From positions 132,370,001 through 132,434,000 of the forward strand of contig CM097884.1 of the NCBI GenBank assembly GCA_044892505.1: 64,000 nt of DNA, written 5' to 3'. How positions within the stretch are numbered: the stretch's first letter is position 1; the number at the start of each line of letters is the position of its first letter. The translations under genes were made by a program, and so were the position numbers. The notes beneath the pieces were generated by a model that searched no databases, was not told the origin of the DNA, and saw only the letters and a list, made by a program, of their open reading frames with translations. Of the stretch, positions 1-64,000 are shown in pieces. The DNA comes from Schmidtea nova (lineage: Eukaryota).

Positions 1-2043
1 ATCAATAAATATATTGATGTATATAGTGGGAATGCAGATATCTGTTCTGAAAAATTACGATCATGGAGATGTTTAAGTAAAGAATTTGCAATGTTCGATT
101 TATCTGATGCATATATGCAAATACACGTGGATAAAAGTATGTGGCGATATCAATCTTGTATGGTTAACGGGAAGAGATATGCTCTTACGAGAATGGGATT
201 TGGATTGAATATCGCGCCAACGATAATGACAGAGATTGTGAATAAAGTATTGAACAACAATGAATCAATCAAGAATAGCACAAGTTCATACATAGACGAT
301 ATATTCGTAGATGAATCTAAAGTCAAAGCAAGTAAAGTAAGTGCAGAAATGCGTAAATTTGGTTTGATATGTAAAGAAGAAGAAAAGGTCAATACTCTCA
401 GTATAAGAGTATTAGGTATTGATGTATTTCGAAAGAATAATGAACTACATTGGAAAAGATCGAACGATATTCGAATGAATGAATTGAATGAAGGGCTTTC
501 AAGAAGAGAGCTGTATTCGTTATGTGGCCAGTTAGTTGGAATTTATCCTGTGTCTGGATGGTTGCGGCCAGCTTGCTCATATATCAAGAGGCTATCCAGT
601 GGAAATTTGGATGATTCAATAGAAAATCATATCGTTGACAAAGTAAAATGGTTATTAGAAAGAGTGAATGAAAGAGATCCATCGTCAGGTATTTCGAGTG
701 TTCCCAGCAACCAGACAGGCATAATTTGGTGTGATGCAAGTTCGATCGCCATTGGAATTGTATTAGAAATGGGAGGTTCAGTGGTTGAAGATGCGTGTTG
801 GTTGCGAAAACCTGATGATTCAAGACACATTAATTTGGTGGAATTAGAAGCGATTGTGAAGGGTATTAATTTATGTATTAAATGGAAGTTAAAGTACATC
901 AAAATTAAATCCGATAGTAAATCAGTTGTATGTTGGGTTAACAGCATATTATCAAGCGACAGAAAAATACATACAAAAGCAAATTCAGAGTTGTTAATAC
1001 GACGAAGACTGGAGCTTTTAAAAGATTTAGCGACTGAGTATGAACTTAAAATGGACATTGAGTTTGTATCTACAGAAAATAACAAGGCTGATGTATTAAC
1101 GAGAGTACCAGCCAACTGGATGATTATTAAAAAAGAAGTCGCAGCTCTAGGCAATCAAAAAAGCTCAAAAGATGTGTTAATAGAGATTCATAAGAATTGC
1201 CACGTAGGGAAAAATCGTATGCGATTCTTAGCATCGGAAGCGGGGCTACTGAATGTGGATAATGAGATCTCAGAAATAATTGCAAGTTGTAATCAATGCT
1301 TATCAATTGACCCAGCGCCAGTAATGTGGGAAAAAGGTGAACTAAGCTGTGATGAAAATTGGTGCCGTTTAGCAATTGATGTAGCTAAATTTGCTAAAGA
1401 TAAATATTTGACAATTATTGATTGTGGACCATCGAGATATGCAATCTGGAAGAAAATTAAGTATGAAAATGTAGAAGAGATATGTAATGCTTTAAATGAA
1501 GTGTTATATGAAAGAGGAGCTCCAAGTGAAATATTGTTAGATAATTACTTATCTTTTAGATCTAGAAAATTTCAAGAATCAGCAGATAAATGGAATGTTG
1601 AGTTGGTATTTAGAACAGTGAACCGTCCAGGGGGAAACGGGATCATTGAAGGCAGCCATCGGACAATCAAATCGCTAGCAGCTAGGTCCTCAGGATCAAT
1701 CGCAGAAGCTGTGTACTGGTTCAACAATACACCAAACAACAATAATATTTGTCCATCTAGAGCTATATTTAGATATAATCCAAAGCTGAATTTGCCAAGT
1801 TACAATAAAAAAGAGATACTAGTCGAAGCAAAATATTCTGCTGGTGACCCTGTATGGATAAAACCGAATATGAACCAAAAATGCACAGAAAGATGGAAAG
1901 ATGGTCTTATCATCAAACCATTATCAAATACAAAATTTTTAGTCAGATGTAATGGATACGATATGCCACGACACGTGGGCGATATTAGAAAAAGAGTTGT
2001 TAAAGATTCAGATGAATCTGGTGGGGATGTAGGAAGAATGTAA
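1..2043 (+). CDS. LTR-retrotransposon (Ty3/Gypsy-like) pol: RT-RNase H-integrase, 5' truncated by window edge
   Basis: Frame is open from base 1. RT motifs FDLSDAY, RMGFGLNIAP and YIDD; RNase H motifs WCDAS, HINLVELEA, SDSKSV and NKADVLTR; integrase HHCC (H..CHVG..C.QC) and core (LAIDV, LLDN, IIEGSHRTIK). Domain order is RT-RH-IN. Confidence 0.9.
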   Translation: MNKYIDVYSGNADICSEKLRSWRCLSKEFAMFDLSDAYMQIHVDKSMWRYQSCMVNGKRYALTRMGFGLNIAPTIMTEIVNKVLNNNESIKNSTSSYIDDIFVDESKVKASKVSAEMRKFGLICKEEEKVNTLSIRVLGIDVFRKNNELHWKRSNDIRMNELNEGLSRRELYSLCGQLVGIYPVSGWLRPACSYIKRLSSGNLDDSIENHIVDKVKWLLERVNERDPSSGISSVPSNQTGIIWCDASSIAIGIVLEMGGSVVEDACWLRKPDDSRHINLVELEAIVKGINLCIKWKLKYIKIKSDSKSVVCWVNSILSSDRKIHTKANSELLIRRRLELLKDLATEYELKMDIEFVSTENNKADVLTRVPANWMIIKKEVAALGNQKSSKDVLIEIHKNCHVGKNRMRFLASEAGLLNVDNEISEIIASCNQCLSIDPAPVMWEKGELSCDENWCRLAIDVAKFAKDKYLTIIDCGPSRYAIWKKIKYENVEEICNALNEVLYERGAPSEILLDNYLSFRSRKFQESADKWNVELVFRTVNRPGGNGIIEGSHRTIKSLAARSSGSIAEAVYWFNNTPNNNNICPSRAIFRYNPKLNLPSYNKKEILVEAKYSAGDPVWIKPNMNQKCTERWKDGLIIKPLSNTKFLVRCNGYDMPRHVGDIRKRVVKDSDESGGDVGRM

Positions 2044-3286
2044 TATTAAACAATTAATGTTGTTTTAATATGATGAAAATGTGATAAAAATAGAATTTGA
2101 AAAACGTTGTGTTTTACATATCAATTATGTTGATATATTTTAATGACAAAGATAAAGTCGTTATGAATGCTCTAAGTTTGAAATTCATGATAGGGAAAAC
2201 TATTTTGAAACTTTAAGCGCGCGGTTAAGTAAGATTATATCAAGCAAATTTCGCTGTAGTAGTTATATTTATGATGGACCAATTAATATTTGCTTTTTTC
2301 TGATCATGGCCTACTTGGAGTTGGTGAGATTTGATGTTAAATCGTCATGTCTGAGTAAGATATTTATATTATCAATTATCGATTTAATTTAGCTTTTCAG
2401 GTTTAAGGAATTAATCCTCATTTTCTTTCGAATTTGTTGGTTGTTGACCTTCAATATGACCTTGACGTCTCACATCAACAACTCAACACATAAAATATTA
2501 GTTAACCATCTTGTTTTCTTAATTCGCAGAATTATTCATTATTTATTCATTATTTATTTTTATGAAAATAATCTGACATTAAAATTTGCAATTGAAATTT
2601 AATGGGAAATTACCTTTTCAATAGTTTAGGTAATAATTTAGCATGGTCGGTTGTGATTATATATTATGATATAAATCGCGACCTAATAGGTTATGGATGA
2701 TGATTATTAATATTCGATATGAGTAATGACTTTGCTTAATGAGGTTCTTCATGACCCATTATAAAATTTCACGAATACGAGGAAGCACAAAACTGATGGT
2801 TGCATGATGTTGAAGGAAAATCGAGTATTCCTCTTATAAAACGTGAATCATTTAAATAGATTCTAGTTTCTTTTTCTAACCGTTAAACCCGAAATGAAAG
2901 ATCTACATTTAAGGAAATACTACGATATGAGAGACTAAAGACAACGATAATCCAATATTGTTTTGTTCGAGTCTAAATAAACAATTCTTGACAACTTTCA
3001 AATTAGAGATATTTCAATTCAACTAATATAAAAATAGCTTGACAATACGAAATTAAAAATACATTCAATATAGAATCCAACTTATAAATAACATCCAAAA
3101 GTTTCATTTTCCAGTAAGAATTGAATTGTTGCGGCTTAGTAAAATTTGAAAAATACAAAAATAAAATCATAAAAACTTAGTAAAAATTAATAAAAATAAT
3201 AGAATTTTAGGAGTATTAATTAAATCAAGAAAATTAATTAATATCATAGTTATCTTTTTTGTTTCATCTTTGATCTTTTTTTAATA

Positions 3287-3462
3287 TTAATATCAATAAT
3301 TCCCATAATGGTAAGACTATAGATCAAAATTTCTTTAAACAAGTACACAATATTTTGGCACAGCCTTTATCAAGTGTAATAAAGGCTGTGCTGAAATATT
3401 GTGTACTTGTTTAAAGAAATTTTGATCTATAGCCTTACCATTATTGGAATTATTGATATTAA
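3287..3462. repeat. Near-perfect inverted repeat, ~84-bp arms with 8-nt spacer
   Basis: 3287-3370 is the reverse complement of 3379-3462 with few mismatches. A copy of the left arm alone recurs at ~18105-18195. Confidence 0.85.
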
Positions 3463-3624
3463 AATTAATTAATAATTTAAAAAATTTAAAAATAAAGATA
3501 TAGCGGAGGAAATTGGTATGAATGTATGCCGAATTAAAAGACGAATACAAAAAAATGGTAAAATAAAATCAATTAGGGATCCCAAGAAGTAAGAAATTTA
3601 AATTAGATAAATAAATTAATTGGA

Positions 3625-3750
3625 TGATGGGAAACCCGAGCTAATGAGAAACCCGAACCAATGGAGAACCCGAGTAGTGTGGGAAAATCGGGCAACATAA
3701 TTAGCCATGAGAAAATTGATGCCAAAAAGAAACCCGAGGAGCATAATTAA
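3625..3750 (+). repeat. Dispersed repeat family with degenerate ~18-bp subunits (AATGGGAAACCCGAGC-like); probable LTR/UTR remnant
   Basis: Related arrays occur on the minus strand at ~7790-7870 and ~60840-60930, each preceded by an AATTAATT-rich tract. Confidence 0.55.
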
Positions 3751-4741
3751 TGAAGGGATAATATTTATAAATTAAACTGATTAGGAAATGACAATTGGAA
3801 GACTCTGCCAGACAGTTTGGTAAGGAAAATTTATTAAAACAAGCAATTTATAAAGGAGAAGAAAATCCCAGAGTTTGCTAGAGTGGTCGAAGACAAAAAA
3901 GTGAGCAAAGAATTATCAATCGAAAAGACAAGGATAATTAAGTTAAAAGACAAACTTAAACGAATTAGAGGTAAAATTTATTCTTCACAGGGTACCAGAC
4001 AGGGAGATCTTCTTATTGTTAGGGTTGTTAAACTAAAATTATTTAAAAATGAAAATGAAAAGAAATTAAATGGAAACCGAACGAAAAAGATATATAAGTG
4101 TGATCATGCACAGTAATGATATCAAAGGGAATTATGACAAAAACAAAGTTAAGAAAAGTGTATAATTAGATGTGAAAAGTAAAAATGTAAATTTGCAAAA
4201 GAAATTAATAAAAGTTTAATTTATAGAATTTGAATTTGAAAAACTGGACAGGTAGAGATTAAATAATAGTGAAGAATATGGTGATGACGAAATTATAAGA
4301 AAAAGTTAAGAAAGGGTCTATATACTATAGGTCTTTTATTATATATAGAGAACGTTAAAATCGAAAGCAATCTGCATTTTGCCTCAAATTGGCACTGTTG
4401 AATTTTGGAATATTGGCATCCTTGTTGGAAATAATTTTGAGAAATAATAAATAATATTTCTTATGCAACTCCTAATCTAATTGTTGCCACGTAATATCGT
4501 CGAAAATGAGCTCAATTGGTCATGAAACATTGGTAAATAAACTATGCAATGATCGAAATACACTGTGATCGAATATGATAGGGCAAAAACTTTTTTATGG
4601 GGACGCTTTAGGAATATATCTAGTTTTTCAGAAATTTATTTCAATATATTTGTGAATTCTAAATGATTACTATCTTGATTTTTAACAAAAATATCTTAGT
4701 TGAATGATACCACTGCCTTAGGAAGTGTTTCAAAATTCTCC

Positions 4742-5075
4742 CAACATGCTCATTCGGATTCTGTTTCATATGATAAAATTGTTATCGGAAAATTCTGCTC
4801 AAATCTCCTGATAATATTCTAGCTGTTAGTGCTTCCCTCATTTTTTCCAAAGTACCTGGTTTATCAGCTAATGGTAACGTCATAATACCTTTATAATTTT
4901 CCATTGTCATTCCTTTTAGATAAATTGGTAATCTCTGTATCATAATTTCATCTGGATATCCATAGGCCTTTGCCATCTGATAATATTCTAACATAAACTC
5001 CGAGAATTACCCTGGATCTCCGCTAAATGTTTTGACAGGTACATAGGGATATCTAGTAAAAATATTATTCGCCTC
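4742..5075 (-). pseudogene. Degenerate Gypsy gag N-terminal fragment
   Basis: TFSGDPG...AKAYGYPDEIMIQRLPIYLKG...QNPNE resembles a retrotransposon gag start; broken by frameshifts and stops. Confidence 0.55.
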
Positions 5076-8000
5076 TGCCATTTTATTCGCTATCTTTGTT
5101 TTTGATCGAGTTCAAAAAGCTATTTTGTATAAATGAAAATATGCCCATTGATAAAAATTGTATCACGCCGGGCTGACTAAAATGTTGATTCGTATCAGTG
5201 GATACAAATCAACACAGAATAACTTGTCTTAAAAATCAAATATCGGACTCCGTGGATGGATACTTGCAAAAAGCCAGTGCTGTCTCCAGAATATCTATAA
5301 ATATAATAATATGTGTTGCGTGTAAATAAAACATATATATCTTAAGTAAAATATTTATTAAACAATAAAATTTGCAATTTAGTTCCCCAAAAATACAAAA
5401 AAAACACAACTGCTGCCTTCATTTTTCTAAACAATATATCGGTTATTAAAACCGTTCTCGTGTATTTCTAAGTGCGAAAACTAGACCTAATTGTCTCTAC
5501 AGCTTCGATTAGGTGAAAAAGCTAAACAGAAATTTGTGGGATGCCCTTAAAATTAACGCTCTAGTATCAATCCAGAAATTGGTTGATACTTTTCTTTCCA
5601 ATAATTTCCCTTCTTTTCAAAATTCTGAGATTAAAGTAGGAGTAAAAATAATAATGTGTAATAATTTATACTAGAGCTCGGTATGAATGGCTAATTAAAC
5701 AAATAAAATAATTACCCAATTTTGTAGCAGCTTTGAATATGAGTTTGCAATTTATATTCATACTGTAAAAACCGCCATGTCAAATTACCACTCGTCAACT
5801 TGAATGGCACATGACATTAATAATTACTATTTGGAATTTCCATTTGAAATGTACTAGTATAATTACATTAATTTTTTATTTGCGTTGAAATATTATCTAT
5901 TTATAGTAATTATTTATTACTATATTTATTTATTTAACTAGTAATTATTATAATCTAATTAAACGAAATCTTTCAACATCGAACCCTAACATAAAAATAT
6001 TTTTTTCAAAATCATAAAATATTTTTCAAATATATAGTTTTATAAAATAAGATACAATACAAATCACTAATATTTTGTTAGGCACTTTCTTGTCTTCAGC
6101 GTCATCACGCATTGCCCATTTCTTTACGTTTACTTTGTACTTACTTTGTCCTGTAGCTAACTGTTGCTCAGATATTACAATATGTTCAAAGAACTTTGTA
6201 GAAGACTTGTGTAAATTTTTCTCATTTTCTTAACTCAGTTAATATCAATTCTCAAAATATTTTTTTTTCAACCTTTTAATATTTAATCGCATACAAATTT
6301 TAATGAACTCATGTGAATATTCAAGTTAAGTCAAAATATTTTGCCAACAATGTCACTAAATAAATATATAAATTCTCATTTACTTATATTATGTTCAATA
6401 TAAATAGTAGAATATTATAGAGTACATCTGATTCTCCTTTAAAACTGTATTGGAACAACTAGAATGGATGTTATGTGCGAAGGTGTATATGTGTGCTTGT
6501 ATATGCATATTACAATTTAATAAAAATGTAAATTTATGAATTCAGAGAGAAAATAATTAAATAACGAAATTTTTATTTTATCTAAATAACAAAGTAACAC
6601 AAACAAATAAAACACATGAATTTTTTATATAGTTTTCCATTTCATATCATTCATTCAATTTTTACAACTTTAAAATCACAATTAACTTTTTATTTGTTTA
6701 TGTGTTCATGTCAGTATAAGTATGAAGTTATCACATTTGGTTGATAACCTGAGCAGTCAGATCAATTTTAATCTTCTCTAAAGAAGACAAAAATTGAACG
6801 CACGGCACTACTTATTTCACGTGGTAACTGTTGCTAAAGTAAACACACATATATTAGTACGTAATCATCAGTTTTAAATAGCACACTAATTAATATAAAA
6901 TAACTCTTGATGTTTACATAACACACATACTATTACATCATCAAGGTCAAGAACAATTTTGTTTTAATTTTAACCGTTATTTGCAAATATTTATTCAGTT
7001 AAATGGTATTTTAATTATTTTTGTTTTAATTTTAAGCGACAATTTTAAATTAATGGACATCATTTTAAATTATCTTTAACCTCCAAATTCAAAATTTAAA
7101 ATAAGAATGAGAAAAAGATGTGAAGATGAAGCATCAGTCGGGGAACTGTAAAATTGAATAAAGCATGTATTTGTTTGGTTTTAAATAAGTCAGGTAATAA
7201 TCGTCGGTATCTCTGACTCCTCGTGCTCTATAAATCAATAACAAATAACACTCCCAACGTATATTAGTTTGAAATTAATATAATCTTTTTGCACTTCAAT
7301 AAACGTCTCAATTATTCAATCGAGCTCCACTGTGGGATATCTGGACCTTGTGCGCTTAACAATAAAAACCACCTTGTCCACTAGTTTCTTCTTGATTGAA
7401 ACCCTTTTCTCTAATAATTTTGTTTTCTTTTAATTTAACTTTTCAATTTCTTTACTATTTTCTCTAAATATTTTTTAATTTAACCGTTTCCTTAACCCTT
7501 TTTAATTCGATAAACGCTTTCTTTCAACCTAAGCTCTGTTTCTTCTCCCTAACTGAGACAAAATACCGATTCTTGTAAATTCTGAATTTTGATTATTTTA
7601 ATTTTTAGTCAAATTTCCTCTTTCTGACAATACATTGACAATTGGTTTTCTTGAATATCGCCTGAGAGCTAATAGTGATTGATTACGTTCTTCTGTTATC
7701 CTTTCGTAATACCCTATTTTTTTACTCCTATTATTCATATTTTCGAGATAATGGTTTTTCCGAAATCCGCTTTGTTTACTCTTCTTGTTTGTCGGACTCG
7801 GGTTTTCCTCATCTCTCGGGTTCTCCGTTGGCTCAAATTTTCCATTAGCTCGGGTTTTCAATTAGCCAATTAATTAATTAATGATTTTCTGTTTTTATGC
7901 ATTTGCATGCTTTTTGATCTTTTCTAAACATTTTCTGATCGATTCCTAATCAGCATGTTCTTCGCCTCTAGCTAATTTACATCTGTCCCGTTTTCCAAAT

Positions 8001-8260
8001 TCAATTACGATAAATTAACCATCTATTACTGTGGTGATATAATTAATATATAAATAAATATAATATTTATATTAAATATAAATTAAATATATATTTAGAG
8101 CATATTGAATATATATTTTATTAAATAAAAAAAGAAATTGTATAAAAAACTGTAAAGATAAAAAACGCTTGTTTTAATTTTGTGGTATTTAAAAAAAATA
8201 TACATTACTTGTTGCCGACTTTGATTTTTATATAAATAATTTTGTGTTCTGTGTTAAACT

Positions 8261-8476
8261 ATGAATATATCTGACTTTAAACTTTTCATTAAATGGAACA
8301 CTGATGATGTTCACGCTATCGATTTATCATTAACAGATTACATTAATTATAGTGTAAAATATGCAAAAAATAATTCCCCAGTCTGCTGGTCGTTATCAAA
8401 AAAACGATTTAGAAAAGCACAATGTACAATTGTTGGGCGATTAATATGCTCTCTAATGACGCACGGTCGAAATAAC
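8261..8476 (+). pseudogene. RPS5: 40S ribosomal protein S5 (uS7) N-terminal fragment
   Basis: KLFIKWNTDDV..DLSLTDYI...KYAK...[26 protein letters not shown] matches eukaryotic RPS5 (KLFGKWSTDDV...[25 protein letters not shown]). Similarity stops abruptly after GRNN. Confidence 0.88.
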
Positions 8477-9209
8477 GAGGAAAGGATCAAAGCAAACAAT
8501 ATCATGATGGTTAACGCAAATGTTACTATTACGTTTAACAAATAGAATACGGCTTTGGTGTTGTTTACAATTCACCCACAAGCTATGACGGCAATTCGAA
8601 ATCTTGATGCCTGTTTCCTGCGGGGCCAACAAATGTATTTACGTATATCAAAAACAAATGTCACCCAATTAGCAATGGTGGAAGCGAACCACGCAAATAC
8701 CCCAATTACCTTTTCCTCAAAATTGCGCATTTTACATTTCGAATCTAACTGTGCCATTTCATGACTCTGTTTCCATCATAATCTTCTTTGCCATCAGTTT
8801 GTGCTTGATCACAATTTTCTATCTTTCTGCTTCATTCGATTTGCATTTTATATTCATTTTAAATTTTATTTTAAAAAGTTTTAATTTACAGACCTCAACA
8901 TATTATTATTTGTAAACACCAGAGAAATAAATATTTTTAAATAAAAAAAAATTGAAACATCATAAAAATAGTACACAAGCCAAGACAAAGACAGACTGAA
9001 GCAAATCTGAACAATACAATAAAATTTCTGAAAAAAATTAAACAAAATAAATTAAAGAAATATAAAAGACAATGAAAACAAAAATTTTCACAAAGCTTTA
9101 TTTGCTAAAAAATCTAGACCCGAGAAATGTAGACGATAATGTGCATTGAGTGATGAAACTTGATTGATAATTTGATCTTTCGTTTAATATATAAAAAAGT
9201 CACATCTTT

Positions 9210-10260
9210 TACAATACTCATGCCCTTAACTATTATTTTTATCCACCCAATTTCTTTTTTCATCTAAGTTAGTTAGTGCAATTCTATTATTCTTTATTGT
9301 AAATTATTAATGGTCTTTATTCGCTATTCGAAGTTGTGATACAGAAAGTATCGAAATATTTCGGCAACAATCCATATACGAATGATGTTTGAGGTCAGTA
9401 CCCTTTAATGTTATCTCTTTAGCCCTAATAAATTTTTTATTGACTAAAAGACTATAACACTAAAGTCCTAAGAACATCCACTCCTTATATTTAAGTCCTT
9501 TATTTTCATCTTTGAACTTGCAAATGATAGAATCAAGATTCATTGAATATAAGGGATAATTTGGGTTATAATTTGAAGTATCTAGTAAGATGTCTCTAAC
9601 CATAACAGGTAAAAAATTTCTAATTTACAATTTTTTACTTCTAAAAAAAGGAATTGGTGGAACCAGCAATGATGTTAATTTCGAAGCTGTATTCATTACG
9701 ATATTTTTGTATTTCTTCATACTGCAGCTAGTACATCCTAAGTTTAGATCCATCCAGTACGGTTTGACCAATGCAACTTGGTCTAATATAAACATAAACA
9801 ATCCGTATTAAACAAGACAGAAATAAGGTCACCGTCAATTTTAAAAGTTTTTCTAAAAGTGGGTTTAGATGCATATGTAATCAGTTTTGTTGACGAAGAA
9901 CATAATGCTAACTTTACGATCTTTCGTAGATATTATTACTTAAGAGTTTATAATAGTTTTTTTCAAAGTATTACTTGACGCTGCTTGAAGTTCAGTGTTG
10001 GTATCAATTTAAGCCTTGAAATATGTTTTTATTCATATTTATTATCTCTACGTATCTCAGTTATTTCAACACCTAAAAATACAAAAAGCTTGAGAATTCT
10101 TCAATGAAGAACATAGTTGCTCTTGGGATAATGCGTAAGCATCACCTTCTTAACTTTCGAACATGAAACAGGCATTTTCTCTGTAGCAACGGAAAAATCA
10201 TCAAGATTATCATGATTTTTAAAAAGAATTTCAAGATCAACTTCAAAAGTTATTCAATGA
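9210..10260 (-). pseudogene. Decayed Maverick/Polinton protein-primed DNA polymerase B, C-terminal part
   Basis: Minus-strand translation LLDTSNYNPNYPLYS..LDSII.KFKDENKGLKYKEWMFL...CYSLL...IALTNLDEKR is collinear with the pPolB at 42814-44160; many stops and frameshifts. Confidence 0.85.
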
Positions 10261-12915
10261 TGTTGAGTATTTATCAATTAGTCGGTGCTGTCGGTACTAA
10301 ATATTGAATCAAACCAGTTTGAAGAAAATAAAAAGAAGTTATTTTAAATAGTTAAAAATTAGAAAGATTAATTACGAAACACGTATGCACAAAATCCACC
10401 AAATTTTAAATCAAGCCATCTTATAAATAATTTAAGTCTGATATCGTTACACTAAAAACATAATAGGATCTGAATCCAGGATAAAAGGGAGAAGTGTAGA
10501 CTCCCAAACAAATTAAATTATGCAATTAATGATTCATAACTAATCAAAATAGAGCGACCCAAGGTGCTATTTCTATAACGCAATTGGCGACTTATTGATA
10601 ATGTAGTATTAAAATTTTATTTTAACGTCAAAGGAATTTTAAGGTAAAGGTCAAATTATCAAAGTTAGCAAACCAGTTCCATCACTCTACAGATAAGTAT
10701 CTACATCTCTCAGATCCAGTTTTTAAAACTTTTTTGTTTAATCATTTACAGAAATTTTATCTATTTGAACAGATTTGTATCTGCCTGTTTTTGTTCCGAC
10801 TTGTGTATTGGTTTTACGATTTGTTTCAATCATTCGTATTGAATAAAATATTTACTTCTTTGGTGTTTACAAATATTAAAATATACTTCATTCACTTTAC
10901 ATTCTTTTGAATACTCATATTTTAAATTTTGAATTTGGCGGTTAAAATAATTTTAAATGAATTCCATTTAATTTAAAATTGTGTTTTAAAATTAAAACAA
11001 AAATGATTAAAATACCATCTACCTGAAGAAACATTTGCAAATGGCGTTTAAAATTTTTAAAAATTGGTCGTGACCTTGATGATGTCATAGCATGTGTTAT
11101 GTAAACACCGAGAATTATTATATATTAATTTGTGTGCTATATAAAACTGATGATTACATTATAATATATGTGTTTATGTTAGCAACAGTTATCACGTGAA
11201 AAGTGATGACATTCGCTCACTGCTCTTTATGCTCTAAATGATCTTTTCTTTCGGTTACGATTCTGCTTAGAGAAAGATAAATTTTAAATCAATAGTTATT
11301 CATCATCTGTAACGCATTTCAAACACAATCAATCATATGCCATAAATAAGAAATATCATAATGGTAAATTTGAGAGATCGAATGGTTAATAAGCCTTTAA
11401 AAGTATTAATAATATTGTTGTCTCTCTCTTTTTATAGTTTGCCATTCTCCGGAACTTGTGGTAATTTAATTTTTTCTCCCAGTCCTGCCGCTGGCATTTA
11501 CAATTTGCTCCCGTATTGCTTATAGCCGTTCGGCGCTCGGTACAGTTTACTTTTTTCAGCTGGAATTTCCCCATGTTATCTTTGACATCTGTCAAGATAC
11601 CGATTTTGTTTATGTTTTCCCAATTCGGGAATAGCATGCGACTTTCTCTATTTTATTGTTTAATTTCTTTTATTTTGTTACTCCTTCGTCATTTTTCAAT
11701 TTTCCGTTTTCTTCTTCAAGTTCCCGAATGCTAGCCAATCATCTATCGAGTTTTACCCCAAGTTTTTCTAATAATTTCTAATATTATTTATTATTTAGTA
11801 TTGTATGAATGACAAGGATTCGATATTGACAGCCTTGATAAAGACTAAGTAAAAAAGATAATGGCGATGATGACCCAACGTTTTCAAAAAGGAGGAAAAC
11901 AGTGTTGATTATTTTCGAAATTAATAGTAATTAATGAGGAATAATATTAACAATAGGACTAGTACAAACCATAAGAATAGCAAAATCGACCATAACAATA
12001 ATAATGAAGATTATGCGATAATGAAAATTATAATTATAATAATGATAATAATAATAAAATAACGAATGCAACCATATTACTGAAAATTGTGATTGTCAGT
12101 AGTCTGGCTAATCGATAATCATCATTTACAAATGGTTAGTGATAATTATACTAATCACAATTTATGTGATTCTCTTTGTCAGTGACCAAAAAGCTGAATA
12201 AAATCAGACACCGAATTACCTAATCGTTGAAATATCAACTCAGGCAGGTAAATCTTCTAGAACTAGTATAATTACATCACTTTTTTATTTGCGTTGAAAT
12301 ATCATCTATTTATACTAATATACTATATAATAATGAAATACTGAGTAATGCTGCATTACATAGTTAATAATAATTTATTATACTACTTATTTTTAAAAGT
12401 ATTATATTGATGGCTATTATTAAATAAATTTACAACAGCCTGTCAATTATTTTGCAACTAGCCGTAATAATAATTATAACAATTATTATTATACTTTATA
12501 CTATATAATAATGAAATACTGAGTAATGCTGCTGTAATGCTGCATTACATAGATACAATAAAAGTAATGCTAAATGATTATATGCTAAAAAGAAAACTAT
12601 ACGATTGTTTTGTATTATTATTATTATTGTTGTATTTTATTTGTTCTTTAATATTTTTTATTATCAATGAATTTGACATCTTTTTACTTTTATTGTATCT
12701 ATGTTTACTCAACTAATAATTGGACGTTCATTTTTTATCCTTAATCATTGGTGTTAGAATATGCGAGTAATTTTTAATTGATTGCTAATTTATTTTTCAT
12801 TCGTCGTTTTGTATTTTGTTTGTTTGATTGTGCTTTTTTGATCGACGGATTTAGTTCGCCTTTTTGAGATTCACTAAATCTTCGCTCATTTAGTAAACTT
12901 AGTTTCTTCTGTCTT

Positions 12916-13480
12916 ATGGTGATAATGGAAGAGGATCGTTTAGAGAAAAAACTTCGACAAAACAGAGAGCGTGTAAGACGTTACCGAGCACGCTTAAGTC
13001 AGAATTCTAGAGCAGCTTTTGACATAGATCAGGTTCAACAATCGACAGTAGAGCCAGAAGATCACCAACTACAATCTCTTATTCGAGAAAGTTTATCAGA
13101 AATTCGTACTCTGGACGGTGCAGAAAATAGTGAAAGTCATTTAGAAAAGAAACATCGATTAAATAGAATGCGTGTTAGCCGCTACAGAGCGCGCATGCTT
13201 GAAAATTTTAATATTGGAACTGATGTACAGCAAGAACAAGTCCAGGTTTTACGTATTGCAAATTTACAGTCACAAGCGCGATATATAGCTCGATGATTAT
13301 CATTCACAAACTGGACCTCGACATCATCCGAGTGATTCTGATGTTTTGAGGCATTATTGTGGACCGTGGACTGTTATATGTGAATTTTGTCACTCAAAAA
13401 ATTTCTTAGCGGAACTTCCATCAGTTGGGAAGTTTACCAGTTGCTGTAGAAAATGCAAATTAAAGTTTGAAAAGCCGATT
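12916..13480 (+). pseudogene. Helitron RepHel N-terminal fragments (basic repeats and Cys-rich zinc-binding motif)
   Basis: Repeated EKK.R.NR.RV.RYRAR motif and HYCGPWTVICEFCHSKNF..E....GKFTSCC, typical of RepHel N-termini; interrupted by stops. Confidence 0.7.
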
Positions 13481-13707
13481 GATATAAATGGAATAGTTTT
13501 GGAGTACCTCGACATGTTGTGTCAACTATTTTCAGACCCAGACCATCCTGGCTATCGCTTAAGTCTGCCAGAAATCCCCAGATTGCCTCTACAGCAGTTT
13601 CGATTCAATTGTTTCCGACTACCTAGCAGATGCACAAAATTATCCACCAGAATTTCTGCATCAGCAGACACCATCTGGGATGCCACCACATCAACTTGCT
13701 TTGAAAT

Positions 13708-14154
13708 TTGGAGTTATTGCTTCTCCGTAATCTTAACCCAAAGAAAGGTTTATGCAACGGTACCCGCTTAATCAACAAATCACTCAATAAGAACTTTATA
13801 ACTGCGGAGATTGTTTCTGATTGCAATAGACGTGATGTTGTTTTCATTCCACGAATAGACTTGGCACCGAGTGATATAAAGCTTCCATTCATTATCAAAC
13901 GACGTCAATTCCCAATAATTCCTGAGTACGCAATGACGATCAACAAATTCCAGGGTCAAACCTTTGATTACTTAGGGATTCACCTCAAAGAGCCAGTCTT
14001 TTCACATGGCCAGTTGTATGTCGCTCTAACAAGATGTAGGAATCCTCAACATCTCATAGTTCATATCAAGGCCAACAAACTCCAAGAAAGGCTTCAAAAC
14101 AATACAAACCATTACACTCAGAACATTGTTTACAAAGAAATTTTTTCAAATTAG
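13708..14154 (+). pseudogene. Helitron Pif1-like helicase C-terminus
   Basis: LLRNLNPKKGLCNGTRL, RRQFPI..EYAMTINKFQGQT and VFSHGQLYVALTR motifs. Confidence 0.92.
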
Positions 14155-14785
14155 TACAATTTTTTAAAAATAAAACTGCCCCGTCTTAGGACGGGTAAAC
14201 CTCTAGTCATTTATTACTATACTTATTTATTTGACTAGTATTTATTATAATCTAATTAAACGAAATCTTTCAACCTCGAACTTTAACATAAAAATATTTT
14301 TTCAAAATCAGATAAAATATTTTTCAAATATATAGTTTCATAAAATAAGATACAATACAAATCACTATCAATTGGTCACTTTATCAGTAGCAAAAAAAGT
14401 TGAATAAAATCAAACACAGAATTACCCAATCGTTGAAATATCAACTCCAGGAGTTCGATGTTACATGAAGGCTTTAGTGTCGTATCTGACAATTTTAAAC
14501 ACCAATAATAAAACATTCATAAACACAAAATCACAATTTACGCCAATTTAGTCATTATAATTTACACTCAACTAATTTTCGCGAATATATAACGATGAGA
14601 TACTTGATTAACTTTCCGATTCTTTGCTCGATTACTCGTTTTCCTTCAACGAGTATTTTCGTGATTGGCATCGAAGAAGTCATACGTAGTTTTAATTCTA
14701 AAATGTATGAAATAATAATATAAATTGTCGTTTAGGTCAGTTCAACTTTCTCGTTATAAAATATAAACAGGTGTTAAATAAGGTT

Positions 14786-14906
14786 AGTTAGATATTTAAA
14801 TTAACTGGTTTTTAAATAATTGATTATTTGGTTCTTTTTATAAAAACTTTAATTAAATAAATCTATGAAGGAATTGCAGTCTCTTAAAACTGAGTTAGAA
14901 TTAACG
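14786..14906 (+). repeat. 5' LTR (121 bp)
   Basis: Direct repeat of 28775-28895; begins AGTTA. Confidence 0.85.
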
Positions 14907-16025
14907 GGAGACCACGCCAAAAATCTGAATGTCAATGCAGTTTCGAAATCAACAAAGATGTTAATGGAATGCCTACCAAAATCATGCCAAGATATGCTCA
15001 CGTTGAATATCAGACGATATGATGGACGAGAATCGAAAGAAGCAGAAGAATGGATCAGAGACATAGAAGAATGGCTGTTGACAAATGGACAGCGATTAAC
15101 AAGCACCTTCAATGTGTTATTAGTGGCAGAAGCTAAGACATTGTGGGGAAACGTCAGAAAAACAGAAACAACAGATGTGAAAGCCAAAACTTGGTTCCTA
15201 AATACTTTCACAATTACGAAATCAATAACTGAAAAAATCAGAGAATTGGTAGTTCTGGAACAGGGGGATGATGAACGGTTTGCAGCTTTCGAGATTCGAT
15301 TAAGGAAAGCTTTAGCAGAAGTTATAAATTCAGAACGATCAGAAGATATTGTTCAAGATCTCATCGCAAATAAAGCACGTGATTCGAGATTGAGGGAGAT
15401 ATTATTGACGAAACCAGAAACAAAAATTGAAGAAACGAGATCATTGGCGAAGATTTTTGAGAGTAACCAAAATGGAAACAATAAAACTGAATTTATTAAA
15501 GCAATTGGTAAAAGAACATATGCCAGCGTGATTGAGGGAGGGCAAATGAGAATTCAACAGAATACTCAAGATACCAGACCTACACCATCACAAAGAAGAC
15601 TATCAGAAGACTCATTTAGTCATCACAGACCAAGAAGAGACGAACATCCGATACAATTCGAAGAAAATAACCACGGTCGACGAGAACAATTCCCAAAAGA
15701 ACAATTTTTGAGAAACGTGAGAATTCAAGATGGCTCAGAAAGGAAACTGCCAACAATTTCCATGAAGAATATAGTAAGAAGGATTTATAACGAAAGTAGA
15801 GGACTACCACAAGCACCAGCTCCAAAATTAACAGTGGGTGATTGTTTTTGCTGTGGCGAAAGGGGACACAAAAGATATGAGTGCCCACTTGGAAATAAAT
15901 GCCTGATATGTGGTAAGGAGGGACACGGATTGCGAGATTGTTTTTCGTTACGGAAAGAGGTTCCCCATCGATATCAAAGAATAGCGTGCATAGAAGAATA
16001 TTCCAAATCTGAAAGAAGAGATTAA
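14865..16025 (+). CDS. gag: Gypsy Gag with two CCHC zinc knuckles
   Basis: 386-aa ORF with CFCCGERGHKRYEC and CLICGKEGHGLRDC. Confidence 0.9.
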   Translation: MKELQSLKTELELTGDHAKNLNVNAVSKSTKMLMECLPKSCQDMLTLNIRRYDGRESKEAEEWIRDIEEWLLTNGQRLTSTFNVLLVAEAKTLWGNVRKTETTDVKAKTWFLNTFTITKSITEKIRELVVLEQGDDERFAAFEIRLRKALAEVINSERSEDIVQDLIANKARDSRLREILLTKPETKIEETRSLAKIFESNQNGNNKTEFIKAIGKRTYASVIEGGQMRIQQNTQDTRPTPSQRRLSEDSFSHHRPRRDEHPIQFEENNHGRREQFPKEQFLRNVRIQDGSERKLPTISMKNIVRRIYNESRGLPQAPAPKLTVGDCFCCGERGHKRYECPLGNKCLICGKEGHGLRDCFSLRKEVPHRYQRIACIEEYSKSERRD

Positions 16026-16219
16026 ACCGAAAACAGCCAAGATTTCAGAACGGCTCACAGCGATATGAAAGATAGATACAATGTTCCTGAAAAATATACT
16101 ACATTGAGAGAAGACGGAAAAAACATCAGCGACTCCATGGGTTTCATTTCATCGGTGGAGTCAAGACAATAAATTATGAAAGAAGAAATGAACGAATAAG
16201 AGACGAGGCAGAAGAAGAG

Positions 16220-18060
16220 ATGTATCAGACGAAGGATGGAAGAAGTTGGAGTAAAATAATGTTGAATTATACAGAAGTAGGTATGCTATGGGACTCTGGA
16301 GCGTCAGTAACAGTCATGAGCAAGAATTTGTGGGTGAGAATAGACAAACCAGACCTTCAACGTAGTACTATATTATTATGCGGCGTATTTTCAACTGGAG
16401 GTGAAGAAGCAATGGAATATATGAATATATCGGCCACATGGAATCAGAAGACCAAAATTATCAAAGTAGTGGTTGTAAAAGAGATCAAGCCCGAATTCAT
16501 AGGGGGTATTGATACAATGAAAGAGTTTGGAGTTAAGTTAGTGAAGATTAATAATATAGAAACCTCATACATAAGCAAAATCTACACTGATGAAGAAAGA
16601 ATAAATAAAGCACTGATGGCGATGGCAAGTGAGAATAATAAAGACATTGAAGGAATGATCAGGAAATATGGCGGAATCTTTATGGCGTCGAAATTTGATT
16701 TGGGATTTACGAATTTAGTTCGACATGAGATGCGGATAACAGGAGGCCAAATAATGCAACATCCTCGACGTCAACCAATGCACATGGAGAAAAAGATTGA
16801 AGAACTGATGAAAGAATTAATAAAAGCAAATGTTATTCGGTGTTGCAAGAGTCCTTGGAATGCCCAGTTAGTTATAGTAGGGAAGAAAGATGGATCCATC
16901 AGAATGTGTGTAGACTATCGTGGATCGAATGCCATAACAAAAAAGGAATCATTTCCAATGCATAATACCAAATTTTTAATAGACTGTCTTGCAAATGCAA
17001 AAATATTTTCGTCAATTGATTTAGGCCAGGCATACTATCAAGTAGAGTTGGCTCCAGAAATTCAAGAAATGACTGCATTCAGTACAAGAGAAGGACAATT
17101 TTGCTTTAACAGACTACTATTTGGCCTAGCAACAGTTCTTGCGACATTCCAGAGACTGATGCACAAAGTACTAGAAGGAACACTATTCAAAGGAGTAGTT
17201 GTTTATTTAGATGATATTTTGATTTATGGGAAAAGTCAAAAAGACCACAATGAGCTACTAGGGGAAATATTTAGAAGAATTCAAATGGCAGGACTTAAGA
17301 TAAATCCAGAAAAATGCCAATTCAATAAAACAGAATTGTGTTTCCTTGAGCACACAGTTAACGAGAGTGGTATCCAGACAAAAAGAAAGAAAGTTGAAGA
17401 GATCGAGAAAGCAGAACTACCAAAATGCTCAAAGCAATTAAGATTGTTTCTCTGATTATTAACTACTATAGAAGATTCATTAAAGACAATGTCAGAATCG
17501 CAGAACCACTATATGCCGCAACATCTGGATGTGATAAAGATATAATTTGGACTAAAGAATGCAATGAGAGTTTCCAAACACTGAAGGAACGGTTGTGCGA
17601 GGCACCTATCCTTGATTATCCAAGAGAAAATAGGAAATTTATCTTAGACACAGACGCTAGCTTCGGAGCTATTGGTGCAGGTTTGAGCCAAATTAAAGAA
17701 GATGGAGATAGAATCTGTTATAGCTTATGGTTCAAGACATATGACATTACATGAAAAGGACTACTGTGTAACCAGGAAAGAACTGCTCGCTGTACATGAG
17801 TATATCATACATTTTAGAAAATATATTTACAAAAAGAAATTCATAATTCGCACCGACCACAAAGCATTGGTTTTCATGAACACTACAAAAACACCAATCA
17901 GTCCGCAGTTTCAAACATGGTTAGCTAACCTGTCTGAATATGATTTTGAACTATAATATCGGAAAGGTGACGAACATTCGAATGCAGATGGGCTATCAAG
18001 ATTAAAAAGTATGATTTGTTCCCAGTGTCAAACAAGACATGAAGATGCCAAGGAAGGAAA
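16220..18060 (+). pseudogene. pol: Gypsy pol (protease-RT-RNase H), with frameshifts and stops
   Basis: LWDSGAS protease, IDLGQAYYQ, YLDD, LDTDASFGAIG and RTDHKAL motifs split across ORFs 16220-17455, 17425-17754 and 17702-17956. Confidence 0.92.
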
Positions 18061-19230
18061 ATCAAAATAATAATTATCTTTTTTCACCTTTGATCTTTTT
18101 TTATTATTACTATCAATAATTCTCATAATGATGACTATAGATCAAAAATATTTTTTTATAAACAATAACACAATATTTCGGCACAGCCTTTATCAAGTGT
18201 GTATATTGTAGTATACAGAAATGTTGGATAATGGTTGTCGTTTTTTATTATTTTTTTATGTCATGGTGTAGGCATAAGCCCCCCCCCCCCTTTTTTTCGG
18301 TTAATCTTTACAGATTTATAATAATTAAAATATTATAATCAAAATTCAAATTTCGAATTTTGAATATAAAGCTTACTATAGTAAATAACTATAGTAAGCC
18401 ACACAAATAAAAAATTAAAATTGATTAATTAATAAAAATTTAATTCAAGAACAACAATACGAATTAGTTGCTGATTATGATTTACTAACTCTAGCATTAC
18501 AAGATTTAGAGTTGGCAGTCTTTCGAGCGAAATCTTTATCAGAGAAATTCAAAATTGTATATAGTTTTTCAATTCCAAAATTCTTTTCCCATCCAAAATC
18601 AAATTTTTGCTGAAAATAACTATCCAAAACCAAAGTTCTGAAGGAAACAATTGTTCACGAGTCTTTCCTAGCAGCTCCCTACTATTGCAAAATTGTAATA
18701 ATCAATTGAAAGACCGAAAAAGAAAAATTATCCAAAAGCAAATTCCTTCAGAAAACCACTAATCAAAAGCGAAGGTTCGGTAGTAACCCATTATTGTGAA
18801 ACGGGAGAAACCGATTGTAAAGCCAAAGGAAAATATAGAAAGTAAGTGCTAATAAAGTTATTAGTCAAAAATAAAAGCGTTATATTTTTGTTATTTTGTT
18901 GATCGACTGCATACACTACATACACACGCACCCTAGCACACATAAAGGCCCCTAACTACACAGCATACACCCCCGAGTGTCTGCACACTGGTATTGTAAG
19001 ACTTTCTCGGGCCCTACAACTTCTCCCTTAACATACATTCATTCTCAACATAATAATACACTACATAATATTAAACACCATNNNNNNNNNNNNNNNNNNN
19101 NNNNNNNNNNNNNNNNNNNNNNNNNNNNNNNNNNNNNNNNNNNNNNNNNNNNNNNNNNNNNNNNNNNNNNNNNNNNNNNNNNNNNNNNNNNNNNNNNNNN
19201 NNNNNNNNNNNNNNNNNNNNNNNNNNNNNN

Positions 19231-19851
19231 NCTATGGAAAAGGTATTGGAGCAACAGCAGAAGGACATTACTGCCCTCCTTATCAAATAGACCGTAACTG
19301 CAAAAATACACTTAGAAGATAAATAACAAAACGGTTTTATTGCTAAGCATACCACCGCCATGAGCAGATACGGTCGATGTAAGTAATCAAATTTCTAAGG
19401 CCTCGGACTAGATACGGTCTTATCGCTAAGCAGAATGATGGTTAATTGCAACTGCATACAGTTGACGCCTCTAACTCGATTTTTGTAGTTTTGTCAGTTA
19501 CGGTCTATTTGATAAGGAGGGCAGATTAGGTTTCGAGAGTTACGAGAGATATTAGAAAATGGATGCGCACGGGAAAAAAGAATTATACACGAATTGATAG
19601 AGGATTAATAACAGTAGAAAAGTACGAAAATATTGTGATGTTAGTTCAAGAAACCTTTGCAGGCTTATTAACAACAATCCTACATAAAGAATTATGTCAT
19701 ATTGGAGTTAAGAAACTATTCCATTATATGGAAAAGATATTTTACTGGCCGAAGATGCAAGAAACAATTCAGCTCTGTTTACAATGTTGCGATATCTGCT
19801 CTAAGAGAAAGATCGATCAGACAAGAACCAAAGAAATATTTATCCCTAGAT
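19231..19851 (+). pseudogene. pol: Gypsy pol continuation (integrase HHCC region), split by a MITE
   Basis: MEKVLEQQQKDI|RFRELRE rejoins across the MITE; LHKELCHIG...YWPKM...CDIC..RK follows. Confidence 0.85.
19271..19524. mobile_element. 254-bp MITE
   Basis: 30-bp TIR CTGCCCTCCTTATCAAATAGACCGTAACTG at both ends; 4-bp TSD ATTA; removing it restores the pol frame. Superfamily not assigned. Confidence 0.85.
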
Positions 19852-20828
19852 AGTAGGGGATAGTGAGGACTCGAGCACAGTTTTTTCAACTAGCAACGGT
19901 TGCTAGAGTAAATACACACATCATTATATTCCTCAATGCAGGTGTTGCCAAGGTGAACGTGCACACACATCAATATATATATTCCCTGAGGAGCTTGTTG
20001 CCAGGGTAAACACACATTAATAAATAGTTCCCGAGAAACCTGTTGCTAGGGTAAAAACACACACATGTAAGTATTGTATCCATGAAGATGATGCCCGGAT
20101 AACCACACATATCAATATATAGTCCCCCGAGAGGATGTTACTAAGGTAAAAACAAACACATACCATTATTATTATTATTACCTGTACCAAGTAAAATGAG
20201 ATAATAATTTTATTATTGAATGACATTTTTTTTGTTTTTGTTTTAATTAAGTGACTAACATTTCGAATAGCTGTTCCGCATATTTTAAATTGATAACTTT
20301 CGATATATAATTTAATTTTAGTTCAATGAACTTTNNNNNNNNNNNNNNNNNNNNNNNNNNNNNNNNNNNNNNNNNNNNNNNNNNNNNNNNNNNNNNNNNN
20401 NNNNNNNNNNNNNNNNNNNNNNNNNNNNNNNNNNNNNNNNNNNNNNNNNNNNNNNNNNNNNNNNNNNNNNNNNNNNNNNNNNNNNNNNNNNNNNNNNNNN
20501 NNNNNNNNNNNNNNNNNNNNNNNNNNNNNNNNNNNNNNNNNNNNNNNNNNNNNNNNNNNNNNNNNNNNNNNNNNNNNNNNNNNNNNNNNNNNNNNNNNNN
20601 NNNNNNNNNNNNNNNNNNNNNNNNNNNNNNNNNNNNNNNNNNNNNNNNNNNNNNNNNNNNNNCCAAATATATATTTTGCACAATATATTTCGAGAACTTA
20701 ATTCTCTTCATCAGGTGCTACCCAATCTTACATCGAAATATAAATCACATAAATCGATTTATTCGAACAAATTAGTATTAATTTTTAAAATAAAATATAT
20801 ATTTTAAATTTTATTATAGTCAAAAAAT

Positions 20829-21674
20829 TTATATCAATTTAAAAGTTTTTAATTTAAATAAATTAATCTTAAAAATATAATATTCTTTTATTTTTATACA
20901 AAAAAATATTTTTTTTAAGAATATATTATAAATATTTTCATATTTATAAACAACAGAATGATTGAAAACGAAATCCATGATCCCCAATTGAAAATGCTCT
21001 AAAACTCGAGTACAGAAAAGACGGTCAGTCTTGTCCAAAGTATGTGGCATTACGCCCATGACATTTGAAAAATTAAACGAGTATAGAACACAAATCAAAA
21101 GAAGAAAATAAACACCATCAACAACCACATCAGTTAATTTACTTAAACCGCAAAAAATGAGGCAAACACACGGACTCAAAACTCTCACACTCACATATTC
21201 ACAAACAACGATATGACTGAAAACAACGCTAAATCCCATTAATTGACTCCGCTCTGAAACTCGAATACAGAGAAGACGGGCAGTCTTTTCCAATGTATGT
21301 GGCATTTCACCCATGACGTTTGAAAATAAAAACGAGAACAGAGCAAAGAACAATACAGAAAACTTAGAATCGCCAACAATCACATCAATTAATTCATAAA
21401 CAATAGAATAAGAGAAGGAATTAGCACAAGTGTAAACCTCATCATTAAATCGAAATACTAATTTGACAATATAAAATTCTATACATTTAGAATTATAAAA
21501 ATTAAATACAAACATTTTCCTAGACAAACTTTCACAGAATACCGGAACAACTGACGGATTATTATCTTTCTTTAATACATAACACAACCAGCATGGCACT
21601 AATATAATTAACAACAAACGAGAATCCAAATATATATTTTGCACAATATATTTCGAGAACTTAATTCTCTTCAT
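20829..21674 (-). CDS. Hypothetical 281-aa ORF with an internal two-copy repeat
   Basis: Long open frame in AT-rich DNA with FSNVMG.MPHTL.KT.RL.C.RV.E..QL repeated twice; both ends lie in duplicated low-complexity blocks, so coding status is uncertain. Confidence 0.3.
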   Translation of the reverse strand: MKRIKFSKYIVQNIYLDSRLLLIILVPCWLCYVLKKDNNPSVVPVFCESLSRKMFVFNFYNSKCIEFYIVKLVFRFNDEVYTCANSFSYSIVYELIDVIVGDSKFSVLFFALFSFLFSNVMGEMPHTLEKTARLLCIRVSERSQLMGFSVVFSHIVVCEYVSVRVLSPCVCLIFCGLSKLTDVVVDGVYFLLLICVLYSFNFSNVMGVMPHTLDKTDRLFCTRVLEHFQLGIMDFVFNHSVVYKYENIYNIFLKKIFFCIKIKEYYIFKINLFKLKTFKLI

Positions 21675-22176
21675 CAGGTGCTACCCAATCTTACATCGAA
21701 ATATAAATCACATAAATCGATTTATTCGAACAAATTAGTATTAATTTTTAAAATAAAATATATATTTTAAATTTTATTATAGTCAAAAAATTTATATCAA
21801 TTTAAAAGTTTTTTTTATTTTGATTATTACTGTTGTTTATAAATATGAAAATATTTATAATATATTCTTAAAAAAAATATTTTTTTGTATAAAAATAAAA
21901 GAATATTATATTTTTAAGATTAATTTATTTAAATTAAAAACTTTTAAATTGATATAAATTTTTTGACTATAATAAAATTTAAAATATATATTTTATTTTA
22001 AAAATTAATACTAATTTGTTCGAATAAATCGATTTATGTGATTTATATTTCGATGTAAGATTGGGTAGCACCTGATGAAGAGAATTAAGTTCTCGAAATA
22101 TATTGTGCAAAATATATATTTGGATTCTCGTTTGTTGTTAATTATATTAGTGCCATGCTGGTTGTGTTATGTATTA
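21573..22176. repeat. Inverted duplication with ~240-bp arms
   Basis: 21573-21813 is the reverse complement of 21936-22176. Part of the arm also recurs directly at 20662-20830, and the spacer is the reverse complement of ~20835-20955. Confidence 0.8.
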
Positions 22177-22211
22177 ATAATAATAATAATAACAACAATA
22201 ATAATAATAAT

Positions 22212-22252
<41 letters not shown>

Positions 22253-24713
22253 TAATAATGTAGAATTTAATTTCCTATAAAATCGCTTAAATAAAAATAT
22301 AAAATTAGTCATTTTTTTGTGTTGCACACATGTTTTATTGTTTTTTTTGAACAATTTAAAATAATTATTTAGAGTTTTCATTATATGTATAAATTTTCCA
22401 CTAAATTGTTTGATTAGAAATATAAAAATTATCGTGTTACACATGGGTTTTGTTGTAAATAATTGATTTTATTTGCTGATTGATACTTTAATTGTGTTTT
22501 CATTGTAACAATTTATATTCTAATTCTCTACAATATTACATTATGTAAAAACTAATAACTTTGTGAATAATTAGTTTACTTTGAATTAATTAGTTTTTAT
22601 ATAAATTAATTTACAATTTATCGAATAATTAAACATTTTTTTTATTCATTTTAATTACTTGTAATAATTTTTATAATTTATTAGTGTAATTTAACTTTAA
22701 AATTAATCTTAATTTATTACATTGTATTTTAATAATAATTGATGTTTAACATTAATAGATGATATATATTTATAACAATAAATTATGTGTTCAATAATTT
22801 TACAAAATTTAATTGTAAACATAAATTACACTGTGTTATTTACAAACGTGTGTTTGTATGTTTCCTTGAATTAGATTGGTTAAAAATTTTTGAATTTAGT
22901 ATATAAACAATAGTTTTTCATTTAAGAATCACTTTTTACTGTAACCTAAATTTGTTAGGTTAATTTTTGTTTAAAATTTTTTAAAATAATCAACTTATTT
23001 TAGATAAAATGAACAATACCAACAACAATAAAGATATTACCAAGAACAATGATTACAACAACGATGTCGACAATAACATGAACAATGCTATTGGTTATAA
23101 TATTGAAGCATCTGAAACAATGGATAATTCAAAAGAAAATAAACTTAACGTTGAAAAGAGAAAAGAAAGTAACTGTAAGTATCGATTTATTTAATGAATG
23201 CAATTTATAATTAATTACCTTTGTACAAAAATACTAAGTAATTTAAATTATTTAATAATTAGTTTTCTTTACCGATTTTGTAATTTAATAATTAATATTT
23301 ATTTATTATTCAATAAGGTTTGTAATATTTATCATTGATAAGTTATTAAATACTAATGACAACTTAAAATAATTAACTGTATTATTTAAATCATTTTTTA
23401 TTTTTTTTAATTAGTTTTGTAGTGTTTACTAATTTTTGAAAATTATTTCCATAATTTGAATTTTTATTTTTATTTTATAACTAATTATTAAAACAATTCT
23501 AGTTTTAATTCTAATTATTCTAATTTTTTATAATAATTAATTAATTTGAGTATAAAATTAATTTGAATATTGATTAATGAATATTGATTAATGAATATTG
23601 ATTAATATTATTGATTAATATATTATTGATTAATATTGATTAATATTGATTAATATTATATGATTAATATTAATTGTTTTATCTTTAATAATTTTTTAGT
23701 AATTAAAGTTTTTGTAAATTAATTATTAATAAATAATTTATTTTCTATCATAGTAAATAAAATGTTCTATATGAAAATTATCATATTAAATAATATTTTT
23801 AAATTACTTGTAAATAATTTAAATTTAACATCTTTGAGTTTAACTAATTATTAAAACAATTCTAGTTAAGAATATGATAATTGAAATCAATTAATATTAT
23901 TTTTCATAATATTTAAATTATTTACTTAAATTTTTATTATTGTAATTATTATTAAATATTTTATATTAATTATTAGATAATGATTTTATAACAAGAAATT
24001 TAATATCGATTAATTAGTTCTTTAAATAAATAATAATTTATTAATAAATATAATAAGTAAAAATTTTATTATTATAATAATTATTATTTTTTTTTAATTA
24101 TTTTAATTATTATTAATATCATTATTACCATTATTATTATTTTTATTATTATTATTATGATTATTATTATTAATTTATTATTATTATAATTATTATTATT
24201 ATTATTATATATTAATAAAATAACATTTTTTTAAATATTTTTTATTATTATTATTTTTATTTATTTATTTTTCATATTATTTTTCTTCTTATTATTTTTC
24301 TTATTAATATTATTATTATTTTTTCTTATTATTTTTCTTATACTTATACTTATACTTATTCTTATTATTCTTATTAATATTTTTATTATGATTATTATTT
24401 TACTATGATTTTATTATTATTCTTTTTGATAATAACAATAACGTTACCATTATTTTTATTATACTATTGTTATTTTTTTTAATAATAATGCTATTATTGT
24501 GATATTTTATATTTAATTAAATTATCAGTATAAATATTATTCTTATTATTCTTAAAAGTATTTAAATAATCAAAATATTTTTAGTATTACTTTTATTATT
24601 ATAATAATTATTTTAATAATTATTTTTTTTTAATTATTATTAATATCATAATTACCATTTATTATTACTTTTATTAGCATTATTGTTATTAATAACAATA
24701 ACAATAAAATTTT

Positions 24714-26037
24714 GGTAAGTGCCGGTTTTGATACTATTTTGAATTTTTAATACTATTTTGAATTTTTAATACTATTTAGAAATAAGTACATAAGTATAAG
24801 AAATAAGTATATAAGTACATGCCTGTAAATATAATATATTAACATACATTAACTAAATTGTATATAGTTACATTCATCCATAAATTCAACTATTTACTAA
24901 CCAGTAGGAAATAAAATTAACATCATTTCACGTCCAAAACCTGCAGAATTTTTTAAAAGCGTATGCAGCCTTTTGCGTCTCTCCACGGAATATTCCCACA
25001 TAAATTGTATTAAATACTCCGTATGTGCTTCCTATCCGTTTTCGCAGGGAATATTTGCTTCTTGACCACAAACCCTCCACATTCTGCGTATGAATTTCCG
25101 AATTCTCCGGATCCACAAAATTCAATGTATGGTTTATTGTTGCATGCCCATATCCCCCTAAATTTCGTATTGCAGACCCATAGGCTCTCCATTTGTCCGT
25201 TATTATCATGGAGCCTAGCTCAACATTGTCTACAATCGCACCTGCGATCGTATCGCCATTCCTGTTTTCGACCGGTATGATAAATATCTTTCTGGTTCCC
25301 CGTTCAATGCCCGCAAGAAACCACTGTCCATTCCTTATTCTGCCGCGATTGTATTTACTTCTGAAAAATAGACTTTCGTCCATTTCTACAATTTTGGCAT
25401 TGTCACACGAATCAACACCCCCAACTTGTCACTTTTATCGGCCATGTACTGCAAAATTGCTTCCCTAGCCAATTTCCCAATTTCCCCCGCCGTATTTCTA
25501 TGCATGTTTAGGTCAAAGGCAATATCAACGAAAGAACAGCCATTTGTATACTTGTAAATGGTTTTAATGACTTTCTCAAATGTCATATTAATATTGTCAA
25601 ATACACTTCCGGCTCGGATCGAGGCCGTGTGTTTGCATGTTGCATTGCATTTCCAGTAGAAACCATCAGTCGAGGATGTTCTTCGGACCAAACGCAAGTA
25701 TTTGTCATCATTGCAGTGGCGGCAAAGATGCATATTCTTGATCAACTTGCACCGCGCAAGCCATTTAATCTGGCGTTCCACACCAGAAAATATCTCATTC
25801 AAGTATAGCTCATTTAGTTTAAGTGAAAAAAGATCGGTATCTTGAAAAATGGAGTTTGGTTCAACGATGTAGAATGTTGATAAGCGCACCATCGGTAATG
25901 TATGTTAATATATTATATTTACAGACATGTACTTATATACATATATTTATGTGCATAATTTAAATTGATTTCTAAATAGTATTAAAAATTCAAAATAGTA
26001 TTAAAAATTCAAAATAGTATCAAAACCGGCACTTACC
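24714..26037 (-). mobile_element. Merlin (IS1016/IS1595-like) DNA transposon
   Basis: 70-bp TIRs GGTAAGTGCCGG... (24714-24783, 25968-26037) with internal 19-bp repeats; 8-bp flanking AAAATTTT on both sides. Confidence 0.88.
24928..25892 (-). pseudogene. Merlin DDE transposase with one frameshift in a G run near 25420
   Basis: Zn-ribbon CRHC..C...C, then VEMDES, KYNRGR, ITDKWRAY, INHTLNFVDP and HTQNVEGLWS. Confidence 0.9.
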
Positions 26038-26319
26038 AAAATTTTTATTATTAATGTTTCTATTAATATTTTTCATATGATTTTTCGTATTATTATTTTT
26101 CTTATTATTATAAAAATTATTCTTATTCTTATTCTTATTCTTATTCTTATTCTTATTTTTATTATTATTTTTATCATTATTATTATTATTCTTATATTAA
26201 TATTAATAACAATTACATCAGTATTATTAATAATAATGATATTTTTTGTAATAAAATTGTTATTACTTGCATTCCTTGCATTATTATTATATTTGTTATA
26301 TTTATTATTATTATTATTA

Positions 26320-26353
<34 letters not shown>

Positions 26354-27972
26354 TTATTATTATAATTAATGTTTATTAAATATCAATATTACCATTATTT
26401 TTATTATTTTTACCATTATTATTATTATTATTTTTATTTTTATTATTTTTATTATTATTATTTTTATTATTATTATTATTATCATAATAATTTTTATAAT
26501 TAATAATATTATTATCATTATTATTATTTTTATTAATATTATAATAATTATTTTTATTATCATTATTATTATTTTTATTTTTATCATTGTTATTATTTTT
26601 ATATTAATATTAATAACAATTACATTAGTATTATTATTAATATTGATATTTTTGTAATAAAATNNNNNNNNNNNNNNNNNNNNNNNNNNNNNNNNNNNNN
26701 NNNNNNNNNNNNNNNNNNNNNNNNNNNNNNNNNNNNNNNNNNNNNNNNNNNNNNNNNNNNNNNNNNNNNNNNNNNNNNNNNNNNNNNNNNNNNNNNNNNN
26801 NNNNNNNNNNNNNNNNNNNNNNNNNNNNNNNNNNNNNNNNNNNNNNNNNNNNNNNNNNNNNNNNNNNNNNNNNNNNNNNNNNNNNNNNNNNNNNNNNNNN
26901 NNNNNNNNNNNNNNNNNNNNNNNNNNNNNNNNNNNNNNNNNNNNNNNNNNNNNNNNNNNNNNNNNNNNNNNNNNNNNNNNNNNNNNNNNNNNNNNNNNNN
27001 NNNNNNNNNNNNNNNNNNNNNNNNNNNNNNNNNNNNNNNNNNNNNNNNNNNNNNNNNNNNNNNNNNNNNNNNNNNNNNNNNNNNNNNNNNNNNNNNNNNN
27101 NNNNNNNNNNNNNNNNNNNNNNNNNNNNNNNNNNNNNNNNNNNNNNNNNNNNNNNNNNNNNNNNNNNNNNNNNNNNNNNNNNNNNNNNNNNNNNNNNNNN
27201 NNNNNNNNNNNNNNNNNNNNNNNNNNNNNNNNNNNNNNNNNNNNNNNNNNNNNNNNNNNNNNNNNNNNNNNNNNNNNNNNNNNNNNNNNNNNNNNNNNNN
27301 NNNNNNNNNNNNNNNNNNNNNNNNNNNNNNNNNNNNNNNNNNNNNNNNNNNNNNNNNNNNNNNNNNNNNNNNNNNNNNNNNNNNNNNNNNNNNNNNNNNN
27401 NNNNNNNNNNNNNNNNNNNNNNNNNNNNNNNNNNNNNNNNNNNNNNNNNNNNNNNNNNNNNNNNNNNNNNNNNNNNNNNNNNNNNNAATATTTTTATAAA
27501 GTTCATTGAACTAAAATTAAATTATATATCGAAAGTTATCAATTTAAAATATGCGGAACAGCTATTCGAAATGTTAGTCACTTAATTAAAACAAAAAAAA
27601 TGTCATTCAATAATAAAAATATTATCACATTTTACTTGGTACAGGTAATAATAATGGTATGTGTGTGTTTTTACCTTAGCAACATCCTCTCGGGGGACTA
27701 TATATTGATATGTGTGGTTATCCGGGCATCATCTTCATGGATACAATACTTTCATGTGTGTGTTTTTACCCTAGCAACAGGTTTTTCGGGGACTATTTAT
27801 TGATGTGTGTTTATCCTGGCAACAGGCTCCTCAGGGAATATATATTGATGTGTGTGCACGTTCACCTTGGCAACACATGCATTGAGGAATATAATGATGT
27901 GTGTATTTACTCTAGCAACCGTTGCTAGTTGAAAAAACTGTGCTCGAGTCCTCACTATCCCCTACTCTAGAT

Positions 27973-28765
27973 GCAGTTCTGAATTCCTAGAACAGATTGT
28001 TATGGATGTGGCCTACATGGAGAAAAATACCATTAAAAATATATGTTAGTAATGGTGGACCGGTTTAGTAAATGGATATCTTTGACCGCGATCACGAAGC
28101 AAGACGAAAGGACAATTTTCAAAACGATACTCAACAGTTGGATCTATCGATTTTGTAAACCAAAGAGCATTTTAACAGATAGAAAACGCAATTTCGAAGG
28201 GAATTTTCTAAGACAGAGACTACAGAAACTTGGAATCAAACAGGAATTCAGCTCACCTTACCAGAACTAATCAAATGGATTAGCCGAACGAGCCATACGA
28301 ACGGTAAGAGATCTTAATCCAACGACATTAACAGGTGGGTGTGAAGAGAGAAACTGGCATGAACTTCTGCCTAGAATAGAGATCAGTATAAATTGAAGTC
28401 GACAGAGTGCTACAGGTCTATTACCATTTGAGATAATTTATGGACGGAGTGTTAACCTCCATTCAAACCTGAAACAAGCAGATATATAAAGAAGCGAATG
28501 GATAGAAGACGCAAGATATAACTCGAGTAAAACCGCAGACACTATGAGAGCTATGGATAAGGAAAAGAGAGGCACTTGTGTATTTGAGGTGGGGGAGGAG
28601 GTACTTGTACGCAAAGAACCGCAGAATAGGCACAAAGATGGCATGCAGTACGATGGCCCATATAAAATCATCAGATTTCTATTACCTCATCGAGTTGAAC
28701 TACATTCGCAAGAAGGAACGAAAGAAAACAGAATTGAGTGGCTGAAGAAGTGGAAAAGTTCTTAA
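27973..28765 (+). pseudogene. pol: Gypsy integrase core and C-terminus
   Basis: IVMDVA, VDRFSKW, ILTDR, NGLAERAIRT and YDGPYKI motifs; internal stops. Confidence 0.88.
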
Positions 28766-28774
28766 GAAGGGGAG

Positions 28775-28895
28775 AGTTAGATATTTAAATTAACTGGTGT
28801 TTAAATAATTGATTATTTGGCACTTCTTATAAAAATTTTAATTAAATAAATCTATGAAGGAATTGCAGTCTCTTAAAACTGAGTTTGATATAACT
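28775..28895 (+). repeat. 3' LTR (121 bp, AGTTA...TAACT)
   Basis: Follows the PPT; direct repeat of 14786-14906; followed by TSD AGGTT. Confidence 0.85.
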
Positions 28896-29407
28896 AGGTT
28901 TATTAAAATATAATAAAATAAACACAATATTTATATTATATTATTAAATATTAATTTTTTAATACAAAATTTAAATAAAAAGATAATATATTATCATTTA
29001 TTAAAATTATATAAAATTATTACAAGGTATTTTAAATTTAAAATATTATATTTAATTTAAAATAATTTTATTAAATTGGAATATTTTTTAAAAATTCATT
29101 TAAAATAATATACGGTTTTTCAAATTTACAACGTTAATAATTTATTCAACATAATTTTAATTAATATATAAAAATTTTAATATTTAAAATATAAATTTTT
29201 TAAAAACAAATGGAAATTTTAAAATTATATAATAATAAATATTATTTTTTAATATAATATAATTAAAATAATTACTATATAATTATATTTTAAATATCTT
29301 AAATTAAAATCTCTTAATTAAAATAATCTATATTTTAACTGCCTTACACACTTGAATTTAATTTATTTTATTTTAAAAGTTCGTTTAAATAATAATATAA
29401 AATTAAT

Positions 29408-30928
29408 ATGCCGAAATTTATTAGAAAGAATAAAAAAGACTATGATTATATTAAACCAAAATTCAATAATTCTCGGAACAAGCACAATGGTGCACAAGTG
29501 AATGTGAAAGGATTTACCAATATCAATGATAATACACCTTTGTTTAAATGGTTAAAAGTAACATATTTAACGAAATCTGCAAGTTGCCTCAATGATATTG
29601 TGAATAAAATTGAAGATTTGAATGCCAGAAACAATGGCAGGAAAACAAAATTTACACCATGCAACGTGATATTTGATAAGGGAATTCTCACATTTTATAT
29701 CAAAATGAAGACATCGGAAATAGACTATGTGATTAGTAATTTATACACAATAGAGAATTATCGGTTAAAGTGTTATAAAAACGAAGCCATTTTTGTTCCA
29801 CGCGAACTTCATGCCCCGTAGATAGAAATTATAAAACAGGCATTAAAAGAACGTTGTCTAACAAATCCTCAAAATAATGAATCGGAATTAAATTTATCTA
29901 ATTTTTACGAAGATAAAATTGTCACTGGAAATAATTTATTTCTTCAGCTTTCATCGCCAAGAGTTTTGGAATGGATTTTGAATATTGTGAAGAAAGAAGT
30001 GAAAGAAATAACTTGCCTCAATCTCAGCAATAACAACCTCACGAGCATTTACAAATTGAAGGCATTTGTTCATTCCGTAAACATTACAAAACTCGACATC
30101 AGTAACAACAGAATGAGCAATTTGAATGAATTAAATTGCTTGCAAAACAGCCTAATAAAGGAATTGAACATTTCGGGAAACCAATTCAGAAAAGTCAGTC
30201 CTCAAGAATTGAGAAAAGAGCTCCAGAAAAGGTTGCCAGAACTGAAATGTTTGAATGGAACACGATTAAGTGACACTGTCGTGATTGCTGGAGACACGTT
30301 AGGGGCATCAGAATCCCTACCACTAATATTATATGAGAAAAAGGATAATGATTATCACAAATTTGTACTGAACTATTTCACTAAATTTGATTCTAAAACC
30401 CGAGATGGATTGTCCGAATATTATAACTCGGATTCATTGTTAACTATTGTCACTTTTGTGGATTCCTTAACCTATTATAACATTGATAGTTGTAATTTGC
30501 ATTTGAACAAATGCGAATTGATAAAGCAAGGTAAAGCACAAATTTTAGGAACCTTTACCAATTTTAACGCAACCAGACATTTGGAAGAAACATTTAATGT
30601 TGACATTATCATATCAACTGAATCATTTATTATGCTAGTTATAACAGGAGCATTTATCGAACTGCCTGCTAGTCAGACTGGTTCGTTTAGAGTTCGTGAG
30701 TTTAGCCGAACGATGACAATCATTCCTGGTGGAATTATTATCCAAGAATTCTTTCAATTAATGTCACATGATTCAAGTCTTTATCAAAGGTTCAAATCTA
30801 GTATTCAAAATATTAAAGAACAAATGGAAATTGAGAAATCTCACAAAGATTTTGAAAAATTATTTCATCAGAATATTAATATAGTGGAACAATTCCAAAA
30901 GATTAATCTAAAGAATATCCAAATTTGA
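29408..30928 (+). pseudogene. NXF1: NXF1/TAP-family nuclear RNA export factor paralog A (nonsense codon, no TAP-C domain)
   Basis: ORFs 29408-29821 and 29966-30928 are in the same frame, separated by TAG at 29819-29821 where paralog B has TGG (W). RRM, LRR and NTF2-like regions are collinear with paralog B; the protein ends before the UBA/TAP-C domain. Confidence 0.82.
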
Positions 30929-31694
30929 ATTATTTCATCACACTCTAATTCAACTGCGAAGAATTAAGAAAATTTCAATAGAAGCATTTAAAGATTGTTT
31001 GGCTGGTAGAAGTGAAGTTAAATTTTTGTTTTGATGCGTCGTAAATAAATACAAACAGAAGGATGAGAATTTAAAACTCACGATAACACATTCGAGCATT
31101 AAGCAGGAAAATAGCACAAAAGTATATAGAATATTAAAGCACAAATACAAGACATGCGAACCGCATTTCATAAGTTGGTCAAGTTATGGATAAAACGATA
31201 AAAAGAGGCTTTTCAAAAGAGAACACACAATTTGAATGCAAGTCAAATTTATATACGAAAAACCGCACTATAATTGAATGGCGAAGATAATTGCTAGTAT
31301 ATTAAATACAAAAATCATGATCGAAAATAAATTTGATATCAAAATAAAGAGAATAATTTATAAAAATTATAGAAGAAATGTCCATTAAAATATCGCTAAA
31401 ATAACAGAGATAGGGACAAAATAGGAAAAAACTTGATTTTTTAATTAATTAACACGCGTAAAATGACGCCATATTTGACACACACATAATTTAGTAGAAT
31501 TAAAAATAAATATTAAGAAAATAAATTATAACTAAATTTACCTAATAAACAAATAAAATTACAAATATTTCTATTTAACGAACAGAATGCGTAGGCATAA
31601 CACAAAAATAGTAAATATAGACGCTGAAAATCATATTTTAACTTTTACTTTTGTTGACAGACGTTTGTTAATTTTGATATTCACTCTATCAGCC

Positions 31695-34096
31695 CAGTGG
31701 CGTACCTAAGGGGGTGGTGGGTGCGGTCCGCACCTGGCGACATTTTTTATATTTATTAAACCTTAAATTATACACTTTAGATTGTAGAACTATTAATTCT
31801 ATTATTTAAATATAAAAATATAATATAAATTGCTTAATCTTTATTACGTTCATATTAATTGCTATTTATTAATTGTATTTTACTTGTGAATTAATATATA
31901 AAATATATATAAAACCTATCGTTATTAGTATTAGAGCATTAATAACAGGGCCTATGACAGTTTTCCAAGTATTTTATAGAAAACCTTTCCCGTCTGAATC
32001 ATAGAAAACTGTATTCAATTAGTTGTTTTGTATGTGATATTACCTAGGATTTGATTAGTTTCTAAATATGTTAACATATTTATTCTCTATCAAATGTACT
32101 ATTAAAGTGAACTGTATATAATTTTTTTTAATTTAAAATAATATTACAATTAGTAATATAAATAATCATTAATTATTATATTCAAATTTCTCCATTAATA
32201 AACGTTACAAAAAGCATACATAATTTTGAAAAAGATATATACTATTTAAAATACAAATTATACGTTTTATTTCTGTAATTTATTTTTTTAACATATCCGT
32301 AGGATAAAACGAATAAAAGAAAGCAAGGCCCAGATATTTCTCACAAAGATCAAACTAGTCAAATTATTAAATATGTAGTTATTGAAGACAGCGAAGTTAA
32401 AGTTGTAGAATCGTTTTTTTGACTTTGTAGAAACTAAAAGAAAACCTACTGAGAAAATCACAAATATGATTTTAACGAAATTAGAAAATGACGGTTTAGA
32501 TATAAAAGATTGCAGAGGGCAGGCTTACGATAATGCTGCCATGACGGCAGGAAAACACTGCGGTGTTCAAGCTCGTATTAGAGAAATAAATCCAAATATC
32601 ATGTACAAATAATTCTTTAAACTTGGCATGTTTACACGCATTCCATAACATTTTTTGGAACTATGGAACAGTTGTTTTCGTTTCTTTCTTCTTCCACATA
32701 TAGCTGGGATGTTTTATTTTTTGTCACTGGTCAAGGTGTTAAACACAGTGTAGAAACTCACTGGAGTGCTAGAGCAGAAGCAGTAACTATAGTAAAAAAC
32801 ATTATTTTGGAAAAATTAATATCTGAAGAAGAAAATAGTAAGGCGAGATCAGATGCTGGAATATTACTAAATTCAATGCAATATTTTTCTTTTCTATGTT
32901 TTCTCTATTTATGGGAACCCGTCCTTTTAGAAATTATTGACGCGCAAAAAAATACTTGCAAATAAAAGGGTCAAATGTCCATCAATGCCATATAAAACTA
33001 AATTCTTTGCAAATCCGTTTCATGGAACAAAGAGATGCGCTAATACAAAATGCTATTAAAGCAGCCAAAACGATTTGTGAAGAGTTAGAGATATCGACTG
33101 AGCGTCGATTTAGAAAGAAAAAAATATGAGTGGGGAAAATTCGCAAGGCTATCCTTAGAACAAGAAGTACGAAGAGAAATCTTTTTATCTATGGATAGAA
33201 TTATAAAGTAAATAAAACAACGCTTTGATCAGTTGCATGTTCTTGCAAGAAAATATTCGTGTATAATACCATGCAACCTACTAAATGAATAATTTGAATG
33301 TCAAATAAATGATTTTATTGACATTGATAAAGAATAGTTTTATATTGAAAGAAAAAGGATCCAGGTTTTTATGGCTGTACCAGAACTGAAAGAACCGGTA
33401 AAACTTTGGAAAAATGGGGAGAGAGACCCTCTTGATCTACTAAAGTTTATTCAATATTATAGATTGGAGATTTCTGTACCCAACATTGTAATTTTGTTAA
33501 GAAATCTTTTAACAATTGCCATCAGAGTCGCTAGTTGCGAAAGGAGCTTCTCAAAATTGAAGTTGATTAAAAATTACCTTCGTTACACAATGAGTGACTA
33601 CAAAATCTTCCAATATTGTCTATAGAATAAGAAATTACAAATATTATAAATTTTTAGAGCATTATACACGATTTTTCTACTGAGAAAGTTAGAAGAGTAA
33701 AATTCTATATATGTTTACGTACAAATATGTGTACAATTTGATTGTTTATCCAAAAGAAATTGAAATTCATTTATTTTATAAATATAAAATAAAAAATATT
33801 TAATGCAATAATTTTGTAAATTAGGTAAATGTTTTGTCTCATAAGTGGCCTCTGTAAGTTTCTTGTGGCCTTTAAAAAAGTAGTTTGTTTTTTATAAAAA
33901 ATGCATATGTAGGTATATCTACTTATGCGGTCCATTATTATTGCCTAATTTAAATGTGGCATCCAGTGATAACAAAAGTTCCCCACCTGTTGTTTGTTTA
34001 TGTTTATTAATTTATACAAACCACCATTTGATTGACTTAGAAATGGCGGCAAATTTCGGACCACCCCGGGCGGCAAAAGTTCTAGGTACGCCACTG
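31695..34096 (+). mobile_element. Degenerate hAT transposon (2.4 kb)
   Basis: TIR CAGTGGCGTACCTA; 8-bp TSD TATCAGCC/TATCAGTC; transposase remnants CRGQAYDNAA, THWSARAEAV and VASCERSFSKLKLIKNYLR at ~32310-33630. Confidence 0.9.
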
Positions 34097-35887
34097 TATC
34101 AGTCAGCATCAACATTATTCATTTTATCCATTCTTGTGGAAGAGTTTGTGGACAGGAACCAGTAGGCACTTTTTATGTTCTATGTTTGATATATTCTAAT
34201 ATTGTAACTATTAAGTTTGTAATTAAAAATAAATATTTGAAGCAATAATTATTGTTTTTTATATTAATTGTCGATAATGCTATCTCAAATTGATTTTTGG
34301 GTTACAGTAATTCCTAAAAACAATAATTTTTAACAGCCCATAGACCAACATGAAATTTGGGGATTCATATGGGATTTAAATTGTTTCCGTTCGAAAGTTC
34401 GACGAGAGAGAAAACAAGCTTAACAAATTAAATCGAGGAAAATCAAGGCACTTTAAACATTTTCAACAGTAACGAAAAGAAAATATTGAACAAGATGAAC
34501 GAAATCAAAAGCGAAATTATGTACAAATGAACAATCACAAGAACAGAATAAAGTCAATAGAAACATATAAAGAAGTAACTGGACAAAGATGAAACAAAGT
34601 AAAAAGAAGAGATAGCGACGATAAAATTGACCATAGTAAACTTCAAGATAGCCAAATAAAGACTGGCTGGCAGCAAAGTTAATAAAGTTAATAAAATGAA
34701 AAATGAAAAAGAACCCAATCATTAGAACAGAGCAAATAATTTTTCAAATTTATTTTTGTGTGTGTTATGTTAGCAAAAGTAAAAATGAATTTTTGAGCTA
34801 CCACAAAGGTAGTATGATATAATAATTGGGAAATTACCAATCACCCTTGATAACGGGTAGTCCAGAAGTAAGGGAAATCCCATAAAAAATATAAAAAATG
34901 CACACTATGGATAGGTAATAAAGATACACTGTGAAAAGTTAAACTATAACACCAAGAGATAAAAAGATCGGTAAGCTTACAAGAAAACAAAATTAAGGGT
35001 TTAAAATACTATAAAAATTAGGACAATAATAGAAACGGTACCGTCAGAGTACCGTCAAGCTTTAAAAGTAAGAATTGAATAACAATGAAGTAACTACAAA
35101 AAACTATAGCACAAGAATCGGGAATAAGCAAAATCAGGATAAAACAATGCCGGGAAAAGGTACAAATCATAGTATATACAAATATCAAAAGAGCACAAAT
35201 CATAGAAAAAACATAAATCTTATTAAAAGCACAAATCAATGTAAAAATCAATAATAAAAGCACAAAAACAAAGTGCTAAATCTCTTTTTAATTTTTAATT
35301 AATCAATAATTTTATCTTAGGAGATGTTTTCATAATTATTTGTCCATTTTCCTGCATTCTAAAATTACTTTTTGATGAATCTTTAGTAGCTTTTGCCAAT
35401 TGTTCTCAACACTTTTACGATCACGGCACCTTAATATTAATTATAAAAAATTCAAGGCACCCTTTAATTTTTTTAATTTTAATTATTTTTAAATGCAGAA
35501 AATTGTTTTTTTAACTTTTTCATTATAAAATATGAACAGGTGTTAGAAAAGGTTAATTAAAATATTATAAAATAAACGTAATTATATTACATTTATAATA
35601 CTAAATTTTATTACAAAATTTAAATAAAATGATAATATATTATAATTTTTTAAATTTATTAAAATTAAATAAAAATATTACAAGGTATTTTAAATTTAAA
35701 ATATTATATTTAATTTTAAATAATTTTATTAAATTGAAATATTTTTTTAAAAATTCATTAAAAATAATATACGGTTTTTAAGATTTAAAACGTTAAAATA
35801 TAAAATAATTTCTTTAATATTATTTAAATTAGTATATAAAAATTTTTTATATATATTAAATTTTTATCTATTTTATTAAATTTTTAT

Positions 35888-35946
<59 letters not shown>

Positions 35947-36716
35947 TTTGAAAGTTAAAGGTTATTTTATTATTTAGAAATATTTATTATTTAATATTAA
36001 ACCTTATTTGAAAAATTAAAAATTTTAAGTCATTTTTGAAAAATAAATTATGATATTAGAAGTAAGAAGTTATTTGATTTTTTTAAGTTTGAAAGTTTTA
36101 GGATATTTTATTAAACTTTATTATTTTGTAAAATTAAATTATATTTTTAGTTTTAGTAAAATTTTTCTACTATTGAATAATTTTGTTTTCTCTTAATGTA
36201 TTGTATATATATTAAAATAAAATTGTATATATTATATAGTGTTTTTTTCTTAATTTTTAAATTATATTTTTGTTTATATGTTACTTTTATTTAGATTACT
36301 GAGATACATCTTGAATAGATTTATTTTTAAATATTTATACAACATTTTTGTTTAGTTGTTATTTTATTCAGTTATGATTTTAAATAAACTTTCTGAAGAT
36401 TCTTGGTGCCACGTTACCACTATTTTCAAAAATATTTGATCAAAATTCCAAATTTTACCTAATAAACGCATTCAAATGTCTATGGAATACTTGTTGCTTT
36501 CAACAATTTTATTTAAACATGCATTAAAACAATTCCAAAACTTCCGTATTATTACACAAAAAGTACTTCAAAAAAAATATTTAATTTAATATTTAATTTT
36601 TAAATAAAATAATTAAATTTCTATATTTTTAATAATTTAAAATTAATTTTGTTTTAAATATTTGTTTAAATGTTTGTTTAAATAATTTCTATTATATTTT
36701 ATTTTTTTAATTCGAT

Positions 36717-38417
36717 ATGTCTAAATTTTGCAAAAGTATATTATTTTAAAAATATTTCTTTAATTGACTTTTTAAATAATTTTCAGAAAATGACTACAAT
36801 TATATTAAACCAAAATTCCACAATACCTACAAAAAGAACAGTGGCGTTTACGTAAATGTCAAAGGAGTTAACAATTTTGTAGATTCTACACCATCACTTA
36901 AATGGCTTAAAGTGACCTGTTTAACACATTCTCCGAGTTGCTGTGACGATATTGTGACTTTAATTGAATATCTTTGTACGCGAAACACTGGTAGAAGATC
37001 TCAATTTAAAGCCTGCAATGTTTTATTTGAGAAAGGGATGCTTGAGTTTTATATCAAAATGAAGAAATCGGACGTCGAATACGTGATTAGTAATTCATGT
37101 AAAATCGAACATTACCGCTTGAAATGCTATAAAAATGAAGATGTTCACGTTCCACGTGAATTACCAGCGAGTTGGATAGAAGTTCTAAAACAAGCTTTAA
37201 AAGTACGTTACAGCATAAATCCCCAAAACAATGAAGCTGAATTGAATCTCTCCTATTTCTATGAAGATAAAATCGTTTTGGAAAACAATTTAGTGCTTCA
37301 ATTCTCATCTACGCGAGTCTTTGAAAGTGTTTTAAACATCCTTAAGCAAGAATTGAGTGAATTAACGAATCTAAATCTGAGTAACAACAATATCAAAAGT
37401 ATGTATAAACTGAATTCGTTTGTAAGCTCTGTAAAAATCACTAAACTCGACATTAGTAACAATAGAATGAGTAATTTAAATGAATTAAACAGTTTACAAA
37501 CGAGTTCAATTATTGAATTGAACATTTCCGGCAATCAGTTCCGTAAATCGAGCATTCAAGATTTGAAAAGAGATGTGAGAAAAATCTTGCCTCAATTGAA
37601 ATGCTTAAACGGGATGAAACTGGAAGAAACTGTTGCAATTGCCGGAGATGCATTGAAATCATCGAAAACTTTACCTGCGGTAATAGCAAACAGCCAAAAA
37701 GATAGTCCACCTTTCAATTTCGTGTGGAATTATTTCACTAAATTCGACGGAAAAACCCGCGATGAATTGTGTGAGTTTTATAACTCAGATTCCATTCTCA
37801 CGGTGGCAACCTTTGGGGATTCTTTACCTTATTACAAATCGAACAGTTGCAATTTCTTTTATTATAAAGACGCTTTAAAACGACCGGAAAATATCAAACG
37901 AGGAAAAGCGCAAATTTTAGGAACATTTGTCAATTTCCCAGCTACAAAACATTTAGAAGAGACTCTTAGTGTTGACATCGTCTGTTCCACGGAATCGTTT
38001 CTCATGTTGATTGTGTCGGGAGCCTTTGTTGAGTTGCCTAGCAATAGTAGCAGTAAAACCGGCAGTTCTTATCGAGTTAGGGAGTTCAGTAGGTCAATGA
38101 CAATTCTTTCAGGGGGAATCATCATTCAGGAATTCATCCAATTGATGCCGAATGATTCCAGCCTTTATCAGAGGTTTAAGTCCAATGTCGAGTTGATAAA
38201 AGAACAAATGGAATTTGGGAAATCTCACAAAGATCTGGAAAATTTATCGAGCCACGAAATCGAGATTGTGAGACAATTTAAAACATTTAGCGGGATGAAT
38301 GTGCCGATTTGTTTGAGGTTTCTTAAAATGTTTAGTGATTTGCAATCTGCTTCCGAAGAGTTTAAAAAGCTTCAAGCTAATGGAGGAATCCCCCTTGAAG
38401 CTTTTAGAGATGAATAA
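36717..38417 (+). CDS. NXF1: NXF1/TAP-family nuclear RNA export factor paralog B (predicted 549 aa; exons 36717-36735 and 36787-38417)
   Basis: RRM-like, LRR (LNLSNNNI, LDISNNRM, LNISGNQF), NTF2-like (FVWNYFTKFD..RDEL..FY) and TAP-C (RQFKTFSGMN...GGIPLEAF). A 51-nt GT..TTTCAG intron (36736-36786) gives the N-terminus MSKFCKKNDYNYIKPK, matching paralog A's MPKFIRKNKKDYDYIKPK. Confidence 0.88.
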
Positions 38418-39625
38418 TGATAATTATGGTGATTACGGTTTGAGTATGAAATACATTCATAAGTTTTGTTGTACATTTTTGGCTTATTTTTATTTTCATA
38501 TATTAATATTTATGCTTAGGACATTGAAAACCACTCGTCAGATTAGGTAAGTCATATTTAGTAATATGAATGCGGGTATTCGGCAACTGAATGTGTAATG
38601 AGTTATATAACGGATGATTTGCACATGTTTAATGTTTAATTGTCAGAAAGTTTATAAGTTAGCAAAATGTTTCACTATTTAGAAACCCATCACAAAGAAA
38701 GTTAACAAAAACAAAGTGCTAAATCTCCTTTTAATTTTTAATTAATCAATAACTTTATCTTTGGAGATATTTTCATAATTATTTGTCCATTTTCATGCAT
38801 TTTCATGCATTCTCAAATTACTTTTTGATGGATTTTAGCACCTTTTGCTAATTGTTCTGAACCCTTTTACAATCATTGCACCCTAATATTAATTATCAAA
38901 AATTCGAGGAACCTTTTAATTTTTTTCATTTCAATTATTTTTAAATTCAGTCAATAACAGAAAATTGTTTTTTAGAAACTATTAGAGATATTTTATGAAA
39001 TTTTTAAAATTAATATAAATTTATCTTTATTGAATATATAATAAATAGAAAAAGATTTAATTTTCAGATATAAAAATAATTTAAAAACTGTGATAAAATT
39101 AAATAATAAAATTATAAAGTAACAATATTGTAAAGTTCATATTAAAAATGATTGAAAATTACACAATATAAAATATTTATTGAATGTTTCTGTATGAATA
39201 TTCCCTATTCAATTGTTAACTCGTGCTTGCTAAAAGATGCTCAAAACATATCAATCAATTAATGATAATAAATTGATAATAACGTCAATCATTAAAAATG
39301 GTAATCAATAAAAAGCTTGTTGTTCATTATTCTTTTAATAACATAAATAAATAATAATGTAAATTAATAATATATACAATAACTAATAATATTAATAAAT
39401 AATTTCTTAAAAAAGTATTGTACTTTTTCAATATTTTATTAATTAAGAAAATATAGACAACAAAAGGTTACCACCTAAGGGTTGTGCGTGCGCTGGACCA
39501 AGAACAAAGAACTCTGCAGTGGGATAACAAATTTTGTCACTAAATTATTATTAATATTACTATGATAATTCCAGTTAATTCGTGTTTAAGACAATCGAAT
39601 ATTTAATTTCAAAAGCGATATGATG

Positions 39626-39679
<54 letters not shown>

Positions 39680-41864
39680 TATAATTATTATTATTATTAT
39701 TATTATTATTATAGTAAATAACNNNNNNNNNNNNNNNNNNNNNNNNNNNNNNNNNNNNNNNNNNNNNNNNNNNNNNNNNNNNNNNNNNNNNNNNNNNNNN
39801 NNNNNNNNNNNNNNNNNNNNNNNNNNNNNNNNNNNNNNNNNNNNNNNNNNNNNNNNNNNNNNNNNNNNNAAATNNNNNNNNNNNNNNNNNNNNNNNNNNN
39901 NNNNNNNNNNNNNNNNNNNNNNNNNNNNNNNNNNNNNNNNNNNNNNNNNNNNNNNNNNNNNNNNNNNNNNNNNNNNNNNNNNNNNNNNNNNNNNNNNNNN
40001 NNNNNNNNNNNNNNNNNNNNNNNNNNNNNNNNNNNNNNNNNNNNNNNNNNNNNNNNNNNNNNNNNNNNNNNNNNNNNNNNNNNNNAAAAATAATAAGCAT
40101 TCAAATAATAATAATAATAATAGTAATAGTAAATGGATGGCAAATATCTTTCTAAAAATTTCAAAAAATATAAAAACAAAATAAATATTTCTAAAATTAT
40201 AAATGACAACTTTCAGAATTTCGGAAAATATTTATTAAATATCATTATATATCATAAAATTTTCAAATAAAAAATCACATATAATTTTTCAAAAGTTTCT
40301 GAATATTTCATAAAATATATTGAAATTTCCAAATAAATAAATATTAATTTTCAAAAGTTTCAAAAAATTATTTCAAAAATATTCCTTAAAACATACAAAT
40401 AAAATAAATATTTCTTTTCTTATTAATAAAATTAATCAGGACGTTTTTTATGGATAAAATAAATCCAATATTTCATTGCAAAGTGTACTTAAACCATTGT
40501 TTCATTAAACACGCATAATTGTAACCATAAATGTTTGATAATTATAAATAATATAATTATAATTATAAATTTGTCAGTAATATTGAAATACAAATTATGA
40601 GATATTTGAAATTTTATTTATATTGTAAAAATATTTTTCGGAATTTGAACATTAAGGGCGCCGAAAATAGAGTCCACAGCTGCTCTGCAGCATTTTATTT
40701 AGAGTATAACTATATAACTTAAAAATTATTTCAAATTCAAATTTATTTTTTAAAACACAGATAAGCAAATATAATGTGATCAATTATTACTTTTGATAGA
40801 TTTTAAATATTTATTTGACATTTTATTCTTTATGAATCGTGTAATTGCTGTATATTTTTGAGGAAATTTTAGTTGCATAAACTTATGTTTTGACTAAAAT
40901 TATTTTCACAATTGACAAGTTTCATTATCTTTAATAATATTGGTATAGAACTGACTAGATGGGGGCGTTTTGCTTTCTTACTCTTATCAACATCTTGATT
41001 GCTTCTGATCGATTTATTGCATGATTTGAAGTTTAATACATGTATCTTTGAATTATTTTGACGTTAATCATTTTATTACATATATCAAACAAATAACAAA
41101 AAATGAGATATTGCTGCATTTTAAAATGATAATACTGATTATAATTACTTTTTTAAGTCTTCTGGTTCCATATATAGAAAGAAAAATACAAAAAATAAAA
41201 CAGATCTCAATTAAATGTAATATATGAAGTTATTTATCAATTTATTTATTTATCCTTCAATAAATTCTGGAACTAAAAATGGAATAATCAATAATTTTCA
41301 TTTTCTTCAAAAATCGTAACACTTTTATGGCCATTAGTGACTGCAATGAAAATTTTACAAAAATAACAAAATTTGAAATTACTTGAATACATCATTTAAA
41401 CAACCTTAAAATTTGTAAATATTTTAATAAATGTTGTGTTATTATAAGTAATAAAAACCTTTGTTAAATTTCATTATATAATAATTTCAAATTATATAAA
41501 TTAATTGAAAAAGATTATATTTTAGAATATACAAAGAAAATTATTTTGCATATTTTTGATAAAAATATCCTTTTTAAGTAAATGAAAATGAGAGTAAGAT
41601 AGAAATTGTAGTTATCCCATAGGCACATTTCAAAATCCTAACTGAAGTAACAAATTTAATACTAAGGTGACAAGTTTATTAAACGTAAATTGTTCCCTAG
41701 TCTTTTGTCCGGTCACTTAAATTTTGGAGGTGTAACGTTTTATTGACAGTGGTGGGTTATTGGTAATACGCGAAAATTTATTACCGTGACTCTGTCTTCA
41801 AAAACCTTGTATATAAACATTGAATAACAATGTTATTACCCATATCGTTATAACGTTGGTCCTG

Positions 41865-42770
41865 AGTAGAGTAGGGGGAGCGCCCAAGAACAGGAACAGA
41901 CCCCCCCTCCCCCCACTAAAAATTTTTTACCCCCCCCAAAAAAAAAATTTTGTTTAAATGAAGTGAATTTTTAAAAATTTTTTATTTTGTTTAAATTAAG
42001 TGAATTTTTAATTTTTAATTTGTTTAAATGAAGTGAATTTTTTAATTTTAATTTTTTTGTTTAAATGAAGTCAATTTAATTTATTATTTTNNNNNNNNNN
42101 NNNNNNNNNNNNNNNNNNNNNNNNNNNNNNNNNNNNNNNNNNNNNNNNNNNNNNNNNNNNNNNNNNNNNNNNNNNNNNNNNNNNNNNNNNNNNNNNNNNN
42201 NNNNNNNNNNNNNNNNNNNNNNNNNNNNNNNNNNNNNNNNNNNNNNNNNNNNNNNNNNNNNTTAATTTTTAATAATTTATTTAATTAATTTATTTTTAAT
42301 AATTTATTTTTAATAATTTTTATTAATTTATATTAATTTATATTAATTTATATTTAATAATTTATATTTATTTTAATTTATATTTAGTAATTTATATTTA
42401 TTTTAATTTATATTTATTTTTATATTTTCGGTTCAGTGGGAAAAAACTTAGAAAAATTTTTAAAATAATAATATTAATAATAANNNNNNNNNNNNNNNNN
42501 NNNNNNNNNNNNNNNNNNNNNNNNNNNNNNNNNNNNNNNNNNNNNNNNNNNNNNNNNNNNNNNNNNNNNNNNNNNNNNNNNNNNNNNNNNNNNNNNNNNN
42601 NNNNNNNNNNNNNNNNNNNNNNNNNNNNNNNNNNNNNNNNNNNNNNNNNNNNNNNNNNNNNNNNNNNNNNNNNNNNNNNNNNNNNNNNNNNNNNNNNNNN
42701 NNNNNNNNNNNNNNNNNNNNNNNNNNNNNNNNNNNNNNNNNNNACTAATATTTCATCACAGTGTAAATAA
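41865..42770. repeat. Maverick left TIR (~0.9 kb, partly N)
   Basis: Reverse complement of 55968-56887; inner boundary at ...CACAGTGTAAATAA; contains repeated TTTAAATGAAGTGAATT units. Confidence 0.92.
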
Positions 42771-42813
42771 AGTAGAAAATTAATAAAAACAAAAAGAAAT
42801 AAAATACAAATAT

Positions 42814-45800
42814 TTATTGAAATAAATCATCTTCGTCATCTTCTTGAATATCTTCATCTTCGGTAATTGAATCCCCCATAACTGTAAAACTTTCCCTACA
42901 ATGTCCATAAGCAATACTTTTATTTTTCTCAACCCAAAGTCTCTTATCATCGAGGTTAGTAAGTGCAATTTTTGAAAACTTATTAGTAAAAATTTGATGA
43001 TTTTTACTCACAAATCGAGACTGCTCTACTGAAACTATAGTATTATTTCTATAACAATCAAGATAAGACCGATGCTTCAGTTTAGTATCTTTCAAACAGA
43101 CGCCTTTAGCCTTTAAACATTCCTTATCACCTAAAAGACTATAACATTTAGGTCTAAGAAAAACCCATTCCTTATATTTATGACCCTTATTTTCGTCTTT
43201 AAACTTTCCTATAACAGAATCAAGTTTTTTCGAATATAAAGAATGACTAGGGTCGTAATTCGATGTATCCAAAAGACAATCTCTAACCATCGCAGGTAAC
43301 AGAACATCTAACCTACAATTCTTAATCTCCAAGAAAAAAGAGTCAGTATCGCCTGCAACTATATTAATCTCACAGTTGAATTCATTGCGATATTTTTGCA
43401 ATTCTTCATACTGGAGTTGATACATTCTAAGTTTAGATAAATCCAGTACACTTTGGCCAATGTAGCTGGGTCTATCTAAACACACAGAGTCCTTATTAAG
43501 CAAGACAGAAATTAGATCATCATCAATCCTATAAGTTTTTCTAAAGGTAGGTTTTGATGTATATGTAATCAGTTTTGATGCTGAATTACAAAGTCGTAAA
43601 TTGAGTCTTTTCTTAAGATTTTCGACAGTTTTTCCATAAAGACTATTATTTAAAAGTTTGTAATAGTTTTTATCTAAAACAAACGATGAAGCTGCCCTAA
43701 GTTCAGTGTTCGTATCAATATATTTTTTAAAGATGGGTTTCTGTTTGTACTGAACAGCCCGATGAACTCGTGTTATTTTAACACCCAAAGAAACAAATAA
43801 TTTTAAAAGTCTCCAATGAACAACATAGTTGAACTTTGGATAATGCGTAAGCATTAACTTCTCAACTTTAGAATTGGGAGCACACATTTTCTCTGCTGCA
43901 ACCGGAAAATCATTTAATTTATCGTGAATTTCAACTGGGATTACCAAGTCAACTTCAAATGTTACACCGATTGTTAAAAGTTCCAAGTCAGCATCCATCA
44001 AATTAATTAATTTATTTAATTTTTTCTCTTCATTAATCCATTTAAATTTACCACAAGGTAATTTTTGGCTTAAGGCCCAACCGTACAAATTATTAATGTC
44101 GATGTAAAGTAGTTCAGTCGTTTCGGAGGATACTACATGATGCTTGTTGACAAATGTCAAACCACCACGGATCCCCCTTCGAAAAAATTATACATCTCCA
44201 TATCCTGGAGCAACTCAATAGGTTCTTCCAAGGTAAGAAGCGCAGAAGCCCACGACATACCTGGAATCCCCAAGAAATTCAACGGTTCTAACCTATTATG
44301 AGAAATTGACTTGGCTCTAAACTGTTGAAAGAAATCAGCAAGAAGAAAGACATCAAGTTTTAAGTATATCATCATATATAGTCACAAAGAGTTTGACAAT
44401 TAGTTTCCCTCCAAATAACTAATGCCTTGTCGTATTCAGCCTGCTTAACACCCTCCCAGATTGGTGGTAATTCATATGTTTCATTCAAGACTTCTAACGA
44501 TGTTGCAAAATCATAAGGAAAAATACCCTTACAATCAACAATAGTCCCGGTGAATTCAGATCGCGTTAAAGGTAATGAAGTCAATGTTTTAACCGCATCA
44601 TTTAAACTGGAGTTAATAAACTGACAAGAGTCAATGAATTTAATTGTTAAATCACCGACTCTTGCAGACAAAGTTAAGAATTTTTCACTCGTAGTTGGAA
44701 TACATGAGATTTTCCAATTTGAAAAGTTTGCCAATCCATATTTAAGAATATGGTGCATGTCATACCCTTTTAAATTATGAAACACAACCGATAGTTCCTT
44801 ACGAATCTGTCTAGTAAGATTGCATTTTAAGCAAGCAGCTCCCAAATATTCACCAGTGTAGTGATCATGGTCTCTGACTGGTTGTACTAAAGTTTTCCTA
44901 CAGAGATAACAATTTGTAGATGATGCAAAAGATATTTTATTTTCAAATGTCATAATAAGTGGTTTTTTGAAATTGTTTTTATAAAAAGGAAAAACAATTT
45001 CTTCACCTATATTATTAATTTCAGCAAGAAAATTAGTAACGCAATCAAGACCTAAGAAACTCCTGTAAATCTTTTCTCCAGTGAAATTATTTACAAGTAA
45101 AAGACCGGCAGATATTGGGACATGTCTTTGAAAGTACTTATCATCAGCAGGTAAGATTGCCTCAAAATCGGCGTAAACAACAAAAGGTGGAGTAATTGTT
45201 TTGCCCCAATTACTAAATGTCAAATAAGGATTTTTAGGCAAAGTATATAGAGTTGTGCCCAATTGATTTTTAGAACACAACTCTTGATGACGAACAAAAG
45301 AATCTTGATATCTAAACCCATTCAAGCAACGATGGCACCATATACTTTGAATACGAGTACCAGATATCGATTTATTGTCAAGATTTAAAAGCCTATCAAG
45401 ATTGGTTACTGCTATATAATGAAAAGAGTCACCATTTTGTAAAAGAATCAAGTTAATAGGGATTCCGTCTACTACTTTAGACCTATGAATTATGTCAATA
45501 CACGGATGTTTGAAAACTTCAGGCTTAGTGTCTAGAATTCCAGATTCATCATATGAAAGTACGTTAATCGCATATCCCGGGTTTTTAGCTTCAAACTTTG
45601 GGATATTGCAAAGACGCATAGGCAAATCAGAAGGACTAAAGTTAACATCAGAAAGATTGTAATTACTGATCCTATGTTTATTTTTACGGCCAGATATCTC
45701 ATCATATTTAATAATTACTAAAACAGAATAGATAAAGCACAAGTCATCAGAATTCTGAACATTTACAACACAATGTTTTGACTTTAAAGATTCAGGAGTG

Positions 45801-46846
45801 TCAATACCACCGTAACCTATCAACCTACTTATCTCAGAAAATTTGGTTAAGATGAAATGAATTTCATTAATTTTATTAATTATCCAGTTACTGCCTCTAT
45901 TATTAATTAATGTAATTTTTTCATTAAGAATATTAATGCCATCGTCTATAAAGGTATCTGTGACAGGTTTTGCAGAGTTTGAAATAACTATAGTTTGAAA
46001 AGCACCATCTTTTTCAAACTCAACTTCGATGCAAAATTGAATTTTAACCGTTCCCATGGTTTCAATTACATTATTTAATTTATTAATTAAATTATCAGGT
46101 ACAAACATGCTTTTTAAATTCAAGTTAGTCACAATCATTTTCACTATAGCATGTGATTTATTTAAATCAAATTTTACAACAGGTAAAATGGAGCCACCAA
46201 CCTGTACTTCAGGAACTAAAGAGTATTTATCGTCAGAAATTTTATCAAAAGAACCACCAATTTGAATATTATCGATAGGAACAAAAGAGTCTACAACCAC
46301 AAAATCAGAAAGATTATTTAAATCAAGAATGTTATCAGGAATGATATCATTATCACGAATGGTATCATTATCAAGAATGTTATCAACAGGAATGGTATCA
46401 TTACCATCATCATCAGAAATTACAACTATATCTGAAGGATCAATTGAAGGATTATTTGAAGAAATATCACCAGAAAGAACTGACTTGTTAATTTTGACTG
46501 GAATTGGACTAATTACATTACATTTTCTTTTAATCGGTAATTTAAAAATTGATTTTTTAGATGTTTTAAATTGATCTAAATGATCGCAATGAGTATTGTA
46601 AAAGACAATATACGAAGAGGACGATGTAGATTTGCAAAAAGGACAAATGTAGTAGGTTTTACAGTTATGACGGTATGCATAATATCTTTCCATTAATTCA
46701 TGGCATTTTACATCATGAATTGTGGAGGTGCAATATTTTTGATATAAATTGCCTATAATATTTAAAAATAATTTAAAAATAATGATCAAAATAATGATAA
46801 AAATTATGATAAAAATATTATGATAAAAATTATGATAAAATATCAA
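42814..46846 (-). pseudogene. Protein-primed DNA polymerase B with two frameshifts (~44375 and ~44175); true start uncertain
   Basis: ExoI VYADFE, endonuclease VII-like insert CYLC..VRDHDHYTGEYLGAAC..CN, ExoII FHNLKGYD, polymerase motifs YIDINNLYG, KLLNNSLYGK, AGDTDS and RPKCYS. Conserved DYMMIYLKLDV and EGGIRGG are restored by removing an AT dinucleotide and adding one G. Confidence 0.95.
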
Positions 46847-46904
46847 TGATGTATATCAAGTGTGTATACACACATTCAAAATATCGTAATATATATTTAT
46901 TGAT

Positions 46905-46945
46905 TATGATTGGTCAAAATAATTTAAAAATTACTATATAAACGA
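46905..46945 (+). promoter_or_regulatory. Candidate bidirectional Pol II promoter (CCAAT box and TATATAAA) between pPolB and the spliced ORF
   Basis: ATTGG at 46909-46913 and TATATAAA at 46935-46942, which ends 31 nt before the ATG at 46974. AT-richness lowers specificity. Confidence 0.45.
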
Positions 46946-46973
46946 CTTATAAAATTAAAATAATCATTAAAAA

Positions 46974-47502
46974 ATGTATCAACTGAAAAGTAAGATTAAT
47001 TAATTTTAAATGATTATTTTTAAATTTTCTTTTTCTAGAATCGAAAAGAATGTCAAAACAAGAAATAATGAAGATTATTCTTGAGGAAAATCCTATTTCT
47101 TCATCTAATTTGGCATTGAATTCACCAGTTCAATTCATGCAATACTCGATGGAGTATTTGAAATATCCAATCAAATATTCATTTAAAGTAATTAATTAAA
47201 AATTATTAAAATCTAATTAATATTATTTACAGGAACCTGTTACATTGAAACAATGTCAATTCAATATTCAGGTTGGAAAAATCGGGGAAATTGATAGAAA
47301 GAATCTATCTGAAATTTTAATGCTAATAAATAAAGACATTCAATTCAACGAGGAATTCACATATATGAACTGCAAAAAAGAAACAGATTTAGGCAAATTA
47401 GATGATAATTCAATGTATCAAATTCAAATTATCTTACAAGGATTTAAACAAACTGAAAACGTGATAAAGCTTTTATGGAAAATTACTGATTTTCATGAAT
47501 AA
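46974..47502 (+). CDS. Maverick three-exon hypothetical protein (144 aa; exons 46974-46989, 47039-47187, 47233-47502)
   Basis: Introns GTAAGA..TTCTAG (49 nt) and GTAATT..TTACAG (45 nt) join three exons in frame with ORF 47245-47502. Confidence 0.75.
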
Positions 47503-47584
47503 ACTCTTGTTTAATTTATTTGTTCTTTATTTTTAATAATTGATTTTTACATTAAATATATTTTAAAATATATAAATTTATAAA

Positions 47585-47925
47585 ATATATTTATTATAAA
47601 AATTAATTAAATTCATATAATGTAAAAATATATTTATTATAAAAATTAATTAAAATCATATAATGTAAAAATATATTTATTATAAAAATTAATTAAATTC
47701 ATAAAATGTAAAAATATATTTATTATAAAAATTAATTAAATTCATAAAATGTAAAAATATATTTATTATAAAAATTAATTAAATTCATAAAATGTAAAAA
47801 TATATTTATTATAAAAATTAATTAAAATCATATAATGTAAAAATATATTTATTATAAAAATTAATTAAAATCATATAATGTAAAAATATATTTATTATAA
47901 AAATTAATTAAATTCTTATAAAAAT
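47585..47925. repeat. 43-bp AT-rich tandem array (~8 copies) between convergent Maverick genes
   Basis: Unit ATAAAAATTAATTAAAWTCATAWAATGTAAAAATATATTTATT. Confidence 0.9.
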
Positions 47926-47963
47926 CTATTAATTATTAATTAAAATCATATTATATAAAAAAT

Positions 47964-48155
47964 CTAATTGATAATAATAGTTTCATCAATATATAAATAC
48001 TTACATTTAAGTTTCGTTGTCATAATATTGCTTGGTATAATTTTCTTTGTCAATGTCATAATATTGCTTGGTATAATTTCCTTTGTCATTGTCATAATAT
48101 TGCTTGGTATAATTTCCTTTGTCATAATATTATTTGATATAAATTTCATTGGCAT
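47964..48155 (-). CDS. Small repetitive hypothetical protein (63 aa)
   Basis: Three 36-nt repeats encoding (E/K)IIPSNIMT; candidate 5'UTR intron GTAAGT..TTTCAG at 48215-48168. Confidence 0.35.
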   Translation of the reverse strand: MPMKFISNNIMTKEIIPSNIMTMTKEIIPSNIMTLTKKIIPSNIMTTKLKCKYLYIDETIIIN

Positions 48156-48477
48156 TATTTCAAAAATCTGAAAAGAAAAATTAATAAATATTCATAAAAA
48201 ATTAAACTTACTTACTTAAGTTTGCGTGTTGTTAAAAATGTCGTTTATTTAAACGAAATTATTTTTAAATTAATGTAATTTAATTAAATATTTACAATAT
48301 GTAATTTAAAATTAATTAAATATTTACAATATGTAATTAATTAAATATTTTACAATATTAAAATTAATTAAATATTTTACAATATTATTTTCAACTATAA
48401 TTTAACAAATTCAAACATAAAAATTCCATAAATAGAAAAAGTCGTTTTATAATAAAAGTCGTTTTATAATAAAAATT

Positions 48478-48856
48478 TTATTTCATATATTTTAGCCAAG
48501 CTAAACAATGTTGCCCACAGGTTTTTGTCATTGGATTTTGATACCGAATTCTGTTATATTCTATTGGTTTTAACATTGACGATAATTTTTTCAATAATAT
48601 CAGTGGATAATAAAATCCCATTGGATCAAACACGTATATTTTATCGGGTTTATTATAAATTGCAAGCCAATGTTCACCTTTGAGATTTGATGATTGAGTA
48701 TTGAATTTCAATGCTTTATTCACATCTATATACGGTATTTTATCTAGAGGAAAAACTCCTAGAAATTCCGATCCAATCAATTTTCTAGCAATCTGATCTA
48801 CCTGAATTGAACTAAAATCAATAAAATTTAATTATTTAAAATAAATCTTACTTCAT
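48478..48856 (-). CDS. Adenain-type (Ulp1/adenoviral) cysteine maturation protease, 112 aa, two exons (48856-48852, 48811-48478)
   Basis: GEHWLAIY, FDPMG and YQ...KTCGQHC give the H-D-(Q)-C catalytic set. A 40-nt GTAAGA..TTTTAG intron supplies the start MNSIQVDQI. Confidence 0.92.
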
Positions 48857-48914
48857 TTACTTTTTAAATAATTAAAAATTAGTTTATATTAAACGAGTAT
48901 TGTTTGAGCTCTGC

Positions 48915-50141
48915 TCAAACCAGTATTGTTCGATTAGCTGTAATTTGTAATTCCTTTTCAAAAACACCATATACAATTACAGAAACTGATTCAGTCAATG
49001 GTGTACCAAATTTAATATCAAGTCTTACATTACCTTGTTGTGGTAATTGACTTTGATTTAGGTCAAAATCTGGAGCCAAAACGAAGGTGAAAAAAGGATA
49101 TTTGCTTTTCCAATCTGATAAAGTAATACCGCAATTCATACTCTTATTCAGGTAACCAAGGTTACGGACAATAGATTGCATATAACTAGTACTACAAATA
49201 TCATTTTCAAAATCTTGAGAATATTTTTCACGATAATCACTTCCTTTCGATAAAGTTAATGATTTGACATTAAAATGATCGTAAATAGAATAAGTTTCAG
49301 TAAAAGAACCACTATGTCTTTTATTTCCTTGAAATGCTACAAGAATAAAGTTTGGTAATCGTCTATCGCCAAAGATTTGTTCCTTATAAAATGAAGAAGA
49401 ACCCATTGGCAATGAAAATTCTACAACTTCCTTATTTCTTATTGGATAAATTGCATTTCTTGTACCAAGTCCAATTTGATGCCCAGCATAAACTGATGGT
49501 TCTACTCGAACTCTTCTAACCATTAATTTTGCCTCTAATAATTCAATTATAGGTTCAATTTTTGTACATGTTAAACTATTGGATGGATTTGATCTCGTCA
49601 ATTTAATTTGAACACTAACACCTGGTAATAAATACTTGGGCTGTTCCATGAAATCGAAATGTAATGGAGAACAAATTGAAAATGGTTTTGATTTTGCAAT
49701 CCATGCTTTTCTAGTAAGATCATGGTCATTGTATCCCATTGGAGTTAAAGATGTGTGTTTTGTATCACTATTGTAGTTGAGAATAGTTTCAATCATGGCT
49801 TTGTGTGTAAATGTGTCATTTCCCCTTTCAACTTTAGTAGAATTGAAAATTAATTCGGCTTCTTTAAAAAGAGTTTGGAAAAAGAAATTGTTGGGAGTAA
49901 CATCAGCATCCAATCCTAAATTTTCACCCGATTTGTTTACAACTTTGACCTGAAGAGATAGTAAAGTATCGTTCAAATCTAAATATTCAGTTTGAGATCC
50001 ATTGATGTAAAATTGAATAGATGATGTCCCAGCATCTGTAATTGAATTTGTTGGGTAAATATCTTCAAATGCACCATGTTCAATTACTGCTTGTGGAGAT
50101 GGTCTATCAAAAAGACATAATTCAGATTTTGCACTAATCAT
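48915..50141 (-). CDS. Major capsid protein (double jelly-roll, Polinton PY-type)
   Basis: 408 aa; KSELCLFD.P..Q, IQFYING...YLDLNDT, QPKYLLPGV.V.IKL.R and LPNFILVAF motifs of Polinton MCPs. Confidence 0.9.
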   Translation of the reverse strand: MISAKSELCLFDRPSPQAVIEHGAFEDIYPTNSITDAGTSSIQFYINGSQTEYLDLNDTLLSLQVKVVNKSGENLGLDADVTPNNFFFQTLFKEAELIFNSTKVERGNDTFTHKAMIETILNYNSDTKHTSLTPMGYNDHDLTRKAWIAKSKPFSICSPLHFDFMEQPKYLLPGVSVQIKLTRSNPSNSLTCTKIEPIIELLEAKLMVRRVRVEPSVYAGHQIGLGTRNAIYPIRNKEVVEFSLPMGSSSFYKEQIFGDRRLPNFILVAFQGNKRHSGSFTETYSIYDHFNVKSLTLSKGSDYREKYSQDFENDICSTSYMQSIVRNLGYLNKSMNCGITLSDWKSKYPFFTFVLAPDFDLNQSQLPQQGNVRLDIKFGTPLTESVSVIVYGVFEKELQITANRTILV

Positions 50142-50545
50142 TTTTCAAAAATTGTTCCATATCCTTTCATTCTTTTGTTTATATGTTTCTTCATATTTCT
50201 TTTTCGTTTAAGAATTCCGCCATTTTGTTTATTTTCAGTTTTATTTTCGTTAAACACATCAGTCACTTTACTAATTGCTTGTGGCAAATGATGAATCACA
50301 TCGGGCAATGAATCTTTAATTTCAGAAATAGCATTGGATTTTAGTGCAGGTAAAATCTTTGAATTATTATTTAACACATCATTGGCAGTTTTCATACCAA
50401 AATTTCCAATACGTCTAAGAATTGGTAATGCAAATCTACCTATCGTTTTCAACCAACCAGTTCCATATTGTTTACCTACAAAATACGGTAATTCTCCACC
50501 TGATTGGCTGTTGCTATAGAAACTGATAATATCTGGATTATTCAT
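50138..50545 (-). CDS. Putative virion core protein with protease cleavage motifs
   Basis: QSGG.LPYFVGKQYGTGWLKTIGRFALPIL resembles the conserved Polinton QxGxG core ORF; basic C-terminus; lies between mCP and MCP. Confidence 0.7.
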   Translation of the reverse strand: MNNPDIISFYSNSQSGGELPYFVGKQYGTGWLKTIGRFALPILRRIGNFGMKTANDVLNNNSKILPALKSNAISEIKDSLPDVIHHLPQAISKVTDVFNENKTENKQNGGILKRKRNMKKHINKRMKGYGTIFEK

Positions 50546-51560
50546 TTATTTTACGGAAATGTAATGTCAAGTAAGTTTTGTCTTCTTTTGCAAATTTAAC
50601 TATTTTTCCACTGTCATCACGAATATTGATTTCAATATTGTTTATATATGTGGAACTGACCGGTAAATACATTGGATCTTTCTCAACAATTTGAACCAAA
50701 TCACCCTTTTTATGTTTTTCAACCCAAACACATTTCAATAGGGGAACTGACATGTCACCAACAAGAATTGGTTGAATAATATTCGTATAGATGAACATTT
50801 GTTGATGAAGTTTTAAAACTTGTGGATAATATACGCCATCAATAATTTTGTCAAAGAATTCTTGTTTAACTAATCCTAATGAATTTGCTAAATTCCTACT
50901 AAATTTTACACTAGTTATATCATCTTCAAGAATTAATTTAATTAATTTTCCTTCTTTAATATCAATCACTTTAAATGGATGTGGATAAAAAGTTTCAATT
51001 TGATCAGATAATTCAGTAAGATTATTTATTATTAAATCGTCTTTGAAATTATCTGTGTATTCAACAGGAAAAGTATAAGTTATAGTAAATCGTATAGTAT
51101 CATCAAGTTTTTTATTTTCATTTGCTGGAATTTTAATTTTGTTTAATTCATCATTAAATGTCACAGCTTTTTCTTGAAACCCTAATTTTTTAGCTTCATC
51201 AACACTATCAAATATTATTTGAAATGGAAAATATTTACAATTTACATTTAAAATATTGCCATCAATATACATTAAATAATAATTAGAATCGTGACTTATA
51301 TCATATTCTTTCTTTTGTTGGTTAAAATTGAAATATTCATAACTAGAATGTAATTCATTTCTAATAAATTTTATACTTGAACTATTATAAAATGGAAATT
51401 CATTGTACACAAAAGTAAAATCCATAAGAGCAACTTCCCAACTACCATCCAAATAAATTGGGTTTTGATATTCAACATTGAATTTTCCAGCTTTATTATT
51501 GGGATGTGTCAATGGACAAGAATTGCTTGGTAAATTAACATAAAAATCTTTTTTAATCAT
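50538..51560 (-). CDS. Minor capsid protein (penton) copy 2
   Basis: FYVNLPSN...QNPIYL..WEVAL at the N-terminus and MFIYTNII.P..VGD..VPLL...IEINIRDDSG...LTLHFRK at the C-terminus. Confidence 0.9.
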   Translation of the reverse strand: MIKKDFYVNLPSNSCPLTHPNNKAGKFNVEYQNPIYLDGSWEVALMDFTFVYNEFPFYNSSSIKFIRNELHSSYEYFNFNQQKKEYDISHDSNYYLMYIDGNILNVNCKYFPFQIIFDSVDEAKKLGFQEKAVTFNDELNKIKIPANENKKLDDTIRFTITYTFPVEYTDNFKDDLIINNLTELSDQIETFYPHPFKVIDIKEGKLIKLILEDDITSVKFSRNLANSLGLVKQEFFDKIIDGVYYPQVLKLHQQMFIYTNIIQPILVGDMSVPLLKCVWVEKHKKGDLVQIVEKDPMYLPVSSTYINNIEINIRDDSGKIVKFAKEDKTYLTLHFRKINE

Positions 51561-52590
51561 TTATTTTACGAAAATGTAGAGTCAAATGAGTCTTTGTATC
51601 TTTTGAAAATTTAATTAATTTTCCACTGTCATCACGAATATTGATTTCAATGTTGTTTATAGTTGATGTTGAAATCGGCAAATACATTGGATTCTTTATT
51701 TCAATTTGTACAACTTCGCCTTGGTCATATTTCTTGATCCAAATTGATTTAAGGAGGGGAACTCGTACATCTCCAACAGTTACTGGTTCAATAATGTTGC
51801 TGTAAATGAACATTTGCTGATGAAGTTGTAAAATTTTGGGGATTTTTACACCAATTATTTCTGTATCAGTATATGTTTGTTTCTGTAGACCCAGAGATTT
51901 GGTTAAATTTGAATCAAAAGTAATTTTTGAAATATTATCCTGAAGAATAATTTTAACCAATTCATTATTGACAAGTTTCAATTCTTTAAATGGAGATGGA
52001 TTAATTTTCATTAAATATCCTTGCAATTCCGGTAATGACGTTATGAATAATTCATCTTGAAAAAAATAATCATTAACAGTTTTAATGTCATAATTTATTA
52101 AAATTCCAAATTGTTCAAGACTATTATCATTCGTGAATTTTGGTAATTTTAAACGACAATGGTCATTTTCACTTGTAATTGATATATTTTCCAATCCAAA
52201 ACTTTTTGCATGTTCAAGATCTGGAAATGTAATTTTAAATGGAACATGTGGGCAAACAATCACTAAATAATTATATTTTTCAATAAATACATCAGTGTCT
52301 GAACTAGGTTGAGAAACTATAACTTGAATTGTTTTATTTTGATTATTAATTCTCAAATAACTAATTTCTTGAATTTCTCTTTTAGTTTCAATTTGAATAA
52401 AAGAATTACTATAATACGGAAACAAATTATACACAAAAGTAAAATCAATCAAAGCAACTTCCCAATCGTCATTACTATTTAAATAAATCGGATTTTGAAA
52501 TTCTACATTAAAATTACTAGCTTCATTATTAGGATAAATAAGAGGACATGCATTGCTAGGCAAAATCATATAAAACTGGTTTTCTTTCAT
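51553..52590 (-). CDS. Minor capsid protein (penton) copy 1
   Basis: Same terminal motifs as copy 2 (FYMILPSN, WEVALIDF, VGDVRVPLLK, LTLHFRK). Confidence 0.9.
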   Translation of the reverse strand: MKENQFYMILPSNACPLIYPNNEASNFNVEFQNPIYLNSNDDWEVALIDFTFVYNLFPYYSNSFIQIETKREIQEISYLRINNQNKTIQVIVSQPSSDTDVFIEKYNYLVIVCPHVPFKITFPDLEHAKSFGLENISITSENDHCRLKLPKFTNDNSLEQFGILINYDIKTVNDYFFQDELFITSLPELQGYLMKINPSPFKELKLVNNELVKIILQDNISKITFDSNLTKSLGLQKQTYTDTEIIGVKIPKILQLHQQMFIYSNIIEPVTVGDVRVPLLKSIWIKKYDQGEVVQIEIKNPMYLPISTSTINNIEINIRDDSGKLIKFSKDTKTHLTLHFRKIND

Positions 52591-52595
52591 AATAT

Positions 52596-53681
52596 TTATT
52601 TAATCAATTGTTTTTCAGATATCCAACTTGGAGTTTCATATCCATGCCATTTAACGTAATATTGTTTATATTTCCCATCAGTTTTGGTTTTTAAAATCTT
52701 TTGAATTCTAAAAACTGTGGGAGCTGGAATAACTTGAAGTTCTTGTTCGTAGAATTTACCCTCGATTACATTGTTTTCATGATCGGAAATAGTATACATG
52801 ACAGGATTTTGATTAGTATCAAGATTTGAGATTTGATATACTTCATCACTCCAATTACTATCAAAATTTTTGATGAAGGGAGAAGCACTAATTTTACTCA
52901 TTCTCACATAATCACCTACTTTATATTTCGGTTTTTTATTAATTGATTTTAATCTATCTTTTATCCATCCATCAAAATTATTATTTGAATATACATCGAT
53001 AGGTTTCATTCTATTTAATCCCGAATGCGGTGAACGATTGTAACTGGAAATAATTTTCGGTAAAACATTTATCCATGTTTTGTTACCTTGATACACAAAA
53101 AACTTTTTCAAGCGATCTCTTAAAGTACGATTAAATCTTTCAACATGAGCAGCTTTGAATTGAGAAAATACAGAATAATGATTGATTCCTTTGATCACTT
53201 CTTTTACTTTGCTGTTATAAAACTCTTTTCCTAAATTAAAATTAAATAATTTTTAAAAATTTAATTTCTTACCCAAATCAGTTTGTAAATTACGTGGCTT
53301 CCCATCTTTAAATAAAGATTCAATAGCCTCAGCCATTTCATTAGCAGATTTAGTTTTTGTTGGAATAGCTCGTGCATAACGGCTAAAAACATCAATACAA
53401 GTCAAAATATATTTGTAACCCTTGTTAATTTTAGAATATGGAATCATTTCCATCAAATCCATTTGCCATAAATCGTTACCCCCAAAAGTTTTATATTTGC
53501 GTGTAGGAAATCTTTTCAACATTGGTTTATTTAAACTATATGCCAATTGATCAGATAACCATTTCTGAGTTTCATTCTTTGAACTTTTTATTCTTTTTGC
53601 CAATTTTTTGACTGAACCAAAACCATCGGGATCTTTTGGGTTTGTCCATATCGTTTTTATATTCTTCATGATTTTCTTCAT
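52596..53681 (-). CDS. Retroviral-type integrase with C-terminal chromodomain (347 aa; exons 53681-53273 and 53230-52596)
   Basis: DDE triad WQMDL / QTDLG / HVERFNRTL and chromodomain YYVKWHGY..PSW. A 42-nt GTAAG..TTTAG intron (53272-53231) restores TDLGKEFYN. Confidence 0.93.
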
Positions 53682-53743
53682 TAATACAACAATTTGTTAG
53701 AATATTTAAATCTATATTATGTTTATTCGGTTCAGAAATTTTA

Positions 53744-54073
53744 TTACCCATTTCTTAAAGATGAGATTGCGCTTATTGCTGATAATACTATTGGAATTAA
53801 TGTACCGAGAAACCCACCCTTTTGTTTATATATTATTTTTCGCATAAGATTTCTATTTTTGGTATTCACTAATGACAAAAGTGAATTTTTATGTTTTTGT
53901 AGTTCAATTTTCTTTGATCTACTAATATTTACATTACCATGAACAATATTAAAAACGATTTCAAGTAAATCATCAATAACAAAGGGTGGGAAAGCTTGTA
54001 AAATTATCATTCGCTTATTTGTTGGAGCTTTAACCAAAGCATTAAAATACGGTAAACTACGTTCAAATTTCAT
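53744..54073 (-). CDS. Putative core/membrane-active protein with adenovirus pX-like C-terminus
   Basis: QKGG|FLGTLIPIVLSAISAI resembles adenovirus protein X (xRGG|xLPxLIPxIAAAI) and related Polinton ORFs. Confidence 0.72.
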   Translation of the reverse strand: MKFERSLPYFNALVKAPTNKRMIILQAFPPFVIDDLLEIVFNIVHGNVNISRSKKIELQKHKNSLLSLVNTKNRNLMRKIIYKQKGGFLGTLIPIVLSAISAISSLRNG

Positions 54074-54103
54074 GATTAAAATTATTGTATATATTTATTT
54101 CGT

Positions 54104-54289
54104 TTATAATTTTATCCACTTCTTAACTTGTTTCTTTCTTTTACCAATCTTTTTGGTAACTTTTTTAACTAATTTAGATTTTCGATCAACTTTTTTAAGA
54201 ATTTTTTGATCAACTTTTTTAAGTAGTTTTTGATCAGCTTTTTGAATAGCTTCTTTATTTAACTTGACAATTACTTTTTTAAATGACAT
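54104..54289 (-). CDS. Small lysine-rich protein (61 aa), possible DNA-condensing protein
   Basis: Very basic, with repeated K.DQK.LK; tightly packed between the ATPase and the pX-like gene on the same strand. Confidence 0.55.
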   Translation of the reverse strand: MSFKKVIVKLNKEAIQKADQKLLKKVDQKILKKVDRKSKLVKKVTKKIGKRKKQVKKWIKL

Positions 54290-54310
54290 TATTATTTCAT
54301 TTATTTATTT

Positions 54311-54934
54311 TCAATTTTGTTTATAAACCGTGACTCCTTTTTCGTTAAATATATCCGTTCGGATACGTAAATCATCAGGACATTGTTGAGTAAAATCAAA
54401 GAATAAATATCCATGAGAAACTTTAGTAGCATCTTGAAATGAATTAATTAAGAATTTCCTATCATTAGGGTAAGCTTGTCTTGCTAGAAAATCAATAATT
54501 GTAGCATCTCTTGGGTTTTTGAATATAACCAAGTATTGAACATTTAAATTACGAGTTCTGTGACTACCACCTTGATGAAATAAATTTTGAGTAATGAAAA
54601 TTACAGTAACTCCTAAATGTCTACTAATTTTTGTGAATAAATTATTAAAATCTTTTTCTTTATTTGCTTCTTGGTACAAATCATCGATAATTATAACATC
54701 GCCTTGTCGTAATCTAGATGACCAGTTTTTATCAAACCCTTTTATAATTGTCATTTTTAATTTGCAGAATTGATCTTGAGTCAGTCCATGTTCTTCATCA
54801 GCTCCCCGATGCCAGTAAATTTTATTGAATTTTGATTTAAACATTTTTGATTGCAACAATTTACATACAAATAATGTTTTTCCACTACCACTTGAGCCCA
54901 CTATTTGATAAACTGCATCATTTCTTACTTCCAT
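54311..54934 (-). CDS. A32/FtsK-like DNA packaging ATPase
   Basis: Walker A GSSGSGKT, Walker B IIIDD, and SRHLGVTVIFITQNLF. Confidence 0.95.
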   Translation of the reverse strand: MEVRNDAVYQIVGSSGSGKTLFVCKLLQSKMFKSKFNKIYWHRGADEEHGLTQDQFCKLKMTIIKGFDKNWSSRLRQGDVIIIDDLYQEANKEKDFNNLFTKISRHLGVTVIFITQNLFHQGGSHRTRNLNVQYLVIFKNPRDATIIDFLARQAYPNDRKFLINSFQDATKVSHGYLFFDFTQQCPDDLRIRTDIFNEKGVTVYKQN

Positions 54935-54990
54935 TTTTATTTAATTAATTAATTAATTTAATATTGTTTATATTTATTCAATTTATAAAA

Positions 54991-55473
54991 ATGATAAGTA
55001 ATATTAATTATATGGGCAAGTGTTTAGTTCCAAACATGTTATTTCCTGTTGGGAAACCCCAGCAAGTTATAGATAGGAGTGGAAAGTACCCTATTTTATT
55101 TTTCAGATCGGGAAAATGCCGTGTAATGGGTTGTAAGCAACCGTTAAAACAAGATGATTTGAAATATAAAATTACCGATTTAAAAATTCAATCGATCACC
55201 ATAACATTGGATATGGGTAAATCCATAAATTTATACGAATTGCAAAATAAAACAGAGTGCTGGTACGAACCCGAAATATTTCCAGCTTTAAGATTAATAA
55301 ATTATAACCCTATTTGTATTAATATTTTTTCAAGTGGAAAAGTTGTAATATTAGGAATTAAAACATTGGATTATTTTAATCAAGTAAATGAAATTAAAAA
55401 TTATATTAATTCATTAATTAATAATGAATTAATTGATGAAAAATATCTCGATTTATTATTTAATTTTGTTTAA
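54991..55473 (+). CDS. TATA-binding-protein-like protein encoded by the Maverick (160 aa from ATG 54991)
   Basis: Two TBP-like repeats: ILFFRSGKCRVMGCK vs LIFSSGKMVCTGAK; DLKIQS..LD..INLYEL vs DFKIQN..CD..IRLEGL; YEPEIFPAL vs YEPELFPGL; NIFSSGKVVILGIK vs LIFVSGKVVLTGAK. Confidence 0.88.
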   Translation: MISNINYMGKCLVPNMLFPVGKPQQVIDRSGKYPILFFRSGKCRVMGCKQPLKQDDLKYKITDLKIQSITITLDMGKSINLYELQNKTECWYEPEIFPALRLINYNPICINIFSSGKVVILGIKTLDYFNQVNEIKNYINSLINNELIDEKYLDLLFNFV

Positions 55474-55508
55474 ATACATTGTTATTTTACAAATCCATAT
55501 TTTTGAAA

Positions 55509-55894
55509 ATGTCTAAAAGTAAGTATTATTTTTAATTAACTATATTATTAATATTTTTAATTTAGCTTATTTATTTGAAGTGGTCCTGAAGAAAATTCAA
55601 GAATTATATCCAAAAATAAAAGATTCTTTGGATTACTGTGCGCCAGAGTTATTGGTTCATAAGATATACAAACTTACTGGGATCAATATCGAACAATTGC
55701 TCGAGATTCATTACGATATGGTGCTAGGAGCTGGAGTCAAATGCATTGAAAATTGCATTGTTTGCAATGATTCACTGAGAGTATCCTGCGTAAACGGATG
55801 TGCATGCTGTCATGATTTTAAAAGAGATCATTCGGTGCATATCTTAATGTCAGAAATGCGTAAAGCATATTATAACGACATTTATAATTTATAA
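55509..55894 (+). CDS. Cys/His-rich hypothetical protein (112 aa; exons 55509-55518 and 55566-55894)
   Basis: A 47-nt GTAAGT..TTTAG intron joins MSK to TYLFEVVLKK in frame; C-x3-C-x2-C...C-x3-C-x-CC-H..H cluster. Confidence 0.7.
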
Positions 55895-55967
55895 TAAAGT
55901 TTTGTGATTTAGTTGTTCTTTATTTTTATTTCAAAGTTTTTTCTTAATAATTTACTATTTTATTGTA

Positions 55968-56887
55968 TTATTTACACTGTGATGAAATATTAGTGTTATT
56001 NNNNNNNNNNNNNNNNNNNNNNNNNNNNNNNNNNNNNNNNNNNNNNNNNNNNNNNNNNNNNNNNNNNNNNNNNNNNNNNNNNNNNNNNNNNNNNNNNNNN
56101 NNNNNNNNNNNNNNNNNNNNNNNNNNNNNNNNNNNNNNNNNNNNNNNNNNNNNNNNNNNNNNNNNNNNNNNNNNNNNNNNNNNNNNNNNNNNNNNNNNNN
56201 NNNNTTTTCCCACTGAACCGAAAATATAAAAATAAATAAATATTAATTAATAAATATAAATTAAAATAAATAAATATAAATTATTAAATATAATTTATTA
56301 AATATAAATTAAAATAAATAAATAAAAATTAATAAAAATTAATAAAAATAAATAAAATTAATAAAAATTATTAAAAATAAATTATTAAATATAAATTATT
56401 AAAAATAAAAATAAATTATTAAATATAAAAATAATTAAATATAAATTAAAAATAATTAAAAATTATTAAAAATAAATTAAAAATAAATTAAAATAAATTA
56501 AATTATTAANNNNNNNNNNNNNNNNNNNNNNNNNNNNNNNNNNNNNNNNNNNNNNNNNNNNNNNNNNNNNNNNNNNNNNNNNNNNNNNNNNNNNNNNNNN
56601 NNNNNNNNNNNNNNNNNNNNNNNNNNNNNNNNNNNNNNNNNNNNNNNNNNNNNNNNNNNAAAATAATAAATTAAATTGACTTCATTTAAACAAAAAATTA
56701 AAATTAAAAAATTAACTTCATTTAAACAAAATTAAAAATTAAAAATTCACTTAATTTAAACAAAATAAAAAATTTTTAAAAATTCACTTCATTTAAACAA
56801 AAATTTTTTTTTGGGGGGGGGGGTAAAAAAATTTTTAGGGGGGAGGGGGGGTCTGTTCCTGTTCTTGGGCGCTCCCCCTACTCTACT
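55968..56887. repeat. Maverick right TIR (~0.9 kb, partly N)
   Basis: Ends ...CTCCCCCTACTCTACT, followed by TSD GTCCTG. Confidence 0.92.
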
Positions 56888-58278
56888 GTCCTGTAAAAAT
56901 GGGTGAACATTCCCAAAAAGTGAGCGCTGACTGATTCAAAATTGTTATTGAGCGAATATCTGAAGTGGATTCACGGGCGACCGACAGAAGGTATATCGCC
57001 AATTTTTGTCCCTTCAATATTCAACTATCTTCGCTCTCCTAGTAATAATAGAATTTAAATTATACCATTCGTTTCACTCAGACTATATAATCAAAAATTA
57101 AATTTCAAAACTTTTTGTAAACGCATTATCAGTAAATTAGCGAGAAAAGATTAATTTTTCGTATCGAAATTACAGCAAATGGATTGAAACAAATAATTAA
57201 TTAAGTAACGCCAAAATAAAGTATAATACGCAAACAAAATACAGTTTAAAAAATTAACGAATAATATAATGTAATTACATGAATTTTTTACGAGGATGGT
57301 AATTTTGAGATTTCAATTCAGGATTATTCCATCGTAAGATCTACAATTTTCGACACCAATAATCATTTCTTTCATTAGTTGGGCTTCTTGACAGCGCTTT
57401 CGGCCAGCTCTGATAACTTTGTTTGGTTAGTATTTCATACGGGTGAAAGGTTCTAGATTTGGCTGGTTTGAATTCTTTTACCGATTCACTGAGAAGAGTT
57501 CAAGGGATTTTAAAGATGCTGAGAGGATTAACCCCATCATAATGCCAAAGTTTATTTGGCATCTGGCCAGTTGTACCTCTTGTTTCGTGACCGACATTTT
57601 TAATGCTTGGATTATCGACGCATCCTCTTCGGCTTATTTCATTACCCTCTGGTTCTGCTTTCTATTGTGCTCGAAATTTTCTTCACTAATCTAGGTTGAC
57701 TCCATTTTTCGGAACAAAGCCTTGAACTTGTCCAATGATCTTTAAAAGACTTTTTCGAGTTTCATTTGGTTTTTATGGTTTTCAAACTCCCGCATATGAT
57801 TCTGCATAGATTTAACATTCACGTCGATCTTCAAGATAATCTTCATTAAATCGTCCATTTACTAAATTAAATTGGCAATAAAATTCTCGCTTATTAAAAC
57901 TTTTATCACTAATAGGATTAACGAGGTATGCTCGGTTATACTCATACTACTGATCCTCAAACAACTTACATTCTACATCAACTATTAATCATTATCATTT
58001 TTATTCAGTTTGATTTTTATTGTAATTTGTTTCTTTATTGTTTACTTGAATATAAGAATCCAAATTCTTTTCTTTCTTTTTCTTAGAGTTATAATTTGTT
58101 TCAATGTTACCGCCGATTTCTGATTTCGTTTCCACTATTAATTCTAAATTCAATTTCTTTGTAAATTTTGCTTTTTCAAGAAATTTATTATTATACTTAG
58201 CATTATCGTGGTCCATAATTAATGACTATATCGGCTGTAACAAATCTATTGGTACAATATAAAATTGTTGCATCTAAG

Positions 58279-58797
58279 TCATCTTAGTGATAGTGTTTCT
58301 GATAATTTAAAATTTGTGGCAAGTGTTGCCGTTGAGATAATTCGTGCACTCCTCCAGAATTTCGAATCAGAAAGGTTTGATTTTCTGCTATCGTTGCTTG
58401 TCAAATGATACATATAAACTAAGGATTTAATAGTCCACTTTTCGATATTCTTTTGTATGATTTCGATTTGACTCATATTCAAAACTCTCGGTTGAACCCA
58501 TTTTACCATCAATTTCTCATTGACTTCATCGGCATCGGCTTCAACAGGTTTCGTTGTTGCTGCTGTCTTGACTACTTGACGAAATGCTTTCTTATCTTCC
58601 TTGGAGAACGATTTTATATGATTAAACCATCTTAAAGCATAGAAATAGCAGTCTTTAATTGACGAACATGCTTGAAACACTTCAACATCAGCAGTAAATT
58701 GATAATATCCATTAACATGGTTTTCATTGAACATATAATCGTTCAAGTTTAATTGACAGATATCGATTTTTAGATTACCGAATTCCATCTTTTTCAA
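58279..58797 (-). CDS. Hypothetical 172-aa ORF in a degenerate repeat-derived region
   Basis: Open frame of normal complexity; no motif recognised. Confidence 0.3.
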   Translation of the reverse strand: MKKMEFGNLKIDICQLNLNDYMFNENHVNGYYQFTADVEVFQACSSIKDCYFYALRWFNHIKSFSKEDKKAFRQVVKTAATTKPVEADADEVNEKLMVKWVQPRVLNMSQIEIIQKNIEKWTIKSLVYMYHLTSNDSRKSNLSDSKFWRSARIISTATLATNFKLSETLSLR

Positions 58798-61700
58798 ATT
58801 TAAATCAAATTAAGAATTTTCAATTCCACAAAATTTTTATTAATCCAATTGATTTGGATAAACAAAAAAACAAATCGTCCAAAATTAGTTTTTATCCAAA
58901 AAAATCCAATCAAAAGAAATTAAACTCCAAATTTAAATCAACTCCAAAAATCCTAAAAATCAATCGATAAAACAAAAAAAAATTAAAATCCGTCAAAATT
59001 AATTCTAATAATCAAAAGGCATTTTTAAATCAATTTTGTCCCAACCAATCAAAGAACTCGCACACAGACGCGAGCACCCTTACCAAGGAACACACATCAA
59101 GCCTCCAAAACCGCACAGCACACACCACATGTCATTTCGAACCATTTTTCTGTTTTTTAATTTTTCGACTCAAGTTAATAAAAATACAATCAATCGAACA
59201 AATAAATGTTCAAGAATAGGAGGCAATTGAAAAGAAAATTCAACTGAAAATGCTCTTAAATAAGAATTACGTTTTTGTAAATCATGAGGTCGAATGAGAA
59301 TTATTATCATTGTTATTATTGCTTTCCGAATCCGATTGCACGAGATAAAATTAGAGACCAATTTATACATCATGATCGAGGCTTTTTAATGCCCCCGCTA
59401 GATATGCGATATTTTCCTTTTGAAATTATTATTTGAAATTGGCCAAAAAGGTTATCAATATTGAAATTTCAATTATTCCTCAACAGATAGTTTACGTTTT
59501 ATACGAAGTCTTACATAGATTATCTGAATTTTTCTATTATGTTGGGCAAAAATTGAAAATTGTTTTAATAAAGCAGTAACCCATAAGTAGAGAACGCGCA
59601 AGATTTAATTTTAACCCAAACATTCCTTAAAAACCAAAGTGATTAAGCGAGAAATACCAAAAAGGTGAAGTGGACTCAAACACATCAACCAGTAGAGAAC
59701 ACGCTAGCTGTGAATTTGCAAGTCCTTACACTGAAATCTCGAGAAAAATTAGAAGTCGTCAAAAGAAGAACGTTTGAAAGTTAGAATAGGCAGGAAACCT
59801 ATTGAAAATAACCATAAAAAACGGAATTGTGTTTTAAAACTTCTGTGCAGAAAAATTTAACAAAATTTTAGCAGAAAATTGTGATTTTATCAAAAAATTT
59901 CACATTAACAATAAAAAGAACTAATCTTGATCGAAATATCGTAAATTAAATCAAATCGAATAAATTTCGATTCAAAAATAAAAATTTTGAATTAAAATAA
60001 ATTATTTATGGTTTATAAAAAATTATTACATAAAAATATGGATTTAATTTTTCGGAAAATCATTAGAATTAATTTAGAAAAATTAAAAAGAACATTCTAG
60101 AACAAATTGTTTTACTGCACTAGTGAAGGTTACGCAAAATAGATGGTATATATACCGCCATCAAAAAGGCAATAATCAGAATTTGTGGAAATTTTTATTT
60201 AAAATTATAATTTGGTGAAAATTTTCTAACTTGTAGAATTTGAAGAATTTTATTCAGAATTTTGGGAACGAATTTTTCAGATTTTTCAGAGTTTAGAATC
60301 AATTTGAGAAAGAACTTTAATTTCGGCAGAGAGAATTTTTTCCGAGATTTTTCAGAAGAGAATTTTGCAGAAACTTGAATTTTGAATTTGTGAGAATTTA
60401 CTCCGAAGACTTAGAAGATTCTAAAAGTTTTTGCGAACCTTGCTAAAGGAAATGTAAGAATTATTTTTCTTTTAAATTTGTTGTGAGGGGTATGGGATCA
60501 TCGAGCATCATGCCTGACGATCATTCCAATCCTCGCGCTTTATTTATCGATACTGTATTTGTTATTTTTATTTTTCAATTTAATTCGAATTCCTCAAGAT
60601 CTCACTCTTTGTTAGTTTTCAGTAATTTTTAATACTTTCAGTTCGTCGCCTCTCCGTTAGTCTCTTTTTTCCCCTCTCTTTTGCTCTGCCTTTTATACCT
60701 CTCTCAAATAACAATTAAGTTTTATCAATAACTAAAAGTTACCCAATCTCCGGCTTAATTGTTTTAATAACAAATTATTAAGATTGCGCTAGGGTGACTT
60801 TTCCTTAATTGTCCTGCCCAATCTCCCTACTTTGATCTCTCGGGTCTCTACTGCTTTCGGGCTTTCCAAATCGCTCGGGTTTCCCATTGCTTCCGGCTTC
60901 CCATTGTCTCGGGCTACCCATTGAGCGATTAATTAATTTTAATTAGTTTGTTTTTACTATATAACTTTCTCTGGTGACCCCTTACTAAATTTCTGTTTTT
61001 ATTTTTGGGTTTGTCTTTTGATTTGACTTGCAACCATACCCATTTCCCCCGATGAATATTAATTTTAAATGTTTGATAAATTTTAATTAATTTTTGCCCT
61101 TTTTATTTTTTTTGATATTTCTTGTTACGTTTGTGATTTTTACACTTACCTAAACATTAACATCTCATGTGTCATTGTCTAGGAAGAGGGGTTTGAGAAA
61201 AATAAAATAAAATATTTTTGAAAAAAATTTGTGTTTAATTACATATATAATCGATTTATAGTAGCAACTCATGGGCTTTGTCTAAGGATGGGGCGTTTAA
61301 AAAATAAAATATTTTTGAAAAAATTCTGTTTTAAAGTACATATATAATCTATAAAATACATATGAGTCATGTGTCTTTGTCTAGGGGGTTTCAAAATAGA
61401 AAGATTTTGATTGGGTGTACGCTAAATTAACAAAGACATTAGATGTGTTAGTGACTAACACATCTAATGTCTTTGTTTAACGGACATAGAAATATTTTCG
61501 AAAATTTTGTTGACACATACAAATAAAACTTTTTATTCGATTTCTGGAAAAATTAAAATATTTTATGAGAGGGAGGTACCAAAAAGTTAAAAATGATGTC
61601 ATAAAAATGATGAGTCATCGAATTTTTTGACATGCCGACTTTGACGCTTTATAGAACAAAGACCATAAGTCATGCCATCTACTATGGAACATCATCTTGT

Positions 61701-61979
61701 AACCTGACTCACCCTCTATCAGATGTATAACTCAGCGTTATGAGTCATTGCGCCACGGCCGATTCAGATTGGTCTGAGCCAAAGAGCACCCNNNNNNNNN
61801 NNNNNNNNNNNNNNNNNNNNNNNNNNNNNNNNNNNNNNNNNNNNNNNNNNNNNNNNNNNNNNNNNNNNNNNNNNNNNNNNNNNNNNNNNNNNNNNNNNNN
61901 NNNNNNNNNNNNNNNNNNNNNNNNNNNNNNNNNNNNNNNNNNNNNNNNNNNNNNNNNNNNNNNNNNNNNNNNNNNNNNN

Positions 61980-62124
61980 TAAAGATTTATTTACTAAAAA
62001 CACAGAGTGATCACTCTTAAATAGTTATGTATATTGCGCAATAACTAACACAGTGATTGAATTACGCAATATATTCTGAACTGCTTCACATTTGGTCTTT
62101 GGCCTTTATTGCAATATCATTACT
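61980..62124 (-). repeat. Start of the 3' LTR of the second Gypsy element (runs into an N gap)
   Basis: PPT AAGAAGGGGAG (62135-62125) directly after the integrase stop, followed by AGTAATG. Confidence 0.65.
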
Positions 62125-62133
62125 CTCCCCTTC

Positions 62134-64000
62134 TTAAGATTGATGCCATCTCTTTAACCATTCGATTCGTCGGTGTCGCGTTGTATTTGGATATTGCAAT
62201 TCAACTTGGTGATCTGACACAAATCTAAGAATTTTATATGGACCATCATATTGAATATCATTTTTGTTTCTTCTATGTGGTTCTCGTCGTACTAGTACCT
62301 CCTCCCCAACTTCAAAATGTCGTTTAATTCTTTTGTCATCCTCGAATTTCCTCATCTTTTGAGCAGCTTGCTTGTTATTTGTTTGTGCTTCTTCTGAAAT
62401 ATCTCGTATTTGATGTTTGAGTCTAGAATTAGCATGTAATGTTATTTTCCGTTAATATACTATCTCAAATGGTGAAAATTTTGTAGTTTTTGATAAGTTG
62501 CGTTAATACTGAATTCAATTCGAGGCAGCAGTTCGTGCCACTGTTTTTCAGCACAGCCACCTTTCATCGTAGTCACAAGTAAATCCCTCATTATTCTGAT
62601 AGCTCTTTCCACTAGGCCATTCGACTGATGTTGATACGGCGTAGCGAATTCTTGCTTTATTCCCAGCTGTTCTAATTTTTCCTTCAAATATTTGCTTTCA
62701 GAATTTCGCCCTCTGTCCGTCAATATACTTTGAGGTTTACCATATTTGTAAATCCAATTGTTCATTAGCGTCTTCAAAATAGTTTTTTCATCTTGGTTTG
62801 CTGTAGCCGTTAGACTTACTAATTTGCTAAACCTATCAATAATAACGATAACATACGTTTTGTCTGTTGAAGTTCTCTCCATGACAGCAACATCCATAAC
62901 AATCGGTTCTAGAAATTCAGAACTTTCGTGTGGAATTAAAATTTCCTTTGTCTTTCCTTGGTCTATTTTCCTTCTTGCACAAGTGACACATCGTTTTACT
63001 ATCTCTTTAACGGTTTCTTGCATTTTCGGCCAGAAAAAATTCCCTTCCAAATAATGAAACAGTTTCTTAGTTCCAACATGACATAAATCTTCATGTATTT
63101 TAATCACTAATTTAGATTGATAGCTTTCTGGGATTACCACTAGATCTATTTTGTCCTTTTCCAATACAAGCATATCATCCGATATCTTTAACTGATCTTT
63201 ATATCTTAATAAAAAACTATTTTGAAACGATTCCTTTCGAACATCTATCTGATTCCTAAGAATTTCCATCGCGTCCTGGAACAATTTATCTTTCTTCTGT
63301 TCTTCCATAATCTCCAACATTGTATGTGTTTTTTTGTATCAAATTGATGTATCTTACCCTTGATCTTTCTTGTTTATGTTGTACATGTGCTGTCTGACAT
63401 TGTGCACACAAACTACCCCCGATCCTTGATAATCCATCTGCGTTTGCATGTTCTTCACCTTTCCTGTATTTCAATTGGAAGTCATATTCCGATAGATTAG
63501 CCATCCATGTCTGAAATTGTGGACTTATTGCTTTTTTGTTTGTGTTCATAAATACTAAAGCCTTGTGATCTGTTCGGGCCACGAATTCTTTCCCGTATAA
63601 ATACTGTCTAAAATATAAAACATATTCATGTAACGCTAATAATTCTTTCCTGGTTACGCAGTATCCCTTTTCATGGGCCGTCAGATTTCTTGAACCGTAT
63701 GCGATAACTATTTCTGAACCGTCTTCTTTTATTTGACTCAAAACCGCTCCAATAGCCTCAAAACTGGCATCAGTATCCAAAATAAATTTCCGATCTATAC
63801 GAGGGAAATCAAGAATAGGAGCTTGTGTTAAGGCTTCTTTAAGCTGACTAAAACTGTTTTCACAATTTTCTGACCATTTGATTGTTTTATCACAACCTGA
63901 AGCTGCTGCATGTAAGGGTGCTGCTATTTTAGCATAATCTTTAATAAATCGTCTATAATAATTTGTCAAACCCAAAAATGATCTAAGTTGTTTAGCACAC
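62134..64000 (-). pseudogene. pol: Gypsy pol (RT thumb, RNase H, integrase), cut by window edge; relative of the 14.8-28.9 kb element
   Basis: LGLTNYYRRFI, LDTDAS, RTDHKAL, HEDLCHVG..CVTC, IVMDVA and NGLVERAIR; frame breaks between ORFs 63286-63975, 62460-63320 and 62134-62355. Confidence 0.92.

What the first reader, a model, noticed from the sequence alone, without database searches (positions are those of the whole stretch)
46974..55894. Intron-rich Maverick: at least five coding-region spliceosomal mini-introns matching host intron size
Seen in sequence: GT-AG introns of 40 nt (protease, 48851-48812), 42 nt (integrase, 53272-53231), 49 and 45 nt (46990-47038, 47188-47232) and 47 nt (55519-55565), plus a candidate UTR intron (48215-48168). 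Each coding intron restores an in-frame product; in the integrase and protease it restores conserved motifs or a canonical N-terminus. The host-type NXF gene has a similar 51-nt intron. Established: Maverick genes are generally described as mostly intronless. Inference: this lineage has gained introns adapted to the host spliceosome, implying nuclear Pol II expression and long co-evolution. ORF-only annotation would miss or mis-call these genes.
Basis: partly seen in the sequence, partly recalled or inferred. Interest (0 to 1): 0.72.

Follow-up and report, generated by a model that had tools for sequence, protein, structure and literature searches.

The report
Maverick lineage with conserved protease intron
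A virus-like jumping element (Maverick/Polinton) in an unidentified AT-rich eukaryote has its integrase, its capsid-maturation protease and two small genes split by tiny ordinary introns, and related elements keep the protease intron at the same spot, so this lineage very probably needs the host's nuclear splicing machinery although such elements are usually described as intron-free.

Summary
All six GT-AG segments (40-49 nt) lie exactly where stated, inside a 15-kb Maverick bounded by inverted repeats and a 6-bp target-site duplication. Homology, not the motif, shows most are introns. The integrase intron splits one codon of QTDxGxEF, which is contiguous in 116 of 120 listed homologs. The protease intron, five bases after the A of the start codon, recurs at the same place (37-47 nt, different interiors) in 4 of 4 close relatives that reach the protease (three independent) and in 0 of 15 distant ones. 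Unspliced, it gives a two-codon peptide. Relatives carry other introns at other places, so the clade keeps gaining or losing them. 'Intron-rich' and 'host-matched size' are overstated: capsid, ATPase and polymerase-core genes have none, and only one candidate host intron (51 nt) was available. No spliced reads were seen. Nine literature searches found no description of spliceosomal introns in animal-type Maverick core genes. This scan has already noted intron-bearing Mavericks in several other genomes (unchecked notes). Verdict: real; new variant of a known kind.

The parts
41865..56887 (.). Whole Maverick/Polinton element, about 15.0 kb including assembly gaps; 5'-AGTAG...CTACT-3' ends; 6-bp target-site duplication GTCCTG at 41859-41864 and 56888-56893
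41865..42780 (.). Left terminal inverted repeat (about 0.9 kb, interrupted by N runs; inner end approximate)
   Evidence: 214 of 217 aligned bases identical to the right arm over the outer 224 nt; arms I2, I3, I7
55970..56887 (.). Right terminal inverted repeat (interrupted by N runs; inner end approximate)
42814..46855 (-). [quoted passage not shown]
   Evidence: Pfam DNA_pol_B_2 1e-18; tblastn to L018
46974..47502 (+). Accessory gene g1, three exons (46974-46989, 47039-47187, 47233-47502); function unknown; homolog in L018
   Evidence: 28% identity over 144 aa to the L018 homolog, E 3e-14 pairwise; no Pfam, PHROG or Atlas hit
46990..47038 (+). 49-nt GTAAG...TCTAG intron, phase 1, 16 nt after an ATG; coding or 5'-UTR
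   Evidence: alternative in-frame ATG at 47050
47188..47232 (+). 45-nt GTAAT...TACAG intron, phase 0, in g1
   Evidence: L018 homolog runs through this position without an insert and has its own 43-nt intron 19 codons upstream
47480..47995 (.). AT-rich 43-nt tandem array between two converging genes
   Evidence: family D5
47964..48155 (-). Short repeat-built ORF (about 64 aa) just downstream of the candidate UTR intron; may not be a gene
   Evidence: (ORF 48191-47964)
48168..48215 (-). Candidate non-coding intron, 48 nt (or 44 nt from a second GTAAG donor at 48211); an AATAAA lies between the protease stop and this intron, so it may belong to the 5' UTR of the short ORF
   Evidence: no homology test possible
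48478..48856 (-). Adenain-type maturation protease: 5-nt coding exon (48856-48852) plus exon 48811-48478 with H-D-Q-C motifs
   Evidence: Pfam Peptidase_C5 E 0.0014, below the curated cut-off; 1508 hits at E<=0.001; motifs
48812..48851 (-). 40-nt GTAAG...TTTAG intron, phase 2 of codon 2 of the protease; position conserved in L010 (40 nt), L014/L015 (47 nt) and L018 (37 nt)
48915..50141 (-). Major capsid protein, double jelly-roll, no intron
   Evidence: AlphaFold2 model pLDDT 76, pTM 0.79; Foldseek to iridovirus, PBCV-1, mavirus and Sputnik capsids, best E 3e-14
50138..50545 (-). 135-aa basic ORF conserved upstream of the major capsid gene in relatives; no intron
50538..52590 (-). Two paralogous ORFs (340 and 345 aa, 45% identical); minor capsid (penton) assignment is by position and recall, not tested; no introns
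52596..53681 (-). Retroviral-type DDE integrase with C-terminal chromodomain, two exons (53681-53273, 53230-52596)
   Evidence: Pfam rve 2e-9; Chromo 5e-4, below cut-off; D, D, E contexts
53231..53272 (-). 42-nt GTAAG...TTTAG intron, phase 1, two codons after the second catalytic Asp; contains stops in all frames
53744..54073 (-). pX/mu-like core protein gene; no intron
   Evidence: Pfam Adeno_PX 1e-5
54311..54934 (-). A32-like packaging ATPase; no intron
   Evidence: Pfam Pox_A32 2e-6
54991..55473 (+). TBP-like gene; no intron here, but the homolog in L005 has a 40-nt GT-AG intron
   Evidence: Pfam TBP 8e-17
55509..55894 (+). Accessory gene g2 (Cys-rich C-terminus): 10-nt coding exon plus exon 55566-55894; no homolog found
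55519..55565 (+). 47-nt GTAAG...TTTAG intron, phase 1, 10 nt after the start; without it the first Met is residue 51 of 108
36736..36786 (+). Candidate 51-nt start-proximal intron in a host NXF1/TAP-like gene, outside the element; absent from the paralog starting at 29408

Best explanation
This is a recently inserted Maverick/Polinton from a clade whose genes are transcribed in the host nucleus and spliced by the host's major (U2-type) spliceosome. The short AT-rich GT-AG segments are ordinary minimal introns. One of them, in codon 2 of the virion-maturation protease, is old: it was inherited across elements whose proteases are only 47-65% identical and is kept because the protease has no usable start codon without it. 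Others (integrase, g1, g2; in relatives the TBP-like, phosphatase and polymerase 5' genes) were gained or lost on single branches. They are tolerated because they are spliced out, and they need not have a function of their own. Shown by tools: the boundaries; exact restoration of collinearity with intronless homologs; conservation of position and splice signals with divergent interiors; presence/absence turnover. Inferred: splicing in vivo, Pol II nuclear transcription, gain rather than loss as the direction for most introns.
For: Integrase: 116 of the 120 listed homologs (of 161 found) show QTDxGxEF unbroken where the 42-nt segment sits. 60 of 62 loci covering both sides are exactly collinear. 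Protease: all 4 loci with integrase identity >=54% that reach the protease have ATG-NN-GTAAG...AG-T at the same position; 0 of 15 more distant loci do. That pattern ends at a given position in only 2 of 93,198 flanking positions. Intron lengths are 37, 40, 40 and 47 nt, and 4 of 6 protease-intron pairs are no more alike than shuffles (z<2; the highest is z 2.6). The natural protein P0157 (57% identical) begins MNSIHIQ, the start expected from splicing. The top three protease hits have intron-like false N-termini ending at the acceptor position, one showing the same read-through of start and donor as L014. g1: the window and L018 each run unbroken through the other's intron site. Phosphatase gene: intron in L010, none in L004; TBP-like gene: intron in L005, none in the window or L018. 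No flanking direct repeats at five window introns tested. No Rfam family at gathering score in 42744-53200.
Against: No spliced read or cDNA was seen. A loose intron motif is no commoner in the element than in shuffles. This copy's polymerase has two frame breaks, so the copy may be dead. The g1 first intron, the g2 intron and the 48215-48168 segment lack a homology test. DNA of the three closest integrase relatives (P0012, P0051, P0002) was not obtained, so sharing of the integrase intron is inferred only from their truncated protein records and a quick tree. Only three independent relatives support the protease intron (L014 and L015 are near-identical).
Confidence: 0.85

Rival explanations
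1. The protease intron is a control switch, not just a tolerated passenger. Retention gives a two-codon peptide (Met-Lys or Met-Glu, stop), so regulated splicing of a capsid-protease read-through transcript would hold back the maturation protease until late, somewhat as alternative splicing times adenovirus late genes (adenovirus comparison recalled, not from a call).
For: Unspliced reading is M-K-stop or M-E-stop in the window and all four relatives. The protease ATG lies 1, 3 and 7 nt after the capsid stop in L010, L018 and L014 and 58 nt after it in the window, leaving little room for its own promoter in the relatives. It is the only intron found conserved across the clade, while others turn over.
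Against: The immediate stop follows automatically from any phase-2 GTAAG donor. Start-proximal introns are hard to lose for mechanical reasons (established view on intron loss by reverse transcription, recalled). In P0126 the read-through suggests a donor without the immediate stop. Most distant proteases have no intron and work the same way. There are no expression data.
Confidence: 0.2
2. The segments are AT-rich insertions or decay products in a dying copy that happen to have GT and AG ends, and the genes are simply broken.
For: The copy has two polymerase frame breaks. The region is very AT-rich and a loose motif occurs at chance level. Barreat and Katzourakis read short Genewise 'introns' in degraded vertebrate Mavericks as insertions.
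Against: It cannot explain the same GTAAG...AG segment at the same codon in three independent relatives. It also fails on the base-exact restoration of the integrase motif, the reciprocal g1 pattern, and the nearly identical terminal repeats with a perfect target-site duplication, which mark a young insertion. It remains possible for the 48215-48168 segment and the first g1 intron.
Confidence: 0.05
3. The introns come from an intron-generating transposon (introner) or were put in by a host-specific process after this element settled in this host, as the first reader's 'host-matched' reading implies.
For: Introners are reported in dinoflagellate Maverick-Polinton-like elements (PMC11957031). 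The integrase intron is confined to one small subclade. The host NXF-like gene has a similar intron that its paralog lacks.
Against: Window introns are not copies of one another (best pair z 2.4 among 55 pairs tested, all AT-rich) and have no flanking direct repeats (0-1 nt, five tested). The protease intron predates this element. Relatives from other data sets have introns of the same size. The host and its intron-size distribution are unknown.
Confidence: 0.15

Closest known systems
Maverick/Polinton elements of vertebrates (Barreat and Katzourakis 2021, PMC8097293; passages read) and nematodes (Widen et al., bioRxiv 10.1101/2022.07.12.499685; passages read); 'adintoviruses' (PMC8502044; passages and section 3.4)
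   Same: Terminal inverted repeats, 6-bp target-site duplication, pPolB, rve integrase, A32-like ATPase, adenain-type protease, double jelly-roll capsid, about 15 kb; a TBP-like gene is also labelled in the adintovirus paper's figure legend.
   Different: Those papers state that core genes are intronless (introns only in nematode cargo genes such as wasp and krma). Here two core genes, integrase and protease, carry GT-AG introns, one conserved across a clade.
Introner-bearing Maverick-Polinton-like elements of dinoflagellates (Gozashti and Corbett-Detig, PMC11957031; abstract and first quarter of the text read)
   Same: Spliceosomal-type introns inside integrated Polinton-like elements.
   Different: Those are repeated transposon copies, mostly inserted after integration. 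The introns here are unrelated to one another, lack target-site repeats, and one is inherited between elements.
Ginger1 DNA transposons (Bao, Kapitonov and Jurka 2010, PMC2836005; passages read)
   Same: Retroviral-type integrase genes of a DNA element interrupted by 1-4 mostly GT-AG introns, some position-conserved.
   Different: Single-gene cut-and-paste transposons without polymerase, capsid or protease.
Punuivirus, endogenous giant virus of Chlamydomonas (bioRxiv 10.64898/2026.10.09.758095; passages read)
   Same: An integrated DNA virus whose genes acquired host-like GT-AG introns that prokaryote-style annotation missed.
   Different: A nucleocytovirus with 506 genes. Its introns (mean 176 bp) are enriched in latency genes, and splicing was checked with RNA-seq. 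Here the conserved intron is in a virion-maturation gene of a 15-kb element, without RNA support.

Membership tests
Maverick/Polinton (polintovirus) | Terminal inverted repeats with AG-rich ends | tested here: met
   214 of 217 aligned bases identical; AGTAG...CTACT ends
Maverick/Polinton (polintovirus) | 6-bp target-site duplication | tested here: met
   GTCCTG on both sides
Maverick/Polinton (polintovirus) | [quoted passage not shown] | tested here: met
   Pfam PF03175 E 1e-18; two frame breaks in this copy
Maverick/Polinton (polintovirus) | Retroviral-type DDE integrase | tested here: met
   Pfam rve E 2e-9; 161 homologs; D, D, E contexts
Maverick/Polinton (polintovirus) | Packaging ATPase and adenain-type protease | tested here: met
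   Pox_A32 E 2e-6 above cut-off; Peptidase_C5 E 0.0014 below cut-off but with H-D-Q-C motifs and 1508 homologs
Maverick/Polinton (polintovirus) | Double jelly-roll major capsid protein | tested here: met
   Model pLDDT 76; Foldseek best E 3e-14 to iridovirus, then PBCV-1, mavirus, Sputnik capsids
Maverick/Polinton (polintovirus) | Single jelly-roll minor capsid protein | not tested
   Two paralogous ORFs at the usual position; no Pfam or PHROG hit; not folded
Maverick/Polinton (polintovirus) | Intronless core ORFs (descriptive trait in PMC8097293 and the nematode preprint, not a formal criterion) | tested here: not met
   Integrase and protease are interrupted; this is the variant character
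U2-type spliceosomal intron | GT...AG ends with a U1-type donor (GTAAG/GTAAT) and YAG acceptor | tested here: met
   6 of 6 segments
U2-type spliceosomal intron | Removal restores collinearity with intronless homologs | tested here: met
   Met for integrase, protease and second g1 intron; not testable for the other three
U2-type spliceosomal intron | Branch-point motif | tested here: inconclusive
   TTAAT/CTAAT/TTGAT-like words in all five examined, but expected in such AT-rich DNA
U2-type spliceosomal intron | Excised from RNA in vivo | not testable with these tools
   No reads were laid on the junctions
Introner (intron-generating transposon) | Many near-identical introns with target-site duplications or terminal repeats | tested here: not met
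   Eleven introns compared pairwise (the integrase intron not among them): no family; 0-1 nt flanking repeats in five; rest of the host genome not available
Group I/II self-splicing intron | Structured ribozyme of hundreds of bases matching Rfam models | tested here: not met
   40-49 nt, almost no G+C; no Rfam match in 42744-53200

The most novel reading that the evidence does not exclude
A large, undescribed clade of Mavericks (about 80 integrases in the tree, SH-aLRT 99) has made virion maturation depend on host splicing. A start-codon micro-exon and minimal intron placed right behind the capsid gene act as an on/off gate for the maturation protease on a capsid-protease read-through RNA, so retention keeps the integrated element in transposon mode and splicing licenses particle maturation. 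It would also exclude expression in the cytoplasmic factory of a helper giant virus for this clade.
Probability: 0.15. Interest if true: 0.8.

Novelty: new variant of a known kind. Interest (0 to 1): 0.55.

Why it matters
Maverick core genes are described as intronless, and a large survey of integrated viruses in protist genomes used a prokaryote-style gene caller on that assumption (PMC10120064). Here that assumption produces false protease N-termini and truncated integrases in public protein sets. A splice-site pair kept in the maturation protease across elements only about 50-65% identical implies that a virion-assembly gene is expressed through the nucleus and under selection. That bears on the open question of whether Mavericks make particles and whether they do so autonomously or inside a helper virus's cytoplasmic factory. 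The junction also gives a clean RNA marker: a spliced protease read cannot come from genomic DNA. The clade also shows intron turnover in a small genome, useful for studying intron gain.

Tried and rejected
Host genome: none held, so copy number, sister copies and host intron sizes are unknown. Sequencing runs: 4 holders from one study, no RNA holder listed; no reads were laid, so splicing is untested. Host identity: the NXF-like gene found only 3 homologs, none with an organism name; cluster membership could not be looked up; the host stays unidentified. Viral contigs: five scans (integrase, integrase alignment, protease, capsid, capsid alignment) found no relative. Prokaryote genomes: none. 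g1: no Pfam, PHROG or Atlas hit; the model of the L018 homolog's second exon was poor (pLDDT 42) and was not searched. g2: no homolog. A loose intron motif is not above chance in the element. A scan for further host introns outside the element gave 9 motif hits, none in a recognisable gene. A scripted classifier of protease N-termini was offset by one residue and scored 0 read-throughs; the read-through cases were therefore judged by eye and the listing (5 of the top 30 hits: P0124, P0125, P0126, P0140, P0145). The protease start of distant locus L025 could not be resolved (no in-frame ATG found, no intron pattern). The two polymerase frame breaks were considered as introns and rejected: L018 aligns across both without an insert. 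The tree is the quick version; the careful search did not finish; it used 22 of 80 loci and 70 of 120 proteins. Literature: nine searches found no report of spliceosomal introns in Maverick core genes outside the dinoflagellate introner paper. Passages in PMC10748475, PMC11296320, PMC12220804, PMC12721341, PMC8547959, PMC6431247, PMC9004415 and 10.64898/2026.07.28.741278 gave no such case. Kapitonov and Jurka 2006, Pritham 2007, Repbase reports, subscription journals, all supplements and bioRxiv 10.64898/2026.10.13.758929 (seen only as a listing) were not read and could hold a prior description.
Full report
Observation. All begin GT (five GTAAG, one GTAAT), end AG, have 7-15% G+C and have stop codons in all three frames. 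In DNA this AT-rich the motif alone is weak. A loose pattern hit the element 8 times against 8.2 in block shuffles. The GTAAG subset gave 6 hits (5 distinct introns) against a mean of 1.6 and a maximum of 5 in 200 shuffles, and I wrote the pattern after seeing the introns. The case therefore rests on homology.

The element. The segments lie in a Maverick/Polinton running from 41865 to 56887, with AGTAG...CTACT ends, a perfect GTCCTG target-site duplication and terminal repeats identical at 214 of 217 aligned outer bases, so the insertion is young. It encodes a protein-primed polymerase, rve integrase, A32-like ATPase, pX-like and TBP-like proteins and an adenain-like protease. Its 408-aa ORF folds as a double jelly-roll capsid protein (pLDDT 76; Foldseek E 3e-14 to an iridovirus capsid, then PBCV-1, mavirus and Sputnik). 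The polymerase of this copy has two frame breaks, near 44375 and 44170. A relative aligns straight across both, so they are not introns; they may be real decay or assembly errors. The host could not be identified: no genome is held and the neighbouring NXF-like gene found three unnamed homologs.

Integrase intron. A search with the C-terminal part found 161 homologs and listed 120, mostly single ORFs of 340-380 aa at 47-79% identity. With the split codon written as X, the window reads QTDL-X-KEFYNSKVK, and 116 of the 120 have QTDxGxEF unbroken at that column. In DNA, 60 of the 62 loci (of 80 fetched) that cover both sides are exactly collinear; the other two are distant and differ by 6 and 274 nt. 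The four proteins that lack the motif include the window's three nearest neighbours (P0012, P0051, P0002), which group with it at SH-aLRT 98 in a quick tree. P0012 and P0051 start where a prokaryote-style caller would start downstream of such an intron. I infer, without having seen their DNA, that the intron was gained at the base of this small subclade.

Protease intron. This is the strongest result. Of 80 loci, 19 contain a protease hit. The four with integrase identity of 54% or more (L010, L014, L015, L018) all show ATG, two bases, GTAAG, an AT-rich body and AG-T ending at exactly the position of the window's acceptor, with lengths 40, 47, 47 and 37 nt. None of the 15 distant loci does; 14 of them have an in-frame ATG at the expected place (12 by script, L034 and L036) and L025 is unresolved. 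L014 and L015 are near-identical, so this is three independent relatives. Their proteases are 47-65% identical to one another and to the window, and the pattern ends at only 2 of 93,198 flanking positions tested. The intron interiors are mostly no more alike than shuffles (4 of 6 pairs z<2, highest 2.6). In the protein collections the three best hits, and two more among the top 30, have hydrophobic F/L/Y/I/N-rich false N-termini ending in S-S or S-T at the acceptor position, as expected from reading through the intron (judged by eye). P0157, 57% identical, begins MNSIHIQ, the start expected after splicing. The window and the L010/L014/L018 group fall in different parts of an 82-row clade (SH-aLRT 99), which suggests the intron is old in that clade. 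Unspliced, all five read Met-Lys-stop or Met-Glu-stop, and the next Met in the window is residue 64 of 110.

Accessory genes and turnover. The g1 gene (46974-47502) has a homolog in L018 (28% over 144 aa, E 3e-14). Each runs unbroken through the other's intron site; the L018 intron (43 nt) lies 19 codons upstream of the window's second intron. The first g1 intron could be coding or 5'-UTR because an ATG follows at 47050. g2 has no homolog, but its intron supplies the only early start. Relatives carry further GT-AG segments that the window lacks: 40 nt in the TBP-like gene of L005 (splitting a Gly codon that is intact in the window and L018), 46 nt in a phosphatase gene of L010 (absent from the L004 homolog), 49 nt near the polymerase 5' end of L018, and segments at the protease 3' end in L010, L014 and L015. 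The introns are not copies of one another and lack flanking repeats, which argues against an introner. Rfam finds nothing in 42744-53200.

The capsid, both minor-capsid-type genes, the ATPase, the pX-like and TBP-like genes and the polymerase core have no introns, so 'intron-rich' means five or six introns in about 14 genes. 'Matching host intron size' rests on one 51-nt candidate in an NXF-like gene (36736-36786), absent from its paralog at 29408. A scan of the rest of the window found no other intron in a recognisable host gene. Since relatives from other data sets have 35-49 nt introns too and the protease intron predates this copy, the trait is better read as a property of a Maverick clade than as adaptation to this host.

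How it most likely works. The element's genes are transcribed in the nucleus and spliced by the host's major spliceosome (inferred from intron type). The protease depends on splicing for its start codon, the integrase for its C-terminal half including the catalytic Glu (shown at sequence level). Most introns are probably tolerated passengers that come and go (0.85 for the overall reading). A regulatory role for the protease intron is possible (0.2): its ATG sits 1-7 nt behind the capsid stop in relatives and 58 nt in the window, and retention gives no protein. But the stop is an automatic result of a phase-2 GTAAG donor and there are no expression data. Decay with chance GT-AG ends is unlikely (0.05) except for the untested segments. 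No spliced reads were examined.

Comparison with what is known. Vertebrate and nematode Maverick core genes are stated to be intronless (PMC8097293, passages; bioRxiv 10.1101/2022.07.12.499685, passages). A survey of protist genomes assumed that endogenous viruses have no introns (PMC10120064, passage), and mavirus-like elements had none (PMC8547959, passage). Introns in related settings are known: introners in dinoflagellate Polinton-like elements (PMC11957031, first quarter read), group I introns in cryptophyte PLVs (PMC12220804, passages), GT-AG introns in Ginger1 integrases (PMC2836005, passages) and in an endogenous giant virus (bioRxiv 10.64898/2026.10.09.758095, passages). Nine searches found no description of inherited spliceosomal introns in Maverick core genes; Repbase, subscription journals and supplements were not seen. 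This scan's own notes report intron-bearing Mavericks in several other genomes, including a split protease and intron turnover; these are unchecked AI notes that I did not test, and none resembled this capsid sequence by shared words.

Verdict. The element meets every Maverick criterion tested and differs in carrying spliceosomal introns in core genes, one of them conserved across a clade. Real, a new variant of a known kind, interest 0.55; the splicing-gate reading has probability 0.15 and would deserve 0.8.

Noticed in passing
L018 has a 49-nt intron near its polymerase 5' end.
   Followed up: partly
window 42814-46855 (- strand): The polymerase of this otherwise young-looking copy has two frame breaks (near 44375 and 44170); decay or assembly error not decided. 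It also gives a weak endonuclease VII-like hit, below cut-off.
   Followed up: partly
window 9205-10253 (- strand): Degraded fragment of a second, different Maverick polymerase (43-59% identical to the main one) outside the element.
   Followed up: no
window 29408-30928 and 36717-38417 (+ strand): Two very divergent NXF1/TAP-like host paralogs with almost no introns; one has a 51-nt start-proximal candidate intron, the other lacks it and has a stop at about 29819. Only three homologs were found. Their upstream regions share a repeat (D9/D13/D15).
   Followed up: partly
window 50538-52590 (- strand): Tandem duplication of the minor-capsid-type gene (45% identical copies). L001-L003 also show two copies; L005, L009, L010, L014 and L018 have one.
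   Followed up: no
window 47480-47995 and 48018-48130: A 43-nt AT-rich tandem array and a shorter three-copy repeat that forms a repetitive ORF, lying between converging genes in the middle of the element.
   Followed up: no
L004 190-704 and about 1546-2730; L010 676-1240; L005 about 1710-2170: Relatives carry varied cargo upstream of the ATPase: a dual-specificity-phosphatase-like gene (intron in L010, none in L004), and RING- and TRAF-like genes; these names are my reading of the sequence, not from a family search.
   Followed up: no
L010 1-380: The start of this contig reads like a bacterial membrane-enzyme gene (recalled as mraY-like), so the contig may be chimeric at that end.
   Followed up: no
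P0002, P0140, P0149, P0157: Several close homolog records are fusions of Maverick pieces with unrelated host-like sequence (Prp19-like by Pfam PF08606; histone H2A-, tubulin- and RING-like tails by recall), probably gene-prediction artefacts on decayed copies.
   Followed up: no
window 2346-2392 (+ strand): An ATG followed after 8 nt by a 38-nt GTAAG...TTTAG segment, a start-proximal intron-like pattern outside the element with no recognisable gene behind it.
   Followed up: no
window 14853-17754, 19530-19853, 62134-63338, 13705-14154, 24928-25428: The element sits in a transposon-rich region: Ty3/gypsy-type gag-pol pieces, a Pif1-like helicase fragment and an IS1595/Merlin-type transposase fragment.
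   Followed up: no
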